The notes beneath the pieces are model-generated. The model was not told the origin of the DNA. It worked only from the letters and a program-made list of their open reading frames with translations, and searched no databases. Of a stretch of DNA of 64,000 nucleotides, positions 1-64,000 are shown piece by piece; position 1 is the first letter of the stretch, and every line of letters starts with the position of its first letter. Made by a program: the position numbers and the translations under genes. The DNA is from Scenedesmus sp. PABB004 (lineage: Eukaryota): positions 1,178,001 to 1,242,000 of the forward strand of contig JABVCE010000002.1 in assembly GCA_014905635.1 (NCBI GenBank), given 5' to 3'.

Positions 1-1053
1 CAGCATCACGCCCGAGGTGCTCTACTGCGCCAAGAAGGCGGGCGTGACGCACATCCTCAAGGCCGGCGGCGCGCAGGCGGTCGCGGCGATGGCGTGGGGC
101 ACGGGCAGCGTGCCCAAGGTCGCCAAGATCTTTGGCCCCGGCAACCAGTACGTGACCGCCGCCAAGATGGCGCTGACCAACAGCGAGGCCATGATCGCCA
201 TCGACATGCCCGCGGGGCCCAGCGAGGTGCTGGTCATCGCCGGTGAGCCGCCGCGGGCGCGGGGCGCGGGGCGCGGCGGCGCTTGCAGCGGCGCGCGCGG
301 CGCACCCCGGCCGCCGCCGGCGCCGGCGCCCGCCGCCCGCCGCCCGCATCTGCCCACACCCGGCCGCTCGTGCGCGCCGCAGACGAGGGCGCCAACCCCG
401 CGCACGTCGCGGCCGACCTGCTGTCCCAGGCGGAGCACGGCCCCGACAGCCAGGTCGTGCTGCTCGCGCTGCCCGGCGTGGACCTCGACGCGGTGCAGGC
501 GGCGGTGCAGAAGCAGTGCGACGAGCTGCCGCGCAACGAGACCGCGCGCAAGGCGCTGTCGCACAGCTGCGTCGTGCAGGTGCGCGACCGCGAGGAGGCG
601 TGCCGCATCAGCAACGCGTACGCGCCGGAGCACCTCATCGTCAACGTGGACGACCCCGAGCCCTGGCTGCCCCTGCTCGACAACGCGGGCAGCATCTTCA
701 TGGGCCGGTGCGCGGCGGCCGGCGGCGCGCGCGCCCGCGCGCCGGCCGGCCGGTGGGCCCCTCGGGAGCCGCCCGCGCTCAGCGCGCGCCGCCGCCGGCA
801 CCGCCGCCGCAGGTGGACGCCGGAGAGCGTGGGCGACTACGCGAGCGGCACCAACCACGTGCTGCCGACGTACGGCTACGCGCGCATGTACAGCGGCGTG
901 AGCCTCGACAGCTTCACCAAGAAGATGACGGTGCAGAGCCTCACCTGGGAGGGCCTGCAGGTGCTGGGCCCCCACGTGGCCAAGATGGCGGAGGTGGAGG
1001 GCCTCGAGGCGCACCGGCGAGCCGTGACGCTGCGCCTGGAGCAGGGCAGCTGA
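1..1053 (+). CDS. hisD: Histidinol dehydrogenase (5' truncated by window edge), 3 exons visible
   Basis: Motifs [70 protein letters not shown] introns 243-382 and 708-812 join the frames; TGA at 1051-1053. Confidence 0.97.
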
Positions 1054-1500
1054 GCGGGCGGCGCGCCGGGGCGGTCTGCAATACCTGAGCCCGCGACCAC
1101 TCGCGCCCACGCTGTCCCCCGCGACGCACAGCCTGGCGTACTTACCGACGCGCCAGGCACCCAGCCCCGCGCAGCAGCGGCAGGGGCGCACGCGGGAAGC
1201 AGCAGCGCCGCTCGCAGCCGCACGCGCCGCTGCATGCCGCCCCTCGCCCGTGCGCGCACCCCAGAACTGATCAATAGCACCTTCGCGAGTTCGCGCGCGC
1301 GCCAGCGTCCGCCAGCGCGCTCGCAGCGGCCCGCGCCGGCGGCAGCAGCGGCAGCAGCACTCGCCGCGTGGCGGCCGGCAGTGTCGTCCCGCGGAAGCAG
1401 CAGCGGCAGCAGCAGCAGGAGCAGCGGCGGCAGCAGCCGCAGCCCGCAGCTGCCGGCGAGGCAGGCGGCGGGCGGCAGCGGCCGACGCCGCGTGCGGGCG

Positions 1501-2873
1501 ATGGTGGCGGCGGCGTCGGCGGCGGGCGCGCCCGGCCTGGGCGCGCCGCTGCCGCACGTCGGGGACGCCGAGTCGGGCTGCATCTACCTTGACTACAACG
1601 CCACGACCCCTATCTACCCGGAGGTCGCGGCGGCGATGCGCCCGTTCAGCTACGAGCTCTTTGGCAACCCCTCGAGCGGGCACGCGCACGGGCGGCGCAC
1701 GCGCGCCGCGGTCGACGCCGCGCGGCGCGCGGTCGCGGGCCTGATCGGCGCGCCGTCGCCGGGCGAGGTTGTGTTCACGTCCGGCGGCACGGAGGCGGAC
1801 AACTGGGCGATCTGGGGCGCCGTGATGGCGCGCCGCGCCGCGGTCGCGCCGGCGCTGCCCCACGTGGTCACGAGCGCAATCGAGCACCCCGCCGTGACCG
1901 CGTGCCTCGCCGCGCTCGCCGACGCGGGGCTGTGCACGCACGCGCGCGTGCCCGTGTCGTCGGAGGGGCTCGTGTCGCCCGCCGACGTCGTGGCCGCGCT
2001 GACACCGTCGACGGTGCTTGTGTCAATAATGCACAGCAACAACGAGATCGGGGCGCTGCAGCCCGTCGCTGCGATCGCGGCCGCGGTCAAGGCGGTCGCG
2101 CCGGGCGTGCTCGTGCACACCGACGCGGCGCAGTCGGTCGGCAAGGTGCGCGTGGACGTCGGCGAGCTGGGCGTCGACCTGCTCACGCTCATCGGGCACA
2201 AGTTTGGCGCGCCAAAGGGCGTCGGCGCGCTGTACGTGAGGTGCGCGTGCGCACGCGCGCCGCGCCGCCGGGCTGCGCCGCCCACACGCGCGCGCGGCGG
2301 CGCGGCGCCGACACGACCGCCCCGCTCGCGCGCGCGCGCGCGCGCAGGACGGGCGTGCCCCTGGCCAACCTGCTCTGCGGCGGCGGCCAGGAGGGCGGCC
2401 GGCGCGGCGGCACCGAGAGTGTGCTGCTGCTCGCGGGCCTGGGCGCCGCGGCAGAGCTCGCGGCGCGCGAGCTGCCCGCCGCGGCCGCGCACCAGCGCGC
2501 GATGCGCGACCGCCTCGCCGCGGGGCTGCTGGCGGCGCTGCCGCCGGCGCTCGTTTGCGTCAACGGCCCCGCCGACCCCGCGGCGCGGCTGCCCAACACG
2601 CTCAGCATCAGCGTCGCCGGCCTCGCCGCGGCGAGCCTGCTGGAGCAGCTGTCCGACCGGCTCGCCGCGAGCGCGGGCGCCGCGTGCCACAGCACGGGCG
2701 GGCCGAGCGTGTCGCCGGTGCTGCAGGCCGTGCAGCTCTCGCCGGCGCACGCGGTCGGCACGCTGCGCCTCTCCACGGGCCGCCACACGACGCCGGGAGA
2801 CGTTGACGCTGCCGTTGCGCTCATCACTGCCGCGGCGCGCAAGCAGGGCCTGGATCTGGGGGCGGGCGCCTGA
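1501..2873 (+). CDS. Class-V PLP enzyme: NifS-type cysteine desulfurase / selenocysteine lyase-like
   Basis: [52 protein letters not shown] (PLP Lys), SAGAACHS (catalytic Cys). Intron 2241-2347. An in-frame upstream ATG at 1234 could add a transit peptide. Confidence 0.9.
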
Positions 2874-2943
2874 GCGCGGCGGCGGTCCGGCGCGGGCGAG
2901 AGAGCGGCGGCGGCGCGCAAGCAGGGCCTGGAGCTGGGGGCGG
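2832..2943 (+). repeat. Direct repeat of the last codons of the desulfurase gene (34 bp core, 78 bp period)
   Basis: gcggcgcgcaagcagggcctgga(t/g)ctgggggcgg occurs at 2832-2865 and 2910-2943 with one mismatch. Confidence 0.85.
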
Positions 2944-3315
2944 CCGCGCCCGAGCGCGCGGCCGAGAGAGCGCCGCGCGGCGCCGGGGGCGCGCGGCGGG
3001 GCTGTGGTGCGTGCCGGATGGAAGGCACTGCCGCCTGGGCAGCGGCTGCGCCGGCAGGGAGCGGCGCGCGGCGCGGCACGCCCACGTGGAGCGGGGAACC
3101 CCGCGCGACGCCGCCGTCTGTGACCGCGCGCGCGCCGCTCTCGCCGGCCCTGTGTCTCGGCCGTGGCTCCGCCCACGCCGCTCCCCGCGCAGCACACGCA
3201 CGCCACACACGCGCGGGCGCGACGACAGCGAGGGCAGCCGGGCGACGACAGCAGGCGCGACGCCCACACGTCCGCCACGCATGAGGCGCTAGGAAAGCCC
3301 GTGTCGCAGTGCACC

Positions 3316-4673
3316 ATGCGCGCGTGCGCCTGGCTAGCGGTGGCGCTGGGCGCGCTGCTGCTGGCTCTCCCGAGCCAAGGTGCGCTCGCGCGCGCCGCGC
3401 TGGGGCCCCGACGACGGTCCCGCGCCGGCGCGGGAGGCGGGGGACGCCCCAGCGCACGCCCTCGTAGCGTGGCGCGGCCGGCAGCGGCGCAGGGGCGCGC
3501 CGGCGGGGGCCCGAGCCATCGGCCCACAGCCCCCCGCCGCATGCGCGCGCCGCCCCGCCGCGGCGCGGGCACAGGCGTGACGGTGTCGTCGCCGGGTGGC
3601 GCGGGGCACGCGCTGCTGTTCAGGGATCACGTCCTGCTGAAGAAGGACTTCAAGGCGCGGGCTCGCATCCTCCCGCCACCCCGCCGCGCGCGCGCCGCCC
3701 CTGCGGCCCGCGCCGGCGCCGCGTTGGCTGCGCGTGCGCGTCGCGCCGCCGGGGGCGTGCCACGGGGGGCGAGCGGGGGCCTGGCTGAGCAGCGCGTGCG
3801 GGCGGCGCCGCTGCTGCTCGTGCGCAGGACTTTCCCACCACGGCCATGACGTTTGAGGCCTGGATCAGCTCCTCAGACTTCTGCCACGCCGGTGAGCCTG
3901 CGCCCGGCAGCGCGGCGGCGCCCGAGCTGCGCCGCGCCGCGCGCGGGCGCCGCAACTGGCGGCGCCGCGCAGCAGCAGCAAGCAGCGGCCGCGGGCGGAG
4001 GCGGCTGAGCCTGGGCCGGGCAGACAGCGCTGGCAGCAGCGGCGGGCGCAGGCGCAGCGGGCGCAGGCGCAGCGGGCGCAGGCGCAGCGGGCGCGCGCCC
4101 GCCCACCGCCGCGGCCGCCTCCCCCGTCCCAACCCCCCCCCCCCCCGTCCTCCTCGGGCCGCCGGCCCACCCCCCGCGCCGCCGCTGCCCGGCAGGCACG
4201 GTCATGTCGTACGCCAAGGACAGCAAGGCGGCCGACGACGACGCGCGCATCGCCGACTTCAACCACTTTGTCATCTTTGACCCGCGCAACCTGCTCGCCT
4301 GCCACGACTTCAAGTACATCGACCTCAAGCCCGACCCCAAGAACGAGAGCTGCCACGCCGCGTTCTGGAACGTGAGCAAGAGCGACGCGACCGCGCGCTA
4401 CGTCGAGCGCGACGGCGGCTGGCACCACCTCGCGGTCACGTGGAGCGTGGAGGACGCCGGCCTCACCCAGATCTACTGGGATGGCCTGCTCGTCGCGTCG
4501 GCATACACCCACAAGACCGCGCCGCTCGAGCCGGGCGGCGCGTTCATGCTCGGCGCGGAGCAGGCGCGGCGGCGCGGCGGCGCGGCGGCGGCGGCAGCGG
4601 GCTGCGCGGCGCCGGCGCGGCGGCGGCGGCGGCAGCGGCAGGCGCCGCGCTGCGCCGCGCCCCGCGCGCCCAC

Positions 4674-4725
<52 letters not shown>

Positions 4726-7700
4726 GGCCGCCGCGTCCCGCAGGACTGCTTTGGCGGCTGCACCGACCCGGCGCAGGGCTTTTACGGCGCGATGGACGAG
4801 GTGCGGCTGTGGAAGGTGGTGCGCAGCCAGGACGAGATCATCCGGCACATGCGCTGGGCGGGCGGGCTGGAGAACAACGAGCACCTCGCCGCCTACTGGA
4901 AGTTCAACGACCCAGACACCGACAACGGGCAGTTCAGGTGCGCGTGTGTGTGTGTGTGTGTGCGTGTCTGCCTGCCTGCCTGCCGCGCGGCGCCGCGCCG
5001 CGCAGGGGCGGGCGCGCCGCGCGCCACGCGCCGGGCGGCGTCGGCAAGCCGCGCGCGCGGCCGACGCGCGCGCGCCCCGCGGCGCCGCGCAGGCGGCACG
5101 TCGTGGCCAAGGACTCGTCGGGCAAGGGCAACGACCTCTCGCTGCTCTCGTCGCCGGGGCGCACCGACGTGGAGATCAAGTCGGGCGGCAACGCGCTGCG
5201 CACGGGGGCGCTGAGCTTCAAGAACAACGTCGCGCTCAACAAGGCCGCCGCCGGCATCCCCGAGAAGAGCTTCACCATTGAGTTTTGGGCGCGCTCCAAG
5301 GGCCTCGACAAGGACAAGCCCGACATGCAGGCCAAGTTTGCCCAGATCTTCAGCTACGCAGCGCAGCACGCGGAGGACGTGGACGGCGGCCCCGACTTCA
5401 TGGACGACGCCATCCGCATTGAGCGGTGCGCGGCGGCGCGCGGACGGCGCAGCAACGGCGCCCGCCCGCGCGGCGGCGGCGGCGCCCGTCGCGCGCCCGC
5501 GGCCCACGCACGCGCGCTGCTGCCCGCCCGCCCGCCTCCCGCCCGCCCGCCGCTGCCCGCAGGTACCTCGAGGACTTCAGCTCGCGCCTGGCCGACACCA
5601 AGTCGACGTCGACGCGCGGCGCGATCAGCGTGCACATCAACTCCAACGAGCACACCGACTCCACGCACGCGCAAAACTGGATCGACTTTGACGCCCAGTG
5701 GTGAGCGCCCGCCGGCGCCGCCGCCCGAGGAAGCCTCGGACCGCCGGCCGCGCCGGCGCGCGGCGCGCCGGCGGCCCGCCAATGCGCGCGCGCCCGCCGC
5801 CGCCGCCGCGGCCCGCGGCGCGCAGGCTGGACGATGGCTGGCACCACGTGGCGGTGAGCTGGAACTACGAGGACGGGCAGACGCGGCTGTACCTCGACGG
5901 CGTGCCCAAGACCGCGTTCTGGAAGAACTCTGGCGGCGTGCTCGACGACAAGCCCGCGGGCCAGGGCGGCGTCGACCCGACCATCGCGGCGCGCACCACG
6001 CGCAGCGCGAGCGGCAGCCTCGTGCTCGGCCAGGCGCGGCGGCCGGCGCGGCGCGGCGCGGGGGCCGCGCGGGGCCGCGCGTTGGTGCGCACGCACGCAC
6101 ACGCACACGCACACGCGCTCACGCGACCCCGTCGCGCGCGCAGGACCAGGACTGCCCCGGCGGCTGCTTCTCGCCCAGCAACGCGTACAACGGCGACCTC
6201 GCGGTGCTGCGCATCTGGAGCACGGTGCGCTCGGCGGACGACGTGAAGCGCAACATGATGCGCGAGCGCCCCGACAGCGAGGAGGGCCTGGCCGGGCTGT
6301 TCATCTTTGACGCCGAGGGCGCGACCGCCGCGGCGAGCGGCGAGGCGGTCGCGACCGACCGCAGCGGTGCGCTGGCTGCGCGCCGGCGCGCTGGCTGCGC
6401 GCGCGGGGCGCGCGCGCCGCGCCGCCTGTCGGCGCCGCCCGCGCGCCGCCGACCCCGCCCGCGCGCCCGCGCCCGCGCCGCGCAGCCAACAAGAACCACC
6501 TGGAGCTGCGCAGCAACTCGCCGCAGTGGGTCTACTCCTACGCACCGCTGGTCAAGCCGGACGGCACGCCCGTCGACCCGCCCGCCGCGGGCGCCGCGGG
6601 GCACGCGATGGCGCTGCACGACCGCCAGGCGCGCGCGCGCGCGCGCGCGCGCGCGTGGCGGCGGCGCAGCCCCCATCCAGCCAATGCGCGCGCCGTGCCG
6701 GCGCCAGCACCCAACCCTCGCGCCCCGCGCTCCCCCCTCGTTGCCCGCAGGTGCTCATCCTGCCCAACTTCCAGGACTTTCCCAGCGACGCGATCACGGT
6801 GGAGTTTTGGATGCAGTCGATCGACACCTGCCGCCCCGGCGTGCCCTTCAGCTACGCGCACGGGCACTATGAGAAGGAGGACAACAGCTTCCTCATCTTC
6901 AACTACAACAGCTTGTGAGCACCGACCCGCCGCGGCGCAAGCGCGCGCGCAGCCAGCCGCCGGCCCCCGCCGCCGACGCGCCCCGCTGACTCGCCCCGCC
7001 CCGCGCCGCGCGCCGCGCCAGCGGCGTGAGCGTGATGGAGGACGAGGGCACGCTCGCGGACCACCTCTCCGGCGTCGCCGCGACCGACGGCGCGTGGCAC
7101 CACGTCGCGGTCACGTGGGAGAGCGCGAGCGGCACGACGATCCTGTACCTCGACAGCCGCGAGGTCTGGCGCGTCACGCGCGGCAAGGGGAAGAAGATCC
7201 CCTCGGGCGGCACGCTCGTCATCGGCCGCGAGCAGGTGCGGCACGCGGCGCGGCGCGGCGCGGCGCGGTGGGGGACGCAGCGGCGGGCGGCGGCGCGGCG
7301 GCGGGCGGCGGCGCGCGGCGCGGCGGCGCGCGGCGCGGCGGCGGCCGCTCACGCCCCGCCCGCGCCCGGCCGCCCGGCCGCCCGCCGCGCCGCGCCGCCG
7401 CCGCCGCGCGCGCAGGACTGCCAGGGCGGGTGCTTTGACTCGGCGCAGGGCGCCGCGGGGCGCACGTCGGTCGTGGACGACCAGGAGTATGGCCCGCAGG
7501 ACTTTTTCGGGCTCATCGAGGAGATGCGCATCTGGCGCGTCGTGCGCAGCCCGGCCGAGATCCGCGCCGGCATGGTCGCCGACGACGGCCGCGGCGCGGG
7601 CGGCGGCTTTGACGCGCCCGGCATTGACAAGGACCACAAGGGTGCGACCCGCGCCGCCGCGCGCGCCCGCGCGACCCGCGCCGCCGCCGCCGCCGCCGCC

Positions 7701-8471
7701 GCGGCCGCCTCTGCTGCTCCGCTGCGCCGCGCGCCGACGCCGTCCCCGCCGCTGCTCCGCCGCCGCTGCCCCGCGGCCGTGGCCGCCGCAGACCTGGTTG
7801 CGTACTGGGACTTCAACACGGGCGCTGGGTACAGCGTCAAAGACGTGACCAACCACGGCCACGACCTCATCGCCAGCCAGGCGCCGCGCTGGGAGGTCGT
7901 GCGCTGGCTGTCGACGTGCGGCAACGGCGTCGTCGAGGGTGACGAGCAGTGCGACGACGGCGACGTCGCCGACGGCGACGGCTGCAGCGCCGCGTGCCGC
8001 GTCGAGCCCGGCTGGACCTGCAGCGGCAGCCCCAGCAAGTGCGCGCGCGGGTCGGGGCCCGCGCCCGGCCCCGCGCCGCGGCCGGGCCCCGCGCCGCGGC
8101 CGGGGCCCGCGCCCGCGCCCGCGCCGGGCGCGCCGCCCGCCGACGCGGCGGGCGGGCGCCGCGGCGGCGGCGGCGGCCGCGCCGGCAGCATCGCGGCGGG
8201 CGTGCTCATCCCGCTCTTCTTGCTCGCCCTGGGCGGCGCGGTGTACGGCTACCGCCACGCCGTGTACGAGCAGTTCCCGCAGGTCGAGGCCGCGGTCGGC
8301 AGCCTCGCGGCGGCGCTCGGGGGCGTGCTCAAGAAGCCCGGCGGCGGCGGCGCGTCGGGGCGGTACAGCGCGCTCGCGCTCGACCCCGAGGAGCTGGACA
8401 TCAGCCCCGAGTTCCTAAACCCCACGCAGCCGCCGGGGCGGTCGGGGCCGTACGCGCCCTTCCCCGGCTGA
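3316..8471 (+). CDS. Type I membrane protein with three pentraxin/LamG (ConA-like) domains, a Cys-rich CGNG..CDDG repeat, Pro-rich stalk, TM helix and short cytosolic tail
   Basis: Signal peptide MRACAWLAVALGALLLALPSQG. Three WHH[LV]AV[TS]W ... G.[ED]QDC.GGC units. CGNGVVEGDEQCDDGDVADGDGCSAAC. TM IAAGVLIPLFLLALGGAVYGY. 13 introns reconstructed; TGA at 8469-8471. Confidence 0.88.
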
Positions 8472-9111
8472 CGCGCGGCGCGGGGGCGGGGGCGGGCGGC
8501 GAGGGGGCGGGCGGCGGGGGGCTGTAGCTAGGCTTCCGGGCGCCCGGGGTGCGTGTGTGGGCCAGCGCAGGCGTAGTGTGTGACGTGACGTGCGCGAGCG
8601 TGACTGGCGGGGGCGCAGGGGGCGGCGCGCACGGCGGCGGCGAGGGGGGCGGCCCACGCAGCGAGTTGCACACCCTTGGGGCACTGCTGCTGCTCGCAAC
8701 GTGTACATCAACGTTGGCTGCGGCTGTTGACGGGCGCGCTCGGCGCCCCGCCCGCGCGCCGCCGCCGACAGCTGCAACGCTGGCGGCTGCCGGCGCGTTC
8801 GCTTGTGCTGAGCGGCGTGTCCCGTCGCGCTGCAACCTCGGCCGACCCCTGCCGACCCCTGCCGACTCGGTTGCCCCTCTGCGTCGCGGCGGCCGCATGC
8901 GCAGCAGCCGCCTGCGCGGCAGCGCCGTCGCGGCGCCCTGCCGCCCGCGCGCGCCGCGCTCGCTCGCGCCGCGCTCGCTCGCGCCAGCAGCAGCCGTCGC
9001 GCTCCCGGCACGACCACCACAAACCCAAGCATGGTACACTCTGCGGCGCCCCCGCCGCCGCCGACCGCCCGCAGTTCAGAGCAGCTGTCCCACAGCGCCG
9101 CAGTCCCGCGC

Positions 9112-10231
9112 TCACTCCAGCTTGAGCCGCTCCAGCGTCTCCATCAGCTCACCGGACTGGTACGCCTCTGCGGCGCGGCCCGCGGCGGCGGGCGGGCCGC
9201 ATGGGCACGGCGGCCGCGGCAGCGGCCGCGGCGGCGGCGGCCGCGGCGGCGGGGGCCCGGCAGCAGCGCCGGCGCTGGCGCGGCCGCACCGATCATGATG
9301 TCGCAGCCGCCGTAGAACTCGCCGTCGAGGTAGACCTGTGGGAAGCTGCGGCGGCGCCGGCGGCGGCGGCGGCGGCGGGCGCGGCGGCGGGCGGGGGTCG
9401 GCGCGGAGCCGCGCGCGCACGCTGCGCGCGCTGGGCTGCGCACGCGCGCTGCGTGCGCGGCGCCGGCGCCGGCGCGGGCCGCGCGCACGTGGGCCACTGG
9501 CTGTACTCCTTCATGCCGCTGCGCAGCGCGTCGTTCTCCAGGATGTTGACCGTCTCAAACTCGGCGTCCAGGTTGCGCAGGATCTGCGCGCGCGCGGCGT
9601 GGCGCGGCAGCGTCGCGGCGTGCGCCGCTCGGCGGCGCCCTGCGCCCGGCGCGCGCGGGGCGGCGAGGGGCGCGCGCGGGGCGGCGCGGGGCGCGGGCGG
9701 GGGCGCGGCGCGCGCCTGGACGACGGTGTTTGAGAAGCCGCACTGCGGGAACTGCTTGGTGCCCTTCATGAAGACCACGATCTTGTTGGACGAGATCAGC
9801 GAGTCGATCGCGGTCTTGAGCTGCGGCGCCATGCCCTCTGCGCGGCCGCGGCGGCCGCGGCGGTGGTCGGCGGTGGTCGGCCCCGCCGGGCCGCCCGCGC
9901 CCGCCGCTGCAGCAGCGGTTGACGGGCTGCCCCGCGCGCACGCGCGCTGCGGCTCGCCACGCGCCGCGGCGGTGGCGGGACCGCCGCCGCGCCCCCCGCT
10001 GCCCATGCCCGGCACCGCCGCCCCCGCACCGGCGCTCGCGGCGCGCACGAGCACCGAGGCGCGGCGCGCGCTGCTTCCGGCGCCGCCGCTGCCGCGGGCG
10101 CACTGCCAGCTGCTCCAGCCGGCCGTGCGCGCGCACGGGGCTGCCAGGCGCGCGGGGAGCGGCGCGGTCGCGCGCGCGGGCGCCCGGGCTGCGCAGGCCG
10201 GCGCGCGAGCGCCCAGCGCGAGCGCTGCCAT
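9112..10231 (-). CDS. Monothiol CGFS glutaredoxin with plastid-type transit peptide (GrxS14-like)
   Basis: KIVVFMKGTKQFPQCGFSNTVVQ|ILRNL, KEYSQWPT|FPQVYLDGEFYGGCDIM, AYQSGELMETLE. Ala/Arg/Pro-rich N-terminus from ATG 10231. Confidence 0.93.
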
Positions 10232-10528
10232 CTCGGGCGCTGCTGTGGCTGGGCGTGCGAGCACGCTGGGTGGTGCGGTGAGGCCAGGTGCAGCTCCCGC
10301 GACCGCGATCGGCAGCCCACGTCCGCGCCCTCGCCGGCAGCAGCAGGCGAAGAGCCGGGCCACAGCCCTGGCCCGCCGCTTGGAGGCCGCCTCCCTCGCC
10401 ATCCAAGAGCCCCACACCCACGCAGAGCCGGAAGCGCCGACGCCACCGGGCCCTGCCGCCGCACGCCCTTCGCCGCCGACCACGCACGCGCGCCGCCCGC
10501 CGCTGCTCGCTGCGGCGCCAATTTCGCG

Positions 10529-11158
10529 ATGCTACAGCTCCGGGCGCCCCTGAGCGCCTGCACAGCGGGCCAGAGCGGCTACACAGCGCCGGCAGCGCTG
10601 CCGCAGCGGCGGCAGCAGCTGCAGCGGCGCGCCCGGCGGCGCGTGGCGGCGGCCGCCGCAGAGCCGGCCGCGGCGGCGCCCGCCGCGGCTGCGGCGCCCG
10701 CCGCGGCTGCGGCGCCCGCCGCGGCTGCGGACGCCGCGTGGGCGGCGTGCGTCGCGCGCGTGCAAGGCCTCGGCCCGGCCTTTGCCGACGAGGCCGAGGC
10801 CGAGAAGGCTGTGCAGCGCGCGTTTGGCTGGGGCGCGCGCGCGCGCGCCTACTGGCGGCACGAGAAGCGGGACGCGCCGCCGGACGTCGCGCAGCTGGAC
10901 GCGGCGCTCGCGTTCCTCGGCGGCCTCGGCCTCGACGCCGAGGGCACGGCCAAGGTGGTCAAGGCCTTCCCGGAGGTGCTCGGCTGCGCCGTGGACAGTC
11001 AGCTGCAGCGCAACGCGGACCAGCTGCGGCGCGACTGGCGGCTGGAGGGCGAGGTCCTGGCCAAGGCGGTGCTGCGCAACCCCGCGGTGCTGGGCTACAA
11101 CCTCGACTGCGCCGGGGACTGCGCGGGCGAGTGCAACCGGTGCTGGGCGCGCTTCTGA
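10529..11158 (+). CDS. Small organellar mTERF-like protein with C-terminal Cys cluster (resembles plant mTERF12 as I recall it), single exon
   Basis: mTERF-like repeats KVVKAFPEVLGC and KAVLRNPAVLGY; ends GYNLDCAGDCAGECNRCWARF; transit-peptide-like N-terminus. Confidence 0.72.
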   Translation: MLQLRAPLSACTAGQSGYTAPAALPQRRQQLQRRARRRVAAAAAEPAAAAPAAAAAPAAAAAPAAAADAAWAACVARVQGLGPAFADEAEAEKAVQRAFGWGARARAYWRHEKRDAPPDVAQLDAALAFLGGLGLDAEGTAKVVKAFPEVLGCAVDSQLQRNADQLRRDWRLEGEVLAKAVLRNPAVLGYNLDCAGDCAGECNRCWARF

Positions 11159-11361
11159 GAGGCGAGAGAGGGCAGCAGCCGCGGCGGGGCGGCCGGTGCA
11201 CGCGCTGGCCAGCGCCCGAGCTGGTGGCCAGCGGGCTGAGCGGCGAGGCGCTGGGAGAGGCGCCCGTAGACACGGGGGAGCGGGTCGAGGGCGGGAGCTC
11301 CGCGAGGGAAGTGCAGTCACGTGACCGCCCGAGGGCGCGCGCGCCGCCGCCGCCCCCGCTC

Positions 11362-11541
11362 TCACGCGCCGCCGTGCCGCGCCGCCGCGGCCTGCATCGC
11401 GGCGAGCGCCTCCGTGAGCGAGCCGTCCGCGAGGCCGAGCATGTCGAACGGCATGCCGGTGGCCGCCCGCGCGCCGGGCAGGATCATGCCGGCGTGCCGC
11501 ACCACGCGCAGCTCAAACCCGCCCTGGCCGCTCGCCGCCGA

Positions 11542-11575
<34 letters not shown>

Positions 11576-12931
11576 GGCGCCTGCTGCTGCGCCTGCTGCT
11601 GCTGCGCCGCCGCCGCCCCAGCCGCGCCGTCGCCAGCGCCCGGGCTGCGCATGGCCGGGAAGGGCAGCTCGTCCCAGTCAAAGAGCAGCGGCGACGTGGT
11701 CGGCGCAATGGCGTTGAAGTCGAGCAGCCGCACCGCGCCGCTCGGCGGAACGTACACGTCCATCGCGTCTGCGGCGGCGCACGCGGCGGCGGCGGACGCC
11801 CGGGTGGGACGCGCGCTGCGCGCTGTGCGCTGCGCGTGCGCACCGACCCGCGGGCGCCGCCCCGGCCGCCCCCTGCCGCCCGCGGCTCGCGCTCACAGTC
11901 GGGCAGGGGGAAGCGGGCGCCCACGCTGCGCTCGTGAAAGTCGCGCAGGCGCGCCGCGATGGCGTCGACCTCGCCCGCCTGCGTGAGCTGAGGAAAGTGC
12001 TGGCTCGCGTCGCGCTGGCTCGCTGCGACGAGCACGTGGCGCGCCACGAAGCAGCGGAACTCGCGCTCAGGCTGCAGCTCGCGCCAGCGCCGCAGCGCGA
12101 GCTGCGCGCCCAGCCGCGGCGGCGGCGGCTGGTCCTGGTGCTGCTGCTGCTGCTGCGCCTGCTGCGCCTGCTGTGCCTGCTGCGCCTGCTGCGTACGTGG
12201 GCCCTTCTGTGCCGCCGCGAGCGCCGCCAGCGCGTCCAGGTCGTGCATGACGCGGTCGGAGCTCTTCAGCAGCAGAATGACCTGCGCGGCGCGGAGGCAC
12301 GCGAGCAGCCGCGCCGTCAGCGCCCGCGGCTGCTGCCGCCGTCGCCGCAGCCGCTGCAGCCGCACGCCGCGCCTGGTCGGCGTTGGTGCACTTGAGGCTG
12401 TTGAACGCGCTCACCCACAGCGCGTCGCTCGGGCTGCTCCAGTTGAGCTTTGGCGCCGCCGCGCCGCCGAGGTGCTCGATCGCCGCCTCGATCGCGGCGT
12501 GCAGCGCGGGGAAGCGCTGCGCCCAGGGCTGCGGCGGCGCGTCGTCGCCGCTGCTGGTGCCGGGCGAGCTGCCGCCCGCGTCGCTGCGCGTGTCGCTGTC
12601 GCTGCTGAAAGTGTCCTCGGGGTCGTAGTCCACGCCCTCCACCACCACCTCTGCAGGCTGCGAGCGCCGCGGCAGCTGGAGGCGCACGCAGGGCGCGGGC
12701 GGCGCGGCACGGGCGGCGGCGGCGGGTGAGCAGCCAGCGGCGCCGCTGCTCGCCGCTGCCGCTCGCCCGCACGGCCCGTCGGCGCACCGCCTGGCTGTCG
12801 GGCGGCACCACCAGGCCCTCCTCATGTAGGAAGTCGACGAAGTCGGGCTCCAGGTCCAGCAGGACGCTGCGCTCGGCGTACGGCGCGAAGCCGGCGCCTA
12901 ACCAGGCGCCGTAGCTGAACGCCGCCTCCAT
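11362..12931 (-). CDS. CDC123: Cell division cycle protein 123 (D123 ATP-grasp family, eIF2 assembly factor)
   Basis: PKLNWSSPSDALW, SLKC...VILLLKSSDRVMHDL, LALRRW...EREFRCFV, ASQRD, DVYV...LLDFN...LLFDWDEL. Spliced over about 4 exons. Confidence 0.92.
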
Positions 12932-13117
12932 GGCGCGGTACAGCTGGCGCGGCGGGCGTGAGAGGGTCGCAGGCGCGCATGAGAGTGGGCTCCGCGATTC
13001 CGGCGACACCGCACGAGCCGCGGCGGCGGGCCGTCACCGACGACGACGTCGTTCGCGCGCCCCTGCCACCCGCGCCACCAGGCAGCGCCGCCACCACAGC
13101 CGTTCACACCCGCCACC

Positions 13118-14989
13118 ATGCAGCTATCCGCCCAGCCCTCGCCGGCGATGCGGCGGCGATCCGCCGCGACGCGCGGGGGGCGCGGCGCGCCGCAGCAGCG
13201 GCGGCGGCACGGGGCGCGGCTCGCCGCGGCGGCGGGGGGCCCGCGCGTCGCGCTGGAGCGGCTGCCCGACATGGAGGCGGCCGACACGGTGGTGGAGCGC
13301 CGCGCGGCGGATGTCGCGGTGGTCGGCGGGGGCGTCGCCGCCGCGCTCGCGGCGCTGAGCCTGGCGCGCGGCGGGCGCAAGGTGCTGCTGCTGCCCGACT
13401 TTGGCCTCGCCGCGCGCACGCCGCCGCCGGCGGCGCTGCACGCGCTGCGCCTGCCCGACGCCGACCCGCTGCTGGTGCACCTGGCGTCCGAGAGCGCGGC
13501 CTACTGGCGCGGCCTGGAGCTGCTCGCGGGCGCGCCGCTGCTGTCGCGGCACGCGAGCTGCGACGCCGTGCTGGACGCCGACAGGGACCACCCGGGCGCA
13601 GAGGGCTTCGCCAAGCTGCAGGACGCGTGCGCCGCGGCCGGCGTCGCGGCGGCGCCGCTGAGCGGCTCGGAGGCGGCCACGCGGTTCCGGCAGCTGCAGC
13701 TCCCGCACGGCGCCGCGTGCCTGGTGCAGCCGGACGGCGGCGTGCTGCACGCGCAGGACGTCGACGCGGCGGCGCGGCAGCTGGCGCGCGGCGCGGGCGT
13801 CACGCTGCGGGTGGGCGGCGACGGCGTGGCGCGCGGGGAGGGGGCGGGGGCCCCGCAGTCGCCAGCTGGCCGGCGCCCGCGGTCACGTCCCCTCACGCCG
13901 CCGCCGCGCCTGCCGCCGCCGCGGTCGCCGCGCAGCCGGGCCTCGTGCTGCGCGGCTGGCGCGACCGGGGGAGCTGCTTCCAGCTGCGTGCCTCCACCGC
14001 GCTCACGCCGGAGCTGGTGTCGCTGTTCGAGGCCGAGGTGCTGCTGCTGGCGCCGGCGCACTGGCACGCCGCGTGCTTCGGCCTGTTTGGCCTGCAGCTG
14101 GACGGCCTGGAGGTGCGTGAGCGGCGGCGCCGTTGCCGCCGGCGGCGCCTGGTCCGGCGCAGCGCGCCAGCCGCCGGTCGCGGCAACGCGCCGCCGCCGC
14201 CACCGCCGCCCGCAGGCGCGCGAGGTGCTGCAGTGCCGCCTGCCGGCGGGCGCGCTGACGGCGCAGGCGCAGCAGCCGCTGCTGCAGACGTGGGGCGCCT
14301 TCGCGCCGCCGGACCAGCCGCAGCAGCCGCTCGGGCTGGGCGCGCTGCCGCTGGGCGGCGGCAGCGGCGGCTGGGCGCTGCAGCAGCTGCCGGGCTGGGG
14401 GCGCGCCGTGGCGGACCCCTTTGCGTGGCAGCCGGCGGCGGCGCAGTGGCGCGCCCTGCGCGACGGCGGCGACGCGGACGAGGCGCGGCCGCCGCCCACG
14501 CCGGCCGGCGCGTGGGCGGAGGCGCAGGTCGCGCAGCTGCACGCCAGCTGCGCGGCGCTCGTGCGCGACGTCGGCCCGCTGCGCAGCGCGGCCGTGTCGA
14601 GCTCGCTGCGCAGCTGCGTGGCCGACGGCCGGCCGGTCGTGGGCGGGCACCCGGGGTTTGACCCCGGCCGCGTCGTCGTCGCCGCGGGCGCGGCCGGCGG
14701 CGCGCGCTTTGGCCCCGGCGGGGGCGCGAGCCCCTACCAGGCCGCGCCGATGCTGGCCAAGCTGTCGGCCGACGCGGTCAAGGCCGCCGCCGGCGGCGCC
14801 GGGGGCGCGCTCGCGGCGGGGCTGGCGCTCGCGCGCGCGGGCCTCGCGCCGCGCGCCGCGCTCCCCGCCGACCCCTGGGACGGCCTCGCCGCGCTGCAGC
14901 GCGCGCCGCCCGTGAGCGCGGAGGACGCGGAGCGCGCCGCCGACGAGGCGTCCGACGCGGCGCGCGACGCGGCGGGCACCGCGGCTTGA
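13118..14989 (+). CDS. FAD-dependent oxidoreductase, sarcosine oxidase/DAO-like, divergent
   Basis: DVAVVGGGVAAALAALSLARGGRKVLLL (Rossmann fold), RFRQLQLP, QPDGGVLHA, ADGRPVVGGHP. Two introns near 13811-13935 and 14113-14215. Confidence 0.7.
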   Translation: MQLSAQPSPAMRRRSAATRGGRGAPQQRRRHGARLAAAAGGPRVALERLPDMEAADTVVERRAADVAVVGGGVAAALAALSLARGGRKVLLLPDFGLAARTPPPAALHALRLPDADPLLVHLASESAAYWRGLELLAGAPLLSRHASCDAVLDADRDHPGAEGFAKLQDACAAAGVAAAPLSGSEAATRFRQLQLPHGAACLVQPDGGVLHAQDVDAAARQLARGAGVTLRVGGDGVARGEGAGAPQSPAGRRPRSRPLTPPPRLPPPRSPRSRASCCAAGATGGAASSCVPPPRSRRSWCRCSRPRCCCWRRRTGTPRASACLACSWTAWRCVSGGAVAAGGAWSGAARQPPVAATRRRRHRRPQAREVLQCRLPAGALTAQAQQPLLQTWGAFAPPDQPQQPLGLGALPLGGGSGGWALQQLPGWGRAVADPFAWQPAAAQWRALRDGGDADEARPPPTPAGAWAEAQVAQLHASCAALVRDVGPLRSAAVSSSLRSCVADGRPVVGGHPGFDPGRVVVAAGAAGGARFGPGGGASPYQAAPMLAKLSADAVKAAAGGAGGALAAGLALARAGLAPRAALPADPWDGLAALQRAPPVSAEDAERAADEASDAARDAAGTAA

Positions 14990-15473
14990 CGAGGCGCCTG
15001 CGAGGGTTGCACGGGCGGCAGCGTCGGCGGCGAGCGCTCGGCCTGAACCGCACCAGGCGTGACGCTGCCGCGCGCTGCCCTCTCTGCCGGAGCAGAGCCC
15101 AGCCCCTGCCCGGGCAGCGCTCAATCCACCGCCTCAGTGGCACGCAGCCGTCCCCGCGCCAGCGCGCCGCAGCCGCCGCTGCTGCTGCTGCTGCTGCTGC
15201 TCTCCCCTCACGGCGCGCCGCGCCCCAGGCACCGCCACCGCGTGTTCGTGGCCCGATCGCACGCCCGGGCTCCCCGCAGCCGCGCGGGACCCCGTGCGGC
15301 CGCGCACTGCAGCCGATTGCGCGCCCCCAGACGCGCGTGCAGAGCGCGCGGCCGACGCAGAGCGGCCGGCCATCGGTTCTGCGACGCTCCACCTCTTGGA
15401 CAGCGGAGCCGCCCGGCGGAGCGGCGGCCGCAGCGCACGCGGCGGCGGCGCAGCAGCGGCGGTGGCAGCAGCG

Positions 15474-16569
15474 ATGCTCGCGGCCGCGCGCGCTGCGCTC
15501 GCGGCTGCCGCCGGTGCCAGCAGCTGCTGCGCCGGCGGCTCCAGCAGCGCCAGCGGTGCGGCGCGAGCAGCGGCGGGCGCGATGCGGGCGCTGCAGCGTC
15601 GCTGCGCGAGCAGCGACGGCGCGGCGGCAGCGGGCGTGGCGCACGCGCCGCCGGGGGGTCTCGACGCCTCGCAGCTGGTGAGCGGCCGCGCGCCGTCGGC
15701 GGCAGCGCCCCGCGCCGCACGCGCGCCCGCACGCGCGCCCGCCCACGCGCCGGGCCGCGCGCCGGCCGCGCGCAGACGGCGGAGCAGGCGGCGCACCTGC
15801 GCGCGCTGCGCTACCTCATGGCGCGCCCGCTCGCGGCGGCGCGCGACGCGGCGGCGCTGACGGGCCTGGCCGCGGGGTACCGGGACCTGTCGGTCATCAT
15901 GGACCAGCTGCACAAGCGCGACGTCCTTGGCATCCCCCGCCCCCTGCTCGACGAGCCCCCGGCGCCCGCCGGCGCGGACGCCGACGCGGCGGGCGCGGAG
16001 CAGCGGCCCGGCGCGGCGGCGCCCGCGCCGGTGCCGGGGCGGCGGCGCCGGGGCGCAGCCAGATGTTCTATCCCGTGCGCGACCTCAGCGCGCTGCCCGA
16101 CGCGGCGCCGCCGGCGGGCGGGTGGCTGCGCAACCACCTGAAGGAACAGTACATGACCCGGTGCGGGAGGGAGCGGGAGGAGGGGTGTGCGTGGTGGTGG
16201 TGTGTGTGGGGGGGGGGGGCTAGGCTGGCCTGTGCGGGGCACGGAGCGCCGCGGCGGCCCGCCCGCGCCGCTGACGCCGGGGGCCGCCCGCCGCCCGCCC
16301 GCCCGCCCGCCCGCCCGCGCAGCGTGACCGCGTTTGCGCAGCTGCTGCCCAACCACCTGGAGGTGAGCTACCAGACGGGCTGCGGCATCGTGCTGTGGCC
16401 CGCGATGGAGGCGTTCTACCCGGCGCTCTTTGACGTCGAGTCGGCGCTGCGCTACCTCAAGCCCGGCACCAAGCGCACGCGCACCAAGCGCCCGCGCGCT
16501 GCAAAGCGCCCGCGCTGCACGCTCGGGTACCAGCGCACGATGCCCTACCACAAGCCGCGCCTCGTGTGA
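15474..16569 (+). CDS. Predicted mitochondrial protein whose C-terminus resembles the C-terminal segment of ribosomal protein S4 (uS4m)
   Basis: Presequence-like MLAAARAALAAA...RALQRRCASS. Introns 15678-15775 and 16161-16322, plus one ending near 16062. Last exon LPNHLEVSYQTGCGIVLWPAMEAFYP followed by a basic tail. TGTAA at 16659. Confidence 0.6.
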
Positions 16570-16658
16570 GGCCGGCCGGCGCCCGCGGCGGCGGCGGCGC
16601 GGCGGCGGCGCGGCGGCGGCGGCGCGGGCCCGCCGGCGCGAGCGGGGCGAGCCGGGGC

Positions 16659-16663
16659 TGTAA
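16659..16663 (+). promoter_or_regulatory. Chlorophyte polyadenylation signal TGTAA
   Basis: ctgTAActg about 90 bp after the stop at 16569. Confidence 0.55.
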
Positions 16664-16922
16664 CTGAGTCGCATGTGGCATGCCTCGCGGGCGCCAGCTG
16701 CTGCCTCGGCGGTCGCGCGGCCTGCAGCCGGGGTCCAAGGCGCGAGCAGCGCGGCGGCCGCCCGGCCCGCCGCCGGCCCTCCCGCCCCCACAGCCGCCCC
16801 CACAGCCGCCCCCACAGCCGCTCGTCGCTGGCCTGTTGAATCGCCGCGCCCTGCGCAGAGCCCTCCCGTCGCGCGCGAGCTCAGCTCAGCCGGCAGGTGC
16901 TGCGGCGGCGCGCTGCGCAGCG

Positions 16923-18665
16923 ATGCGTCCGCCCAAGCTGGGCGCCCTGCCGTCCCGCGGTGAGGGTCTGGCGCGCCTGGAGGCGCCTGGCAGCGCCGGC
17001 GGCGCGGCATGACCCGCCGCTGCCGACGCCGCCGCAGTCGTCCAGGCGGCGCTGGTCGCCGCGCTGCTGCTGGCATGCTCGTGGCTGGCGCTGCCCCGGC
17101 TCCGCACGCCAGCCGAGAGCGCGTGCCCGCGCGCCGCCGCCGCCAGCCTCGGCGCGCCGGGCGCGGGCGATGGGCGTGCTGCGCTCGGCGACTTGGCCGA
17201 CCTGCTGCCGCGCCTGCTGCCGCGCACCAACTTCAGCGCCCTGGCCGCCGCCGACGTGCTCGACCCTGCCATCGCGGCGGGCGCGCCCGCGAGCGAGCTG
17301 CGCCGGCTCATGCAGCTGCACAGCCGCCTGTTCTGCGCGTGAGGCGGCGGCGGCGGCGGCGGCGCCCGCGCGGCGGCAGCGAGTCCCCGACCGCGCCGTG
17401 CCGCGCCGCCCGCGGCAGTGCCGGCCTGCACGAGGAGCCGCTCCCCGGCAGCCGCGCGGTGCAGCTGGGCAACGCCAGTCTGCACGTGTACGGCGGGCGG
17501 GACATTGTCTCGGCGCACATCGCCGGCGGCGCGCGCACCTGGGAGGCTGCCGAGACGCAGGCGCTCCTCTGGGCGCTGCGCCAGCCGCCCGGCGGGGCGC
17601 GGCGCGGCGGCGCGGCGGGCGGCGCGCCTGTCGCGCCGCTCGTCGTGGACGTGGGCGCCAACGTCGGTGCGCGCACGGCACGCGCGGGCCGCGGCGGGCA
17701 GTCGCAGCCGCGCTCGCTGGCGCAGCACGCATGTCGCTCGGCCGGCTGTCTGCCGCCGCGCCCTGCAGGTTGGTTCATGGCCAACGCGGCCGCCGCCGGC
17801 GCGCGCGTCGCGGCGTTTGAGGCGATGGCCGCCAACGCCGCGCTGCTGCGGCGCACGCTGTGCGCCAACCCCTGGCTGCACGAGCGCATCGCGCTCTTCG
17901 CCACCGGGCTGGGCAACGCGTCTGCAAGCTGCTTCGTGATCAGCGACGTCCACAACGCCGTCGACGGCCACACCAAGTGCACCGCCGGCGAGCCGACGGC
18001 GCCGCCGGGCTACGCGGTGCGCCGCGACGCGCGCGCCGGCGGCGCTGCGCGCTGGGCGTCGGCGGCGGCGCCTGACGCGCGAGGGCGCCCCGCCTGCGCA
18101 GGTGCGCGGCGCCATGACGGTCAGGCGCCTGGACACGCTGGTGGCGGAGGACGTGCAGGTGGGTGGGGCGCCCGGCTGGCCGGCAGGGGTGGCTAGCAGG
18201 GAGGGGGGAGGCTGCGGGCGGGCACGGCGCGCGCGCGAGCCGCCCCACAGCCAGCACCGCCAATTCTGCCGCCGGGCAGGTGCTGAAGATCGACGTCGAG
18301 GGCCACGAGGCGCAGGTGCTCGCGGGCGCGGCGCGGCTGTTTGAGCGTCACGCCGTGTCGTACGTGATGCTCGAGTGCAACCTCGGCATCATCGGCGACG
18401 CCGGCGGCCGCAGGCTCATCGCGTGCGCGCGCCGGCGCCGGGCGCGGCGGCCGGGCGCGGGCGGGTCGGGGAGGTAGGGGGCAGCGCGCGCACCGAGCGC
18501 GCCCGGCCGCCCGCGGCGCGCAGGGACCTCGACGCGCTGGGCTTTGCCGTCAGCGCGGCGGGCTTCCGCGGCCCGTTCTGGAGCGAGGCCGACGTGCGCG
18601 CAGGGCGCACGGGCTGCACGTCGATGAACCTCTATGCCACGCGCAAGGACCTGGCCGCGCGCTAG
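16923..18665 (+). CDS. FkbM-family (Methyltransf_21) SAM-dependent methyltransferase with N-terminal membrane anchor
   Basis: VVQAALVAALLLACSW anchor, VVDVGANVG|WF, RVAAFEAM, RRLDTLV, VLKIDVEGHEAQVLAG, VMLE. TAG at 18663-18665. Confidence 0.9.
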
Positions 18666-18838
18666 CCGCGGCGCAGCGCGGCGCAGCGCGGCGCCAGGGT
18701 GGAACTGAGGGAGTGGGGAGGGGCTGCCAGGCGGCGACGAGGCGCCTGAGCGGGGCTGCAGAGGGACGCGGTGGCGGCCGCCCTCGGGGGACCGAGGGCC
18801 AGTTCAACTCGCGCGCGCGCTGACCGCCGCCCCGCCGC

Positions 18839-20396
18839 TCAGCCGTTGGCGCCGCCGAGCGCGCACTCGGGCGCGACTGCGCCGGCACGGCGGTGCGCCG
18901 CCAGCACGCTGCCGACGGTGACCCCGACGGCCGCGCCCAGCAGCCCGCCGGCCATCAGCGCCGCGCCCGCGCCGCCGCCGCCGGCGCCGCCGCCGACCAC
19001 CGCCCGCCGCCACCCGCGCGCCGCGCTCCGCCCGCCGCCGCGCCCGGCGCTGTCGCCGGCGCTGGCCCAGCCGGGCGCGAGAGGGATGATCTCGTCATGC
19101 GGCAGGTCGGCGAGCGTCTCGCCGCCCTCGGGCGCGGCGGTTATGGCCAGCGTTTGGCTGTAGCGCGCGTCCAGGTCCTGCGCGACGCGCGCCGCGCCGA
19201 TGTGCTCGAACAGCCCCGCGTGCTGGCCCGTGGCGAGGTCGACGCACGCGCTGCGCTCTGCAGCGCTCGCGCCGCACACGAATGCCACCGAGAAGCCCGC
19301 CCGGCACGCGCGCGCCGAGTAGTCAGCCTCCCCGTCCACCGCTGGCATGGGGCCCAGCCGGTGCAGCCTGGGCATGTGGATGAGCGTCGCGCCGTTGGAC
19401 CAGCCCCTGCTGTGCGCGCACGGCGCCGCGGCGCGGCGCTGGTGGGCGGCGCGCGCGCCTGCGCAGGCGGCCGCGGGCGGCCGCCCGCAGCCCCGCAGCC
19501 CCGCGCACCCCCAGGGCGACTCGGTGAGGTTGCGGCAGGTCTGGCGCACCAGCGACACGGCAACGCGTGCGCCGCCCACGTCCACGCTGCTGGCCTCCCA
19601 CGCGCCCAGCGCGTGCGGGCGCGCCCGCCAGGCCTCCAGGTCGCGCAGCCAGACCTGCAGCAGCGTGTCGTCGCGCTCCTGCGGGGGCCGCGGCGCCGGC
19701 GGGCGGCGGGCGCGCCGTGTGCTGCGATGCGCGCGCTGGCGGCGGGCGCGGCACGCCGCGCGCCACCCTCGGCGCGCGCACCAGCACCGCCATCGCCGCC
19801 CCCACGACGGGCAAGCTGGCCGGCCAGGTGTCGGCGCGGGCCTGCCAGTCGTCCTCCAGGCTGAGCACGTAGCGCGCGCCAAGGTCGGTGCACATGGAGA
19901 ACAGCAGGTTGAAGCCTCGGCTCAGCCCGACCGTGCGCCGCAGGTGCACGAGCCGCAGCCGCCCGCCCGCGGACGCCGCCAGCGGCGCCAGGTGCGCGGT
20001 CGCATTGGCCAGCGCGCCCACGCTGGAGCCGTTGTCGAGGATCTGCAGCACCTGCGCGCGCGCGCCGCCGGGCCCGAGTCGGCGGCCGCCGGCTGGCGCT
20101 GCTGCGCTGGCTCGACCCGGGTCGGCGCCGCTGACTGGCAGTGGTGCGAAGCGCGCTCGCCCGGGCACCGGCGGCTGGCCGCGCCGCGCAGCGCGCTGGC
20201 GGCAGCGCCAGCGCCGCACAAAAGGCTGCCGCGGCTCGATGCGAGCCATGTAGCGCAGGAGGGCGCGCACGCTGGGCACCAGGTAGTGCGGGCGATTGTA
20301 GCTGAGAGATGCAACGCAGAGCAGCGGCAGCTTCGCTGCGCCCGCAACACCCGCGCCGGCGAGCACCGCCAGAATCGCCACGCAGGCACAACGCAT
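18839..20396 (-). CDS. Secretory-pathway GT-A fold glycosyltransferase (GT2-like) with C-terminal hydrophobic segment
   Basis: Signal peptide MRCACVAILAVLAGAG, SLSYNRPHYL, ILDNGS, GLSRGFN, YVLSLEDDW (DxD-like), WSNGATL, FEHIG. C-terminal ALMAGGLLGAAVGVTVGSVLA. Confidence 0.72.
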
Positions 20397-20757
20397 CGTT
20401 GAGATCGTCTGAGAGCCCGCACGCAGCCGTTCAACTGCGCAGGCGGCCGCCGGTGTGGCGCGACCGCCGCCGCTGTCCAGCGCCGGCGCGCGGCAGCGCC
20501 GGGCGCGCCGGGCCCCCTGATGGAGGCCGTGCAATCGCCGTTCGCGCACGCGCGCGCGTCAGCACTCGTGGTGGCAGCGCCGCTTGGCGGCGGCGATGCG
20601 GCGCGGTCGGTCGCGCCGAAGCGGCGGGCGCGCCGCGGGCTGGGCCAGGCTCGCCTGTCGGGGCGCGACGCACGGGAGAGGGGCACGTGCGCGCGGGCGG
20701 CAGCATCGTCGCCGCCCCGCGGCGCAACGGGCAAACGCGGTTCAACGCGGTTCACCA

Positions 20758-22959
20758 TCAGTCGCCGCCGCCGCGCGCCTCGTCCTCGCCGTCCCGCTGC
20801 TGCGGCTCCTCGTCGCTGCCGGGCGGCGGCCGCCGCGCCTGCACGATGGCCTCCAGCAGCGCGAGCGCCTCGCCGTCGAGCGGGCGCCCGACCAGCCGCA
20901 CGCCCAGCTCGCCGCTCAGCACGCCGATGCGCCGCTCGTCGCCGCGCACCTCGCGCAGCAGCTCCAGCTGCGCGCGCGAGAGCGTGGTGTAGACCTGCAT
21001 CGCCGCGCCACCGCGCCGGGCCGCCGCGCCGCCGCCGCCGCGCGCGCCGGCTGCGGGCGGGCGCGCGGGCGTGCACGCGCGCGCGCGCGCGCGCGCGCGT
21101 CGGCGGGTGGTCGGCGGCGCGCGCGCGCGGGCGCCGGCCGGCAGCAGCGAGGGGCCGGCCGCGCCGCGCCCGCGGCGGCGCACCCAGGTCGACCGCGACG
21201 AGCGCCTGGTCCTGCAGCCCGCTGCCGGGCGGGCCGAACACGGCGCGGAAGGCACCAAACTCCTCGTCGGGGCCCGCCGGCGCGCCGTGGGCGTCGTCGC
21301 CGTCGTCGGGGGGCGGGTCAAACACCTGTGGGGCGCGCCGCCGCGCGCGGGGCTCGGCGCGCGAGGGGCTCGGCGCGCGAGGGGCTCCACGTGCGCGCGG
21401 CGGTCCGCAGGCGGGCGCCGCCGCGGCGCTGCGCCGGCGCACCTGCTGCAGCAGCTCCGACAGCTTCACCAGCTGCTGCCCCGCGGCGGTCGCGCGCGCG
21501 TCGGCCACGGGCGCGGCGTACGCCGCGGGCGCGCGCGGGCGCAGCTCCTCGCCGCGCGCCTCGGCAAACGCGGCCATGATGTTGGCGGCCTCGCGCAGCC
21601 CCGTCGCAAACGCGCCGTGCATCGTGGCCGGGTACCTGGGCGCGCGGACGAACGGAGGGGCGCGGCGGAGGGAGGGAGGGGGAGGGGGGCGCGTCGGCGC
21701 GTCGCGCCCGCGCCCGCGCCGCGCGCGTCGCACGGCGGCCGGCGGCGCGCCGGCGCCTCGCGCGCGCACCGCGAGGTGGTGGCCTCGCCGGCAAAGAACA
21801 CGCGGTCCCCCAGCGGCGTCGCCATGGCCTCGTAGTCGGCGGCGCCGCTGCTGCCCGGCGCGACGGACGAGTAGGAGCCGTGGCACATCGGGTCCGCGCC
21901 CCAGGCCGTGCACACCGCCTGCAGCGGGTCCGGCACGTCGACGCCCTGCGGCTTAAACATGCCGCGCAGCAGGGCCATGACCTCCGCCACGCACGCGTCG
22001 TGCGGGCGGCCCTCAAACGCGGGCGCCGCGTCGCCCGCGACGAGGCCCGCGAGCACCGCGCCGCCGGCGATGCCGTCGTAGGCGTAGAACAGATAGTACA
22101 GCCCCCGCGCCGACGGGTCGGACCGCACGTGACCAAACATGTCCTGCCCGCGGCGCGGCCGCGGCGGCGCAGGGGCGCGGCGGGGTGGGCGCGCGCCCGC
22201 GCCGCGGCGGCGCGGCGGCGCGCCGGCGCGGGGGCGCGGCGGAGTGGGCGCCGCGGCGGCGCACCCGCGCGCCCCAGAAGCAGCGGGGGAAGAGCAGGGC
22301 GACCTTGTTGAGCACGCCAAAGCCGAGGCGCCGGATGGCAGCGGCCTTGCGGCGCGGCAGCGGCGGGACAAAGGCGAGGCCGCCGCGCTTGAGCACGCCG
22401 AGCGGGACCGTTACGAGCGCCGCGTCGGCGGCAAACACGCCCGCGTCGGTGTGCACCTCGACCTGCGCCGGCGGCGGCGGCGGCGGCGGCCGCGCGTGCT
22501 CCACAGCCTGCCACGCGCGCGCGCGCGCGGCGCGGGCAGCGCGGCGGCGCGGGCAGCGCGGCGGCGCGGGCGGCGCCGCGCGGCGCACCCCCTGGTCGCA
22601 ATACTGCAGCAGGCGCGCGGGGGCGCGGTAAAAAATGGGGATGCCCTGGGCGAGGCCCTCCAGCAGCCGCAGGTTGCCGCCTGCGCGCCGCGGGGCGTGC
22701 GCGGCGTGCGCGGCGTGAGTGGCGTGGGCGGCAGGGCGGGCGCGGCGCGGCGCGGCGCGGCCGTGGGCGCGGCGGCGCACCCGGCAGGAATACGTGCGCC
22801 CCCTGGTGCTCAAACTCGTCGTCCAGGTCCCAGTGGCGCATCGACAGCGCAGCGAGGCGCGTGGCATTGGCAAACTCGATGTTGGCGAGGTGCCACTGCA
22901 CGAGCAGCTGCCGCGCCTGGTCGACGCTGAAGCGCGCCGCCAGCGGCGCCGCGCCGCCG

Positions 22960-23024
<65 letters not shown>

Positions 23025-24899
23025 AGGGCTGGGCGGCAGCGGGCCGCCGTTCATGCCTGGCTGCTGGCCGCTCGCCGACTGCTGCTCCGGCGGCTGCTGC
23101 TGCTGCTCCTGCTGCTGCTGCCCCTCCTGCTGCTGCCCCTCCTGCTGCTGCTGCTGCTGCTGCTGCCCCTCCCGCTGCTCCGCCGCCGCCGCGGCTGCCG
23201 CCGCCGCCCGGCGCTCCGCGCGTTGTATGCGCGCCTGCTCGCGCCGCCACAGGCCGTCGAGCGAGGCCTGCAGGCTGACCGCGTCGCCGCCGGCGCCGAG
23301 CTGGTCGCGCAGCTCCGCCGAGCGGTCCAGCAGGCGGTTGAAGAGGTGCTCCACCTGGGCGCGGCGGCGTGGCGCGCGCGGCGGGCGCGGCGGCGTCGCC
23401 GCGCGTCGGCCGCGCCGCCTCCTGGCCGGCTGCGTGGGCGCCGCCGCGCGGCGCGGCGGCGGCGGGCGCGGCGCGCGCCTGCTTGTCGACGCCCGCGTCG
23501 AGCTGGCTGCCGTCGCGCAGGTACAGGGGCACGCTGGAGCCGTTGATGTCGTGCATGGGGATGCCCAGCTGCCGCGCGAGCACCGCCAGCGGGTTGCCGT
23601 CGATGCCTGGCGCGGCCACGCGGGGGCGGCGGCGGCGGCGCTCGCGCGGCGGCGGCGGCGGCGCTCGCGCGGCGGCGGCGGGCGGCAGTGGGGGCGCGGG
23701 CGTCTCCCGGCCGCCGCTCCGCCGCACCGGTGATGATGCTGCCGCCGAGGTCGGCCACCGCGGCAGCGCCGTCCGGGCCCTGGCGCAGCGGCGGCGGCGC
23801 GCGGCGGCGGCAGCGGCAGGGGCTGAGCGCGCGGCCGCTGCCGCGGCCGCGGCGGGCCCCCTTGGCCGCGGCGCCCACCTCGAGTCGGTGCGTGAAGACG
23901 CGGCCGCCGGGGCGGTCGGCGCCCTCCACCACGACGACGGCGTACCCGTGGTTGGCCAGCTGCCGCGCCGCCGACAGGCCTGCGCGCGGCGCGGCGCGGT
24001 CGCGACGCGGCGCGGTCGCGGCGCGGCCGGGCGCGCGCCGCGGGGGCCGCCGCGCCGCGGCGCCCCGTCGCACTGCCGTAGCACAGCCCACCCGCGAGGC
24101 CCGCGCCGATGACGACCACGGCCTCGCTGCGCGGCGGGCTGGGGCGGCCGGTGATTGCCGGCGCGACGCCGAAGTTTATGAAGCCCTGCAGGTCGAGCCA
24201 CTGCCACGCGCTGTCGACGAGGTGCTTGTGCCGCGGCAGGATCTTGGCGCCCGCCGCGTCACGGGAGAGGAAGGCGCCGACGTTGGAGCGCCAGCGCGCC
24301 AGGATGTGGTTGCGCACCTGCACCGGCAGCGGCGGCGGCGGCGGCGGTGGCGTGGCTGCGCCGGGCAGGGGTGCCGAGCAGGGCGCTGGCCGCTGCGCAC
24401 GCACACTGCGTGCGTGCGCGTGACGGGCTGCGCCGGCAGCGCACGCCGCGCGCCGCGCACCCGGAAGTACGCCTCCTCGTCCAGGTCGTCTGGCAGCAGC
24501 CCCGCCTCGTGCTCGTTCATGCCAAACGCGTCCAGTCCCACTGCGCGGGCGAGGGGCACCGAAGCGGGCTCGATCGGCGGCCGCACGCGCAGCACGGCGC
24601 GGCGCGGCGGCGGCGCTGAGCTACCCGCGCTCCGCACCCGCGTACGCCACCTCGATCTCCAGGGCGTCGTCGGTGATTTCCTTCTGGCGCTTGGCCGCGG
24701 CCGTCTCCTGCCCCCGGCCTGGCCCGCGCTTGCGGTGGCTGCGCAGCTCCTCCTCTTCATCCTCCAGGGCGCCGTCAGGCCACGCACGCACCGTCACGCC
24801 CAGCGCCGGGGTGCCGCCGGCGCTGGGCGCGCTGCTGTCCGCCGACTGCTCCGGAGAGGATGGCGGGCTGCCCACCTCCCCACCGTCGCTCGCCTCCAT
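20758..24899 (-). CDS. Lysine-specific histone demethylase LSD1-like (plant LDL/FLD type): SWIRM plus amine oxidase domain
   Basis: VRNHILARW...GFINFG (SWIRM), VVVIGAGLAG, GGRVFT, DLGGSIITG, WHLANIEFANA, HWDLDD, GVLNKV (catalytic Lys), GSYSS, FFAGEAT, YPATMHGAF. Confidence 0.95.
22961..23022 (-). repeat. (CAG)n microsatellite encoding poly-Q in the LSD1-like gene
   Basis: About 20 uninterrupted ctg units on the + strand. Confidence 0.9.
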
Positions 24900-24963
24900 C
24901 CCGCCAGCGTCCCCGGCGGCACGCCGCGTAGCGACGCCAACGCCGCGATCCCGCCGGCCGGCA

Positions 24964-25940
24964 GCGCGTCTGCAGCCGACCGCCGCCGCTGCCGCTTGCT
25001 GCTGCTGCTGCGCTCTCGCTCGCGCACGAGCCCCGAGCCGCTGCGGGCGGGGCCGGGCGCGTCGTGGCGCGCAGCCAACACGACGCCGGGGGGGAGCACT
25101 GCTGGCGCGTGTGTGTGTGTGTGTGGGGGGGGGGGGGGCGTGCTCTCGCTCGAGCTGCAGCGCCGCGGGGCCCCGAACCCCACAAGGCCAGGCGCGCTGC
25201 CGCCGCGCGCGGCGGCGCGCGTGGTGGAGGTTCTCTTAGCGCTGGCGCTTGGCGCTGCTGCTGCTGGTGGTGCTTGCCGCTGCCGCCGCTCTGCAGGCAG
25301 CCCTGCACGGGCGCCCCGCCGCCGCCAGCGGCGAGCGGTCCTGCCCGCTCTGCTTCCTCGCTCGCCGGGCGGCTGCCCAGCGCTGAATGTAAGCCATACG
25401 ACGAAACAAAACGCAAAAGGTGAGCGCAGCGAGGGAGGTTCGAACTCCCGCGGGAAATCCCACTAAGTTAGCAGCCTAGCGCCTTAACCACTCGGCCATC
25501 GCTGCTGACTGTACTGGCCGAAGCCAGCCGATCAGTGTCCACGCACCCAGGCGTGGCTACCCCACCGCGATTGCCATCTGGCACTGCCTGCAGTATATAT
25601 ACAGCACATCTCAAATTGACGCTTTTTGCTTTTTGGCAATTGTGACCCCTGAAACGCGTTCTTCGCAAATTTCGATCCATGTGGACCGAAAATGGGCACC
25701 CCCTCCTGGGGGATTTGTGGACGCATTTCTTGGCGCAACCGGCCATCGCACCACCCGCCCGCACACGGTCTCTCTCGCGCGCGCGCACGCGCATGCGGCA
25801 GCAAGGCCTTCAACACACCTGGCCAGAGACGTGTCAGACACCTGCAGCAACCCCACCTCTGCTGCTTCTGCGCCCCGCCGCGGCAACCCGGCTTTGCGCC
25901 CGCACGCGCGAACGCATGCATCGCTGCCAACACGCAGGCG
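24964..25940. repeat. Left arm of a long inverted repeat (~977 bp)
   Basis: Reverse complement of 26884-27849; inner coordinates sum to 52824 (25505/27319, 25940/26884). Confidence 0.97.
25425..25505 (-). tRNA. tRNA-Ser (anticodon GCT)
   Basis: Reverse complement of the 27319-27399 tRNA, with a T-run terminator downstream on the minus strand. Confidence 0.95.
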
Positions 25941-26885
25941 CTCCTCTGGGCGCTGCGCCAGCCGCCCGGCGGGGCGCGGCGCGGCGGCGCGGCGGGCGGC
26001 GCGCCTGTAGCGCCGCTCGTCGTGGACGTGGGCGCCAACGTCGGTGCGCGCACGGCACGCGCGGGCCGCGGCGGGCAGTCGCAGCCGCGCCCGCTGGCGC
26101 AGCACGCATGTCGCTCGGCCGGCTGTCTGCCGCCGCGCCCTGCAGGTTGGTTCATGGCCAACGCGGCCGCCGCCGGCGCGCGCGTCGCGGCGTTTGAGGC
26201 GATGGCCGCCAACGCCGCGCTGCTGCGGCGCACGCTGTGCGCCAACCCCTGGCTGCACGAGCGCATCGCGCTCTTCGCCACCGGGCTGGGCAACGCGTCT
26301 GCAAGCTGCTTCGTGATCAGCGACGTCCACAACGCCGTCGACGGCCACACCAAGTGCACCGCCGGCGAGCCGACGGCGCCGCCGGGCTACGCGGTGCGCC
26401 GCGACGCGCGCGCCGGCGGCGGCGCTGCGCGCTGGGCGTCGGCGGCGGCGCCTGATGCGCGACGGGGCCCCGCCTGCGCAGGTGCGCGGCGCCATGACGG
26501 TCAGGCGCCTGGACACGCTGGTGGCGGAGGACGTGCAGGTGGGTGGGGCGCCCGGCTGGCCGGCAGGGGTTGCTAGCAGGGAGGGGGGAGGATGCGGGCG
26601 GGCACGGCGCGCGCGCGAGCCGCCCCACAGCCAGCACCGCCAATTCTGCCGCCGGGCAGGTGCTGAAGATCGACGTCGAGGGCCACGAGGCGCAGGTGCT
26701 CGCGGGCGCGGCGCGGCTGTTTGAGCGTCACGCCGTGTCGTACGTCATGCTCGAGTGCAACCTCGGCATCATCGGCGACGCCGGCGGCCGCAGGCTCATC
26801 GCGTGCGCGCGCCGGCGCCGGGCGCGGCGGCCGGGCGCGGGCGGGTCGGGGAGGTAGGGGGCAGCGCACACGCTGAGCGCGCCCG
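25932..26885 (+). pseudogene. Internal fragment copy of the FkbM methyltransferase gene (source 17555-18505), introns retained
   Basis: Near-identical to 17555-18505, with about a dozen substitutions/indels counted by eye. Lacks the first exons and the last exon. Confidence 0.93.
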
Positions 26886-27849
26886 CCTGCGTGTTGGCAG
26901 CGATGCATGCGTTCGCGCGTGCGGGCGCAAAGCCGGGTTGCCGCGGCGGGGCGCAGAAGCAGCAGAGGTGGGGTTGCTGCAGGTGTCTGACACGTCTCTG
27001 GCCAGGTGTGTTGAAGGCCTTGCTGCCGCATGCGCGTGCGCGCGCGCGAGAGAGACCGTGTGCGGGCGGGTGGTGCGATGGCCGGTTGCGCCAAGAAATG
27101 CGTCCACAAATCCCCCAGGAGGGGGTGCCCATTTTCGGTCCACATGGATCGAAATTTGCGAAGAACGCGTTTCAGGGGTCACAATTGCCAAAAAGCAAAA
27201 AGCGTCAATTTGAGATGTGCTGTATATATACTGCAGGCAGTGCCAGATGGCAATCGCGGTGGGGTAGCCACGCCTGGGTGCGTGGACACTGATCGGCTGG
27301 CTTCGGCCAGTACAGTCAGCAGCGATGGCCGAGTGGTTAAGGCGCTAGGCTGCTAACTTAGTGGGATTTCCCGCGGGAGTTCGAACCTCCCTCGCTGCGC
27401 TCACCTTTTGCGTTTTGTTTCGTCGTATGGCTTACATTCAGCGCTGGGCAGCCGCCCGGCGAGCGAGGAAGCAGAGCGGGCAGGACCGCTCGCCGCTGGC
27501 GGCGGCGGGGCGCCCGTGCAGGGCTGCCTGCAGAGCGGCGGCAGCGGCAAGCACCACCAGCAGCAGCAGCGCCAAGCGCCAGCGCTAAGAGAACCTCCAC
27601 CACGCGCGCCGCCGCGCGCGGCGGCAGCGCGCCTGGCCTTGTGGGGTTCGGGGCCCCGCGGCGCTGCAGCTCGAGCGAGAGCACGCCCCCCCCCCCACAC
27701 ACACACACGCGCCAGCAGTGCTCCCCCCGGCGTGGTGTTGGCTGCGCGCCACGACGCGCCCGGCCCCGCCCGCAGCGGCTCGGGGCTCGCGCGCGAGCGA
27801 GAGCACAGCAGCAGCAGCAAGCGGCAGCGGCGGTCGGCTGCAGACGCGC
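26884..27849. repeat. Right arm of the long inverted repeat (~966 bp)
   Basis: Reverse complement of 24964-25940; differs at a few SNPs and microsatellite lengths near the outer end. Confidence 0.97.
27319..27399 (+). tRNA. tRNA-Ser (anticodon GCT)
   Basis: Acceptor stem GCAGCGA/TCGCTGC plus discriminator G. A-box TGGCCGAGTGG. Anticodon arm CTAGG-CT-GCT-AA-CTTAG. Long variable arm TGGGATTTCCCGC. T arm GGGAG-TTCGAAC-CTCCC. TTTT at 27406. Confidence 0.96.
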
Positions 27850-28325
27850 ACTTGTGCCCGCGCCGGCGCCGCCTGCCCACCACAACCGCTGTGAGCTTCT
27901 CGTACGCGCCGGCCCCACGGCGCACGGCCGCCGCGAGCGCTGGCCGCCCGCCGCCGGCGGCTGTGGCGCGCGCGCGCGCGCGGCAGCGGGCAGGGGCTTG
28001 GGACGGGTGCTCACGACGTTGTGGCAAGGCGGCGAGCGAGCGGCGGGAGGGCGTGCGGCGGGCGCGGCGTGCGCCGCCGCTGCGTGACGGGCGCAGCATG
28101 TCATGTCTCGCAGCACGCCCTCCGCGCGCTCCGGCCGCGCCAGCGCACTCTCAGCACCGAGCTACGCCGCCCTGGCAAGCCCGTGGCAGCGCCTCGCCTG
28201 TCCTTGTTGAGGGCCCCCGCGCCGCGCCGGGAGGCCGCGAGTAGCGCCCATGCGGCGCCCACGGGCCATGCCCCGCTGAGCGGACGCGCCTGCGGGCGCT
28301 GGGGCGCGGCGCCGCGACGCGCGGC

Positions 28326-31300
28326 ATGGGGGACGACTTTTACGCGCGCCAGGTGCGTCTTGCCGCCCCCGAGCGGCCCCTGCGGAGGGCGGTGCGGCCC
28401 CAGCAGCGGAGGCCGCGCGGGGCGGGCGTGCGGACGGCGCGCTGGGGCGCGGCGGCGCCGGCGCCGGCGGCGCTGCTGCGGAGCGGCCGCCGCGCCGGCG
28501 GGCCCGCCGCAGCGCGGCGGGCGGCGCGCGCGCCGGCCGCCCACGCCGCCCCCACCGCTGCGCCCTGCCGCCGCCGGCCGCGCGCGCAGAAGCGCGACTG
28601 GGTGCCGGGCGCCGAGCGGCCGGGCTTCGGCCGCGGCAGCGGGCCCGCGCCGTTTGGGGGCCCCCGCGGGGGGCGCTTCGAGCACCACGGCGGGCCGCCC
28701 CGCGACCTGGGCAATGACCGCCCGCCCCGGCCCTTCTTTGGCGCCGGCCGGGGGCCGCCCTTCCCGCCGCCGGGGCGCCGCGAGCCAGGTGGGCAGGGCG
28801 GGTGCCCCGCGCGCGCGCGCGCGGGCCTGCCGGCCGCGCGGCGGGCGGTGCCGACCCGCCCGCGCCCGCCGCGCGCAGGCGCGTTTGGCCCCAACGGCGA
28901 CTGGCCGCAGCGCGCGCCGATGGGGGGCGGGCCGATGGTGAGCGGCGGGGCGGCGGCGCGGCAGCGGCTGCGCTGCTGCCCGCGGGCCGCGCCTGGCGCG
29001 GTGCGCGGTGCGCGGCCGACTGTCTGCTGCTGAACCGCAGGGCGGCCCCGACGGCTGGCAGCATGGCGGCGGCGCCAAGGGCTTTGAGGACCGCGAGCGC
29101 GAGCGGGAGCGCGAGCGCGAGCGCGAGCGCGAGCGGCGGCCCGCGAGCCTGGAGCGCGGCGCCGCCGCGAGGGACGGCCTGCCGGGGCCGCCGTTGAGGG
29201 GCGGCGCCGGCGGCCCCGGCCAGCGCGACTGGGGCGACCCGCCGCGCGGCGGGCCGGGCGCGTATGGCAGCCCCGAGCGCCTCGGCGGCGAGCGCGGGCG
29301 GGGGCTGGACCGGCCGCTGGCGCGCGGCGATTCCGGCTACGGCGGCGGCGACCGCGGCGGCCCGCTGCGCCAGCTCAGCGGCTTGCGGGACGGCCCGCAC
29401 TCGGCGGGCGCGCGCGACGGCAGCAGGTGGGGCGCCGGCGGCGGGCGGGAGCGGCTCGGGCGCGGCTGCGGGCGCCGCCGCCGCTCGCGCCGACGCCGCA
29501 CCGCTGCCGCCGCTGCCCGTCGCAGACGCGAGAGCCGGGACTGGCGCGGCGGCGACAGCAGGCTCGAGAGGCACGGCGCCGGCGGCGGCAGCATGGGCCG
29601 CAGCCGCAGCCGGAGCAGGGAGCGCGTCGGAGGCGAGCTGGGTGCGGGGCTGGCGCGCAGCAGCAGCTGGCACCCGGGCGGCGCCGCGTACCGCCACGAG
29701 CGCGGCGAGCGGGACCGCGACCGCAGCCGCGACCACAGCCGCGACGACCGCAGCAGGCCCGGCAGCAGCCGGCACAGCAGCAAGTCCAGCAGAAGCCGCA
29801 GCGCCAGCCGCGCGCCCGACGAGGGGCCGTGGCAGCCGCAGCGGGGTGGCGACCACGCCAGCGACGACATCGAGGCGGGCGAGCTGCCGCTGGAGGGCGC
29901 GGAGCTGCCGCGTGCCGGCGCGGGGCTGGGCGGCGGCGGCGGCGCCGCCGCAGCGCGGGCGTCCGCGTCGCCGCTGTCCGACGGGCCCCTGCTGGGCAGC
30001 GCCGACCAGCACATGTACTCGCCGCCGTCGGACGGCGAGGAGGGCCCCGCGCCGGGCGTCGCTGCGGCGCAGCAGGGCGGCGCCGAGGGCGCGCCGGCGC
30101 GCGCGCTGCTGCCCGAGCCGCTGCCGCGCGCCGGCGCGCAGAGCGCGGGCGCGGCGGCGGCAACCGCGGCAGCCGGCGGCGCCGCGGACGGCGCCGCAGT
30201 GCCGCCACGCGGGGGCAGCCCAGCGCGGCCGAGCAGCAGCCTGCAGCGCGCCGCGTCAGGCGAGCCCGGCGGCGCCGAGCCGCTCAGCCGGCAGGCCAGC
30301 CAGGACGGCCCGCTGCAGCGGCAGCCGTCGGGCCCGGACGGCCAGCTGCCCTGCGGCGGCGGCGCCGGCGGCGACGACGGCCCCGTGCCAAAGCGGCGGC
30401 GCATCGGGTTTGGCATGGGCCTCGCCCGCCTCGGCAAGGCGCCCGGCAGCGCCGGCGGCGCCGGCGAAGGCGACGCCGACGGCGGCGGCGCTGACGGCGG
30501 CGGCGCCGACGGCGAGGCGCCGGACGGCGCGGCGCCCGAGCCCGATGCGCAGCCCGAGCCGGAGCCGCCGCCGCCGCCGCCGCCGGTGAACAAGGCGGAC
30601 ATCTCGCGCGCGCTGCAGCAGCTCGAGGACGAGGCGGGCGAGCTGGAGGCGGAGCTGGGCGAGCTCACCTCGGCGACCGATTCGCTGACCAACCGCCTCG
30701 CCGCGGTGGACCAGGAGCTGGTGCAGGTGCAGGGCCGCGACGTGATGGCCGAGGCGCAGGCGCGCGTCGCGGCCTGGCTCGACGAGCGCCGCCAGGCCGC
30801 CGCCGCGGCGCGCGCGGCGCGCTTCCGGCGCGAGCAGGAGGAGCGCGCGGCGGTCGCGGCGGCGGCCGAGAAGCAGGCCGGCGCCGCGGCGGCGCTCGCG
30901 GCGGCCGAGGCGGCCGCGGCCGAGGCCGCCGCGGCCGAGGCGGCGGCGGCCGAGGTGGTCATGGCGCGCGCGGCCGCGGCCGCGGCGGCGGTGGCCAAGC
31001 AGCTCGCCGCGGAGCAGCAGCTCTACGCGGACGGCCGCCTGCGCTCGCGCTCGCGGTCGCCGGCGCCGGCGCTGCTGGCGGGCGCGCGCGGGCGGCGCCC
31101 CGCGCCGCGTGCGCGGCGCGACGGCGAGCCCGCCGGCGGCCTCGCGGGGCTGAGCGCCCGCGCCGCAGAGCTGCTCTGGGACCTGCCCCGCCCCGACGCC
31201 GCGCGGCAGGCGGCCGTGCTGGCGGCCAACAAGGCGACCGCGTCGGGCGCGCGCACGGCGCTCGCGGCGCTGCTGCCGGGCAGCATGGCGGCCGAGGCGG

Positions 31301-32453
31301 CGGCGGCGCTCGGCGCGGCGCAGCCGCTGCGGCGGCGCTACTCGAGCATCGCCGACCTGCCCGGCGCGTGGGAGGCGCTGCAGGCGCAGCACGCGGCCGA
31401 CGCGGCGCCGGTCGCCCGCTTCCTGTCGCAACGCCGCGCGCTGCTGGGCCTCAAGCACGCGGCCATGGTCGCGCGCTACAAGGCCGGCGCGGCCAAGTTT
31501 GCGGCGGGGCTCAAGGCGGAGCAGGCGGCGGCGGCCGCCGCCGCGCCCGCGCCGCCGGCGCCGTCGAGCGGCGGCGGCTGGGCGGGCGGCGGGCGCGCGG
31601 GCGGGCGGTCGACGCGCGGCGGCGGGCCCGCGTCGGACGCGTTTGGCTGCGCCGCGATCAAGAGCGAGCTCGAGGAGTCGCGGCTGATGGCGGTCTTCCG
31701 GGCGCTCGAGGACCTGCGCACGATGAGCGCGCTGCCGGACCAGGCGCTCGACGCGTGGGCGGCGCGGTGGTCGGCGTTTGCGAGCGACAACGGCCGCGTC
31801 GACGACCCCGCGCGCGAGCTCGCGGAGGACAGCATGGGCCTCGACTGGACGCCCGACGAGCGGCGCACGTTCATGGAGCGCTTCCTGCAGTTCCCCAAGA
31901 ACTTCCGCGCGATCGCGAGCTACCTCCCCCACCGCACGGCCGCCGAGTGCGTCGTGTTTTTCTACAAGCACCAGAAGCTCGACGAGTTTGCGGCCGTGCG
32001 GCGCAAGCAGCAGCTCAAGAAGCGGCGCGCGATGGCGGAGACCAACAAGCGTGTCGGCGCGGGCGGGCGCCCGCTCGCGATCTCCGCGCTGCTGCAGGCC
32101 GCGGCGGAGCAGCGCGAGCAGCGCTACCGCGACCGCGAGAAGGACAAGGAGCGCAAGGACGCGGCGGCGCGCGACCGCGGCGACGCGCCGCGCGGCGGCG
32201 GCGGCGGTGCGGCCGGCGGCGAGGGGAGCGGCGGCGGCGCGCCGGGCGGGGCTGGGGCGACCGCGCCGGCGGCGGCGCGCGCCGCGCGGCCGCGCGCGCG
32301 CGCCGCGGCGGCGCGGCGCGCGGGGCGCGGCCGCGGCGGCGCCGGCGGCGGCGGCGAGGACGACGACGACGACGATGACTACACGCCCTGGGCCGACGCG
32401 GCGCCGGCGCCCGGCGGCGCGCCCGGCGCCGCGCGCCGCGCGAGCGGCGAGGA

Positions 32454-32485
<32 letters not shown>

Positions 32486-33679
32486 ACCCCGGCGGCGCGT
32501 GGCCGGACGGCGAGTTTGTGTCGGCGGTGCTGAGCCACGGGCGCAACATGGCGTGCATCGCGGCGCACATGGCGGCGGCGGGGTATGCCAAGAACGCCAA
32601 CTACGCGCGCTGGCACTACAGCCGCCACCGGCGCCGCCTGGGCCTGGACGAGGTCGCCGAGCGGGGGCTCGCGGCGCGGCGCGCGGCGCGCGTCGCGGCC
32701 GGCGGCGACGCCGCCGACGAGCCCGACGGCCGCTCCGCGAGCGGCGCGGACGACGACGACGGCGACACCGACAGCGGCGCGCGCGGCGCCGGCGCCGGCG
32801 GCGCCCCGCGGCGCAGCTGGGCGTGGAGCGACGCCGAGCGCGGCGCGTTCCTGGCGCGCTTCCGCGCCGTCGGCCGCGACTGGGCGCGCCTCGCGGAGGC
32901 GCTGCCGGGGCGCAGCACGGCGCAGGTGCGGGCGTACTACCAGAGCAACCGCCACAAGCTGCGCCTCGACCGACTGGACCCCGCCGCCGGCGGCGGCGGC
33001 GCCGGCGGCGGCGCGGCGCGCGGCGGCCGCGGGCGCGGCAGCCGCGCGGGCTCGCTCCCGTCCGACGCGCTGCTGAGCGGGCTCTCGCTCGCGAGCGCGG
33101 GCAGCGTGGGCGAGCAGGCGCGGCTCGTGCTGGCGGGCGTGCTCGGGCGGCAGTCGTCCGCGGCCGACCCCGCGCCGCCGCCGCGGGCGCCGTGGACGAG
33201 GCCTCGTGGCGCAAGCTCACCGGCGGCGCCGGCAAGGGCGCCCAGCCCGCGGCGGCGGCGCCGCCGGCCGCGCCGCCGGCCGCGCTGCCGGCCGCGCCGC
33301 CGGCCGCGCCGCCGGCCGCGCCGCAGCCCAACCCCAGCACCGCGGCGGGGCTGCTGGCGCTGCTGCAGGAGCGGCACCTCATTGCGGCGCGCAGCGAGCC
33401 AGGTGCGCGGCGGGGCCTGCGCCCGGCGCAGCGGCGCCGCGGCCGCCAGCACGCCCTCGCTGACCCCTCTCCCCTCCCGCTGCCGCCTGCGTCGCCCACC
33501 CCCTACGCCGCCACCGCAGCCGCCGTGGTGCCCGGGGTGCAGGGCATCCCGCTTGCAGCGCTGGCGGGCTCGCCGCTGCCGGCCCTGGCCGGCTCGCCGC
33601 TGCCGGCGCTGGCGGTGCCAGCGCCCGTCCCCGCCAAGCTGCCCACGCCGGCGGAACAGCTGCTGTCGCTCGCAGCCGC

Positions 33680-33710
<31 letters not shown>

Positions 33711-34004
33711 GAGCTGCTGGCGTCGGCACTGCTGCAGCTGCAGGCCGTCGCGACGGCCGGCCAGCCGGCGCCGACGCCGGGGGTGCTGATGCTGCAGGCC
33801 GCCCCGCTGGCGGCGGCGCCCAGGCACCTCGCGTCGGCGCTGCTGGGCGCTGCGGCGCCGGCGAGCGGCAGCCCCTTCCACCCCAGTGTTTCGGTCAGCG
33901 CGCCAGCGCTCTCGGGGCTGGACGCCTCGCAGCTGCTGGCGCTGCAGCTGACGGGCGGCGCTGGCGCCAGTGCCAACCTGCTGGCGCAGCTGAACGCCTC
34001 GGCC

Positions 34005-34037
<33 letters not shown>

Positions 34038-34906
34038 AGCGCCGCTGGGCTGCAGGCGCAGCTGGCAGCGCTGCTCACGCAGCGGCAGCAGCAGCAGCAG
34101 GCGCAGCAACGGCAGCCGGCGCAGCAACAGCAGGCGCAGCGGGTGCAGCCGGCGCAGCAGGCGCAGGAGCAGCACACGCCCGCGGCCACCGCGGCTGCGG
34201 TGGCGGAGCTGGCGCGCGTTGCGGTTGCGCTGCGAGCAGCGCAGCAGGCGGCGGCCGCGCCGCCGGCAGCGTCCCCAGCGGCAGCAGCGGCTGCCGCCGA
34301 GGCCGCGGTGCCCACGGACGGCCTGTCCGCGCTGCAGCAGACGCTGTCCAGCATCAGGGCGGCGGTCGGGCTGGACGCCAGCACGCCGCCGGCCGCGGCG
34401 GCCCCCCAGCCGCCGCAGCGGGCCAGGCGGCCGCGCTGGCGGCCGCGCTGGCGGGCTCGGCGCACGGCCTGGAGGGCGGCGAGCTGCCGGCGGCCAAGCG
34501 CGCCAAGCTCGGCGGCGCGGCCGACGCGGCGGCGGCGGCGGGCGAGGCAGCGGGCGACGCGCTCGCGCTGGCGGCGGCCGCCGGCGAGGCCGCTGCGGTC
34601 GCGGCCGCGGCGGCCGAGGCGGGCCAGGCCGCCGAGGTCGCGGCTGCGGCGGCGGCCGAGGCCGACGCCGCTGCCGCCGCCGCGACGCTGAGCCACGCCA
34701 TCCTGGCGGCGCAGCACCAGATGGAGGAGCGCCTGCACGAAGCGGAGGCGGCAGCAGGCGCAGGCGGCGGCGGTGCGGCGCATGGCGCTGCAGGTGCGCC
34801 GCCGCCGGGCGCCGAGCCCCCGCGGCCAATGGACGTGGACGCCGCCGCCGTCGACGCGGCGGTGGCGGCGGCGGCGGCCATCGCGGCAGCAGCGGAGCCG
34901 GCGTAG
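28326..34906 (+). CDS. Large SANT/Myb-domain nuclear corepressor (NCoR/SMRT/Snt1/POWERDRESS-like)
   Basis: SANT1 WTPDERRTFMERFLQFPKNFRAIASYLPHRTAAECVVFFYKHQK matches the NCoR DAD pattern. SANT WSDAERGAFLARFRAVGRDWARLAEALPGRSTAQVRAYY. RS/RG-rich N-terminus, coiled coil, Q/A-rich tail. Two apparent frameshifts near 33170 and 34408. Confidence 0.85.
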
Positions 34907-35325
34907 GCCGTGTGTACAGCAGGCGTGCGGGCACACGGTGGGCAGGGTTGAGGCTGGGGCGCAGCGTGCGGGCGGGTGTCGAGACTGGCCTTGACTGTTA
35001 CTCAGCACAACCGATCGGCGCCCAGCAGTGGCAGTGCCTGGCCCACACTGTGCAGTCCGGTCTGGGCGGCGCGCTCGCGCAAAAATCCGCGGCAGCGCCG
35101 TCGAGGCGGCGACTGCCCGGCCGGCTGCGCGCCGCCGGCGCGCCAGCGAGTGCAGTTTGTCCGCAGCAGCCGACCCCCGGCTGCTGACCCCCCCCCCCCC
35201 CTCCCTTCCCTGCCCCCGCCGGCCGGGCTGCACGCAGCCAGCCACGGCCGGGCCCCGCCCACGCGGCCGCGCCCGCGGCGCTGCCCGCGCAGCAGCGCCG
35301 CCCGCCACGCGCGCCGCGCGCCACG

Positions 35326-38300
35326 TCACGCGCTCTCCCAGCCGGCCTGCAGGAAGCGCACGTCGACGAAGCTCGGCGCGCAGCGCGTGAGCGCCTGCTT
35401 GACCGCCGGCTCTGCGGGCTTGCCCGTCTCAAACTGGATCATGTCCGCCATGTCTGTCGCGGGCGACTCCGTGGCCCAGTTGAAGGGGATGAGCGCAAAG
35501 CCGAGCATGTTGCCCGTCGTCGTCGTGACGGGCGCGTCCTCCGAGGTGGGGACGTGGTAGAGCCCGGAGTTGACCCAGACCACGACGTCGGCCCCGCGCA
35601 GGCGCTCGCCGTCGACGTAGTCGGTCAGCGAGGTCGAGGGGTTGGAGAGGCGCGCCTGGCCGTAGATGCTGCTGCTGTGCGCCTCGTCGTCCTTGTGCCG
35701 CGTCGCGGCAAAGCTGTACTTCATAAACCCTGGCGGGGGAGGCGCCAGGGGCCACGGGGAGAGGGGGGGGGCATCAGGGGTGGAGCGGCGCGCCGGCGCG
35801 TCGGCAAGGAACCGCCAGCGGGGCGCGCGGCGCGCGCGGCGCGCGGCGCGCGCACCGAGGGCCTTGCTGCGGTCGTAGCCGGGCGGCTCGAGGTTGAGCA
35901 GCGGGCGGTTGAGCTGGACCTTGTACCCGCGCGGGCTGCCGAAGGCGTTGAGCTTGGCCTCGTTGACCACGACCGGCAGGCGCGGGGCCATCATGTCGGC
36001 CACGTAGCTCGCGTCGTTCTCCGTCTCGGCCAGCGCCGCCTCGTACTTGTTCACATAGATCTTGCCGCCAGCGCCGTCGTCCGCCTCGCCCACCTGCGCG
36101 CGGCCGCGCGGTCGCGGTCGCGCGGCGCGGCGCGGCGCGTGCGCGTGCGCGTGCGCGTGCGAGGCGCGCCGCGGCGGCGGCGCGCGCCAAAACACCCCCC
36201 CCCCCCCCAGCCCCCTTGAGCCTCCCCCTTGAGCAGGCGCGCGAGCAGGCGTGCGCGCGCCTTCATGTGATGAATGTTGACGCTGTTGGCGGTGCCGCCG
36301 ATGTCGAGGTCTGCCTTCCACGCGAGCACGTGCGTGTGCAGCGTGCCGCTGATGTTGTACATGAGCGGGTAGCCAAAGGTGTTGCGGTAGCCCTTCTGGA
36401 ACGCGGCCGCCTGCACGTACCTGCGGGGGGCGGGCGCGCGGGCGGGCGCAGACGGGCGCGCGCGCGGGCGGCGGCTCGGGCGGCGGCTCCACGGCGGAAA
36501 ACGACAGCCCCCGCCCCCTGCCCGCAGGACGCCCCGCGCCGGCGCGGCCGCCGAGGCCGCCGCCGCCGCGCGGGCGCGCGCCGCACCCCGAGGTCACGAC
36601 CCTGACTTCGAGCATGCCGTCGACTGAGAGTATGAGGTCTGCGACGTAGTCGTAGTTGTTTATCTCACTGATCATGCGCACGACCAGGGTGGCGCCCGGC
36701 ACGGCGCCGTAAAAGTTGTAGGAGTAGGAGTAGTGTCGCAGCGCCGGCGTCTCGGGGTTGTGCTCGAACACGCAGATCGCGTTGCGGTGCACGTTGACCT
36801 TGCTCGCGCCCTTGAAGAAGGTTGCCGCGTCCATGTAGGCCGCCGTCATCGGGCAGTCCACGCCCTGCACGAGCTCGCGCACGCTCGCGCCGACGCCCCA
36901 GTGGGAGTCGAGGTACACCGTGTTGGCCTGGGACAGGTCGGACGCGCCGTACGCTGCGCGGCGCGGCGCGCGGGGCGCGGGGCAGGAGGGCGGCGCGGGG
37001 TCAGCCGCGCGGGGCCGGCGGCGGGTGTGGGCGCGCGGGCGCGGCTGAGTGCGGCTGCGGCGGCTCGGCGCGCGGCTGTGGCTGCGGCTGCGGCTGTGGC
37101 TGCGGCTGCGGCTGCGGCGGGTGCGCCGGCGCGCTCACAGGCCATTGCCTCCTGCATGCTGATCTCGTACGCGATGCGCTCGCCCTTGAAGCGCACGTCC
37201 CAGTAGCGCGGGCCGTAGTGGGGCAGGTAGCCCACGTACAGCTGCCAGCCCAGCCAGCTCACGCGGTTGTTCTGGCCGATCGTGAACCTGGGCCAGGGTG
37301 CAGGGGCGGGAGGGGAGTTAACCGGGGGAGGGGAGTGGGGTGAGGCAGGCGGCGCGGAGAGGCGGCGGGGCTGAGCGGGGCGGCGGCGGGCCGAGGGCGT
37401 GCGGCGCGCGGCGCGCACCGCCGGCCGTAGGGCTCGTACGCGGTCGGCCCGACGGGCTGCGCCTCGCCGCGCTTGGGCCCGGGGCGGGGCTGGAAGTTGG
37501 AGTACAGCTTGGCCGCGCCCTCTGGCGGGGGCGTGGAGGCGCGGCGAGGCGTGCAGCGCGTGGGCCCGTGAGCCGCGCCGGCAGGCCGCCGTGCGGCGCG
37601 CGCGCCGCTCGATAGGCAAAAGAGCGCGCACCCGGCTTGAGCAGCCTGAACCCGGTGCGCAGGCCGCCCTTGTTGGTGTTCCACGCGGTGATAAGCTCCT
37701 GGATCGAGTCAAACCACTCGCCCGCAAACCACCACCGCGTGACCTCCCACGTGCTCAGGTCGTCCTCTGCGGCGCGGGAGGGGACGCCCGCGCGGCGGCG
37801 GTCAGCGCGCGCGCGCCGCACGGGGCCTGCGCTGCACCACCCCCGCCCCGCCGCCCGCTTGCTGCCCGAGCCTCACTCTTGCCGGCGACGAGGATCTGCA
37901 GCGGCAGCGGGTGGATGTAGCCGCCGTCGCCCTGGGAGGCCTCGGGCATGAAGAACCAGATGTAGATGGCGCGCTGGATGTCGGTGTTGAGGTACTGCGC
38001 GCGCCGCCGCGGCGGGCGCGTGCGCACGCGCGCGAGCGTCAGCGCCCGCGGCGCGCCGCCCGCTGCGGGCCCCCGCGAGTGTGCAACCAACACGACGCGG
38101 CCCGCGAGCGCGGCGGCGCGCGCGGCCGCCGACCTGGTAGGCGCCGTAGTTGTCGCCGATGCACTTTGGCTCGCAGCCGTCGCCGTAGCTGTAGCCGTTG
38201 AAGGCGGCGCGCAGGAACTGGTTGAGCGGCTCAAAGACCTTCAGGATCGCGATCACCTGCCTGCGCGCCGTGTGTGCGTGTGCGTGCGTGTGTGTGTGTA

Positions 38301-39532
38301 CGTGTGTGTGTGGGGGGGGGGGGGGGCGTGGAGACGCGGGCGGGAGGGCGGGCCGCCGCCGCGGTGTGGGCAGGGGCAGGCGGCCTGGCAGGCGGGCGCG
38401 CCCGCGCGGGGCGCACCCGACTTGGTCCATGACGCCGTGGGGGCGCTGGTTGTAGGGCACCTCCTTCCACTTGCTGCTGTGCACGTTGACCGCCTCCAGC
38501 CCGCTCGCGACGGGCAGGCCGTCGGCGCCGCCGGGCGTGAGGGTGACAAGCACCTCGCGCACGGTCGGCGGCGTGCGCTTGCCCAGCACCAGGATCGCGC
38601 GCGCCTTGCGCGGCGGCCGCGGCGCGCCCTTGTCGATGTGCGCCAGCACCTCTGCCTTGGGCGGGATCTGCGGCGCACGCGGCGCGCGCGGGGCGGGCCC
38701 CCGCTGACCGGGGCGCACGCGATGGCGCCCTGCCGCGCTGGGCGCCCTCGCCGGCCCCTCGTCCTGCTCTAGCTCCTCTGCCGCCGCCGCAGCGCTGCGG
38801 CGGCCGCTCCGTTGCGCGCACCTCGTACCAGATGCCGTGCACGTAGTTCACGCGCACGCTGTCCAGCGTGATCTGCGCCTTGGTGATGTCCACCAGGCCG
38901 AGCTCCGGCTGCGCGAGCAGAAACTTGAACACTGCGCGCGGCGCCGGGCGGCGGCGGCGCCGGGCGGCGGCGTCGGGGGCTGGTGGCGCTGCCGCCGCCG
39001 CCGGGCCAGCGCCGCCGCTGCCGCCGCTGCTGCGGCCGCCGCTGCCGTCGGGCGCGGCGTGGCGGCGTCACCTGCATTGTACTCGTTGATCGTGAGCTCG
39101 GAGAACACGCCCGTCGGCGCGCGCGCCCGCTCCACCGCAGTGATGCCCTGGCCCACGGCGGAGGGGCCCCACTGCGGGCAGGCTGCGGCGCGGCGGCGCC
39201 GCAGTGGCAGCGGAGCGCGCGCGGTGGGCGCTGGCGCGGCCGGCAGCGTCGCGCGCCGGCTGCAGCGGCCCGGCCGACCGAGCAAGCACGGCAGCCGGCG
39301 TTGCCGCATTGAATGCCGCCCCGGGGCGGGGCACGGCGCGGCGCGAGCTCAACCGTCTCGCAGCAGCAGCCGCCCGGTGTCCCGCGCCGTCCGCCGCGCA
39401 GCGCTGCTGCCGCGCAGCCCCCGGCATACGACGGACCGGGCGCGCGCGCCACGCACCTTGGGGCGCCGCCAGGGGCAGCCAGGCCGCCAGCGCCAGGCAG
39501 ACCGCCACTCCAGCCCGCCACCCCGCGCGCAT
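35326..39532 (-). CDS. Secreted copper-containing (TPQ) amine oxidase
   Basis: Signal peptide MRAGWRAGVAVCLALAAWLPLA, FSELTINE, WDVRFKGERIAYEISMQEA, GVDCP, INNYDY (TPQ Tyr), LHTH and HVPTSED (Cu ligands). Confidence 0.95.
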
Positions 39533-39844
39533 GGCTGCGCGTCCGTGCCGGCAGGGCCGTCCAGCGGCCTACTCAGCCTAATCGGATTGCGCCCGCGAGT
39601 GGCGACGCGGCGGCGGCTGCCGGCCGTGCTGCCAGCCAGCAGCAGCTGCGGCTCACGAGCGAGCGCTGAGCCCCGGCGGAGTGAGATGGGCTGCGGAGGG
39701 CGTGCCGAGAGATCGAGCCCAGTGGCGTCGGATCCATGGATCAGGCTGCGAGCTGACCTCACCGCTCTCGAGCCTGGCGCGCGTCGCGACGACCGGCCGT
39801 GGCTCACGCAGCGCCGCCGCGCGGACCACGCCCGGTTTGTGAGC

Positions 39845-39849
39845 TTACA
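39845..39849 (-). promoter_or_regulatory. Candidate TGTAA polyadenylation signal for the 40239-41844 gene
   Basis: ttaca on the + strand about 390 bp downstream of the stop. Confidence 0.4.
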
Positions 39850-40238
39850 AGCTTGCAGCCTCCTCAGGCATCCTCGTAATCAAAAGCGGTGCACAAAGGC
39901 AGCGACACGGCCAGCGGCCACGATCACGGCAGGCATCAGGCGCAGTGCAATGCAAAGTTCACGATGCTGATCGAGACCCATCGTCTGGGAGAGCCGCGGC
40001 CACGAGGCGCGGCAGCAGGGCTCGAGGCGACAAGCTAGCGAGGCAGTGGGTGGTGTGGTGCAGTGCCGGTGGCCAGCAGTCGCGCGGCCGTGCTCTCATC
40101 CAGTGCTGCCCACCCGCAGTTCGGGGCGCAACGCGCGCGCGCCGACAGCCCGCGTTCCGAGGCAAAGGCTGGCAGCCCCGCTGCGCATCAGGCAGCCCCG
40201 CATCCTGCCGCCTAGCCCCCAAAAAAGGCGCCCGAGGT

Positions 40239-41844
40239 TCACGGGCTGGGCGACGACTCCGCGTCCTCGGGCTCGGGGCTTGGGCTGGGGCGCACGGGGC
40301 GCCCCGGCTTGGGGCCGGCGCCGCCGGGCGCGACGCAGCCGCCCGCGACCGCCTGCCAGCCGAGGGCGCTGCTGCACGCGATCGTGGCGCCCCGCCCCCG
40401 GAACCCGGGCTTGCAGCGCGCCGCGCAGCGGCGCTTGCCGCGGCAGGAGAGGGGGAAGGCCATGCCCGGGAAGTCTGCCAGCGGCAGCTTCATGCAGCTG
40501 TTCCCCGTGGGGCACGGCGGCGGGGGGAGCGTCGTGCCGCCGCCGTCCTGCGCGCAGCGGGGAGGGTGGGCCGGGGGCGTGGAGCGCGAGGCGGGTCAAC
40601 GTGCCGGCACACGCGCAAGCGCGCGCGCGCGCGCGCGTGCTGCCCCGGCGCCCTCGGCTGCCCGTCGCGGCTGCCGCGCACCTCGCCGTCCTCGTTCTCG
40701 TCGTCGCTGCCGTCCTCGCCGTCCTCCTCGCCGTCGTCCTCGCCGCCGTCGCTGGCCGCCGCCGCGGCGCGGCCCGGCCTCTTCTTGTCCTCGCACGTGG
40801 GCTTGCTCTCGTGGTCCAGGAAGCACGCCTTGCCCTGTGCCCGCGGCGAGGGTGCGTGAGCCGCGGGCGCAAGCTGCGCCGCGAGCGCGCGCGAGCCGCG
40901 CGGCCGCGCTGGGCGCCCGCGCCGCGCACCCTGGGCACGGGGATGCAGCTCTCGGCGCCGGCGGCGTTAAAGAAACAAAACTTGCCGGCCGGCGAGTTGG
41001 GCAGGCCGCCGGGCGCGCCGCCGGCGCAGGTCGGCGGCGCGGGCGACGTTCCCGGCTCGGGCGACGGCACGGGCGTGCCCGCGCACGCAGCCTGGAAGCA
41101 CGCCGCGTCCACGGGGAACGTCACGCTCGCGGTCTGAAACTGCGCCTGCATCCCCGTCGCGTACGTGAGGCGCACGGCCACCCCGCTGCGGCCCGCGAGG
41201 TCGGCGCAGGCCAGCGCGAGCGTCTGCGTCCACGTGCCGTTGAGCCCCTCGGACGCGAAGCGGTTCGGGCTGCGGCGGCGGGGGCGGCTGTGAGGTGGGG
41301 CGCGAGCGCTGCCGCCGCGCCTTGGGTGCCGAGCGCCGCCGAGCGCCCGCACCAGCTGCCGCCGCTGTTGGGGTCGAGCGTGCCCGCGCTGGAGGTCACA
41401 TAGATGTGCCCCTCATCGCCGTTGGGCAGCAGCTCGGTCAGGATGTACGTGCCGGCGCAGACCGTAGCGGTGACGCCGCCGTCGGCGCCGGTGAGCGTGA
41501 ACGTGATGGCGCTGCGGGCGCGCGGGCGAGCGAGCTGCGTGGTGCTGGCCACGATGCGCCCAGCAAAGCGCTCCCGCGCGGAGGCGCTCGCCGCCAGGCT
41601 GGGCATCCGGAACTCCGCTGGCGGTGTTCCAGTCCACCGCGCCCCAGCCGCTGCAGCGCCTGCGGCCGCGCCCGGACGACCCCAAGACCGCCCTGCACCT
41701 GTCAGCCGGCGCAGCGTGGCCGCCATAACCTTGTGCCGGGTGCTCGGTGCAAGTGCGCGCTTTCCTCGCCCAGCGCGACGGGTACGCCTGCACCGCGCCC
41801 GCCAGGAACGCGAGCAGGGCCAGGGCGGCACCAAAGCGGGGCAT
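40239..41844 (-). CDS. Secreted Cys/Pro-rich protein (Reeler-like N-terminus, acidic linker, C-terminal Sushi-like Cys pattern)
   Basis: Signal peptide MPRFGAALALLAFLAGAVQA-YPSRW..CTEHP..GYGGH, beta-rich middle exons, DGGEDDGEEDGED, C..C.GKRRC..RCKPGF...C...GW....GC, SPSP tail. Domain names are pattern-based only. Confidence 0.65.
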
Positions 41845-42649
41845 GGCGGCTTGCTTGCGCGGCTGTTCGTGCAAGCGCGGCCCGCGTTGGGCCTGCCGCG
41901 GTCGCGCTCGCGGCGGGGCGTGCGCACGGATCGCACGGCGCTGGCGGGAGTGCTGGGGCAGCGCTGTGGAGCGGCCGACGGCTGGGAGGCGACGATGACG
42001 ATGACGCGCGTTGGTCACCAGCCGGCCGCCTGCTCGCGTCCTCGCGTCCTCGCGCGCCCCCGCGGGCTTGCAGCGCTCACACAGACAGCGCCAGGAGGTC
42101 AAACACTCTATGGCATGGGTCAGCAAACAATCTGAGAGGGCGGGTGAATGTGGTCAACGGCAACAACGCAACGCGGGCCGCGGCCGCGCGCGGCGTGCCG
42201 CCGCCGCCGGCGGATGGCGCGCGGCCCAGGCAATCTGGCGCCGCCGCGTGCGCGCCGGCCATAATACGGCGGCGCGCGCAGCCATAACCCCTGCGCGGCG
42301 CCGCCGTGCGCGGGCGCGGCGGCGGGGCGGCCGGGGTGCCGCGACCGGCCAGCGTGCCGGTCGCGCCGCCGTCGCGCCCCCTCTCCCCTCTCCCAGTCCT
42401 GCGACCCAGTCCTGCTGGCGCCCCGCCCGCCGCGCGCCCGCTCATGTGCAGCGTCGCGCGCATCGCATCGCGCAGCTGCTCCGGGCCCCCCGCGCGCCGG
42501 CTGGCCTCTACACACACGCGCACAAAATCCCGCGCCGCTGCTGCGCCAGCACGGCCCCTGCCTGCCGTGGCGCGGGTGGTGGGGTTCCTAAACCGCCGCC
42601 GCCGCCGCCGCTGCCGCGCCCTGCCGGCGCGGGGCGCGGGCGCGCCCCC

Positions 42650-45600
42650 TCACCGCTGCGCCGCGGCGGCGCCCGTCGGCTGCGCCGCCGCCGCGGGCGT
42701 GCCCGGGCGCGACGCGCTGTCGCTGTCGGTGACCGCGAGCGGGTCGCCGTCGATCGTCGCGAGCGGCGGCGCGGCCGGCGCGGCGGCGTCGACAAAGACG
42801 ATGAGGTCGCCCGCGTCGAGCGCGTCGCCGGGCAGCACCGCGACCTGCGTGACCACGCCCGCGATGGGCGCGCAGACCGCGGTCTCCATCTTCATCGCGC
42901 TCAGCACCGCGAGCTGCTGCCCCGCGTGCACGGGCTGGCCCGGCTTGACGCCGACCTCGATGACCGCGCCCGCCATCGGCGCGCCGACGCTGCCGAGCAC
43001 GCCGACGTCGGCCTTCTCGCGCACCGCCTTTTTGCCGAGCGCCTCGGCGCTGCGCTTGTCAACGACCTCGACCACGCGCGGCACGCCGTTGGCCTCAAAG
43101 TACACCTCGCGCTTGCCGCTGTCCTGCAGCTCGCCCGCGGCCTTGAGCTTGATGTGTGTCGACACGCCCTGCGCGACGCGCGCCGCGGGCGCGCGCGCGC
43201 GCGCGGGCGGCGGCCGAGCGTGAGCGCGCGTGGGCGGCGGCGGCGGCGGCGGCCGAGGCCGTGGCGCGCGCGCGGTGCAGCGCTGGCGGCGTGCCGGTCC
43301 GCACCTTGCTGAGCTCAATCTCCACCTCCTCGTCCTCCTTGAGCGGGACCAGGAACGCGCGCGTGGGGAGCTTCTCGATGAGGTCGCTGTAGCGCAGCAC
43401 GTGCGCCTGGTACTCCTCAAACACCTGCGCGTGTGCGTGTGTGTGGGTGTGTGTGTAGGGGGGTGCGTGGGCGGCCGTGTGTGGGTGTGGGCGGGAGGAG
43501 CAAGCGGCCAGGCGCGGCGCCGCGCGGCCGTGAGAGGGCGGGCGCGGCGGGCGCGGCATTGGCGCGCCTTGGGGTAGAGCGCCGCGCTGAGCACGTCGCG
43601 GGGCGAGATGTTGCTGCGCCCGTAGCGCTCCACGAGCCGCGCCTCCAGGTTGTCCAGCTCCATCGGCGGCATCGACGCGCCGGGGCGGCCGTCGATGGTC
43701 GGCCGGCCCTGCGGGCGCGCGGCGCGGCGGGGCGGGGCGCGTCCCTCGGCGCGCGCCCGCGGCGACCCCGCGGCGACGCGCCCTGGGGCGGCGGCCGCCG
43801 CGGCGGCGCGCGGCGGCGCGCGCGCGGCGGCGCCCTGCCTTGAGCACGCGGCTGCGCAGCGGCTCGGGGAAGCCGCCCGCGGGCTGGCCGATGTAGCCCT
43901 GCATGAACTCGACCACGCTGCCGGGGAAGCTCAGCGTCTCGGCCTTCTCCACGAGGCTGACCTCGTCGAGCTCGTTCTGCACCATGAACTGCGCGAGGTC
44001 GCCGACGACCTTGCTGCTCGGCGTCACCTGCGGCGCGAGCGATTGACAAAGCGGCGGCCGAGGCCGAGCGGCGGGGGCGGCGTTGGGAGGGGCGGCGCGC
44101 GGCGCGCGAGCCGGAGGCTGGGCGGCGGCGCGGCGGCCCGCGCGCGGCGTGGTGCGGCGGCGCGGGCCGCGGGCCTCATCCATCACCTTGACGATGTCGC
44201 CGAGCGCGCGGTTGGCGGCGGCGTAGCTCTGCTGCACCTTGCCCCAGCTCTCGCCGAGGCCGAGGCTCGCGGCCTGAAACTTGAGGTTGGTGTACTGCCC
44301 GCCCGGCATCTCGTGCTGGTACACGTCGCTGCTGCTGTAGCGCATGTTGCTCTCGTACGGCGCGTACAGGTCACGCGTCATCTCCCTGCCGGGGCGCGGC
44401 GCGCGGCGGGCGCGGGCGCGGGCGGGCGGGGCGCGGGCGCGGGGCGTGAGCAGGGGCGCGCAGCGGCGCCGCAGGCGCGCGGCGCGCGGCGCCTGCGGTC
44501 AGGCGCCTGCGCGCGCTCGCGGGGCGGGGCGGGGTGGCGCGGTGGGGCGCACCAGTAGTTGGACAGCGTGAGCACGTGCCGCGGGTCGACGCCCGTGTCG
44601 AGCGGCGTGCCGGCGAGCGCGTTGACGACCGCGCCCATGCTCGGCTGGCTGGTGAGGCCGCTCATGCTGTCGATCGCGACGTCCACCATGTCGGCGCCCG
44701 CCTGCGCCGCAGCGATCTGCGTCGCCACGCCCGTGCCTGGCCGCGGCGGCGGCGCGGCGGCGCGGCCGTGGGCGCGGCGGCGGCGGGTGTGGCGGCGCGG
44801 GGGCGCGCGCGCCGGCGCGGCGCGGCCGCCCGCGCGGGCAGGCAGCCCAGCCCAGCGCGCACGCGGCCGGCCGCACCCGCGCTGTCGTGGGTGTGGACGT
44901 GGATGACGAGGTCTGGGTAGCGCTCGCGCAGCGCGCCCACGAGCGCCGTCGCGGCGCGCGGCTTGAGCAGGCCGGCCATGTCCTTGATGCCCAGCGAGTG
45001 CACGCCGTGGTCCACCAGCTGCTCCGCGAGGTCCATGTAGTAGTCGAGCGAGTACTGGCGGCGGGCAGGGGGGGGGGCAGACGGCGGTCAAATGACGGTC
45101 AAACGGCGGTCAAACGGCGGGGTCAAACGGGGAGGCAGAGGCGGGCGCGGCGGCGCGTGAGCGTGCCGGGGCGGGCAGCGCGCGCATCGTGCGCCGCCGC
45201 GCGCCGCGGGCCCCACCTTTGCGCGGCTGGGGTCGGTGAGGTCGCCGGTGTAGCAGATCGTGCCCTCCGCGATGCCGCCCGCGGCCGCGACGGCGTCAAT
45301 GCCGAAGCGCAGGTTGTCGACGTAGTTGAGCGAGTCAAAGACGCGGAAGATGTCGACGCCCGCTGCCCGCGCGGCGCGCGTGAACTCGTCGACGACGTTG
45401 TCGGGGTATGAGGTGTAGCCGACCGCGTTGGCGCCGCGCAGCAGCATCTGGATGGAGCGCGGCGCGGCGCGGGCGCGGTGAGTGGGCGAGTGGGCGCGTG
45501 GGCGCGTGGGCGTGTGGTGCGGCGTGCGCGCGGCGCGGCGGCGTGCGGCGCGGCGTGCGCGCGGCGCGGCCGGCGGCGCACCTGGAAGGGGATGTTTGGG

Positions 45601-46665
45601 ATCTGCTCGCGCAGCTGCTCCAGGCGGCGCCAGGGGCACTCGTGCAGGAAGCGGAGCGCGACGTCAAACGTCGCGCCGCCCCACATCTCGAGGCTGCCCG
45701 CGCCCGCGAGGATCGCCGCCGTCGCGGGCGCGACCTTCAGCATGTCGTGCGTGCGCATGCGCGTCGCGAGCAGCGACTGGTGCGCGTCGCGCCTGCGCGG
45801 CCGAGCGGGCGCGGGCGCGGCGGCGACGCGACGCGCGGCGGGCGCGGGCGTGGGCGTGGGCGCGGGCGTGGGCACGTGGGCGGGCGAGGGCGCGCGGCGG
45901 CGGTCCGGGGCGCGGGGCGTGGGCCCCCGGCGGCCCGCGGCGCGGCGCGGCGCGCGCTCACATGGTGGTGTCGGTGAGCAGCAGGCCCTTGTGGGCGCGC
46001 ACCGCGCGCGCCCAGCCCTCGGCGCCCTCGCGCAGGTACACCTCGCGCCAGCCGCGCGCGGCCGCGCCCTCGAGCCCCGCCGGCACGGCCGGCCGCGGCG
46101 GCGTGATCTTCGCCGGCGGCGGGCCCACCGCGCCCGGGTGGTCGGGCCCGTTGACGACCTGCCGGCGGCGGCGGCGCCGGGCGGGTCAGCGCGCACGCCG
46201 CGCGCCCCACGCGCCGCCGACGCGCGCTGGGCGACGACGCCCACGCCCCGCCCGCCCGCCCCGCCCCGCGCTCTCACACCCCCTAAACCCTGTCGCCCGC
46301 CCGCCCCGTGCCGCGTGCCCTGCCCGCAACGCCGGTGGCGCACCATGTCTGCGAGGTAGAGCAGCAGCTTGTTGGCGCGCGCGTTGGAGTGGCCCTCAAA
46401 CTTGAACAGCTCCTTGCTGTGGCTCTCAATGAACCCCGTCGTCGCCGCGCCGGCGAGGAACACGGGGTGCCGCAGCACGTTCTCCATGAAGGGTATGTTG
46501 GTCTTGATGCCGCGGATCTGTCGCGAGCGCGCGGGGGACGACGCCGGGCAGCGCCGGACGGGCAGCGCCGCGGGCCGGGCGGGGGCGGGGCGGGCGGGCG
46601 GGCGGGGCGGGCGGGGCGGGCGGGGCGGGCGGGGCGTCGGGGGGCGCGCGACGCGCGCGCAGCAC

Positions 46666-46725
<60 letters not shown>

Positions 46726-49376
46726 GCGTGTGGTCGCGCCTGGAACTCCTGCAGCGCGCGCGCCATGCGCTGCACGGCCTTGTCAAACGTGGGCGCGCTG
46801 GTGATGACCTTGCTGAGCAGGGAGTCGTAGTAGCGGCTGACCACGTTGCCCGCCGTCACCGCGCTGTCCAGGCGCACGCCCGGGCCGCCGGGCGGGCGGT
46901 ACGCCTCCAGGCGCCCGCTGTCGGGCTGCGCGCGGGCGGCGCGCGCGCGCCAGGGGCGCGTGAGGGCGCCGCGCGAGGGGCGCGTGAGGGCCGCGCGCGC
47001 CCGCCGCCGCCGCCGCCGCGCGCCCCTCGCGCCGCCGCCGCACCTGGAAGTTTTGCTCCGGGTCCTCGCTCGTGACGCGGCACTGGATGGCGTAGCCCAT
47101 CGGCGGCGGCACCGCGGCCTGGCTGCCCAGCCCCAGGTCGGCGAGGCTCGCGCCGCCGGCGATCTTGATCTGCGTCTGCACGATGTCAACGCCCGTGATC
47201 TCCTCAGTCACCGTGTGCTCCACCTGGGCGCGGCGAGGGCCGGCGGCGACGCGGCGAGCGGCGGTGAGCGGCGGTGAGCACCGGTGGGCGGCGGCGAGCG
47301 GCGGCGAGCGCCGGCGGGCGCCGGTGGGCGGCGGGGCGGCGCGCGCCAGGCCGCGCCGCACCTGCACGCGGGGGTTGACCTCCAGGAAGTAGTGCGCGCC
47401 GTGCTTGTCGACCATAAACTCGACAGTGCCTGTTGTTTCATACACGCGGGGGGCAGGCGGGACAGGGCGCACGGCGGACAGTGAGGGGCCGCGCGCGCGC
47501 CGGCGCGCACACCGCCGCGCGCCAGGCGCGGGCGCGGGCTGCTGGCGCGGCGCGCGGCGCGGGCGCACCCGCGTTGCGGTAGCCCACGTGCTTGGCCAGC
47601 TTCACCGCGTCGGCGTACAGCGCCTCCTTGATGTGCGCCGCCAGCGCCGGCGCGGGCGCAATCTCCACCACCTGCGCGCGCCGCCGGCGGCGTCGCACGC
47701 CGCCCCGCACGGCCGCGCCGTGTCGCGCGGCGCGCCCGCGCGCGCGCCGCGCGCCTTCTGGTGGCGGCGCTGCACGGAGCAGTCGCGCTCGTAGAGGTGC
47801 ACCACGTTGCCGTAGGCGTCGGCGATGATCTGGATCTCGATGTGCCGCGGCTCCTCCACGTACTTCTCAACAAACATCGACCCGTCGCCAAACGCGGCGC
47901 GCGCCTCGTTGCTCGCGCGGTTGAACAGGTCAGCCATCTCAAAGTCTGCGCCGCGCCGGCGGCGGCGGCGGCGGCGGCGCGGCGGGCGGTTGCGGCAGGT
48001 GGGCGCGGCGGCGCCGAGCGCCAGCGTGCCCGCCCGCGAGCGATGCTGTCACTGCTGGGCCCGGCGCGACCGCCGCGCACCGTTGCGCACGACGCGCATG
48101 CCGCGGCCGCCGCCGCCCATGCTGGCCTTGAGGATGACGGGGTACCCGGCCGCCTCGGCAAACTCCAGCGCCTCCTCCGCGCTCGTGAGCGCCTGGTTGG
48201 TGCCGGGCACGATCGGCACGCCGCACGCGATCGCCGCGCGCCGCGCCGCGGTCTTGTCGCCCATCGCCTGCGGCGCGGCGCGGCGCGGCGGTGCGGCGCG
48301 TGAGCCCGCCAGCTGCTCCGGCTGCTGCCGCCCGTGCCGCTGGCATTGCCGCCGCCCGTGCCGCCGCCCGTGCTCCCGCCCCGCGCGCGCGCGCCTCAAT
48401 CGTCTCTGCGCGCGGGCCGATAAAGGCGATGCCCTCCTCCTCGCAGCGCCGCGCAAAGGTGGTGTTCTCGCTCAGAAAGCCGTAGCCCTGCGGCGGCGGT
48501 GCAGCGGCGCGGGGGCGGCGGCGGGTCGCGTCGGCCCTCGCCCCCTGCCGAGCGCTGCGGCCTGCGCGCCGGCACGCACGGCGACCCCAGAACTGCCGCC
48601 GCCACCGCCCCTGCCGCCGCCGGCGCCGCCGCCGCTGCTGCTGCTGCGCACCGGGTGGATGGCGTCGACCTCGGCCTCCTTGGCGATGCGGATGATGCCC
48701 TCGATGTCCAGGTAGCAGCTCACCGGCGCCGTGTCGTCGCCGCCGACCTGGTAGCTCTCGTCCGCGTTGTAGCGGTGGCTCTGCAGCCGGTCGGCGGGGC
48801 TGTACACGGCGACCTGCGAGGGCGCAGCGCGGGCAGCGGCGCCGCCGGCCGTCGGCGGCGCGCGCGGCGGCGGCTGCGCGCACCGCGGGCCCGCGGCGGC
48901 CGCGCCCGCGGTCGCGTGGGGCGGCCCGCCGCCTGGCCGCCCCGCCGGCCGCCCACGCCCGGGCTAGGGCCGCGCACCGTCCGCAGGCCGAGCTCGGTGC
49001 CGGCCCTGAACACGCGGATGGCGATCTCGCCGCGGTTGGCGCACAGGATCTTCTTGAAGGGCACCTCGCCAGTGTGGCACGTCTGCGGGGGCGCGGAGGG
49101 CGGCATGCGCGGCAGCAGGCGGGGGCGCGCGGAGGGCGCGCACTCGCGCACCTCCAGGCCGTCGTTGTGCGACACGTGCACGCCAACACCGCGCTCCGTG
49201 CGGCGCGCCATCGAACGCGGCATGCCCGGGGCCCCAGGCGCGCCGCAGCGCGCGGGGGCGAGCGCCGCATGTCGGCGCGGGCCACCGGCGGCCAGCGCGC
49301 GCCGCGCCGGCGCAGCGCCCGGCCGGGGCGAGGCCGCCGCCCCAGCTACGGGGCGGCCCAGCCTGCTGCGCAGCAT
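42650..49376 (-). CDS. PYC: Pyruvate carboxylase with organellar transit peptide
   Basis: [108 protein letters not shown] biotin site. Confidence 0.98.
45081..45130. repeat. Short tandem GGTCAAA(C) repeat in a pyruvate carboxylase intron
   Basis: acggcggtcaaatgacggtcaaacggcggtcaaacggcggggtcaaacgg (4 units). Confidence 0.8.
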
Positions 49377-49730
49377 GTTGCGCGGTCTCCGCGGAGCAGC
49401 AGGCCGCTTTGCTGCTGCTGCTGCTGCCGCCGCGAGGTCGCCGCGGTGGAGGGCCTGGCGCCCGCGGGTGTGTGTGTCCAGCCGCCGAGCGGGAGTGGGC
49501 GGCGCGCAGCAGCGCAGCGTGAGCGGAGCTGTTCGTGGGCCAAGACCTAGACGGGCTCTCCTCGGCAAGCCCTGCGCCGAGCTCGCAAGGACGCGGGACA
49601 GCGCTGGCGCCGGGCTCTCGAGTGTCCTGGCGCCTGCCGGCAGCTGCCGCCCGCCGCCGCCGCGCGCCGCGCGGTCGGTCACCGCTGCCAGGTCCTGGCC
49701 GCGCCGCGCCGCGCGGCGCAGGTCGGCGCG

Positions 49731-49735
49731 TTACA
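49731..49735 (-). promoter_or_regulatory. TGTAA polyadenylation signal directly after the TrpC stop
   Basis: ttaca on the + strand 10 bp downstream of TGA 49745. Confidence 0.55.
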
Positions 49736-49744
49736 GGCGCGGCG

Positions 49745-51295
49745 TCAGGGCAGCTGCAGCAGCTCCTTGACGCCCTTGGCGGGGTCGCCCTGCTTGACGA
49801 GGCTCTCGCCGACCAGGATCGCGCCCACGCCCGCGTCGGCGACAAACGACACGTCGTCGGGCGTGAAGATGCCGCTCTCGCCGACCATGAGGATGCCTCG
49901 CCGCTTCACCTCCTGCCCCGCGGGGCTGTCCATGATGCGCTTCGTCACGCCCAGGTCGACCTGCGGCGCGGCGCCACGTCGGCGGCGGCGGCAGGGCCCT
50001 CAGCGGCGGCGCTCGGCGGCGGTGGGGCGGCCGGCCCGCAGCCACCACACAAGCACCCACACAAGCACACCCGCCGCGCACCTTGAAGGTCCCGAGGTCG
50101 CGGTTGTTGATGCCGAGCAGGTGCTCCTCGAGGCCCTCGAGCTGCAGCACGCGCGCGAGCTCCGCCTCGGTGTGCACCTCGATGAGGCAGCGCATGCCGA
50201 GGCCGCGCGCGGCCTTGGTGAAGTACCCCAGGTCGGCGTTGGGCAGCACCGCGGCGATGAGCAGCACCGCGTCGGCGCCCGACGCGCGGGCCTTGAAGAT
50301 CTGGTACGCCTCGACCACAAACTCCTTGCACAGCAGCGGGCAGGCCACGCCGGCGGCCTTGATCTTGGCCAGGTTGTCAAAGCTGCCCTGGAAAAACTTC
50401 TCGTCCGTGAGCACCGACAGGCACGCCGCGCCGCCGGCCTCGTACGCGGTCGCGATGCGCACGGGGTCAAAGTCGGGCTGGATGACGCCCTTGCTCGGCG
50501 AGGCCTTCTTCACCTCCGCGATCAAGCCCGGCTTGCCCGTCTCCTTGGCCTTGGCCAGGACGGCGGCCTTGAAGTCGCGCGCCGGCGGCGCCTGGCGCGC
50601 GAGCATCTGTCGCGGCGGCGGCGGCACGCGGCGGCGCGGCGGCGTCGGCCTGGCCCGCGCGGCGGCAGCCCGCGCCGCCGCGGCGCGCTGCCGGCGCGGC
50701 CGCGGGCCGCGGCCACGGGCCCTGCCGCTGCGAGCGAGCGCCGCACCTGCAGCATGGGCAGGGGCTGCTTCTCCCTGAACGCCTCGATCTCCTTGGCCTT
50801 GTGCCACACGATCTCCTCCAGGATGTTGGCGGGCTGGTTGATGTCGGGCAAGTTGCCGACCTTGTACCCCATGGCCGGCCCGCACCTGCGCCACGCGCGC
50901 GAGCAGCCGTCGGCGCGGGCGGGCGGCGGCGCCGGCGCGCGGCGCGCTCCGGGCAGCGGCGGCGGCGGCGTGGCGCGGCGCTCCGCCCCCCGCCGCTCGC
51001 GCGCGCGCTCACGGCTGCGTGTCGTTGCCCAGGGGCGGCCGCCGCCGGATGGTGACCTCGCCGGAGGCCTGCGCGGCGCAATGCGGGGCCCCACGTGAGC
51101 CGCGCCGGCTGGCGCGGCTCGGCGCCGCTGCCGCCGCCCGCCGCCCGCTGCTGCCGCCGCCGCGCGCCGCACCTCCGCGGTCTCAATGCTGGCGCGCACG
51201 GTCGTCATGCGGCGCGCGACCACGGGGCGGGCCTGGGACCGGGCGCCGGCCGCGGGCGCGCTCCGGGCGAGGCTGCTGCTCCTCGCGCCCAGCAT
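49745..51295 (-). CDS. trpC: Indole-3-glycerol phosphate synthase, plastid-targeted
   Basis: [77 protein letters not shown]. Confidence 0.97.
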
Positions 51296-51786
51296 CGCGG
51301 CCTGCACCGTCGCGCCTGCGCCGCGCGAAGCTGCTGTCCGGTGTCTGGCGCACTGGCGTGATCCTGGCTGCGCACTGAGTCTGCACAGGGCGCCGCGGGC
51401 GACGCGGGGCGGGCTGGCGGGCGCAAGGCGCGCTGGGCGGGCGGCGAGCGCGTGCAGCGGGCGGCAGTGACCGCGTCAGAGCCGGAGGCCAGCGAGCGCG
51501 GAACGCCAGCTGGAGCGGCCGGCGCTTGAGCCCTGCGACCCACCTGACGGCGCCGCACCGCCGCCCGCGCCGGCAGCCCGGCGCCGGCAGCCCGGCGCCG
51601 CGCCACTCGGCACAATCACCCTGCTGCCGCCCGCAGCCAACCAGTGCCGTCTCTCGGCCACCGCCAGCTGCGGGCGCTCGGCCGCCGCCGGCTGCTGCCG
51701 CTCGGCCTCCGCCGCTGCCAGCCGCCAGCCGCTGCACCGGCCGCCGCGGCCGCGGCCGCTGCTGCCAGCCGCCTCTAGGTGCTGCA

Positions 51787-53334
51787 ATGCGGCGCGGCGC
51801 CAAGCCGTCGGGCGCGCGGCGCGCGGCGGTGGCCGACGAGACGGCTGCCTTTCACGCCGCGCTGTCGGCGGAGTTTCTCGGCCGCTGGCCGGCGCTGCTC
51901 GAGGCGCTCGCTGCGCCCGCACAGCACGTGGCCCTGGTCAACGGCTTCGCCAGCGTCTGCGACTCGGACGAGGCCGGGCTGACCAGCTGCCTGCGCGCGG
52001 GCGCCGTCGCCTGCCTGCGGTGCGGCGCGGCGCGGCGTGGCGCGGCTCTGCGCGCCCGCCGGACGCCGCGCCCGCGCCCGCGCCCCGCGCGCAGCTCACG
52101 CGCCGCGCGCGCCGCCGCCGCCACGGCCGCTGCCGCAGCCCCCCTGCCGCCGCCGCCGCCGCCTGCCCGCCGCCGCCGAGCTGCCCCTACACCCAGCTCA
52201 AGGAGTGGCTCTGGGTTGACGCCGCCGCCGTGCTGCCGCCGCTGGTGCTGGGCGTGTCCCCCGGGCACGTCGTGCTGGAGCTCTGCGCGTCGCAAGCCGG
52301 CGGCGGCGCGTCGCTGGTGCTCGCCCAGCAGCTGCTGCGCGCCGGAGCCGGCGGCGCGCCGGCACAGGAGCACGCCGGCGGCGGCGGGCTGACGCCCGAG
52401 CTGCTGCAGCAGCGCCTCGCGCTGGGCGACGACGCAGAGGAGCAGGAGCAGGAGGGCGAGCAGGCGGGCGAGCAGCCGGGGCAGCTGCCCGAGCCGCCGC
52501 CGCTCGGCAGCGACGGCGCCGACAGCGACACCGGCAGCGGCGCCGGCGCCAGCCCGCGGCGCCGGCCCGCGGCGCCGGCGGGCGCCGCTGCCGGGCGCCT
52601 CGTGCTCAACGAGCCCGACGCCGCGCGGCGCGGGCGGCTGCTCGGCACGCTGAGTGCGCACGTGCCCGGCGCGCTGCGGCGCCGGGTGCGCGTCACGGCG
52701 CACGACGCGGCGCGGCACTGGGGCGTGTACGACGAGCGCATGTTTGACCGCGTGCTGCTCGCGCCGCCGTGCTCCGCGGAGCGCCGCGCCGCGGCGGCGG
52801 CGCTCGCGGCGGGCGGCGTCGTCGGTGGCGGCGTCTGGAGCGCGGCGCGCTGCCAGCAGCTGGCGGGCCAGCAGCTCAAGGTGCGGCGCTACACGGCGCG
52901 GCGCTGGGGCTGGCTGGCCGCCTGCCGCCCGCGTTCACGCTCGCCGCCGCTGCCGCCGCCCGCCGGCGCAGCTGCTGACGGCGGGCCTGCGCGCTCTGAA
53001 GGCCGGCGGCCGCCTCGCGTACGCGACGCGCTCCCTGCTGGCTGCCCAGAACGACGGCGTCGTCGAGGCGGCGCTCGCGGCGTGGCCCAGCGTGCGCGTC
53101 GTGCCGGTCGAGGAGTGGCCGCTCGCCGGCTGGGAGGCCGCCGCCGCCGGCGACGGCGCCGGGCCGGAGCCGCTCGGGCGCGCCAGCAGCGGCGACGGCG
53201 CGGCGGCCGGCGCCGCGCTCCTGGACCTGATCGGCGGCGCGCGCACGCGCACGGGCGGCGTGCTGGTCCTGCCGGACGTCGCGGGCTGGGGTCCGCTGTT
53301 CCTGGCGCTGCTGGAGAAGGGCGGCGGCGGCTGA
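51787..53334 (+). CDS. NOL1/NOP2/Sun (NSUN3/4-like) RNA m5C methyltransferase homologue with degenerate catalytic motifs
   Basis: DAAAVLPPLVL, VLELCA, VLNEPDAARRGRL, VTAHDA, FDRVLLAPPCSAER, QQLK|LL..GLRALKAGGRLAYATRSL...QNDGVV, GWGPLFLALL. Confidence 0.82.
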
Positions 53335-53381
53335 CGGCGGCGGCCGGGGCGCGCCTGACCCGCCGCGCGCGCCGCTGCGCG

Positions 53382-54234
53382 CAGAGCGATGGGCGCAGGC
53401 GCTTTGAGGCGCAGGCGCTTTAGGCGCTTTCAAAGCGCCCAAAGCGCCTCGGGGCTTCGCTCAGGCGCAAAGGCGCAATTGCTGAGCCCCAAAGCCCGAT
53501 GTTCAAAGTTGCGGCCGGATTGCGCAGCGCAGAGCGCCGATCAGCTGCCGCCGGGGAGCCAGTCCCGCGCATTGCCTCCCCGCCCATGTCAGGCCGTGCG
53601 GGCAGCACCGTGCGCATCGAGGTGCAGGCGCCGCAGCAGTTTGACGCGCGCAGCGCGACGGCGGCGGTGCTGCAGCAGCACGCGGACCAGCAGCTCCGCC
53701 TGATACAGCAGCAGGCGGCGCAGCAGGCGGCGCAGCAGGCGGCGCAGCAGGCGGCGCAGCAGGCGGTGGCCCAGCAGCGCCTGCGGCAGCTCGTGATGCA
53801 GCAGGCCATGTCGTCGGCGGCGGCGGCGGCGCAGCAGGCGGCGCAGCAGGCGGCCCAGCAGCCCTGGGAGCCGGACGGTCTGGAGGGCCTGGTGTAGAGG
53901 CAGCCGCTGGCGGCGGCCGCTGGCGGCGGCCCTGGCAGCAGCGCGCGCGAGTGGCGCGCGAGCGGCGCCGGCGTGTGCTGCGCTAGCGGTGCCTGAGGCT
54001 TGCGTGCGTGCTGGACGTGATCGCGTATATTTTCCCATCCAGCAGGCAGCTGTGCACGCGCTGAGGACGGCAAACGGCGCAGATGGCCTCGAAAAAATAT
54101 CGCCCGGCCTCTCCTGGGCCAGAAACGGCTCAGAAAAGGCCCCAGAGCAAAGCGCCTATTGCGCCTAAAGCGCCTAAAAGCGCCTGGGCAATTGCGCCTG
54201 CGCCCGGGGTCCAGGAAAAGCGCCCATCGCTCTG
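53382..54234. mobile_element. Non-autonomous hAT-type DNA transposon (853 bp)
   Basis: 15 bp perfect TIR CAGAGCGATGGGCGC (53382-53396 / 54220-54234). 8 bp TSD GCTGCGCG (53374-53381 and 54235-54242). Multiple subterminal AGGCGC/GCGCCT motifs at both ends; no transposase. Confidence 0.9.
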
Positions 54235-54499
54235 GCTGCGCGCCACGATTTTGAACCGCGGCGTCGTGCCGTTGCGCCGCATGGGCCCGCCCCGCCGCCC
54301 CGGGCTTCCACGCACAGCACGCCGCACCGGCCTCGGCCCGCAGCCGCCAGCAGCGGGGGCTGCTGCCGCCGCCGCGCTGCGCTGCTGCCGCCGTCGTGCG
54401 CTGCTGCCGCCGGCGCTTTTGCAGCGCCGCTCGCCGGCGGGCGACGCGCTCCGGATCTTAGGGCGTCAGGGGCGTAGCGCCGCGTCGCGCCCGGGCGGC

Positions 54500-55598
54500 A
54501 TGGAGCTCGTGCACGGGGACCCATCCGACTGGCCCGCCTCCCCCGGGCAGCTCCGCGCGCTGGACACCGCGATGCGCTGCCAGATCTGCTACGACGTCTA
54601 CACAGGGCCCGTAGCGCTGGTCTGCGGACACACCTGTGAGCGCGCATCGCGCGGCGCCCGCGCTGCCGCCGCTGCGCCCGCCGCCCGCGCCCACGCTGCG
54701 CCGCCGCCCGCCAGTCTGCTCCCGCTGCATCAGGGACGCCCTGGACGTGCGGGTGCGGGACGGGCAGCCGCCGGTGTGCCCGTCCTGCCGCGCGCCGTGC
54801 GACGCGGGCGACCTGCGCCCTGTCGCGCACCTGCGCGAGGCGGCGGCGGCGTGGAAGGCGGTGCGCGCGCTGCTGCTGCAGCACCACCTCGCGGCGGTGA
54901 CGGCCGCGCGGCAGCCGCTGCAGCAGGAGCAGGCGCCGCTGGAGCAGCAGGCCGAGCAGCAGCAGGCGCTCGGGCGCGGCGACCGCGCCGCGCGTGGCGG
55001 CGCGCTCGCCGGCGCGCTCGCGCGCAGCCGCCAGCTGCAGCAGCAGCAGCAGCAGGGTGCCGCCGCTGACGCGCCGGGCGGCGCGGGGCGGCGGCGCCGG
55101 GCGGCAGCGGGAGCGCGGGCCGCGCCTGCGTGCATCACCGTGAGCAGCAGCAGCGGCAGCTCGGCGGACTCGCAGGCCAGCGAGCAGCCAGAGGCAAGCG
55201 ACGCGTGCAGCGGCGAGACGGAGGGCGGTGCTGGCGCGGGCGCGGACGCGGACGACCCCGACTGGGACGCATCCGAGGAGCCGGCGGCGCCGGCTGGCGC
55301 GGGCGCCAAGCGCCGCGGCCGCAGCGGCGGCAGCCCAAGCAGCAGCGGCGCGGCGGCCGGCGACGGCGGCGGCACGTGCAGCGACCGCGACGACGACTTC
55401 CAGCCGCAGCAGCCGCGCGCCAAGCGCCAGCGCAGCAGCAGCCAGCACGGCACCGCGGGTGCGGCGAGCTGCCTGCAGCGGGCAGCGCGCCCGCGCCTGC
55501 TGCCTGCGCGCCGGCGCGTGTGCGTCTCACCCCTGCCCTGCCCGCCGCGCGCGCGCGCGCGCAGGCAAGGAGAACCAGGCCCGCGCGGCGGCGGCCCC

Positions 55599-55631
<33 letters not shown>

Positions 55632-56418
55632 CGTGCAGGCGCCCCCGGCGCCGCCGCAGCCCGGCTACGTGGCCTGCCCCGTGTGCGGCATGTCGGTGCG
55701 CGAGGCGTTCATCAACTCCCACGTCGACACCTGCCTCACGCGCGCGCCGCCGCCCGAGCCGGCGCCGCCGGCGCCGGCGCTGCAGCGCCAGCTGCAGCCG
55801 GGCGGCGGCGCCGGCGGCGGCGCCACCGCGGTGCTGATGGCGCGCGGCCGCGGCGCGCCGCGCGCCGCGGGCGGCCGCCGCGGCGGCGGGCTGGAGGCGC
55901 CGCCGAAGCTGTGCTTTGAGCTGATCAAGGAGCGGGACCTCAAGGCCAAGCTCGCCGCCCTGGGCCTCGTCAGCGATGGCAATAAAAAGGTGCGCGCCGC
56001 CGAGCGGGGGCGCCGCCCCGCGCCGCGCGCCCGCCCCCGCGCGCGCGCGCGCCACACGCGCCACACACACGCGCGCGTGCGCACGCCGCGGCGCGCGCAG
56101 GCGTGCGTGGAGCGCTACGCGTCCTTCCGCAGCTACGTCCTGTCGCTCAAGGACGGCGCGAGCGGGCTCAGCCTCGCCGCGGCGGCGGCCGAGTTCACGC
56201 GCCAGCAGCGCCGCACCGCGCGCGCCGCGTCGCGCCCGCCCTCGCTCGGCGCGTCGCTCGGCGCCGGCCGCGGCGACAGCCCCGCCGGCGGCGGCGGCTG
56301 CGAGGCCGCCGCCGACGGCGGCGAGTGCGACGGCGCTGGCATCGGTGCGGTGGACGCGAGCTACGACGCACTCATCAAGCAGACGCGCGCGCGGCTGGCG
56401 GCGATGCGCGAGCAGCGC

Positions 56419-56477
<59 letters not shown>

Positions 56478-56829
56478 GCCGGAGCAGCCGCCGCAGCCGG
56501 AGGAGGTTGAGGGCGCAGAGCGCGCAGCGCCGGCCTCGCCGGCCGCCGCGCCGCCGCCGCCGCCGCAGAAGGGCGGGTGCGCGGACGCGTCGGAGGGGGA
56601 CGACGACGCGGAGCGCAGCCCCCCGCGCGGCGAGGTGCAGTCGCAGCAGTTGTATGAGGAGCTGTACCTCGGCTATGAGGCCAAGGACCTCACCGCCAGC
56701 GGCGCGCACGAGGCCGCGGCCTGCACAGGGGCGCCCGCGGTCGGTTGCGGGCCGGAGGGGCTGGGCGTCATGGCGGGGCTGGCTGGCGTCGTCGTTGTGG
56801 CGTCCCAGCCTGACGCCGAGGGTTGCTAG
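54500..56829 (+). CDS. RAD18: RAD18-like E3 ubiquitin ligase (RING + UBZ4 + SAP)
   Basis: LDTAMRCQICYDVY...CGHT|FCSRCIR...CPSCR (RING), CPVCGMSV...INSHVDTCL (UBZ4), PPKLCFELIKERDLKAKLAALGL..DGNKK (SAP). Confidence 0.88.
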
Positions 56830-56972
56830 GGAGGAGGGGCGGCGGCCGCCGCGCCGCCGCCGCTGCCGGCTGCGACACTGCCGGCAACGCGGGGGCTGCT
56901 GGAACCGAGGCGCTGCGGCTCGCTGCTCGTCACGCGCAACGCTCGCCGGCCGGCAGCTTACCGCCGCGCCGC

Positions 56973-59900
56973 TCAGAACGGCATCACGTGCACCGTCGCG
57001 CTCTGCGTCACGACGTGCGCGCTGAGCCGCGCCGACGCGACGCGCACCGCCGGCAGCGGCAGCTGGCCCGACGCGTGCGCCACGAGCGTCCACGCCAGGC
57101 TGTGGCTGTCCTTGGGCATGATGCTGAGCGCCTGCTGCTTGTCGCCCGAGAACACAAACCCCTGCGCCTCCGCCACCGACACCGACACCTCCTGCGGCTG
57201 CGTGGTCAGGTTGTGCATCTGCCGGCGGCGGCGGCAGGCGAGCGCGGGAGGCGACGGCAGGCGAGGGCGTCGGCGCGCGGGCCGGCCGGCGGCGTGCGCC
57301 GCGCGCGCGAGTCTCCGCGGCGGCGCCGCCGCCGCGCCCCCGGCCCGCGCGCCTGCAGCGTGAATGGGAACGCGACGCCGGCCGTCGCGCGGTGCGGCGC
57401 GACCACGCGCACGCCGAGCAGGCTCTCGCGGACCACAACCTGCGGCAGCTCGAGCTCGCTCGTCACCTCGTCGGGCGGCGCCGCGCCGACGGCCAGCGCC
57501 GGCTGCTCCGACGCGTTCGCGCCCTGCCCTGCGGCCGCGGGCACGCGCCGCCGCCAGCGCAGCCGCAGGGTGCCCATGCTGACGGGCGCGCCGACGTGGG
57601 CGGTCGGCACGAGCTGCAGGAGCAGGCTGTGAACGCTGCCCGCGGCGAGGGGCAGGGGCTGGCCGCCGAGCTGGTCTGACAGCTTGTTGATGAGCTGCAC
57701 GCGCGGGCGGCAGGCGGTCGGTGAGGGACGCGCGCGCAGCCGCACGGCGGGGCGGGCCGGGCCGCCGCGAGCGCACCTGCAGGCCGGCGCCCTGCTGCAG
57801 CTCGAGCTGCGCGTCCAGAAGCAGCAGCTCCGCGTCGTGCAGCGCGCGCACCAGCACCGTCGCCAGCACCGCCTGGCCGACCACGAGCGGCACGCCGCCC
57901 GCGGCGCCCACCGCCTCGGCCGCCGCGTCGCCGGCGTCGGTGTTGACCGCCGCGTACGCGCGCGACGGCGCGACCAGCGTGTGGCTGTTCGGCTCCGCCG
58001 CCAGCCGCGTCACGTGCTCAAACGGCTCCACAAACGCCAGCTCCGCGCTCGCTGCCACGGGCGCGGGGCAGGCCAGCGCCGCGGCGAGGCGGAAGCTGCT
58101 CGCCAGCGGCGACCGCACCCACAGGCGCTGCACGAGGCAGCCGCCCGCCGGCAGCGGCGGCAGCTGCAGCGTGTGGCCCTCCGCCGGCAGCGTGTGCAGC
58201 TTGCCGTCCGGCAGCGCCGTCAGCAGCGTGGCCTGGCCAGGCGTGGCGCCCATCGCCGAGCGCAGCGACAGCTCCAGGCTGGCCGAGGGCTGCGCCGCCG
58301 CCACGGTGACGCGCACCTCCAGCGGCACAAACTCGCCGACCAGCTGCAGCCCCGGCGCCGACACCTCGAGCCGCGGCAGGCGCCCCACGTGCTGCACCCT
58401 GGCGAGCCAGCAGCCCTGCTTCACGCACTGCCGCGCGGCAAACGGCGCGTCGCCGCCGGGCAGGCTGGCGCGGCCCAGCGCGGGCCGGCCTGGCGGAAAC
58501 GAGGTGAGCGCGAAGCTCACGCTGCAGTGCTCGCTGAGCTGCAGCACCAGCTGCTCCGCGCACACGCTGCCCACGCAGCGCGGCGCGAGCACGGCGTGCA
58601 GCTGCTGCCAGCGGTGCGGCTGCAGCTGCAGCGGCCACGCCACCGGCGGCTGCCCGTTGTCCGTGAGCTGCAGCGCGCCCAGCCCGGCGGCGGCGGCCGC
58701 TGCCGCCGCGCCAGGGCTCTGCTGCGGCCCGCCGCCGCTGGCGTCGCCGTCGCCCTCTGGCGGCGGCGGCCCCCGCCCAGCGGCCAGGGGCACCGTCCAG
58801 CTGCCCTGGCCATCCGAAAGCGCCACGCTGGCGCCCATCAGCGGCAGTGGCACCGGCAGGTGGCTGTGCAGCGCGAAGCACAGCTGCAGCTGCGCCGGGT
58901 CCTGCGCGTGTGCGACAAAGCCGCCGGCCACCGTGAGCACGCGCCACCAGCCAAAGTCCTGCTGCTGCCACCTGGGGGGCGAGCGGAGGCGGCGGAAGCG
59001 GAGGCGGCAGGTGCGGAGTCGGCGCACCGCCTGGCACCGCAGCCAGCCGCCGCGCCGTCCACCCCCTCGCGCGCGCCGCTCACTGCAGCAGCGCCTCGGC
59101 CACCGCGTTGGGCCGCGCGCCGTCCTCCCGCTGCGCGAGCTGCTGCAGTGCCGCCGCGAGGTCCAGCTGCTGCACCACGTACGCCCAGCCGCCGGCGGCG
59201 CTCTGCGGGCCCTGCGCGCCTGGCGCGCTGCCGGCGGCCCCCGGGCTCGCGGGCAGGGGCGGGCTGGCGGCGCCGCCGCCTGCCTTGATGATGCCGCTGC
59301 GCGGCGCGCCCGCCGCGCCCGCCAGCAGCCCCGCGAGCGCGGCGGTGGCGAGCGCCGCCGCCTGGTCGTGGTCCGCCAGCGCGTGGCTGGGCGCCACGCT
59401 CGCGCCGCCTGGCGGCGCGAGCGCGTCGGCCAGGCACGCCACCTCAAGCGAGTGCAGCAGCGCCTCGCGGTGCAGCTTGAGGCGCTGGCAGACGTCGCGC
59501 AGCTGCAGCAGGCAGTGGAGCAGGGGCACGTCCCAGCCGTCCCTGCGCGGGCGGCGCGGCGGGGTGGTGGATGCCGGGCCAATTCGGCGCCGCGCGCGCC
59601 GCCGCCCCCGCCACCGCCACCGCCGCCGCCGCCGCCCAACGCCGCACGCACCGCCGGTACGTGTGCACCGCCTGCAGCAGCAGCTTGCGCGCGGCGGTGA
59701 GGTTCTGGCTGTCCACCTGCTGCTCCGCCATCAGCCACGCGAGCCGCGCCTGCAGCCGGTCGGCGGGGCCGCGCGCGCCGCCGCGCGCGCCGCCGTCGGG
59801 CGCGGCGCCGGGCGGCGCGCCGCGCTTGAGGTGGGCCGCCTGCGCGGCGAGCAGCAGCTCCATGACTGCCTGGCTGTGGTTGAGCCGCCGCTCCTCAGCC

Positions 59901-60802
59901 TCCAGGTACAGGCAGAACTGGTCGTCGGTCAGGTCCCCGCCCGGGCCGGGCGCGCCGTCGGCGCGCTTCAGCTCGACCTGGCCCAAGTAGCGCCCCTTGC
60001 GCACGGACGACGCGTCAAACGGCGGCGGCGCGTCGCCGCGCAGCTGCGAGAGCTGGTCGGCCGCCGCCTTGCGCGACAGCGCCAGCTGCGCCGCCGACAT
60101 GAGCAGGTGGGTGGGGGACACGTCCTTGTTGGCCTGCGGCAGCGCGTGAGATACGGCGGTCGGCGCGCGCCGGCGGGACGCGCGGCTGTCGCCGCTGCCG
60201 CCGCCGCCGCCGCTGCCGGCCAGCGCGACAGAGCGCCGCGCGGCGGGCCCCGCACCTGCAGCGTCGCCTCGTCAACGCGGGCCATGGCCACCATCTCTGC
60301 CGCGCACTGGTACTGCCGCGCCAGCCAGCCGTAGTGCGCCGCCGCGGCCGGCAGGGGCAGGCCCTCTGCGCGTGCGCGCGGCCTCGGCCGCGTCGCGGCG
60401 GTCGGGCCCCCGCCGCGCGCCGCGCGCGCCGCGGCGGCCGCGCCCGCGGCGCGCCCGCAGCGTGCGCGCACCTGGCAGCGGCCCAAACGTCGCGAGGTGG
60501 CGCCGCAGCTGGGCGATGGCCTCCGCAAAGCGCGCCTGGTGCAGCAGGAGCATCATGGCCTTGAAGTGCGCCACCTCGGCTACAGCGACGACCTCGGCGT
60601 GCCGCTGCGCGCTCGCGGCCGGCCGGCCGAGCGACACGCCCGCCAGCGCCGCGACCGAGGCCTGGTACGAGGTGACCGCCGCCAGCCAGTCCTGGCGGAA
60701 CTCCGCCAGCGCGGCCAGCTGGCGCGGCGCGCAGCCGGCGGCGCGGCGGGGTGGGGTGAGCAGGGCGGCTGGGGCGGGCGGCGCCGCGGCGGCGCGCGCG
60801 GG

Positions 60803-60888
<86 letters not shown>

Positions 60889-61935
60889 CGCCGCCGCCGC
60901 CGCCGCCGCCGTGGGCGTACCTCACCTTGAACGCCGTGGCCGCGTTGACCTCGGGCGGCGAGGCGCCGAGCGAGGCGGTGAGGTCCAGCTGCTTCTGCCG
61001 CAGCCGCGCCGCGGCGGCCGCGTAGTACGCGGCGGCCGCCTCAGTCACGAGCTGCCCCAGCGGCCGCAGCTCCGCGTCCTGGTGCTGCGCGCGCGCCTCG
61101 GGCGAGAGCGCGGGGTCGAAGCACTGCCGACTGACCAGCACCATGTGCCTGCGCGCGCGCCGCCGCCGCGGGCGGGCGGGCGCCGTCGGCGCGGCCAGGC
61201 GGCGCGGCGGGGCGGGGGCGGGCGCCAACGGCGGCGGCCGCGCGTGGCGGCCCCGCGCGCGCCGCCCCACCTGGCCTCCAGGTCCAGGTTGCTGGCCAGC
61301 CCCGCCACGCGGTCGGGCGGCAGCTCGGACAGCAGCGGGCCCTCCTGCACGACCGCCAGCAGCAGCGCGACGCCGCGGTGGCTGCCGGCCGCGCGCAGCG
61401 CGCGCAGCCCCGCGAGCATGCGCATCCAGGCGCTGGGGTCGCCCTCGACATCGCCCCTGCGCGGCGCGCGCGGCAGGCCGGCGGGAGGGTGGGGCCGGTG
61501 CGGCGGCCGCCGCCGCGCGCCTCGCAGCGCGCCCTGCAGCGCGCGGGCACACGCTCGCCGGCACCTGGCCACAAACGCGACCGCGACCGCCGCCCGTCGC
61601 TGCCGCTGCTTCGCAAACCACTCCGCCTTGAGGATGCCGTCCGGCGTGCTGAAGGGCTTGGGCTGCCTCCTGGTGCCTGCTCGGCCGGCGGCGGGCGGCG
61701 GCGGCCGATCCATCGGCGGCGAGCGCGCGCCCGCGCTGCCGCGCGCGCCGCCGGCGCCCGCACCGAACAGGCGGGCCAGCAGCTGCTCCGACGGCTCCGC
61801 CAGGCCGACTGTGAAGAAGGGCGGGCGCACGGTGGCGTTGAAGAAGGCGCCCACGTCCTTGTGCAGCTCCGGGAGGCCCACGAACGCCACGACCGGCAGC
61901 GGCGGCGTGCGCAGCTCCGCCGGCAGCGCCTGCAT
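56973..61935 (-). CDS. TRAPPC11: Trafficking protein particle complex subunit 11 (foie gras/gryzun)
   Basis: PAELRTPPLPVVAFVG, GILKAEWFAK, FK|LAALAEFRQDW..A..SY, WLARQY, YRRDGW, C-terminal FVFSG...AHASGQLPLP. Confidence 0.9.
60803..60910. repeat. (GCC)n microsatellite, about 36 units, in a TRAPPC11 intron
   Basis: Near-perfect gcc run with one gtc interruption. Confidence 0.9.
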
Positions 61936-62328
61936 CCTGGCGTCTGCGCCACCTGCACTGCGTACTGCTGGCCGGCGGTCCGCGCCCGGCCTGGCGATCG
62001 CGCCGCGCGGCGCAGCAGCAGCGGTTGGCGGCGCGCGGGCGCGGCCCGCCGCGGGCGTCGGCGGCGGGCGGGGACCGGGGCCGACTGTCGGCCTTGCCTC
62101 CGTGTACCAGCGGGAGCGGCCGGGGAGCTGCTGGCGGTTGGCAAAAGCAGCGGTCACTCGTCGCCAAACCCCGCCAGCCCCGCCGCCGCTGCTCCAGTGC
62201 TCGACGACGCCCCCCGTTTCCACGCAGTAGCGAATCAGTGCCCTCTGCTCGCCACGCACGTGCACACGCCGCACACACACTGCGACGCACGACAGCAGGA
62301 GCGGCGTGTGCAGCAGCGCCGCACCGCG

Positions 62329-64000
62329 ATGCTCGCCGCCCTGGCGGCGGGCGGCCTGGCCAGCCCGCCCGGCGTGCTGGCGCCGCTGGCCGCCGTCGCC
62401 TGGAGGCAGCTCGGGCCCTGCGTCAGAGCGGCGGCGCAGGTGTGGCCGGCCGGCCGCGCGCTGCTGGCGCCAGCGCGGACGCAGCGCTGGCCGCCGCCGC
62501 CGCCGCCGCCGCCGCGCCCACGACCAGCCCACCACTGCCGCCGCTGCCGCTGCGGCCGCCGCCGCCGCCGCCGGCCAGGCGCGGCAGCGCAGCACCAGCA
62601 CAAGCGCGCCGCCTGTTGCTGGCAGCCCCGCCAGCAGCTCGCCGCCGCGCGCGCCGCTGGACTTTGATGACTATCGGTCCATCTTTTCCATGCGCTCCAC
62701 CGGCGAGCTGCTCCGCATGTACGGCGTGCTCCAGGTGCGCCGCTCGCTCGCCGCCGCGCGCACGCGCCGCCGCACGCGCGCCCGGCAGCGCGCCGGCGCC
62801 GCGCGCCAGGCGCAGCGCGCCAGGCGACGCGCGCCCCGCGCCCGGCGTGCTCCAGGTGTGCTCGATCACGCCGCTCGTGCGCAACGCCGACGCGCTCGTG
62901 CGCGCGAGCCGGCGCGTCCTCGGCGACGCCGTGACGTTTGGGGTGATGCGGCACACGTTCATGGCGCAGTTCTGCGCGGGCGAGGCCGAGGCGGACCTCT
63001 GGCCCACAATCGCGATGCTGCGCGCTTCCGGCATCGGGGCAATCATCGATTTCGCGGCGGAGGACGACGTCGCCGCGGCGCCGGCGCCGGCGGCGCCGCC
63101 GCCGCCTCCGGGCGGCGCGGCCGCGCCCGGCGCGCCGGGCGCGCCCGCGGGCGGCGTCGCGGTGGGGCGCACGTACAGCTACGAGGGCGAGGCGGTCTGC
63201 GACAAGCACGTGGACATCTTCCTGAAGGCCATCGACACCGTGGCCAAGCTGCCGGGGACGGGCTTCGCTGCTATCAAGGCACGTGCGGTGTCGCTGGCGT
63301 CACGCCGCGGCAGCGCGCTGGTGGGGGCCGGGGCCGGGCCGGCCGCGCGACGCCGCCGCGGCCGCGCGCCGCCGCCGCCCCGCGCAGGTCACGGCGCTGG
63401 GCAATCCGCTGCTGCTCGAGCGCATGTCGGGCGCGCTGCTGGAGATCCGGCGCCTCTTCAGGGAGGCCGACGCCGACGGTGCGACGCGGCTGCGCGCCCG
63501 GCCGGGGCCCGCGCTGCGCCCGCGCTGCGCCCCAACCCGCACCCCCTCCCCCGGCCCGCCCGCCAGGCGACGGCTTTGTTGACCGGCGTGAGTTTGGCGT
63601 GCTGTACGAGCAGCTCTTCCCTGGCGCGCCGCCCGACGTCGTGGACGCCGCGTTTGCGACGCTCGACCTCGAGGCCGCGGGGCGCGTCGACATCGTGAGC
63701 TGGTCGCACCGCATCCGCCTCGCTGACATGCCAGCCATGGTGCAGCGCATCCGCGACGCCGGTGCGCGCACGTTCACCCACACACACCCGGCGCGGCGGG
63801 GAGAGGGAGGGGCTCACACACCCGGGCGCGGCGCGGCCTGACCGCAGCCGGCCGATTGCCCCGCGCGCCGCCGCCCGGCCGCGCGCGCGCGCGCGCCGCA
63901 GGCACGCAAACGCGGCTGTCGGACGAGCTCGTGTCGGTCGCGCTCACCGCGGAGGAGGTTGGCCTCGTTGAGTCGCTGCTCTCGCGCGTGGGCGTGCTCG
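62329..64000 (+). CDS. PRODH: Proline dehydrogenase, mitochondrial, with EF-hand insertion (3' truncated by window edge)
   Basis: RSTGELLR, HTFMAQFCAGE, GIGAIIDFAAED, FAAIK|VTALGNP. EF-hand-like DADGDGFVDRREF. Confidence 0.93.

Follow-up and report, generated by a model that had tools for sequence, protein, structure and literature searches.

FoSTeS/MMBIR, the concept of serial template switching, and templated insertions share two features: several junctions at one site, and nearby segments copied in both direct and inverted orientation. In human constitutional inverted duplications, the available text of Hermetz et al. 2014 (PMC3907307) describes spacers of 766–70,466 bp that represent the arm's native single-copy neighbor, inverted microhomology of 2–8 bp, an accompanying terminal deletion or dicentric intermediate and, in some cases, insertions templated from nearby. 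During break repair in yeast, templated and inverted insertions arise when one end is extended by synthesis and the other is closed by end-joining, and local foldback insertions mostly measure 5–34 bp, as set out in the accessible text of Yu et al. 2024 (PMC11724301). Sex-chromosome palindromes, as far as the available portions of PMC3723533 and PMC8600007 describe them, comprise inverted arms around a unique spacer with arms that are too similar for their age; they range from 10 kb to Mb, carry protein-coding families, and their gene conversion has been demonstrated across individuals and species. Close anti-parallel pairs of same-isoacceptor tRNA genes occur in many genomes, and 56% of tDNAs in Chlamydomonas and 41% in Volvox lie in clusters, according to the accessible text of Bermudez-Santana et al. 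2010 (PMC2888827), whose authors proposed inverted tRNA arrangements as a possible origin of small-RNA hairpins; such surveys count pairs and leave their formation unresolved.

The locus described here is a clean natural example of this known class of rearrangement and constitutes no new kind of element or mechanism. It is a 2.9 kb palindrome (arm, spacer, arm) with outer limits at 24964–27849 of a 64 kb window, i.e., the whole stretch of DNA analyzed, which belongs to the intron-bearing, extremely GC-rich nuclear genome of a eukaryote with green-algal affinity. Like human fold-back inverted duplications it displays inverted copies, a kilobase-scale spacer (943 bp) and a nearby-templated insertion; the overlap at the junction of spacer and inverted copy is 2 bp, a length that random pairs reach in 27% of cases. 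Unlike them, it has arms of only ~1 kb, retains both flanks and encloses an ectopic spacer copied from a site 8.4 kb away. As in FoSTeS/MMBIR, a direct copy of part of an FkbM gene is combined with the adjacent ~970 nt copied in inverted orientation, with the junctions at one ancestral point. The pairing of one microhomology-primed junction (9 nt) with a blunt junction is shared with the yeast insertions and fits synthesis followed by end-joining, although the segments copied here span ~945 and ~970 nt. Inverted arms and a unique spacer are likewise features of sex-chromosome palindromes, and the arms here may, like theirs, be over-similar for their age, but the present structure is far smaller, carries a tRNA gene and provides a single sequence from which conversion might be read. 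In contrast to the tRNA surveys, the junctions of one particular pair are preserved here and its mechanism is readable. Overall, we estimate a probability of roughly 60% that the palindrome is genuine and represents a small segmental duplication generated by one replication or repair accident at one intergenic site.

Structure, junction sequences, gene content and uneven divergence are all direct observations at this locus. An inverted-repeat search recovered 25128–25940 and 26884–27696 as 813 nt of 100% complementary sequence separated by a gap of 943 nt and flanked outwards by further matches of 111 nt (97%), 43 nt (95%) and 44 nt (86%); at such a length a chance origin is impossible. Self-blastn of the window aligned 24964–25940 with 27849–26884 at 98.57% identity over 977 columns. 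The left arm (24964–25940, minus strand, 977 nt) is thus the reverse complement of the right arm (26884–27849, plus strand, 966 nt) at 98.6%, as the first-pass annotation had proposed when naming self-comparison and arm alignment as checks; the 813 nt of inner identity and the overall value of 98.57% are what these yielded. Every difference between the arms is confined to the outer ~165 bp by alignment (~180 bp in the earlier reading), and 25128–25940 is 100% identical to the matching part of the right arm. The outer differences comprise SNPs at 25011, 25026 and 25082, a 3-nt GCC-type indel, a 1-nt G indel and a 7-nt difference in a (TG)n/G-run, with homopolymer lengths of G14 in one arm vs. 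C11 in the other. The palindrome is intergenic, flanked on one side by an LSD1-like gene on the minus strand, with SWIRM and amine oxidase domains by Pfam, and on the other by a Myb gene on the plus strand. The putative start codon of the LSD1-like gene, identified by coding-frame scan, is located at 24897–24899 (minus strand), 64 nt outside the left arm. Only two repeats of at least 100 nt and at least 90% identity occur in the 64 kb window, namely the arm pair and the pair formed by the spacer and its FkbM source, which fits one local event and not a repeat family.

Each arm carries an intact tRNA-Ser(GCT) gene pointing outward, in agreement with the first-pass annotation. ARAGORN identified exactly two tRNA genes in the window, both tRNA-Ser(gct): an 82-nt gene with a long variable arm at 25424–25505 (minus strand) and an identical second gene at 27319–27400 (plus strand). 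Rfam supports both calls (RF00005, 59.5 bits per tRNA, E 1.5e-11, gathering score 29). In tRNA orientation, the left arm consists of a 5' flank (25506–25940), the tRNA gene and a 3' flank (24964–25423); the 5' ends of both genes point inward, so that transcription would proceed outward. Cloverleaf, long variable arm and GCT anticodon are present in both, as are the motifs TGGCCGAGTGG and GTTCGAACC, which we take to be the A box and B box from their match to the consensus, and T4 runs start 5 nt beyond the tRNA 3' end. By these features both would be eukaryotic nuclear Pol III type 2 tRNA-Ser(GCU) genes and presumably expressed. MFE folding of the tRNA with its flanks gave an uninformative z-score of 0.03, and the tRNA call stands on ARAGORN and Rfam. 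Of the 129 serine codons counted in a sample of confirmed coding sequence, 80 are AGC, so tRNA-Ser(GCT) reads the main serine codon. Each gene retains its full flanking context of 435 nt upstream and 449 nt downstream, and the proposal of a doubled tRNA dosage holds at the level of gene copy number, as two identical genes with identical flanks. The AT-richer segment and TATA-like box reported for each arm are likewise present: the 5' flank has a GC content of 54.6% vs. 79% for the window and contains a TATATATA box, read from the sequence, at 25594–25601, mirrored at 27223–27230. Pol III TATA elements usually lie closer to the tRNA, and at 89–96 nt upstream the TATATATA box is therefore too distant for the usual element. 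An Rfam search of 24500–28300 at E values up to 1 returned nothing beyond the two tRNAs and, positioned on them, plastid-motif look-alikes below threshold, and thus no second RNA gene in the AT-richer segment.

The spacer (25941–26883, plus strand, 943 bp) is a partial copy of an FkbM methyltransferase gene, the full-length version of which lies 8.4 kb upstream, as stated in the first-pass annotation. It matches the source segment (17546–18505, plus strand) on the same strand at 98.24% over 963 columns by blastn, and Pfam PF05050 (FkbM) was detected in both. According to a tblastn exon model, the exons of the full gene extend from ~17187 to 18653, past the copied segment in both directions, whereas the spacer contains three complete exons and part of another, together with three introns and part of a fourth. 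It corresponds to about residues 138–325 of a 394-aa FkbM homologue and lacks the start and the 3' exon. As the introns are retained and both ends lie inside the gene, the spacer is a DNA-level copy; a retrocopy origin is ruled out by the introns. The FkbM origin of what had been called a captured gene fragment is upheld, and "templated copy" describes it better than "captured". Spacer and source differ by 8 SNPs over 926 positions (0.9%) and one 3-nt indel. Differences are fewer in exons (2/566, both synonymous) than in introns (7/360; p = 0.03), a contrast that a fully inert fragment would not be expected to show. The template might have been an allele or paralogue other than the FkbM gene of the window, in which case the age comparison drawn below would fail.

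Matches in public sequence data bear on whether the palindrome might be an assembly artefact, i.e., whether the structure or the inner identity could stem from a chimeric or fold-back read, a haplotype misjoin or repeat-collapsing polishing. Some arm differences are run lengths (G14 vs. C11, (TG)n), typical sites of long-read error, and multi-mapping short-read polishing can erase true differences between inner arms. However, the structure is internal to the assembled sequence, with distinct unique flanks on either side and zero N in the 64 kb window, and neither an ectopic spacer with 1% divergence nor true arm SNPs are products of fold-back reads. Furthermore, a separate 270-nt contig from a freshwater metagenome run covers 26799–27068 with one mismatch, carries spacer-specific variants and bridges the junction between spacer and right arm (J2), reaching 85 nt into the spacer and 185 nt into the arm. 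Of the four novel boundaries of the structure, J2 is the only one bridged among the matches listed for four public runs. Overall, we consider an artefact very unlikely. Seven public runs, with no RNA data set among them, were listed as containing words of the window (shares of at most 0.09 each), and four of these were aligned to it. Other organisms accounted for most of the matches in these runs, with short look-alikes that were GC-rich or consisted of CTG repeats. In the metagenome contigs, a search for the LSD1-like exon (124 aa) gave 175 pattern matches, none of which was confirmed by tblastn.

Long inverted termini around an intron-bearing captured fragment correspond to the layout of Pack-MULEs, and the palindrome could be read as a non-autonomous DNA transposon of foldback type, with ~970-bp TIRs that include a tRNA gene and Pack-MULE-like gene capture. 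In addition, a 227-nt contig from a small public run, identical to 25366–25592 (the tRNA with 58 and 87 nt of flank), has a word depth of 19.7 compared with 3.8 and 2.7 for the two other contigs of that run aligned to the window, and the tRNA core may thus be multi-copy. Comparison of the flanks yielded no direct repeat or target-site duplication of any length around the palindrome, in line with the earlier reading: the left flank ends in ...GGCCGGCA and the right flank begins with ACTTGTGC.... Pfam analysis of 128 stop-to-stop frames across 15000–35000 found neither a transposase nor any other domain within the arms, and coding signal was absent from the arms in the coding-frame scan. No further copy of the arm occurs in the 64 kb window, and an exact arm 25-mer had zero matches in the metagenome contig collection. 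The arm is moreover an ordinary tRNA gene with its flanks, one end of which lies 64 nt from a host ATG, and microhomology to the source of the cargo is a signature of repair and not of transposition. With target-site duplication, transposase and further copies all missing in the window and the metagenome contigs, the transposon reading was dropped, and we regard it as very unlikely.

The junctions are more consistent with template switching. At J1 (25932–25940) a perfect 9-nt microhomology, ACGCAGGCG, links the end of the arm to the FkbM source, within a wider match of 16 of 18 positions (25923–25940 vs. 17546–17563); the chance of a run of at least 9 nt is ~0.0012 in the window. J2 (26868–26885) consists of a 2-nt overlap, CG (26884–26885), expected by chance in 27% of cases, and an upstream block of transitions relative to the source at the alternate positions 26868, 26870, 26872 and 26874, a cluster that falls within 7 nt and 10–17 nt from the junction. 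The only candidate for a separate template of this 7-nt variant block in the search was a look-alike with two mismatches at 9413, within chance expectation, and a fourth template is not claimed. The outer junction has 0 nt of microhomology. Microhomology is therefore significant at one of three junctions (9 nt at J1, 2 nt at J2 and 0 nt at the outer junction), and the 2-nt and 0-nt junctions by themselves carry zero signal. The boundaries between spacer and arms given previously stand with the qualification that FkbM homology also overlaps the left arm (9 perfect nt, 16/18) and the right arm (2 nt). All three novel junctions map to a single ancestral point, which, together with the microhomologies, favors the template-switch or fold-back inverted duplication suggested in the first-pass annotation over a transposon.

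From this arrangement we infer a single-event mechanism. A DNA 3' end, whether of a stalled nascent strand or at a break, would have been present at the intergenic site between the LSD1-like and Myb genes of a hypothetical ancestral allele with a single tRNA gene. Through the 9-nt microhomology this end would have paired with the FkbM gene, which lies 8.4 kb away, and been extended along it by ~945 nt, introns included. It would next have returned to its site of origin and engaged the opposite strand there with a 2-nt overlap. Synthesis would then have run backwards for ~970 nt through the resident tRNA-Ser(GCT), and a final blunt join would have linked the product to the sequence beyond. These steps could equally have occurred in mirror image, and either arm may be the ancestral one. 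The position of the second switch, exactly at the boundary between old and new DNA, is naturally accounted for by a stalled-fork model but not by a resected-break fold-back model. The product would be two identical Pol III tRNA-Ser(GCT) genes around an inert FkbM pseudogene fragment.

Another explanation invokes two steps, in which either the FkbM filler was placed beside a single tRNA-Ser locus or an inverted pair formed first, with a separate fold-back or template switch later. The inner arms would then be identical because the arm duplication is young and not due to gene conversion. Spacer and source are separated by 8 SNPs and a single 3-nt indel over 927 nt, compared with 0/814 in the inner arms, as a younger arm duplication would give, and fold-back inverted duplications normally take the neighbor of the arm as spacer in the available text of PMC3907307. 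However, 3 SNPs and 3 indels separate the two arms in their outer 165 nt, which are contiguous with the identical part, and the arms are thus not uniformly young. Both inner arm ends also abut both ends of the FkbM copy exactly, the inverted copy starting 0–2 nt from the arm/FkbM boundary, a coincidence of ~1 in hundreds for two independent events but explained by a single event at one point. On balance, we view two separate steps as rather unlikely.

Under the single-event reading, the inner 813 nt would later have been kept or made identical, while differences accumulated in the spacer and in the microsatellite-rich outer ends of the arms. The inner arms carry 0 SNPs in 814 positions compared with 8/926 between spacer and source (Fisher p = 0.0086) and 3/165 (1.8%) in the outer arms (p = 0.0047), and the probability of observing none in 814 is 0.0003 at the pooled divergence of 1.0%. 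The homogenization of the arms by gene conversion, part of the first-pass annotation, is consistent with these counts, and the inner identity may well result from later arm-to-arm conversion; the same pattern would be expected from a younger arm duplication or from polishing of the assembly.

Long-hairpin miRNA and siRNA loci and an RNAi pathway are known in Chlamydomonas, and the palindrome could be more than a scar, namely a small-RNA or regulatory module, an interpretation we find highly doubtful. In one form of it, the TATATATA boxes could drive inward Pol II transcription, yielding convergent transcripts of the FkbM fragment and dsRNA directed against the parent FkbM gene. In another, a read-through transcript would fold into a putative ~970-bp hairpin feeding an RNAi pathway. 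A related reading builds on an ORF at 25692–26576, which starts at an ATG in the left arm (25692) and continues in phase into the FkbM exons; selection on a chimeric protein would then account for the absence of non-synonymous differences. Extrusion of a cruciform, as once envisaged for this locus, is unlikely with a spacer of 943 bp.

In general, the palindrome constitutes a well-preserved record of a complex rearrangement, with readable junctions and a template that still resides 8.4 kb away. The divergence between spacer and source provides an internal clock with which the arms can be compared. The locus illustrates a concrete route to the anti-parallel pairs of tRNA genes commonly seen in eukaryotic genomes, and indicates that the gene of a tRNA reading the dominant serine codon may be doubled in one step. 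If confirmed, the uneven divergence of the arms would represent a small, tractable case of gene conversion in kilobase-scale inverted repeats outside sex chromosomes.

The segment at 24964–27849 is an inverted duplication whose left arm (24964–25940) and right arm (26884–27849) enclose a spacer (25941–26883) that matches a gene elsewhere in the window. A repeat search of 23500–29500 recovered an inverted pair, 25128–25940 and 26884–27696, that is 813 nt long, 100% complementary and 943 nt apart, with outer extensions of 111 nt (97%), 43 nt (95%) and 44 nt (86%). Searched against the window with blastn, the region gave alignments of 24964–25940 with 27849–26884 at 98.57% over 977 columns, and of 25923–26885 with an FkbM gene segment 8.4 kb upstream (17546–18505, plus strand) at 98.24% over 963 columns. 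The two arms and the FkbM pair are the only repeats of at least 100 nt at 90% identity or more when the window, which is free of N, is compared with itself by megablast; the other rows are GC-rich simple repeats at 81–88% identity. Among them, (GCG)n-type trinucleotide arrays at 60805–60910, 46601–46728 and 4553–4736 match one another at 81–88% identity and have further matches to short stretches near 24324–24364; they are low-complexity sequence, separate from the palindrome. The first-pass annotation had described the palindrome, its arm tRNAs and its FkbM spacer from the sequence alone, and all of its factual points on these were borne out by the repeat search, blastn, ARAGORN and Rfam.

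The window has 69–84% GC per kb, GC3 is 95.7% in 1770 confirmed codons, and 97 ORFs of at least 150 aa lie between 12 and 40 kb, the six frames being mostly open. With such extreme GC and largely open frames, an ORF list has no value here unless backed by homology or codon statistics, and genes were delimited by a Pfam scan of 128 stop-to-stop frames (15000–35000) and a codon log-odds scan trained on the 1770 confirmed codons. To the left lies an LSD1-like histone demethylase gene (21321–24899, minus strand) with a SWIRM domain (PF04433) and three Amino_oxidase pieces (PF01593) in several exons at 21.4–24.6 kb; to the right, a 1615-codon frame carries Myb domains (28942–33786, plus strand). 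A weak Glycos_transf_2 match below the Pfam cut-off (E 0.0085; 19326–20558, minus strand) lies between the FkbM and LSD1-like genes. Minus-strand coding signal reaches ~24830–24900, where a putative in-frame ATG lies at 24897–24899 (reverse complement), coding signal is absent throughout the arms in the codon scan, and plus-strand signal resumes at ~28220–28520. From these coding limits, the palindrome occupies most of the divergent intergenic region. As just 64 nt separate the putative LSD1-like ATG from the left arm, the LSD1-like promoter or 5' UTR must, on the predicted gene model, lie within that arm and be duplicated in the right arm facing the Myb gene; the upstream regions of both genes now hold mirror copies of one sequence.

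Each arm carries one tRNA-Ser(GCT) gene (25424–25505, minus strand; 27319–27400, plus strand), and ARAGORN found exactly these two tRNA genes in the 64 kb. Both score 59.5 bits against Rfam RF00005 (E 1.5e-11), are identical together with 435 nt of upstream and 449 nt of downstream context, and point toward the adjoining protein gene. An A box, a B box and T4 terminators, recognized by their general consensus motifs, can be read at each. In the sampled coding sequence 80 of 129 serine codons are AGC, so that this tRNA serves the main serine codon; an extra copy could be of use or, at the least, do no harm, and the doubled tRNA dosage proposed earlier holds for gene copy number. The 5' flank of the tRNA has 54.6% GC in its proximal part and 70% in its distal part; the 3' flank has 75% and the spacer 78%. 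A TATATATA box lies 89–96 nt upstream of the tRNA, a distance that differs from the usual Pol III position, and may be part of an intergenic Pol II promoter. A 227-nt contig from a public run labelled 'organism A' (X5, 28.7 million letters) is identical to 25366–25592 and its mirror in the right arm, i.e., the tRNA plus 58 and 87 nt of flank. Its word depth is 19.7, and two other contigs of that run matched to the window have depths of 3.8 and 2.7; such depth may mean several genomic copies of the tRNA core or an abundance of its RNA. In one survey (PMC2888827), 56% of Chlamydomonas tDNAs are clustered, and clustered tRNA genes and anti-parallel same-isoacceptor pairs are described as common.

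Pfam places the FkbM methyltransferase domain (PF05050) in the spacer and its source in the same frame. A homologue search gave only three matches at E ≤0.001 among 8000 scored candidates, the best being a 394-aa Chromochloris zofingiensis protein (44% identity), and by this one named homologue the genome appears green-alga-like. Tblastn with three homologues defined plus-strand source exons at ~17187–17336, 17426–17667, 17769–17992+, 18099–18161, 18277–18405+ and 18522–18653. The spacer corresponds to residues ~138–325 of the 394-aa homologue; it begins in an exon, spans three introns and breaks off in a fourth. Its retained introns, together with the missing upstream and last exons, indicate a partial copy made at the DNA level, a pseudogene fragment, of which the 17.5-kb copy is the parent. 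Between 25941–26867 and 17564–18487 there are 8 SNPs and one 3-nt indel. Both exonic differences (26009 and 26746) are synonymous and the other seven are intronic, a lower frequency in exons (2/566) than in introns (7/360; Fisher p=0.032, on small numbers). A fully inert fragment would not be expected to show this imbalance; selection, chance, conversion with the parent or a lower mutability of exons could each account for it. In the left arm, a 294-codon frame (25692–26576, plus strand) begins with an ATG located ~90 nt downstream of the TATATATA box and continues in phase into the spacer FkbM exons; codon usage in its arm part is not coding-like, and at 79% GC open frames occur often.

At the left arm/spacer junction (J1), the end of the arm has ACGCAGGCG (25932–25940) in common with the FkbM source, inside a 16/18 match; when window positions were paired at random 400,000 times, the frequency of a shared run of at least 9 nt was 0.0012. 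At the spacer/right arm junction (J2), FkbM homology reaches 26885 and the arm starts at 26884; they overlap by 2 nt, which would happen by chance at a frequency of 0.27. Four alternate-position transitions (26868, 26870, 26872 and 26874), located 10–17 nt inward of J2, make 26868–26874 read ACACGCT vs GCGCACC in the parent, and a search for an alternative template for this block gave nothing beyond chance. The outer junctions show neither microhomology nor a target-site duplication, the latter as noted in the first-pass annotation.

The FkbM copy is bordered on either side by an inner arm end, and one arm borders unique flank at its outer end, so that the inserted block would comprise the FkbM copy plus one inverted arm. 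This block can be placed at one ancestral point (with an ancestral left arm, between 25940 and 27850; with an ancestral right arm, between 24963 and 26884), and a single event is the simplest history. Using the 9-nt microhomology, a 3' end at that point would have primed on the FkbM gene and been extended over ~945 nt of it. A switch back to the starting site, now on the opposite strand, would have been followed by ~970 nt of synthesis in reverse through the tRNA gene, and the new end would have been joined to the other side without homology. Because a stalled fork leaves the lagging-strand template single-stranded at that very place, departure, re-entry and resumption would coincide there. 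Synthesis at one end with end-joining at the other during break repair would also be compatible, matching published descriptions for yeast (PMC11724301) and for human inverted-duplication junctions (PMC3907307). A two-step history is less probable than one event, as its second event would have to begin within 0–2 nt of the first junction.

A gross assembly artefact is unlikely given the diverged spacer, the true outer-arm SNPs, the distinct flanks and a 270-nt freshwater-metagenome contig (run X1, record 7, depth 5) that covers 26799–27068 with one mismatch and bridges J2 with 85 and 185 nt per side, carrying spacer-specific variants. Public runs share at most 9% of sampled words with the window, and among the contig matches listed J2 is bridged and the other three junctions are not. 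A 258-nt contig from run X2 covers 26039–26296 and has the source-gene variant, T, at 26091.

Global alignment places all arm differences within the outer ~165 nt, where TRF reports many short tandem repeats. The differences comprise three SNPs, at 25011, 25026 and 25082 (the first two CpG-type transitions), a 3-nt indel in a GCC/CCG run, a 1-nt G indel and a 7-nt length difference in (TG)n plus a G-run (G14 vs C11). SNPs number 3/165 in the outer vs 0/814 in the inner positions (Fisher p=0.0047), in agreement with the earlier description of an identical inner part, and the probability that six of six difference events fall in the outer 165 of 979 positions is 2e-5 under uniformity. At the pooled divergence of 1.0% (spacer vs source, 8/926, plus outer arm, 3/165), 8.2 inner SNPs would be expected (P=0.0003 for none); against the spacer-source count alone, Fisher p=0.0086. 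The most natural reading of this alignment is arm-to-arm gene conversion, as described for sex-chromosome palindromes. The homogenization suggested earlier would account for the deficit; three alternatives also fit: the arm duplication may be younger than the FkbM copying, the spacer may have been copied from an unseen allele or paralogue, or the inner arms may have been collapsed to a consensus during polishing. Cruciform extrusion, also proposed, is improbable for arms 943 nt apart.

Inverted duplications with spacers, templated insertions and converting palindromes are established classes. The junctions favour the fold-back/template-switch origin first suggested; the native spacer that defines a classical fold-back inverted duplication is absent here. 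A transposon reading was rejected, the palindrome being without the target-site duplication of such elements. It appears to belong with rearrangements built by serial template switching or templated insertion, a looser class, and it represents a clean, instructive example of already known kinds of rearrangement.
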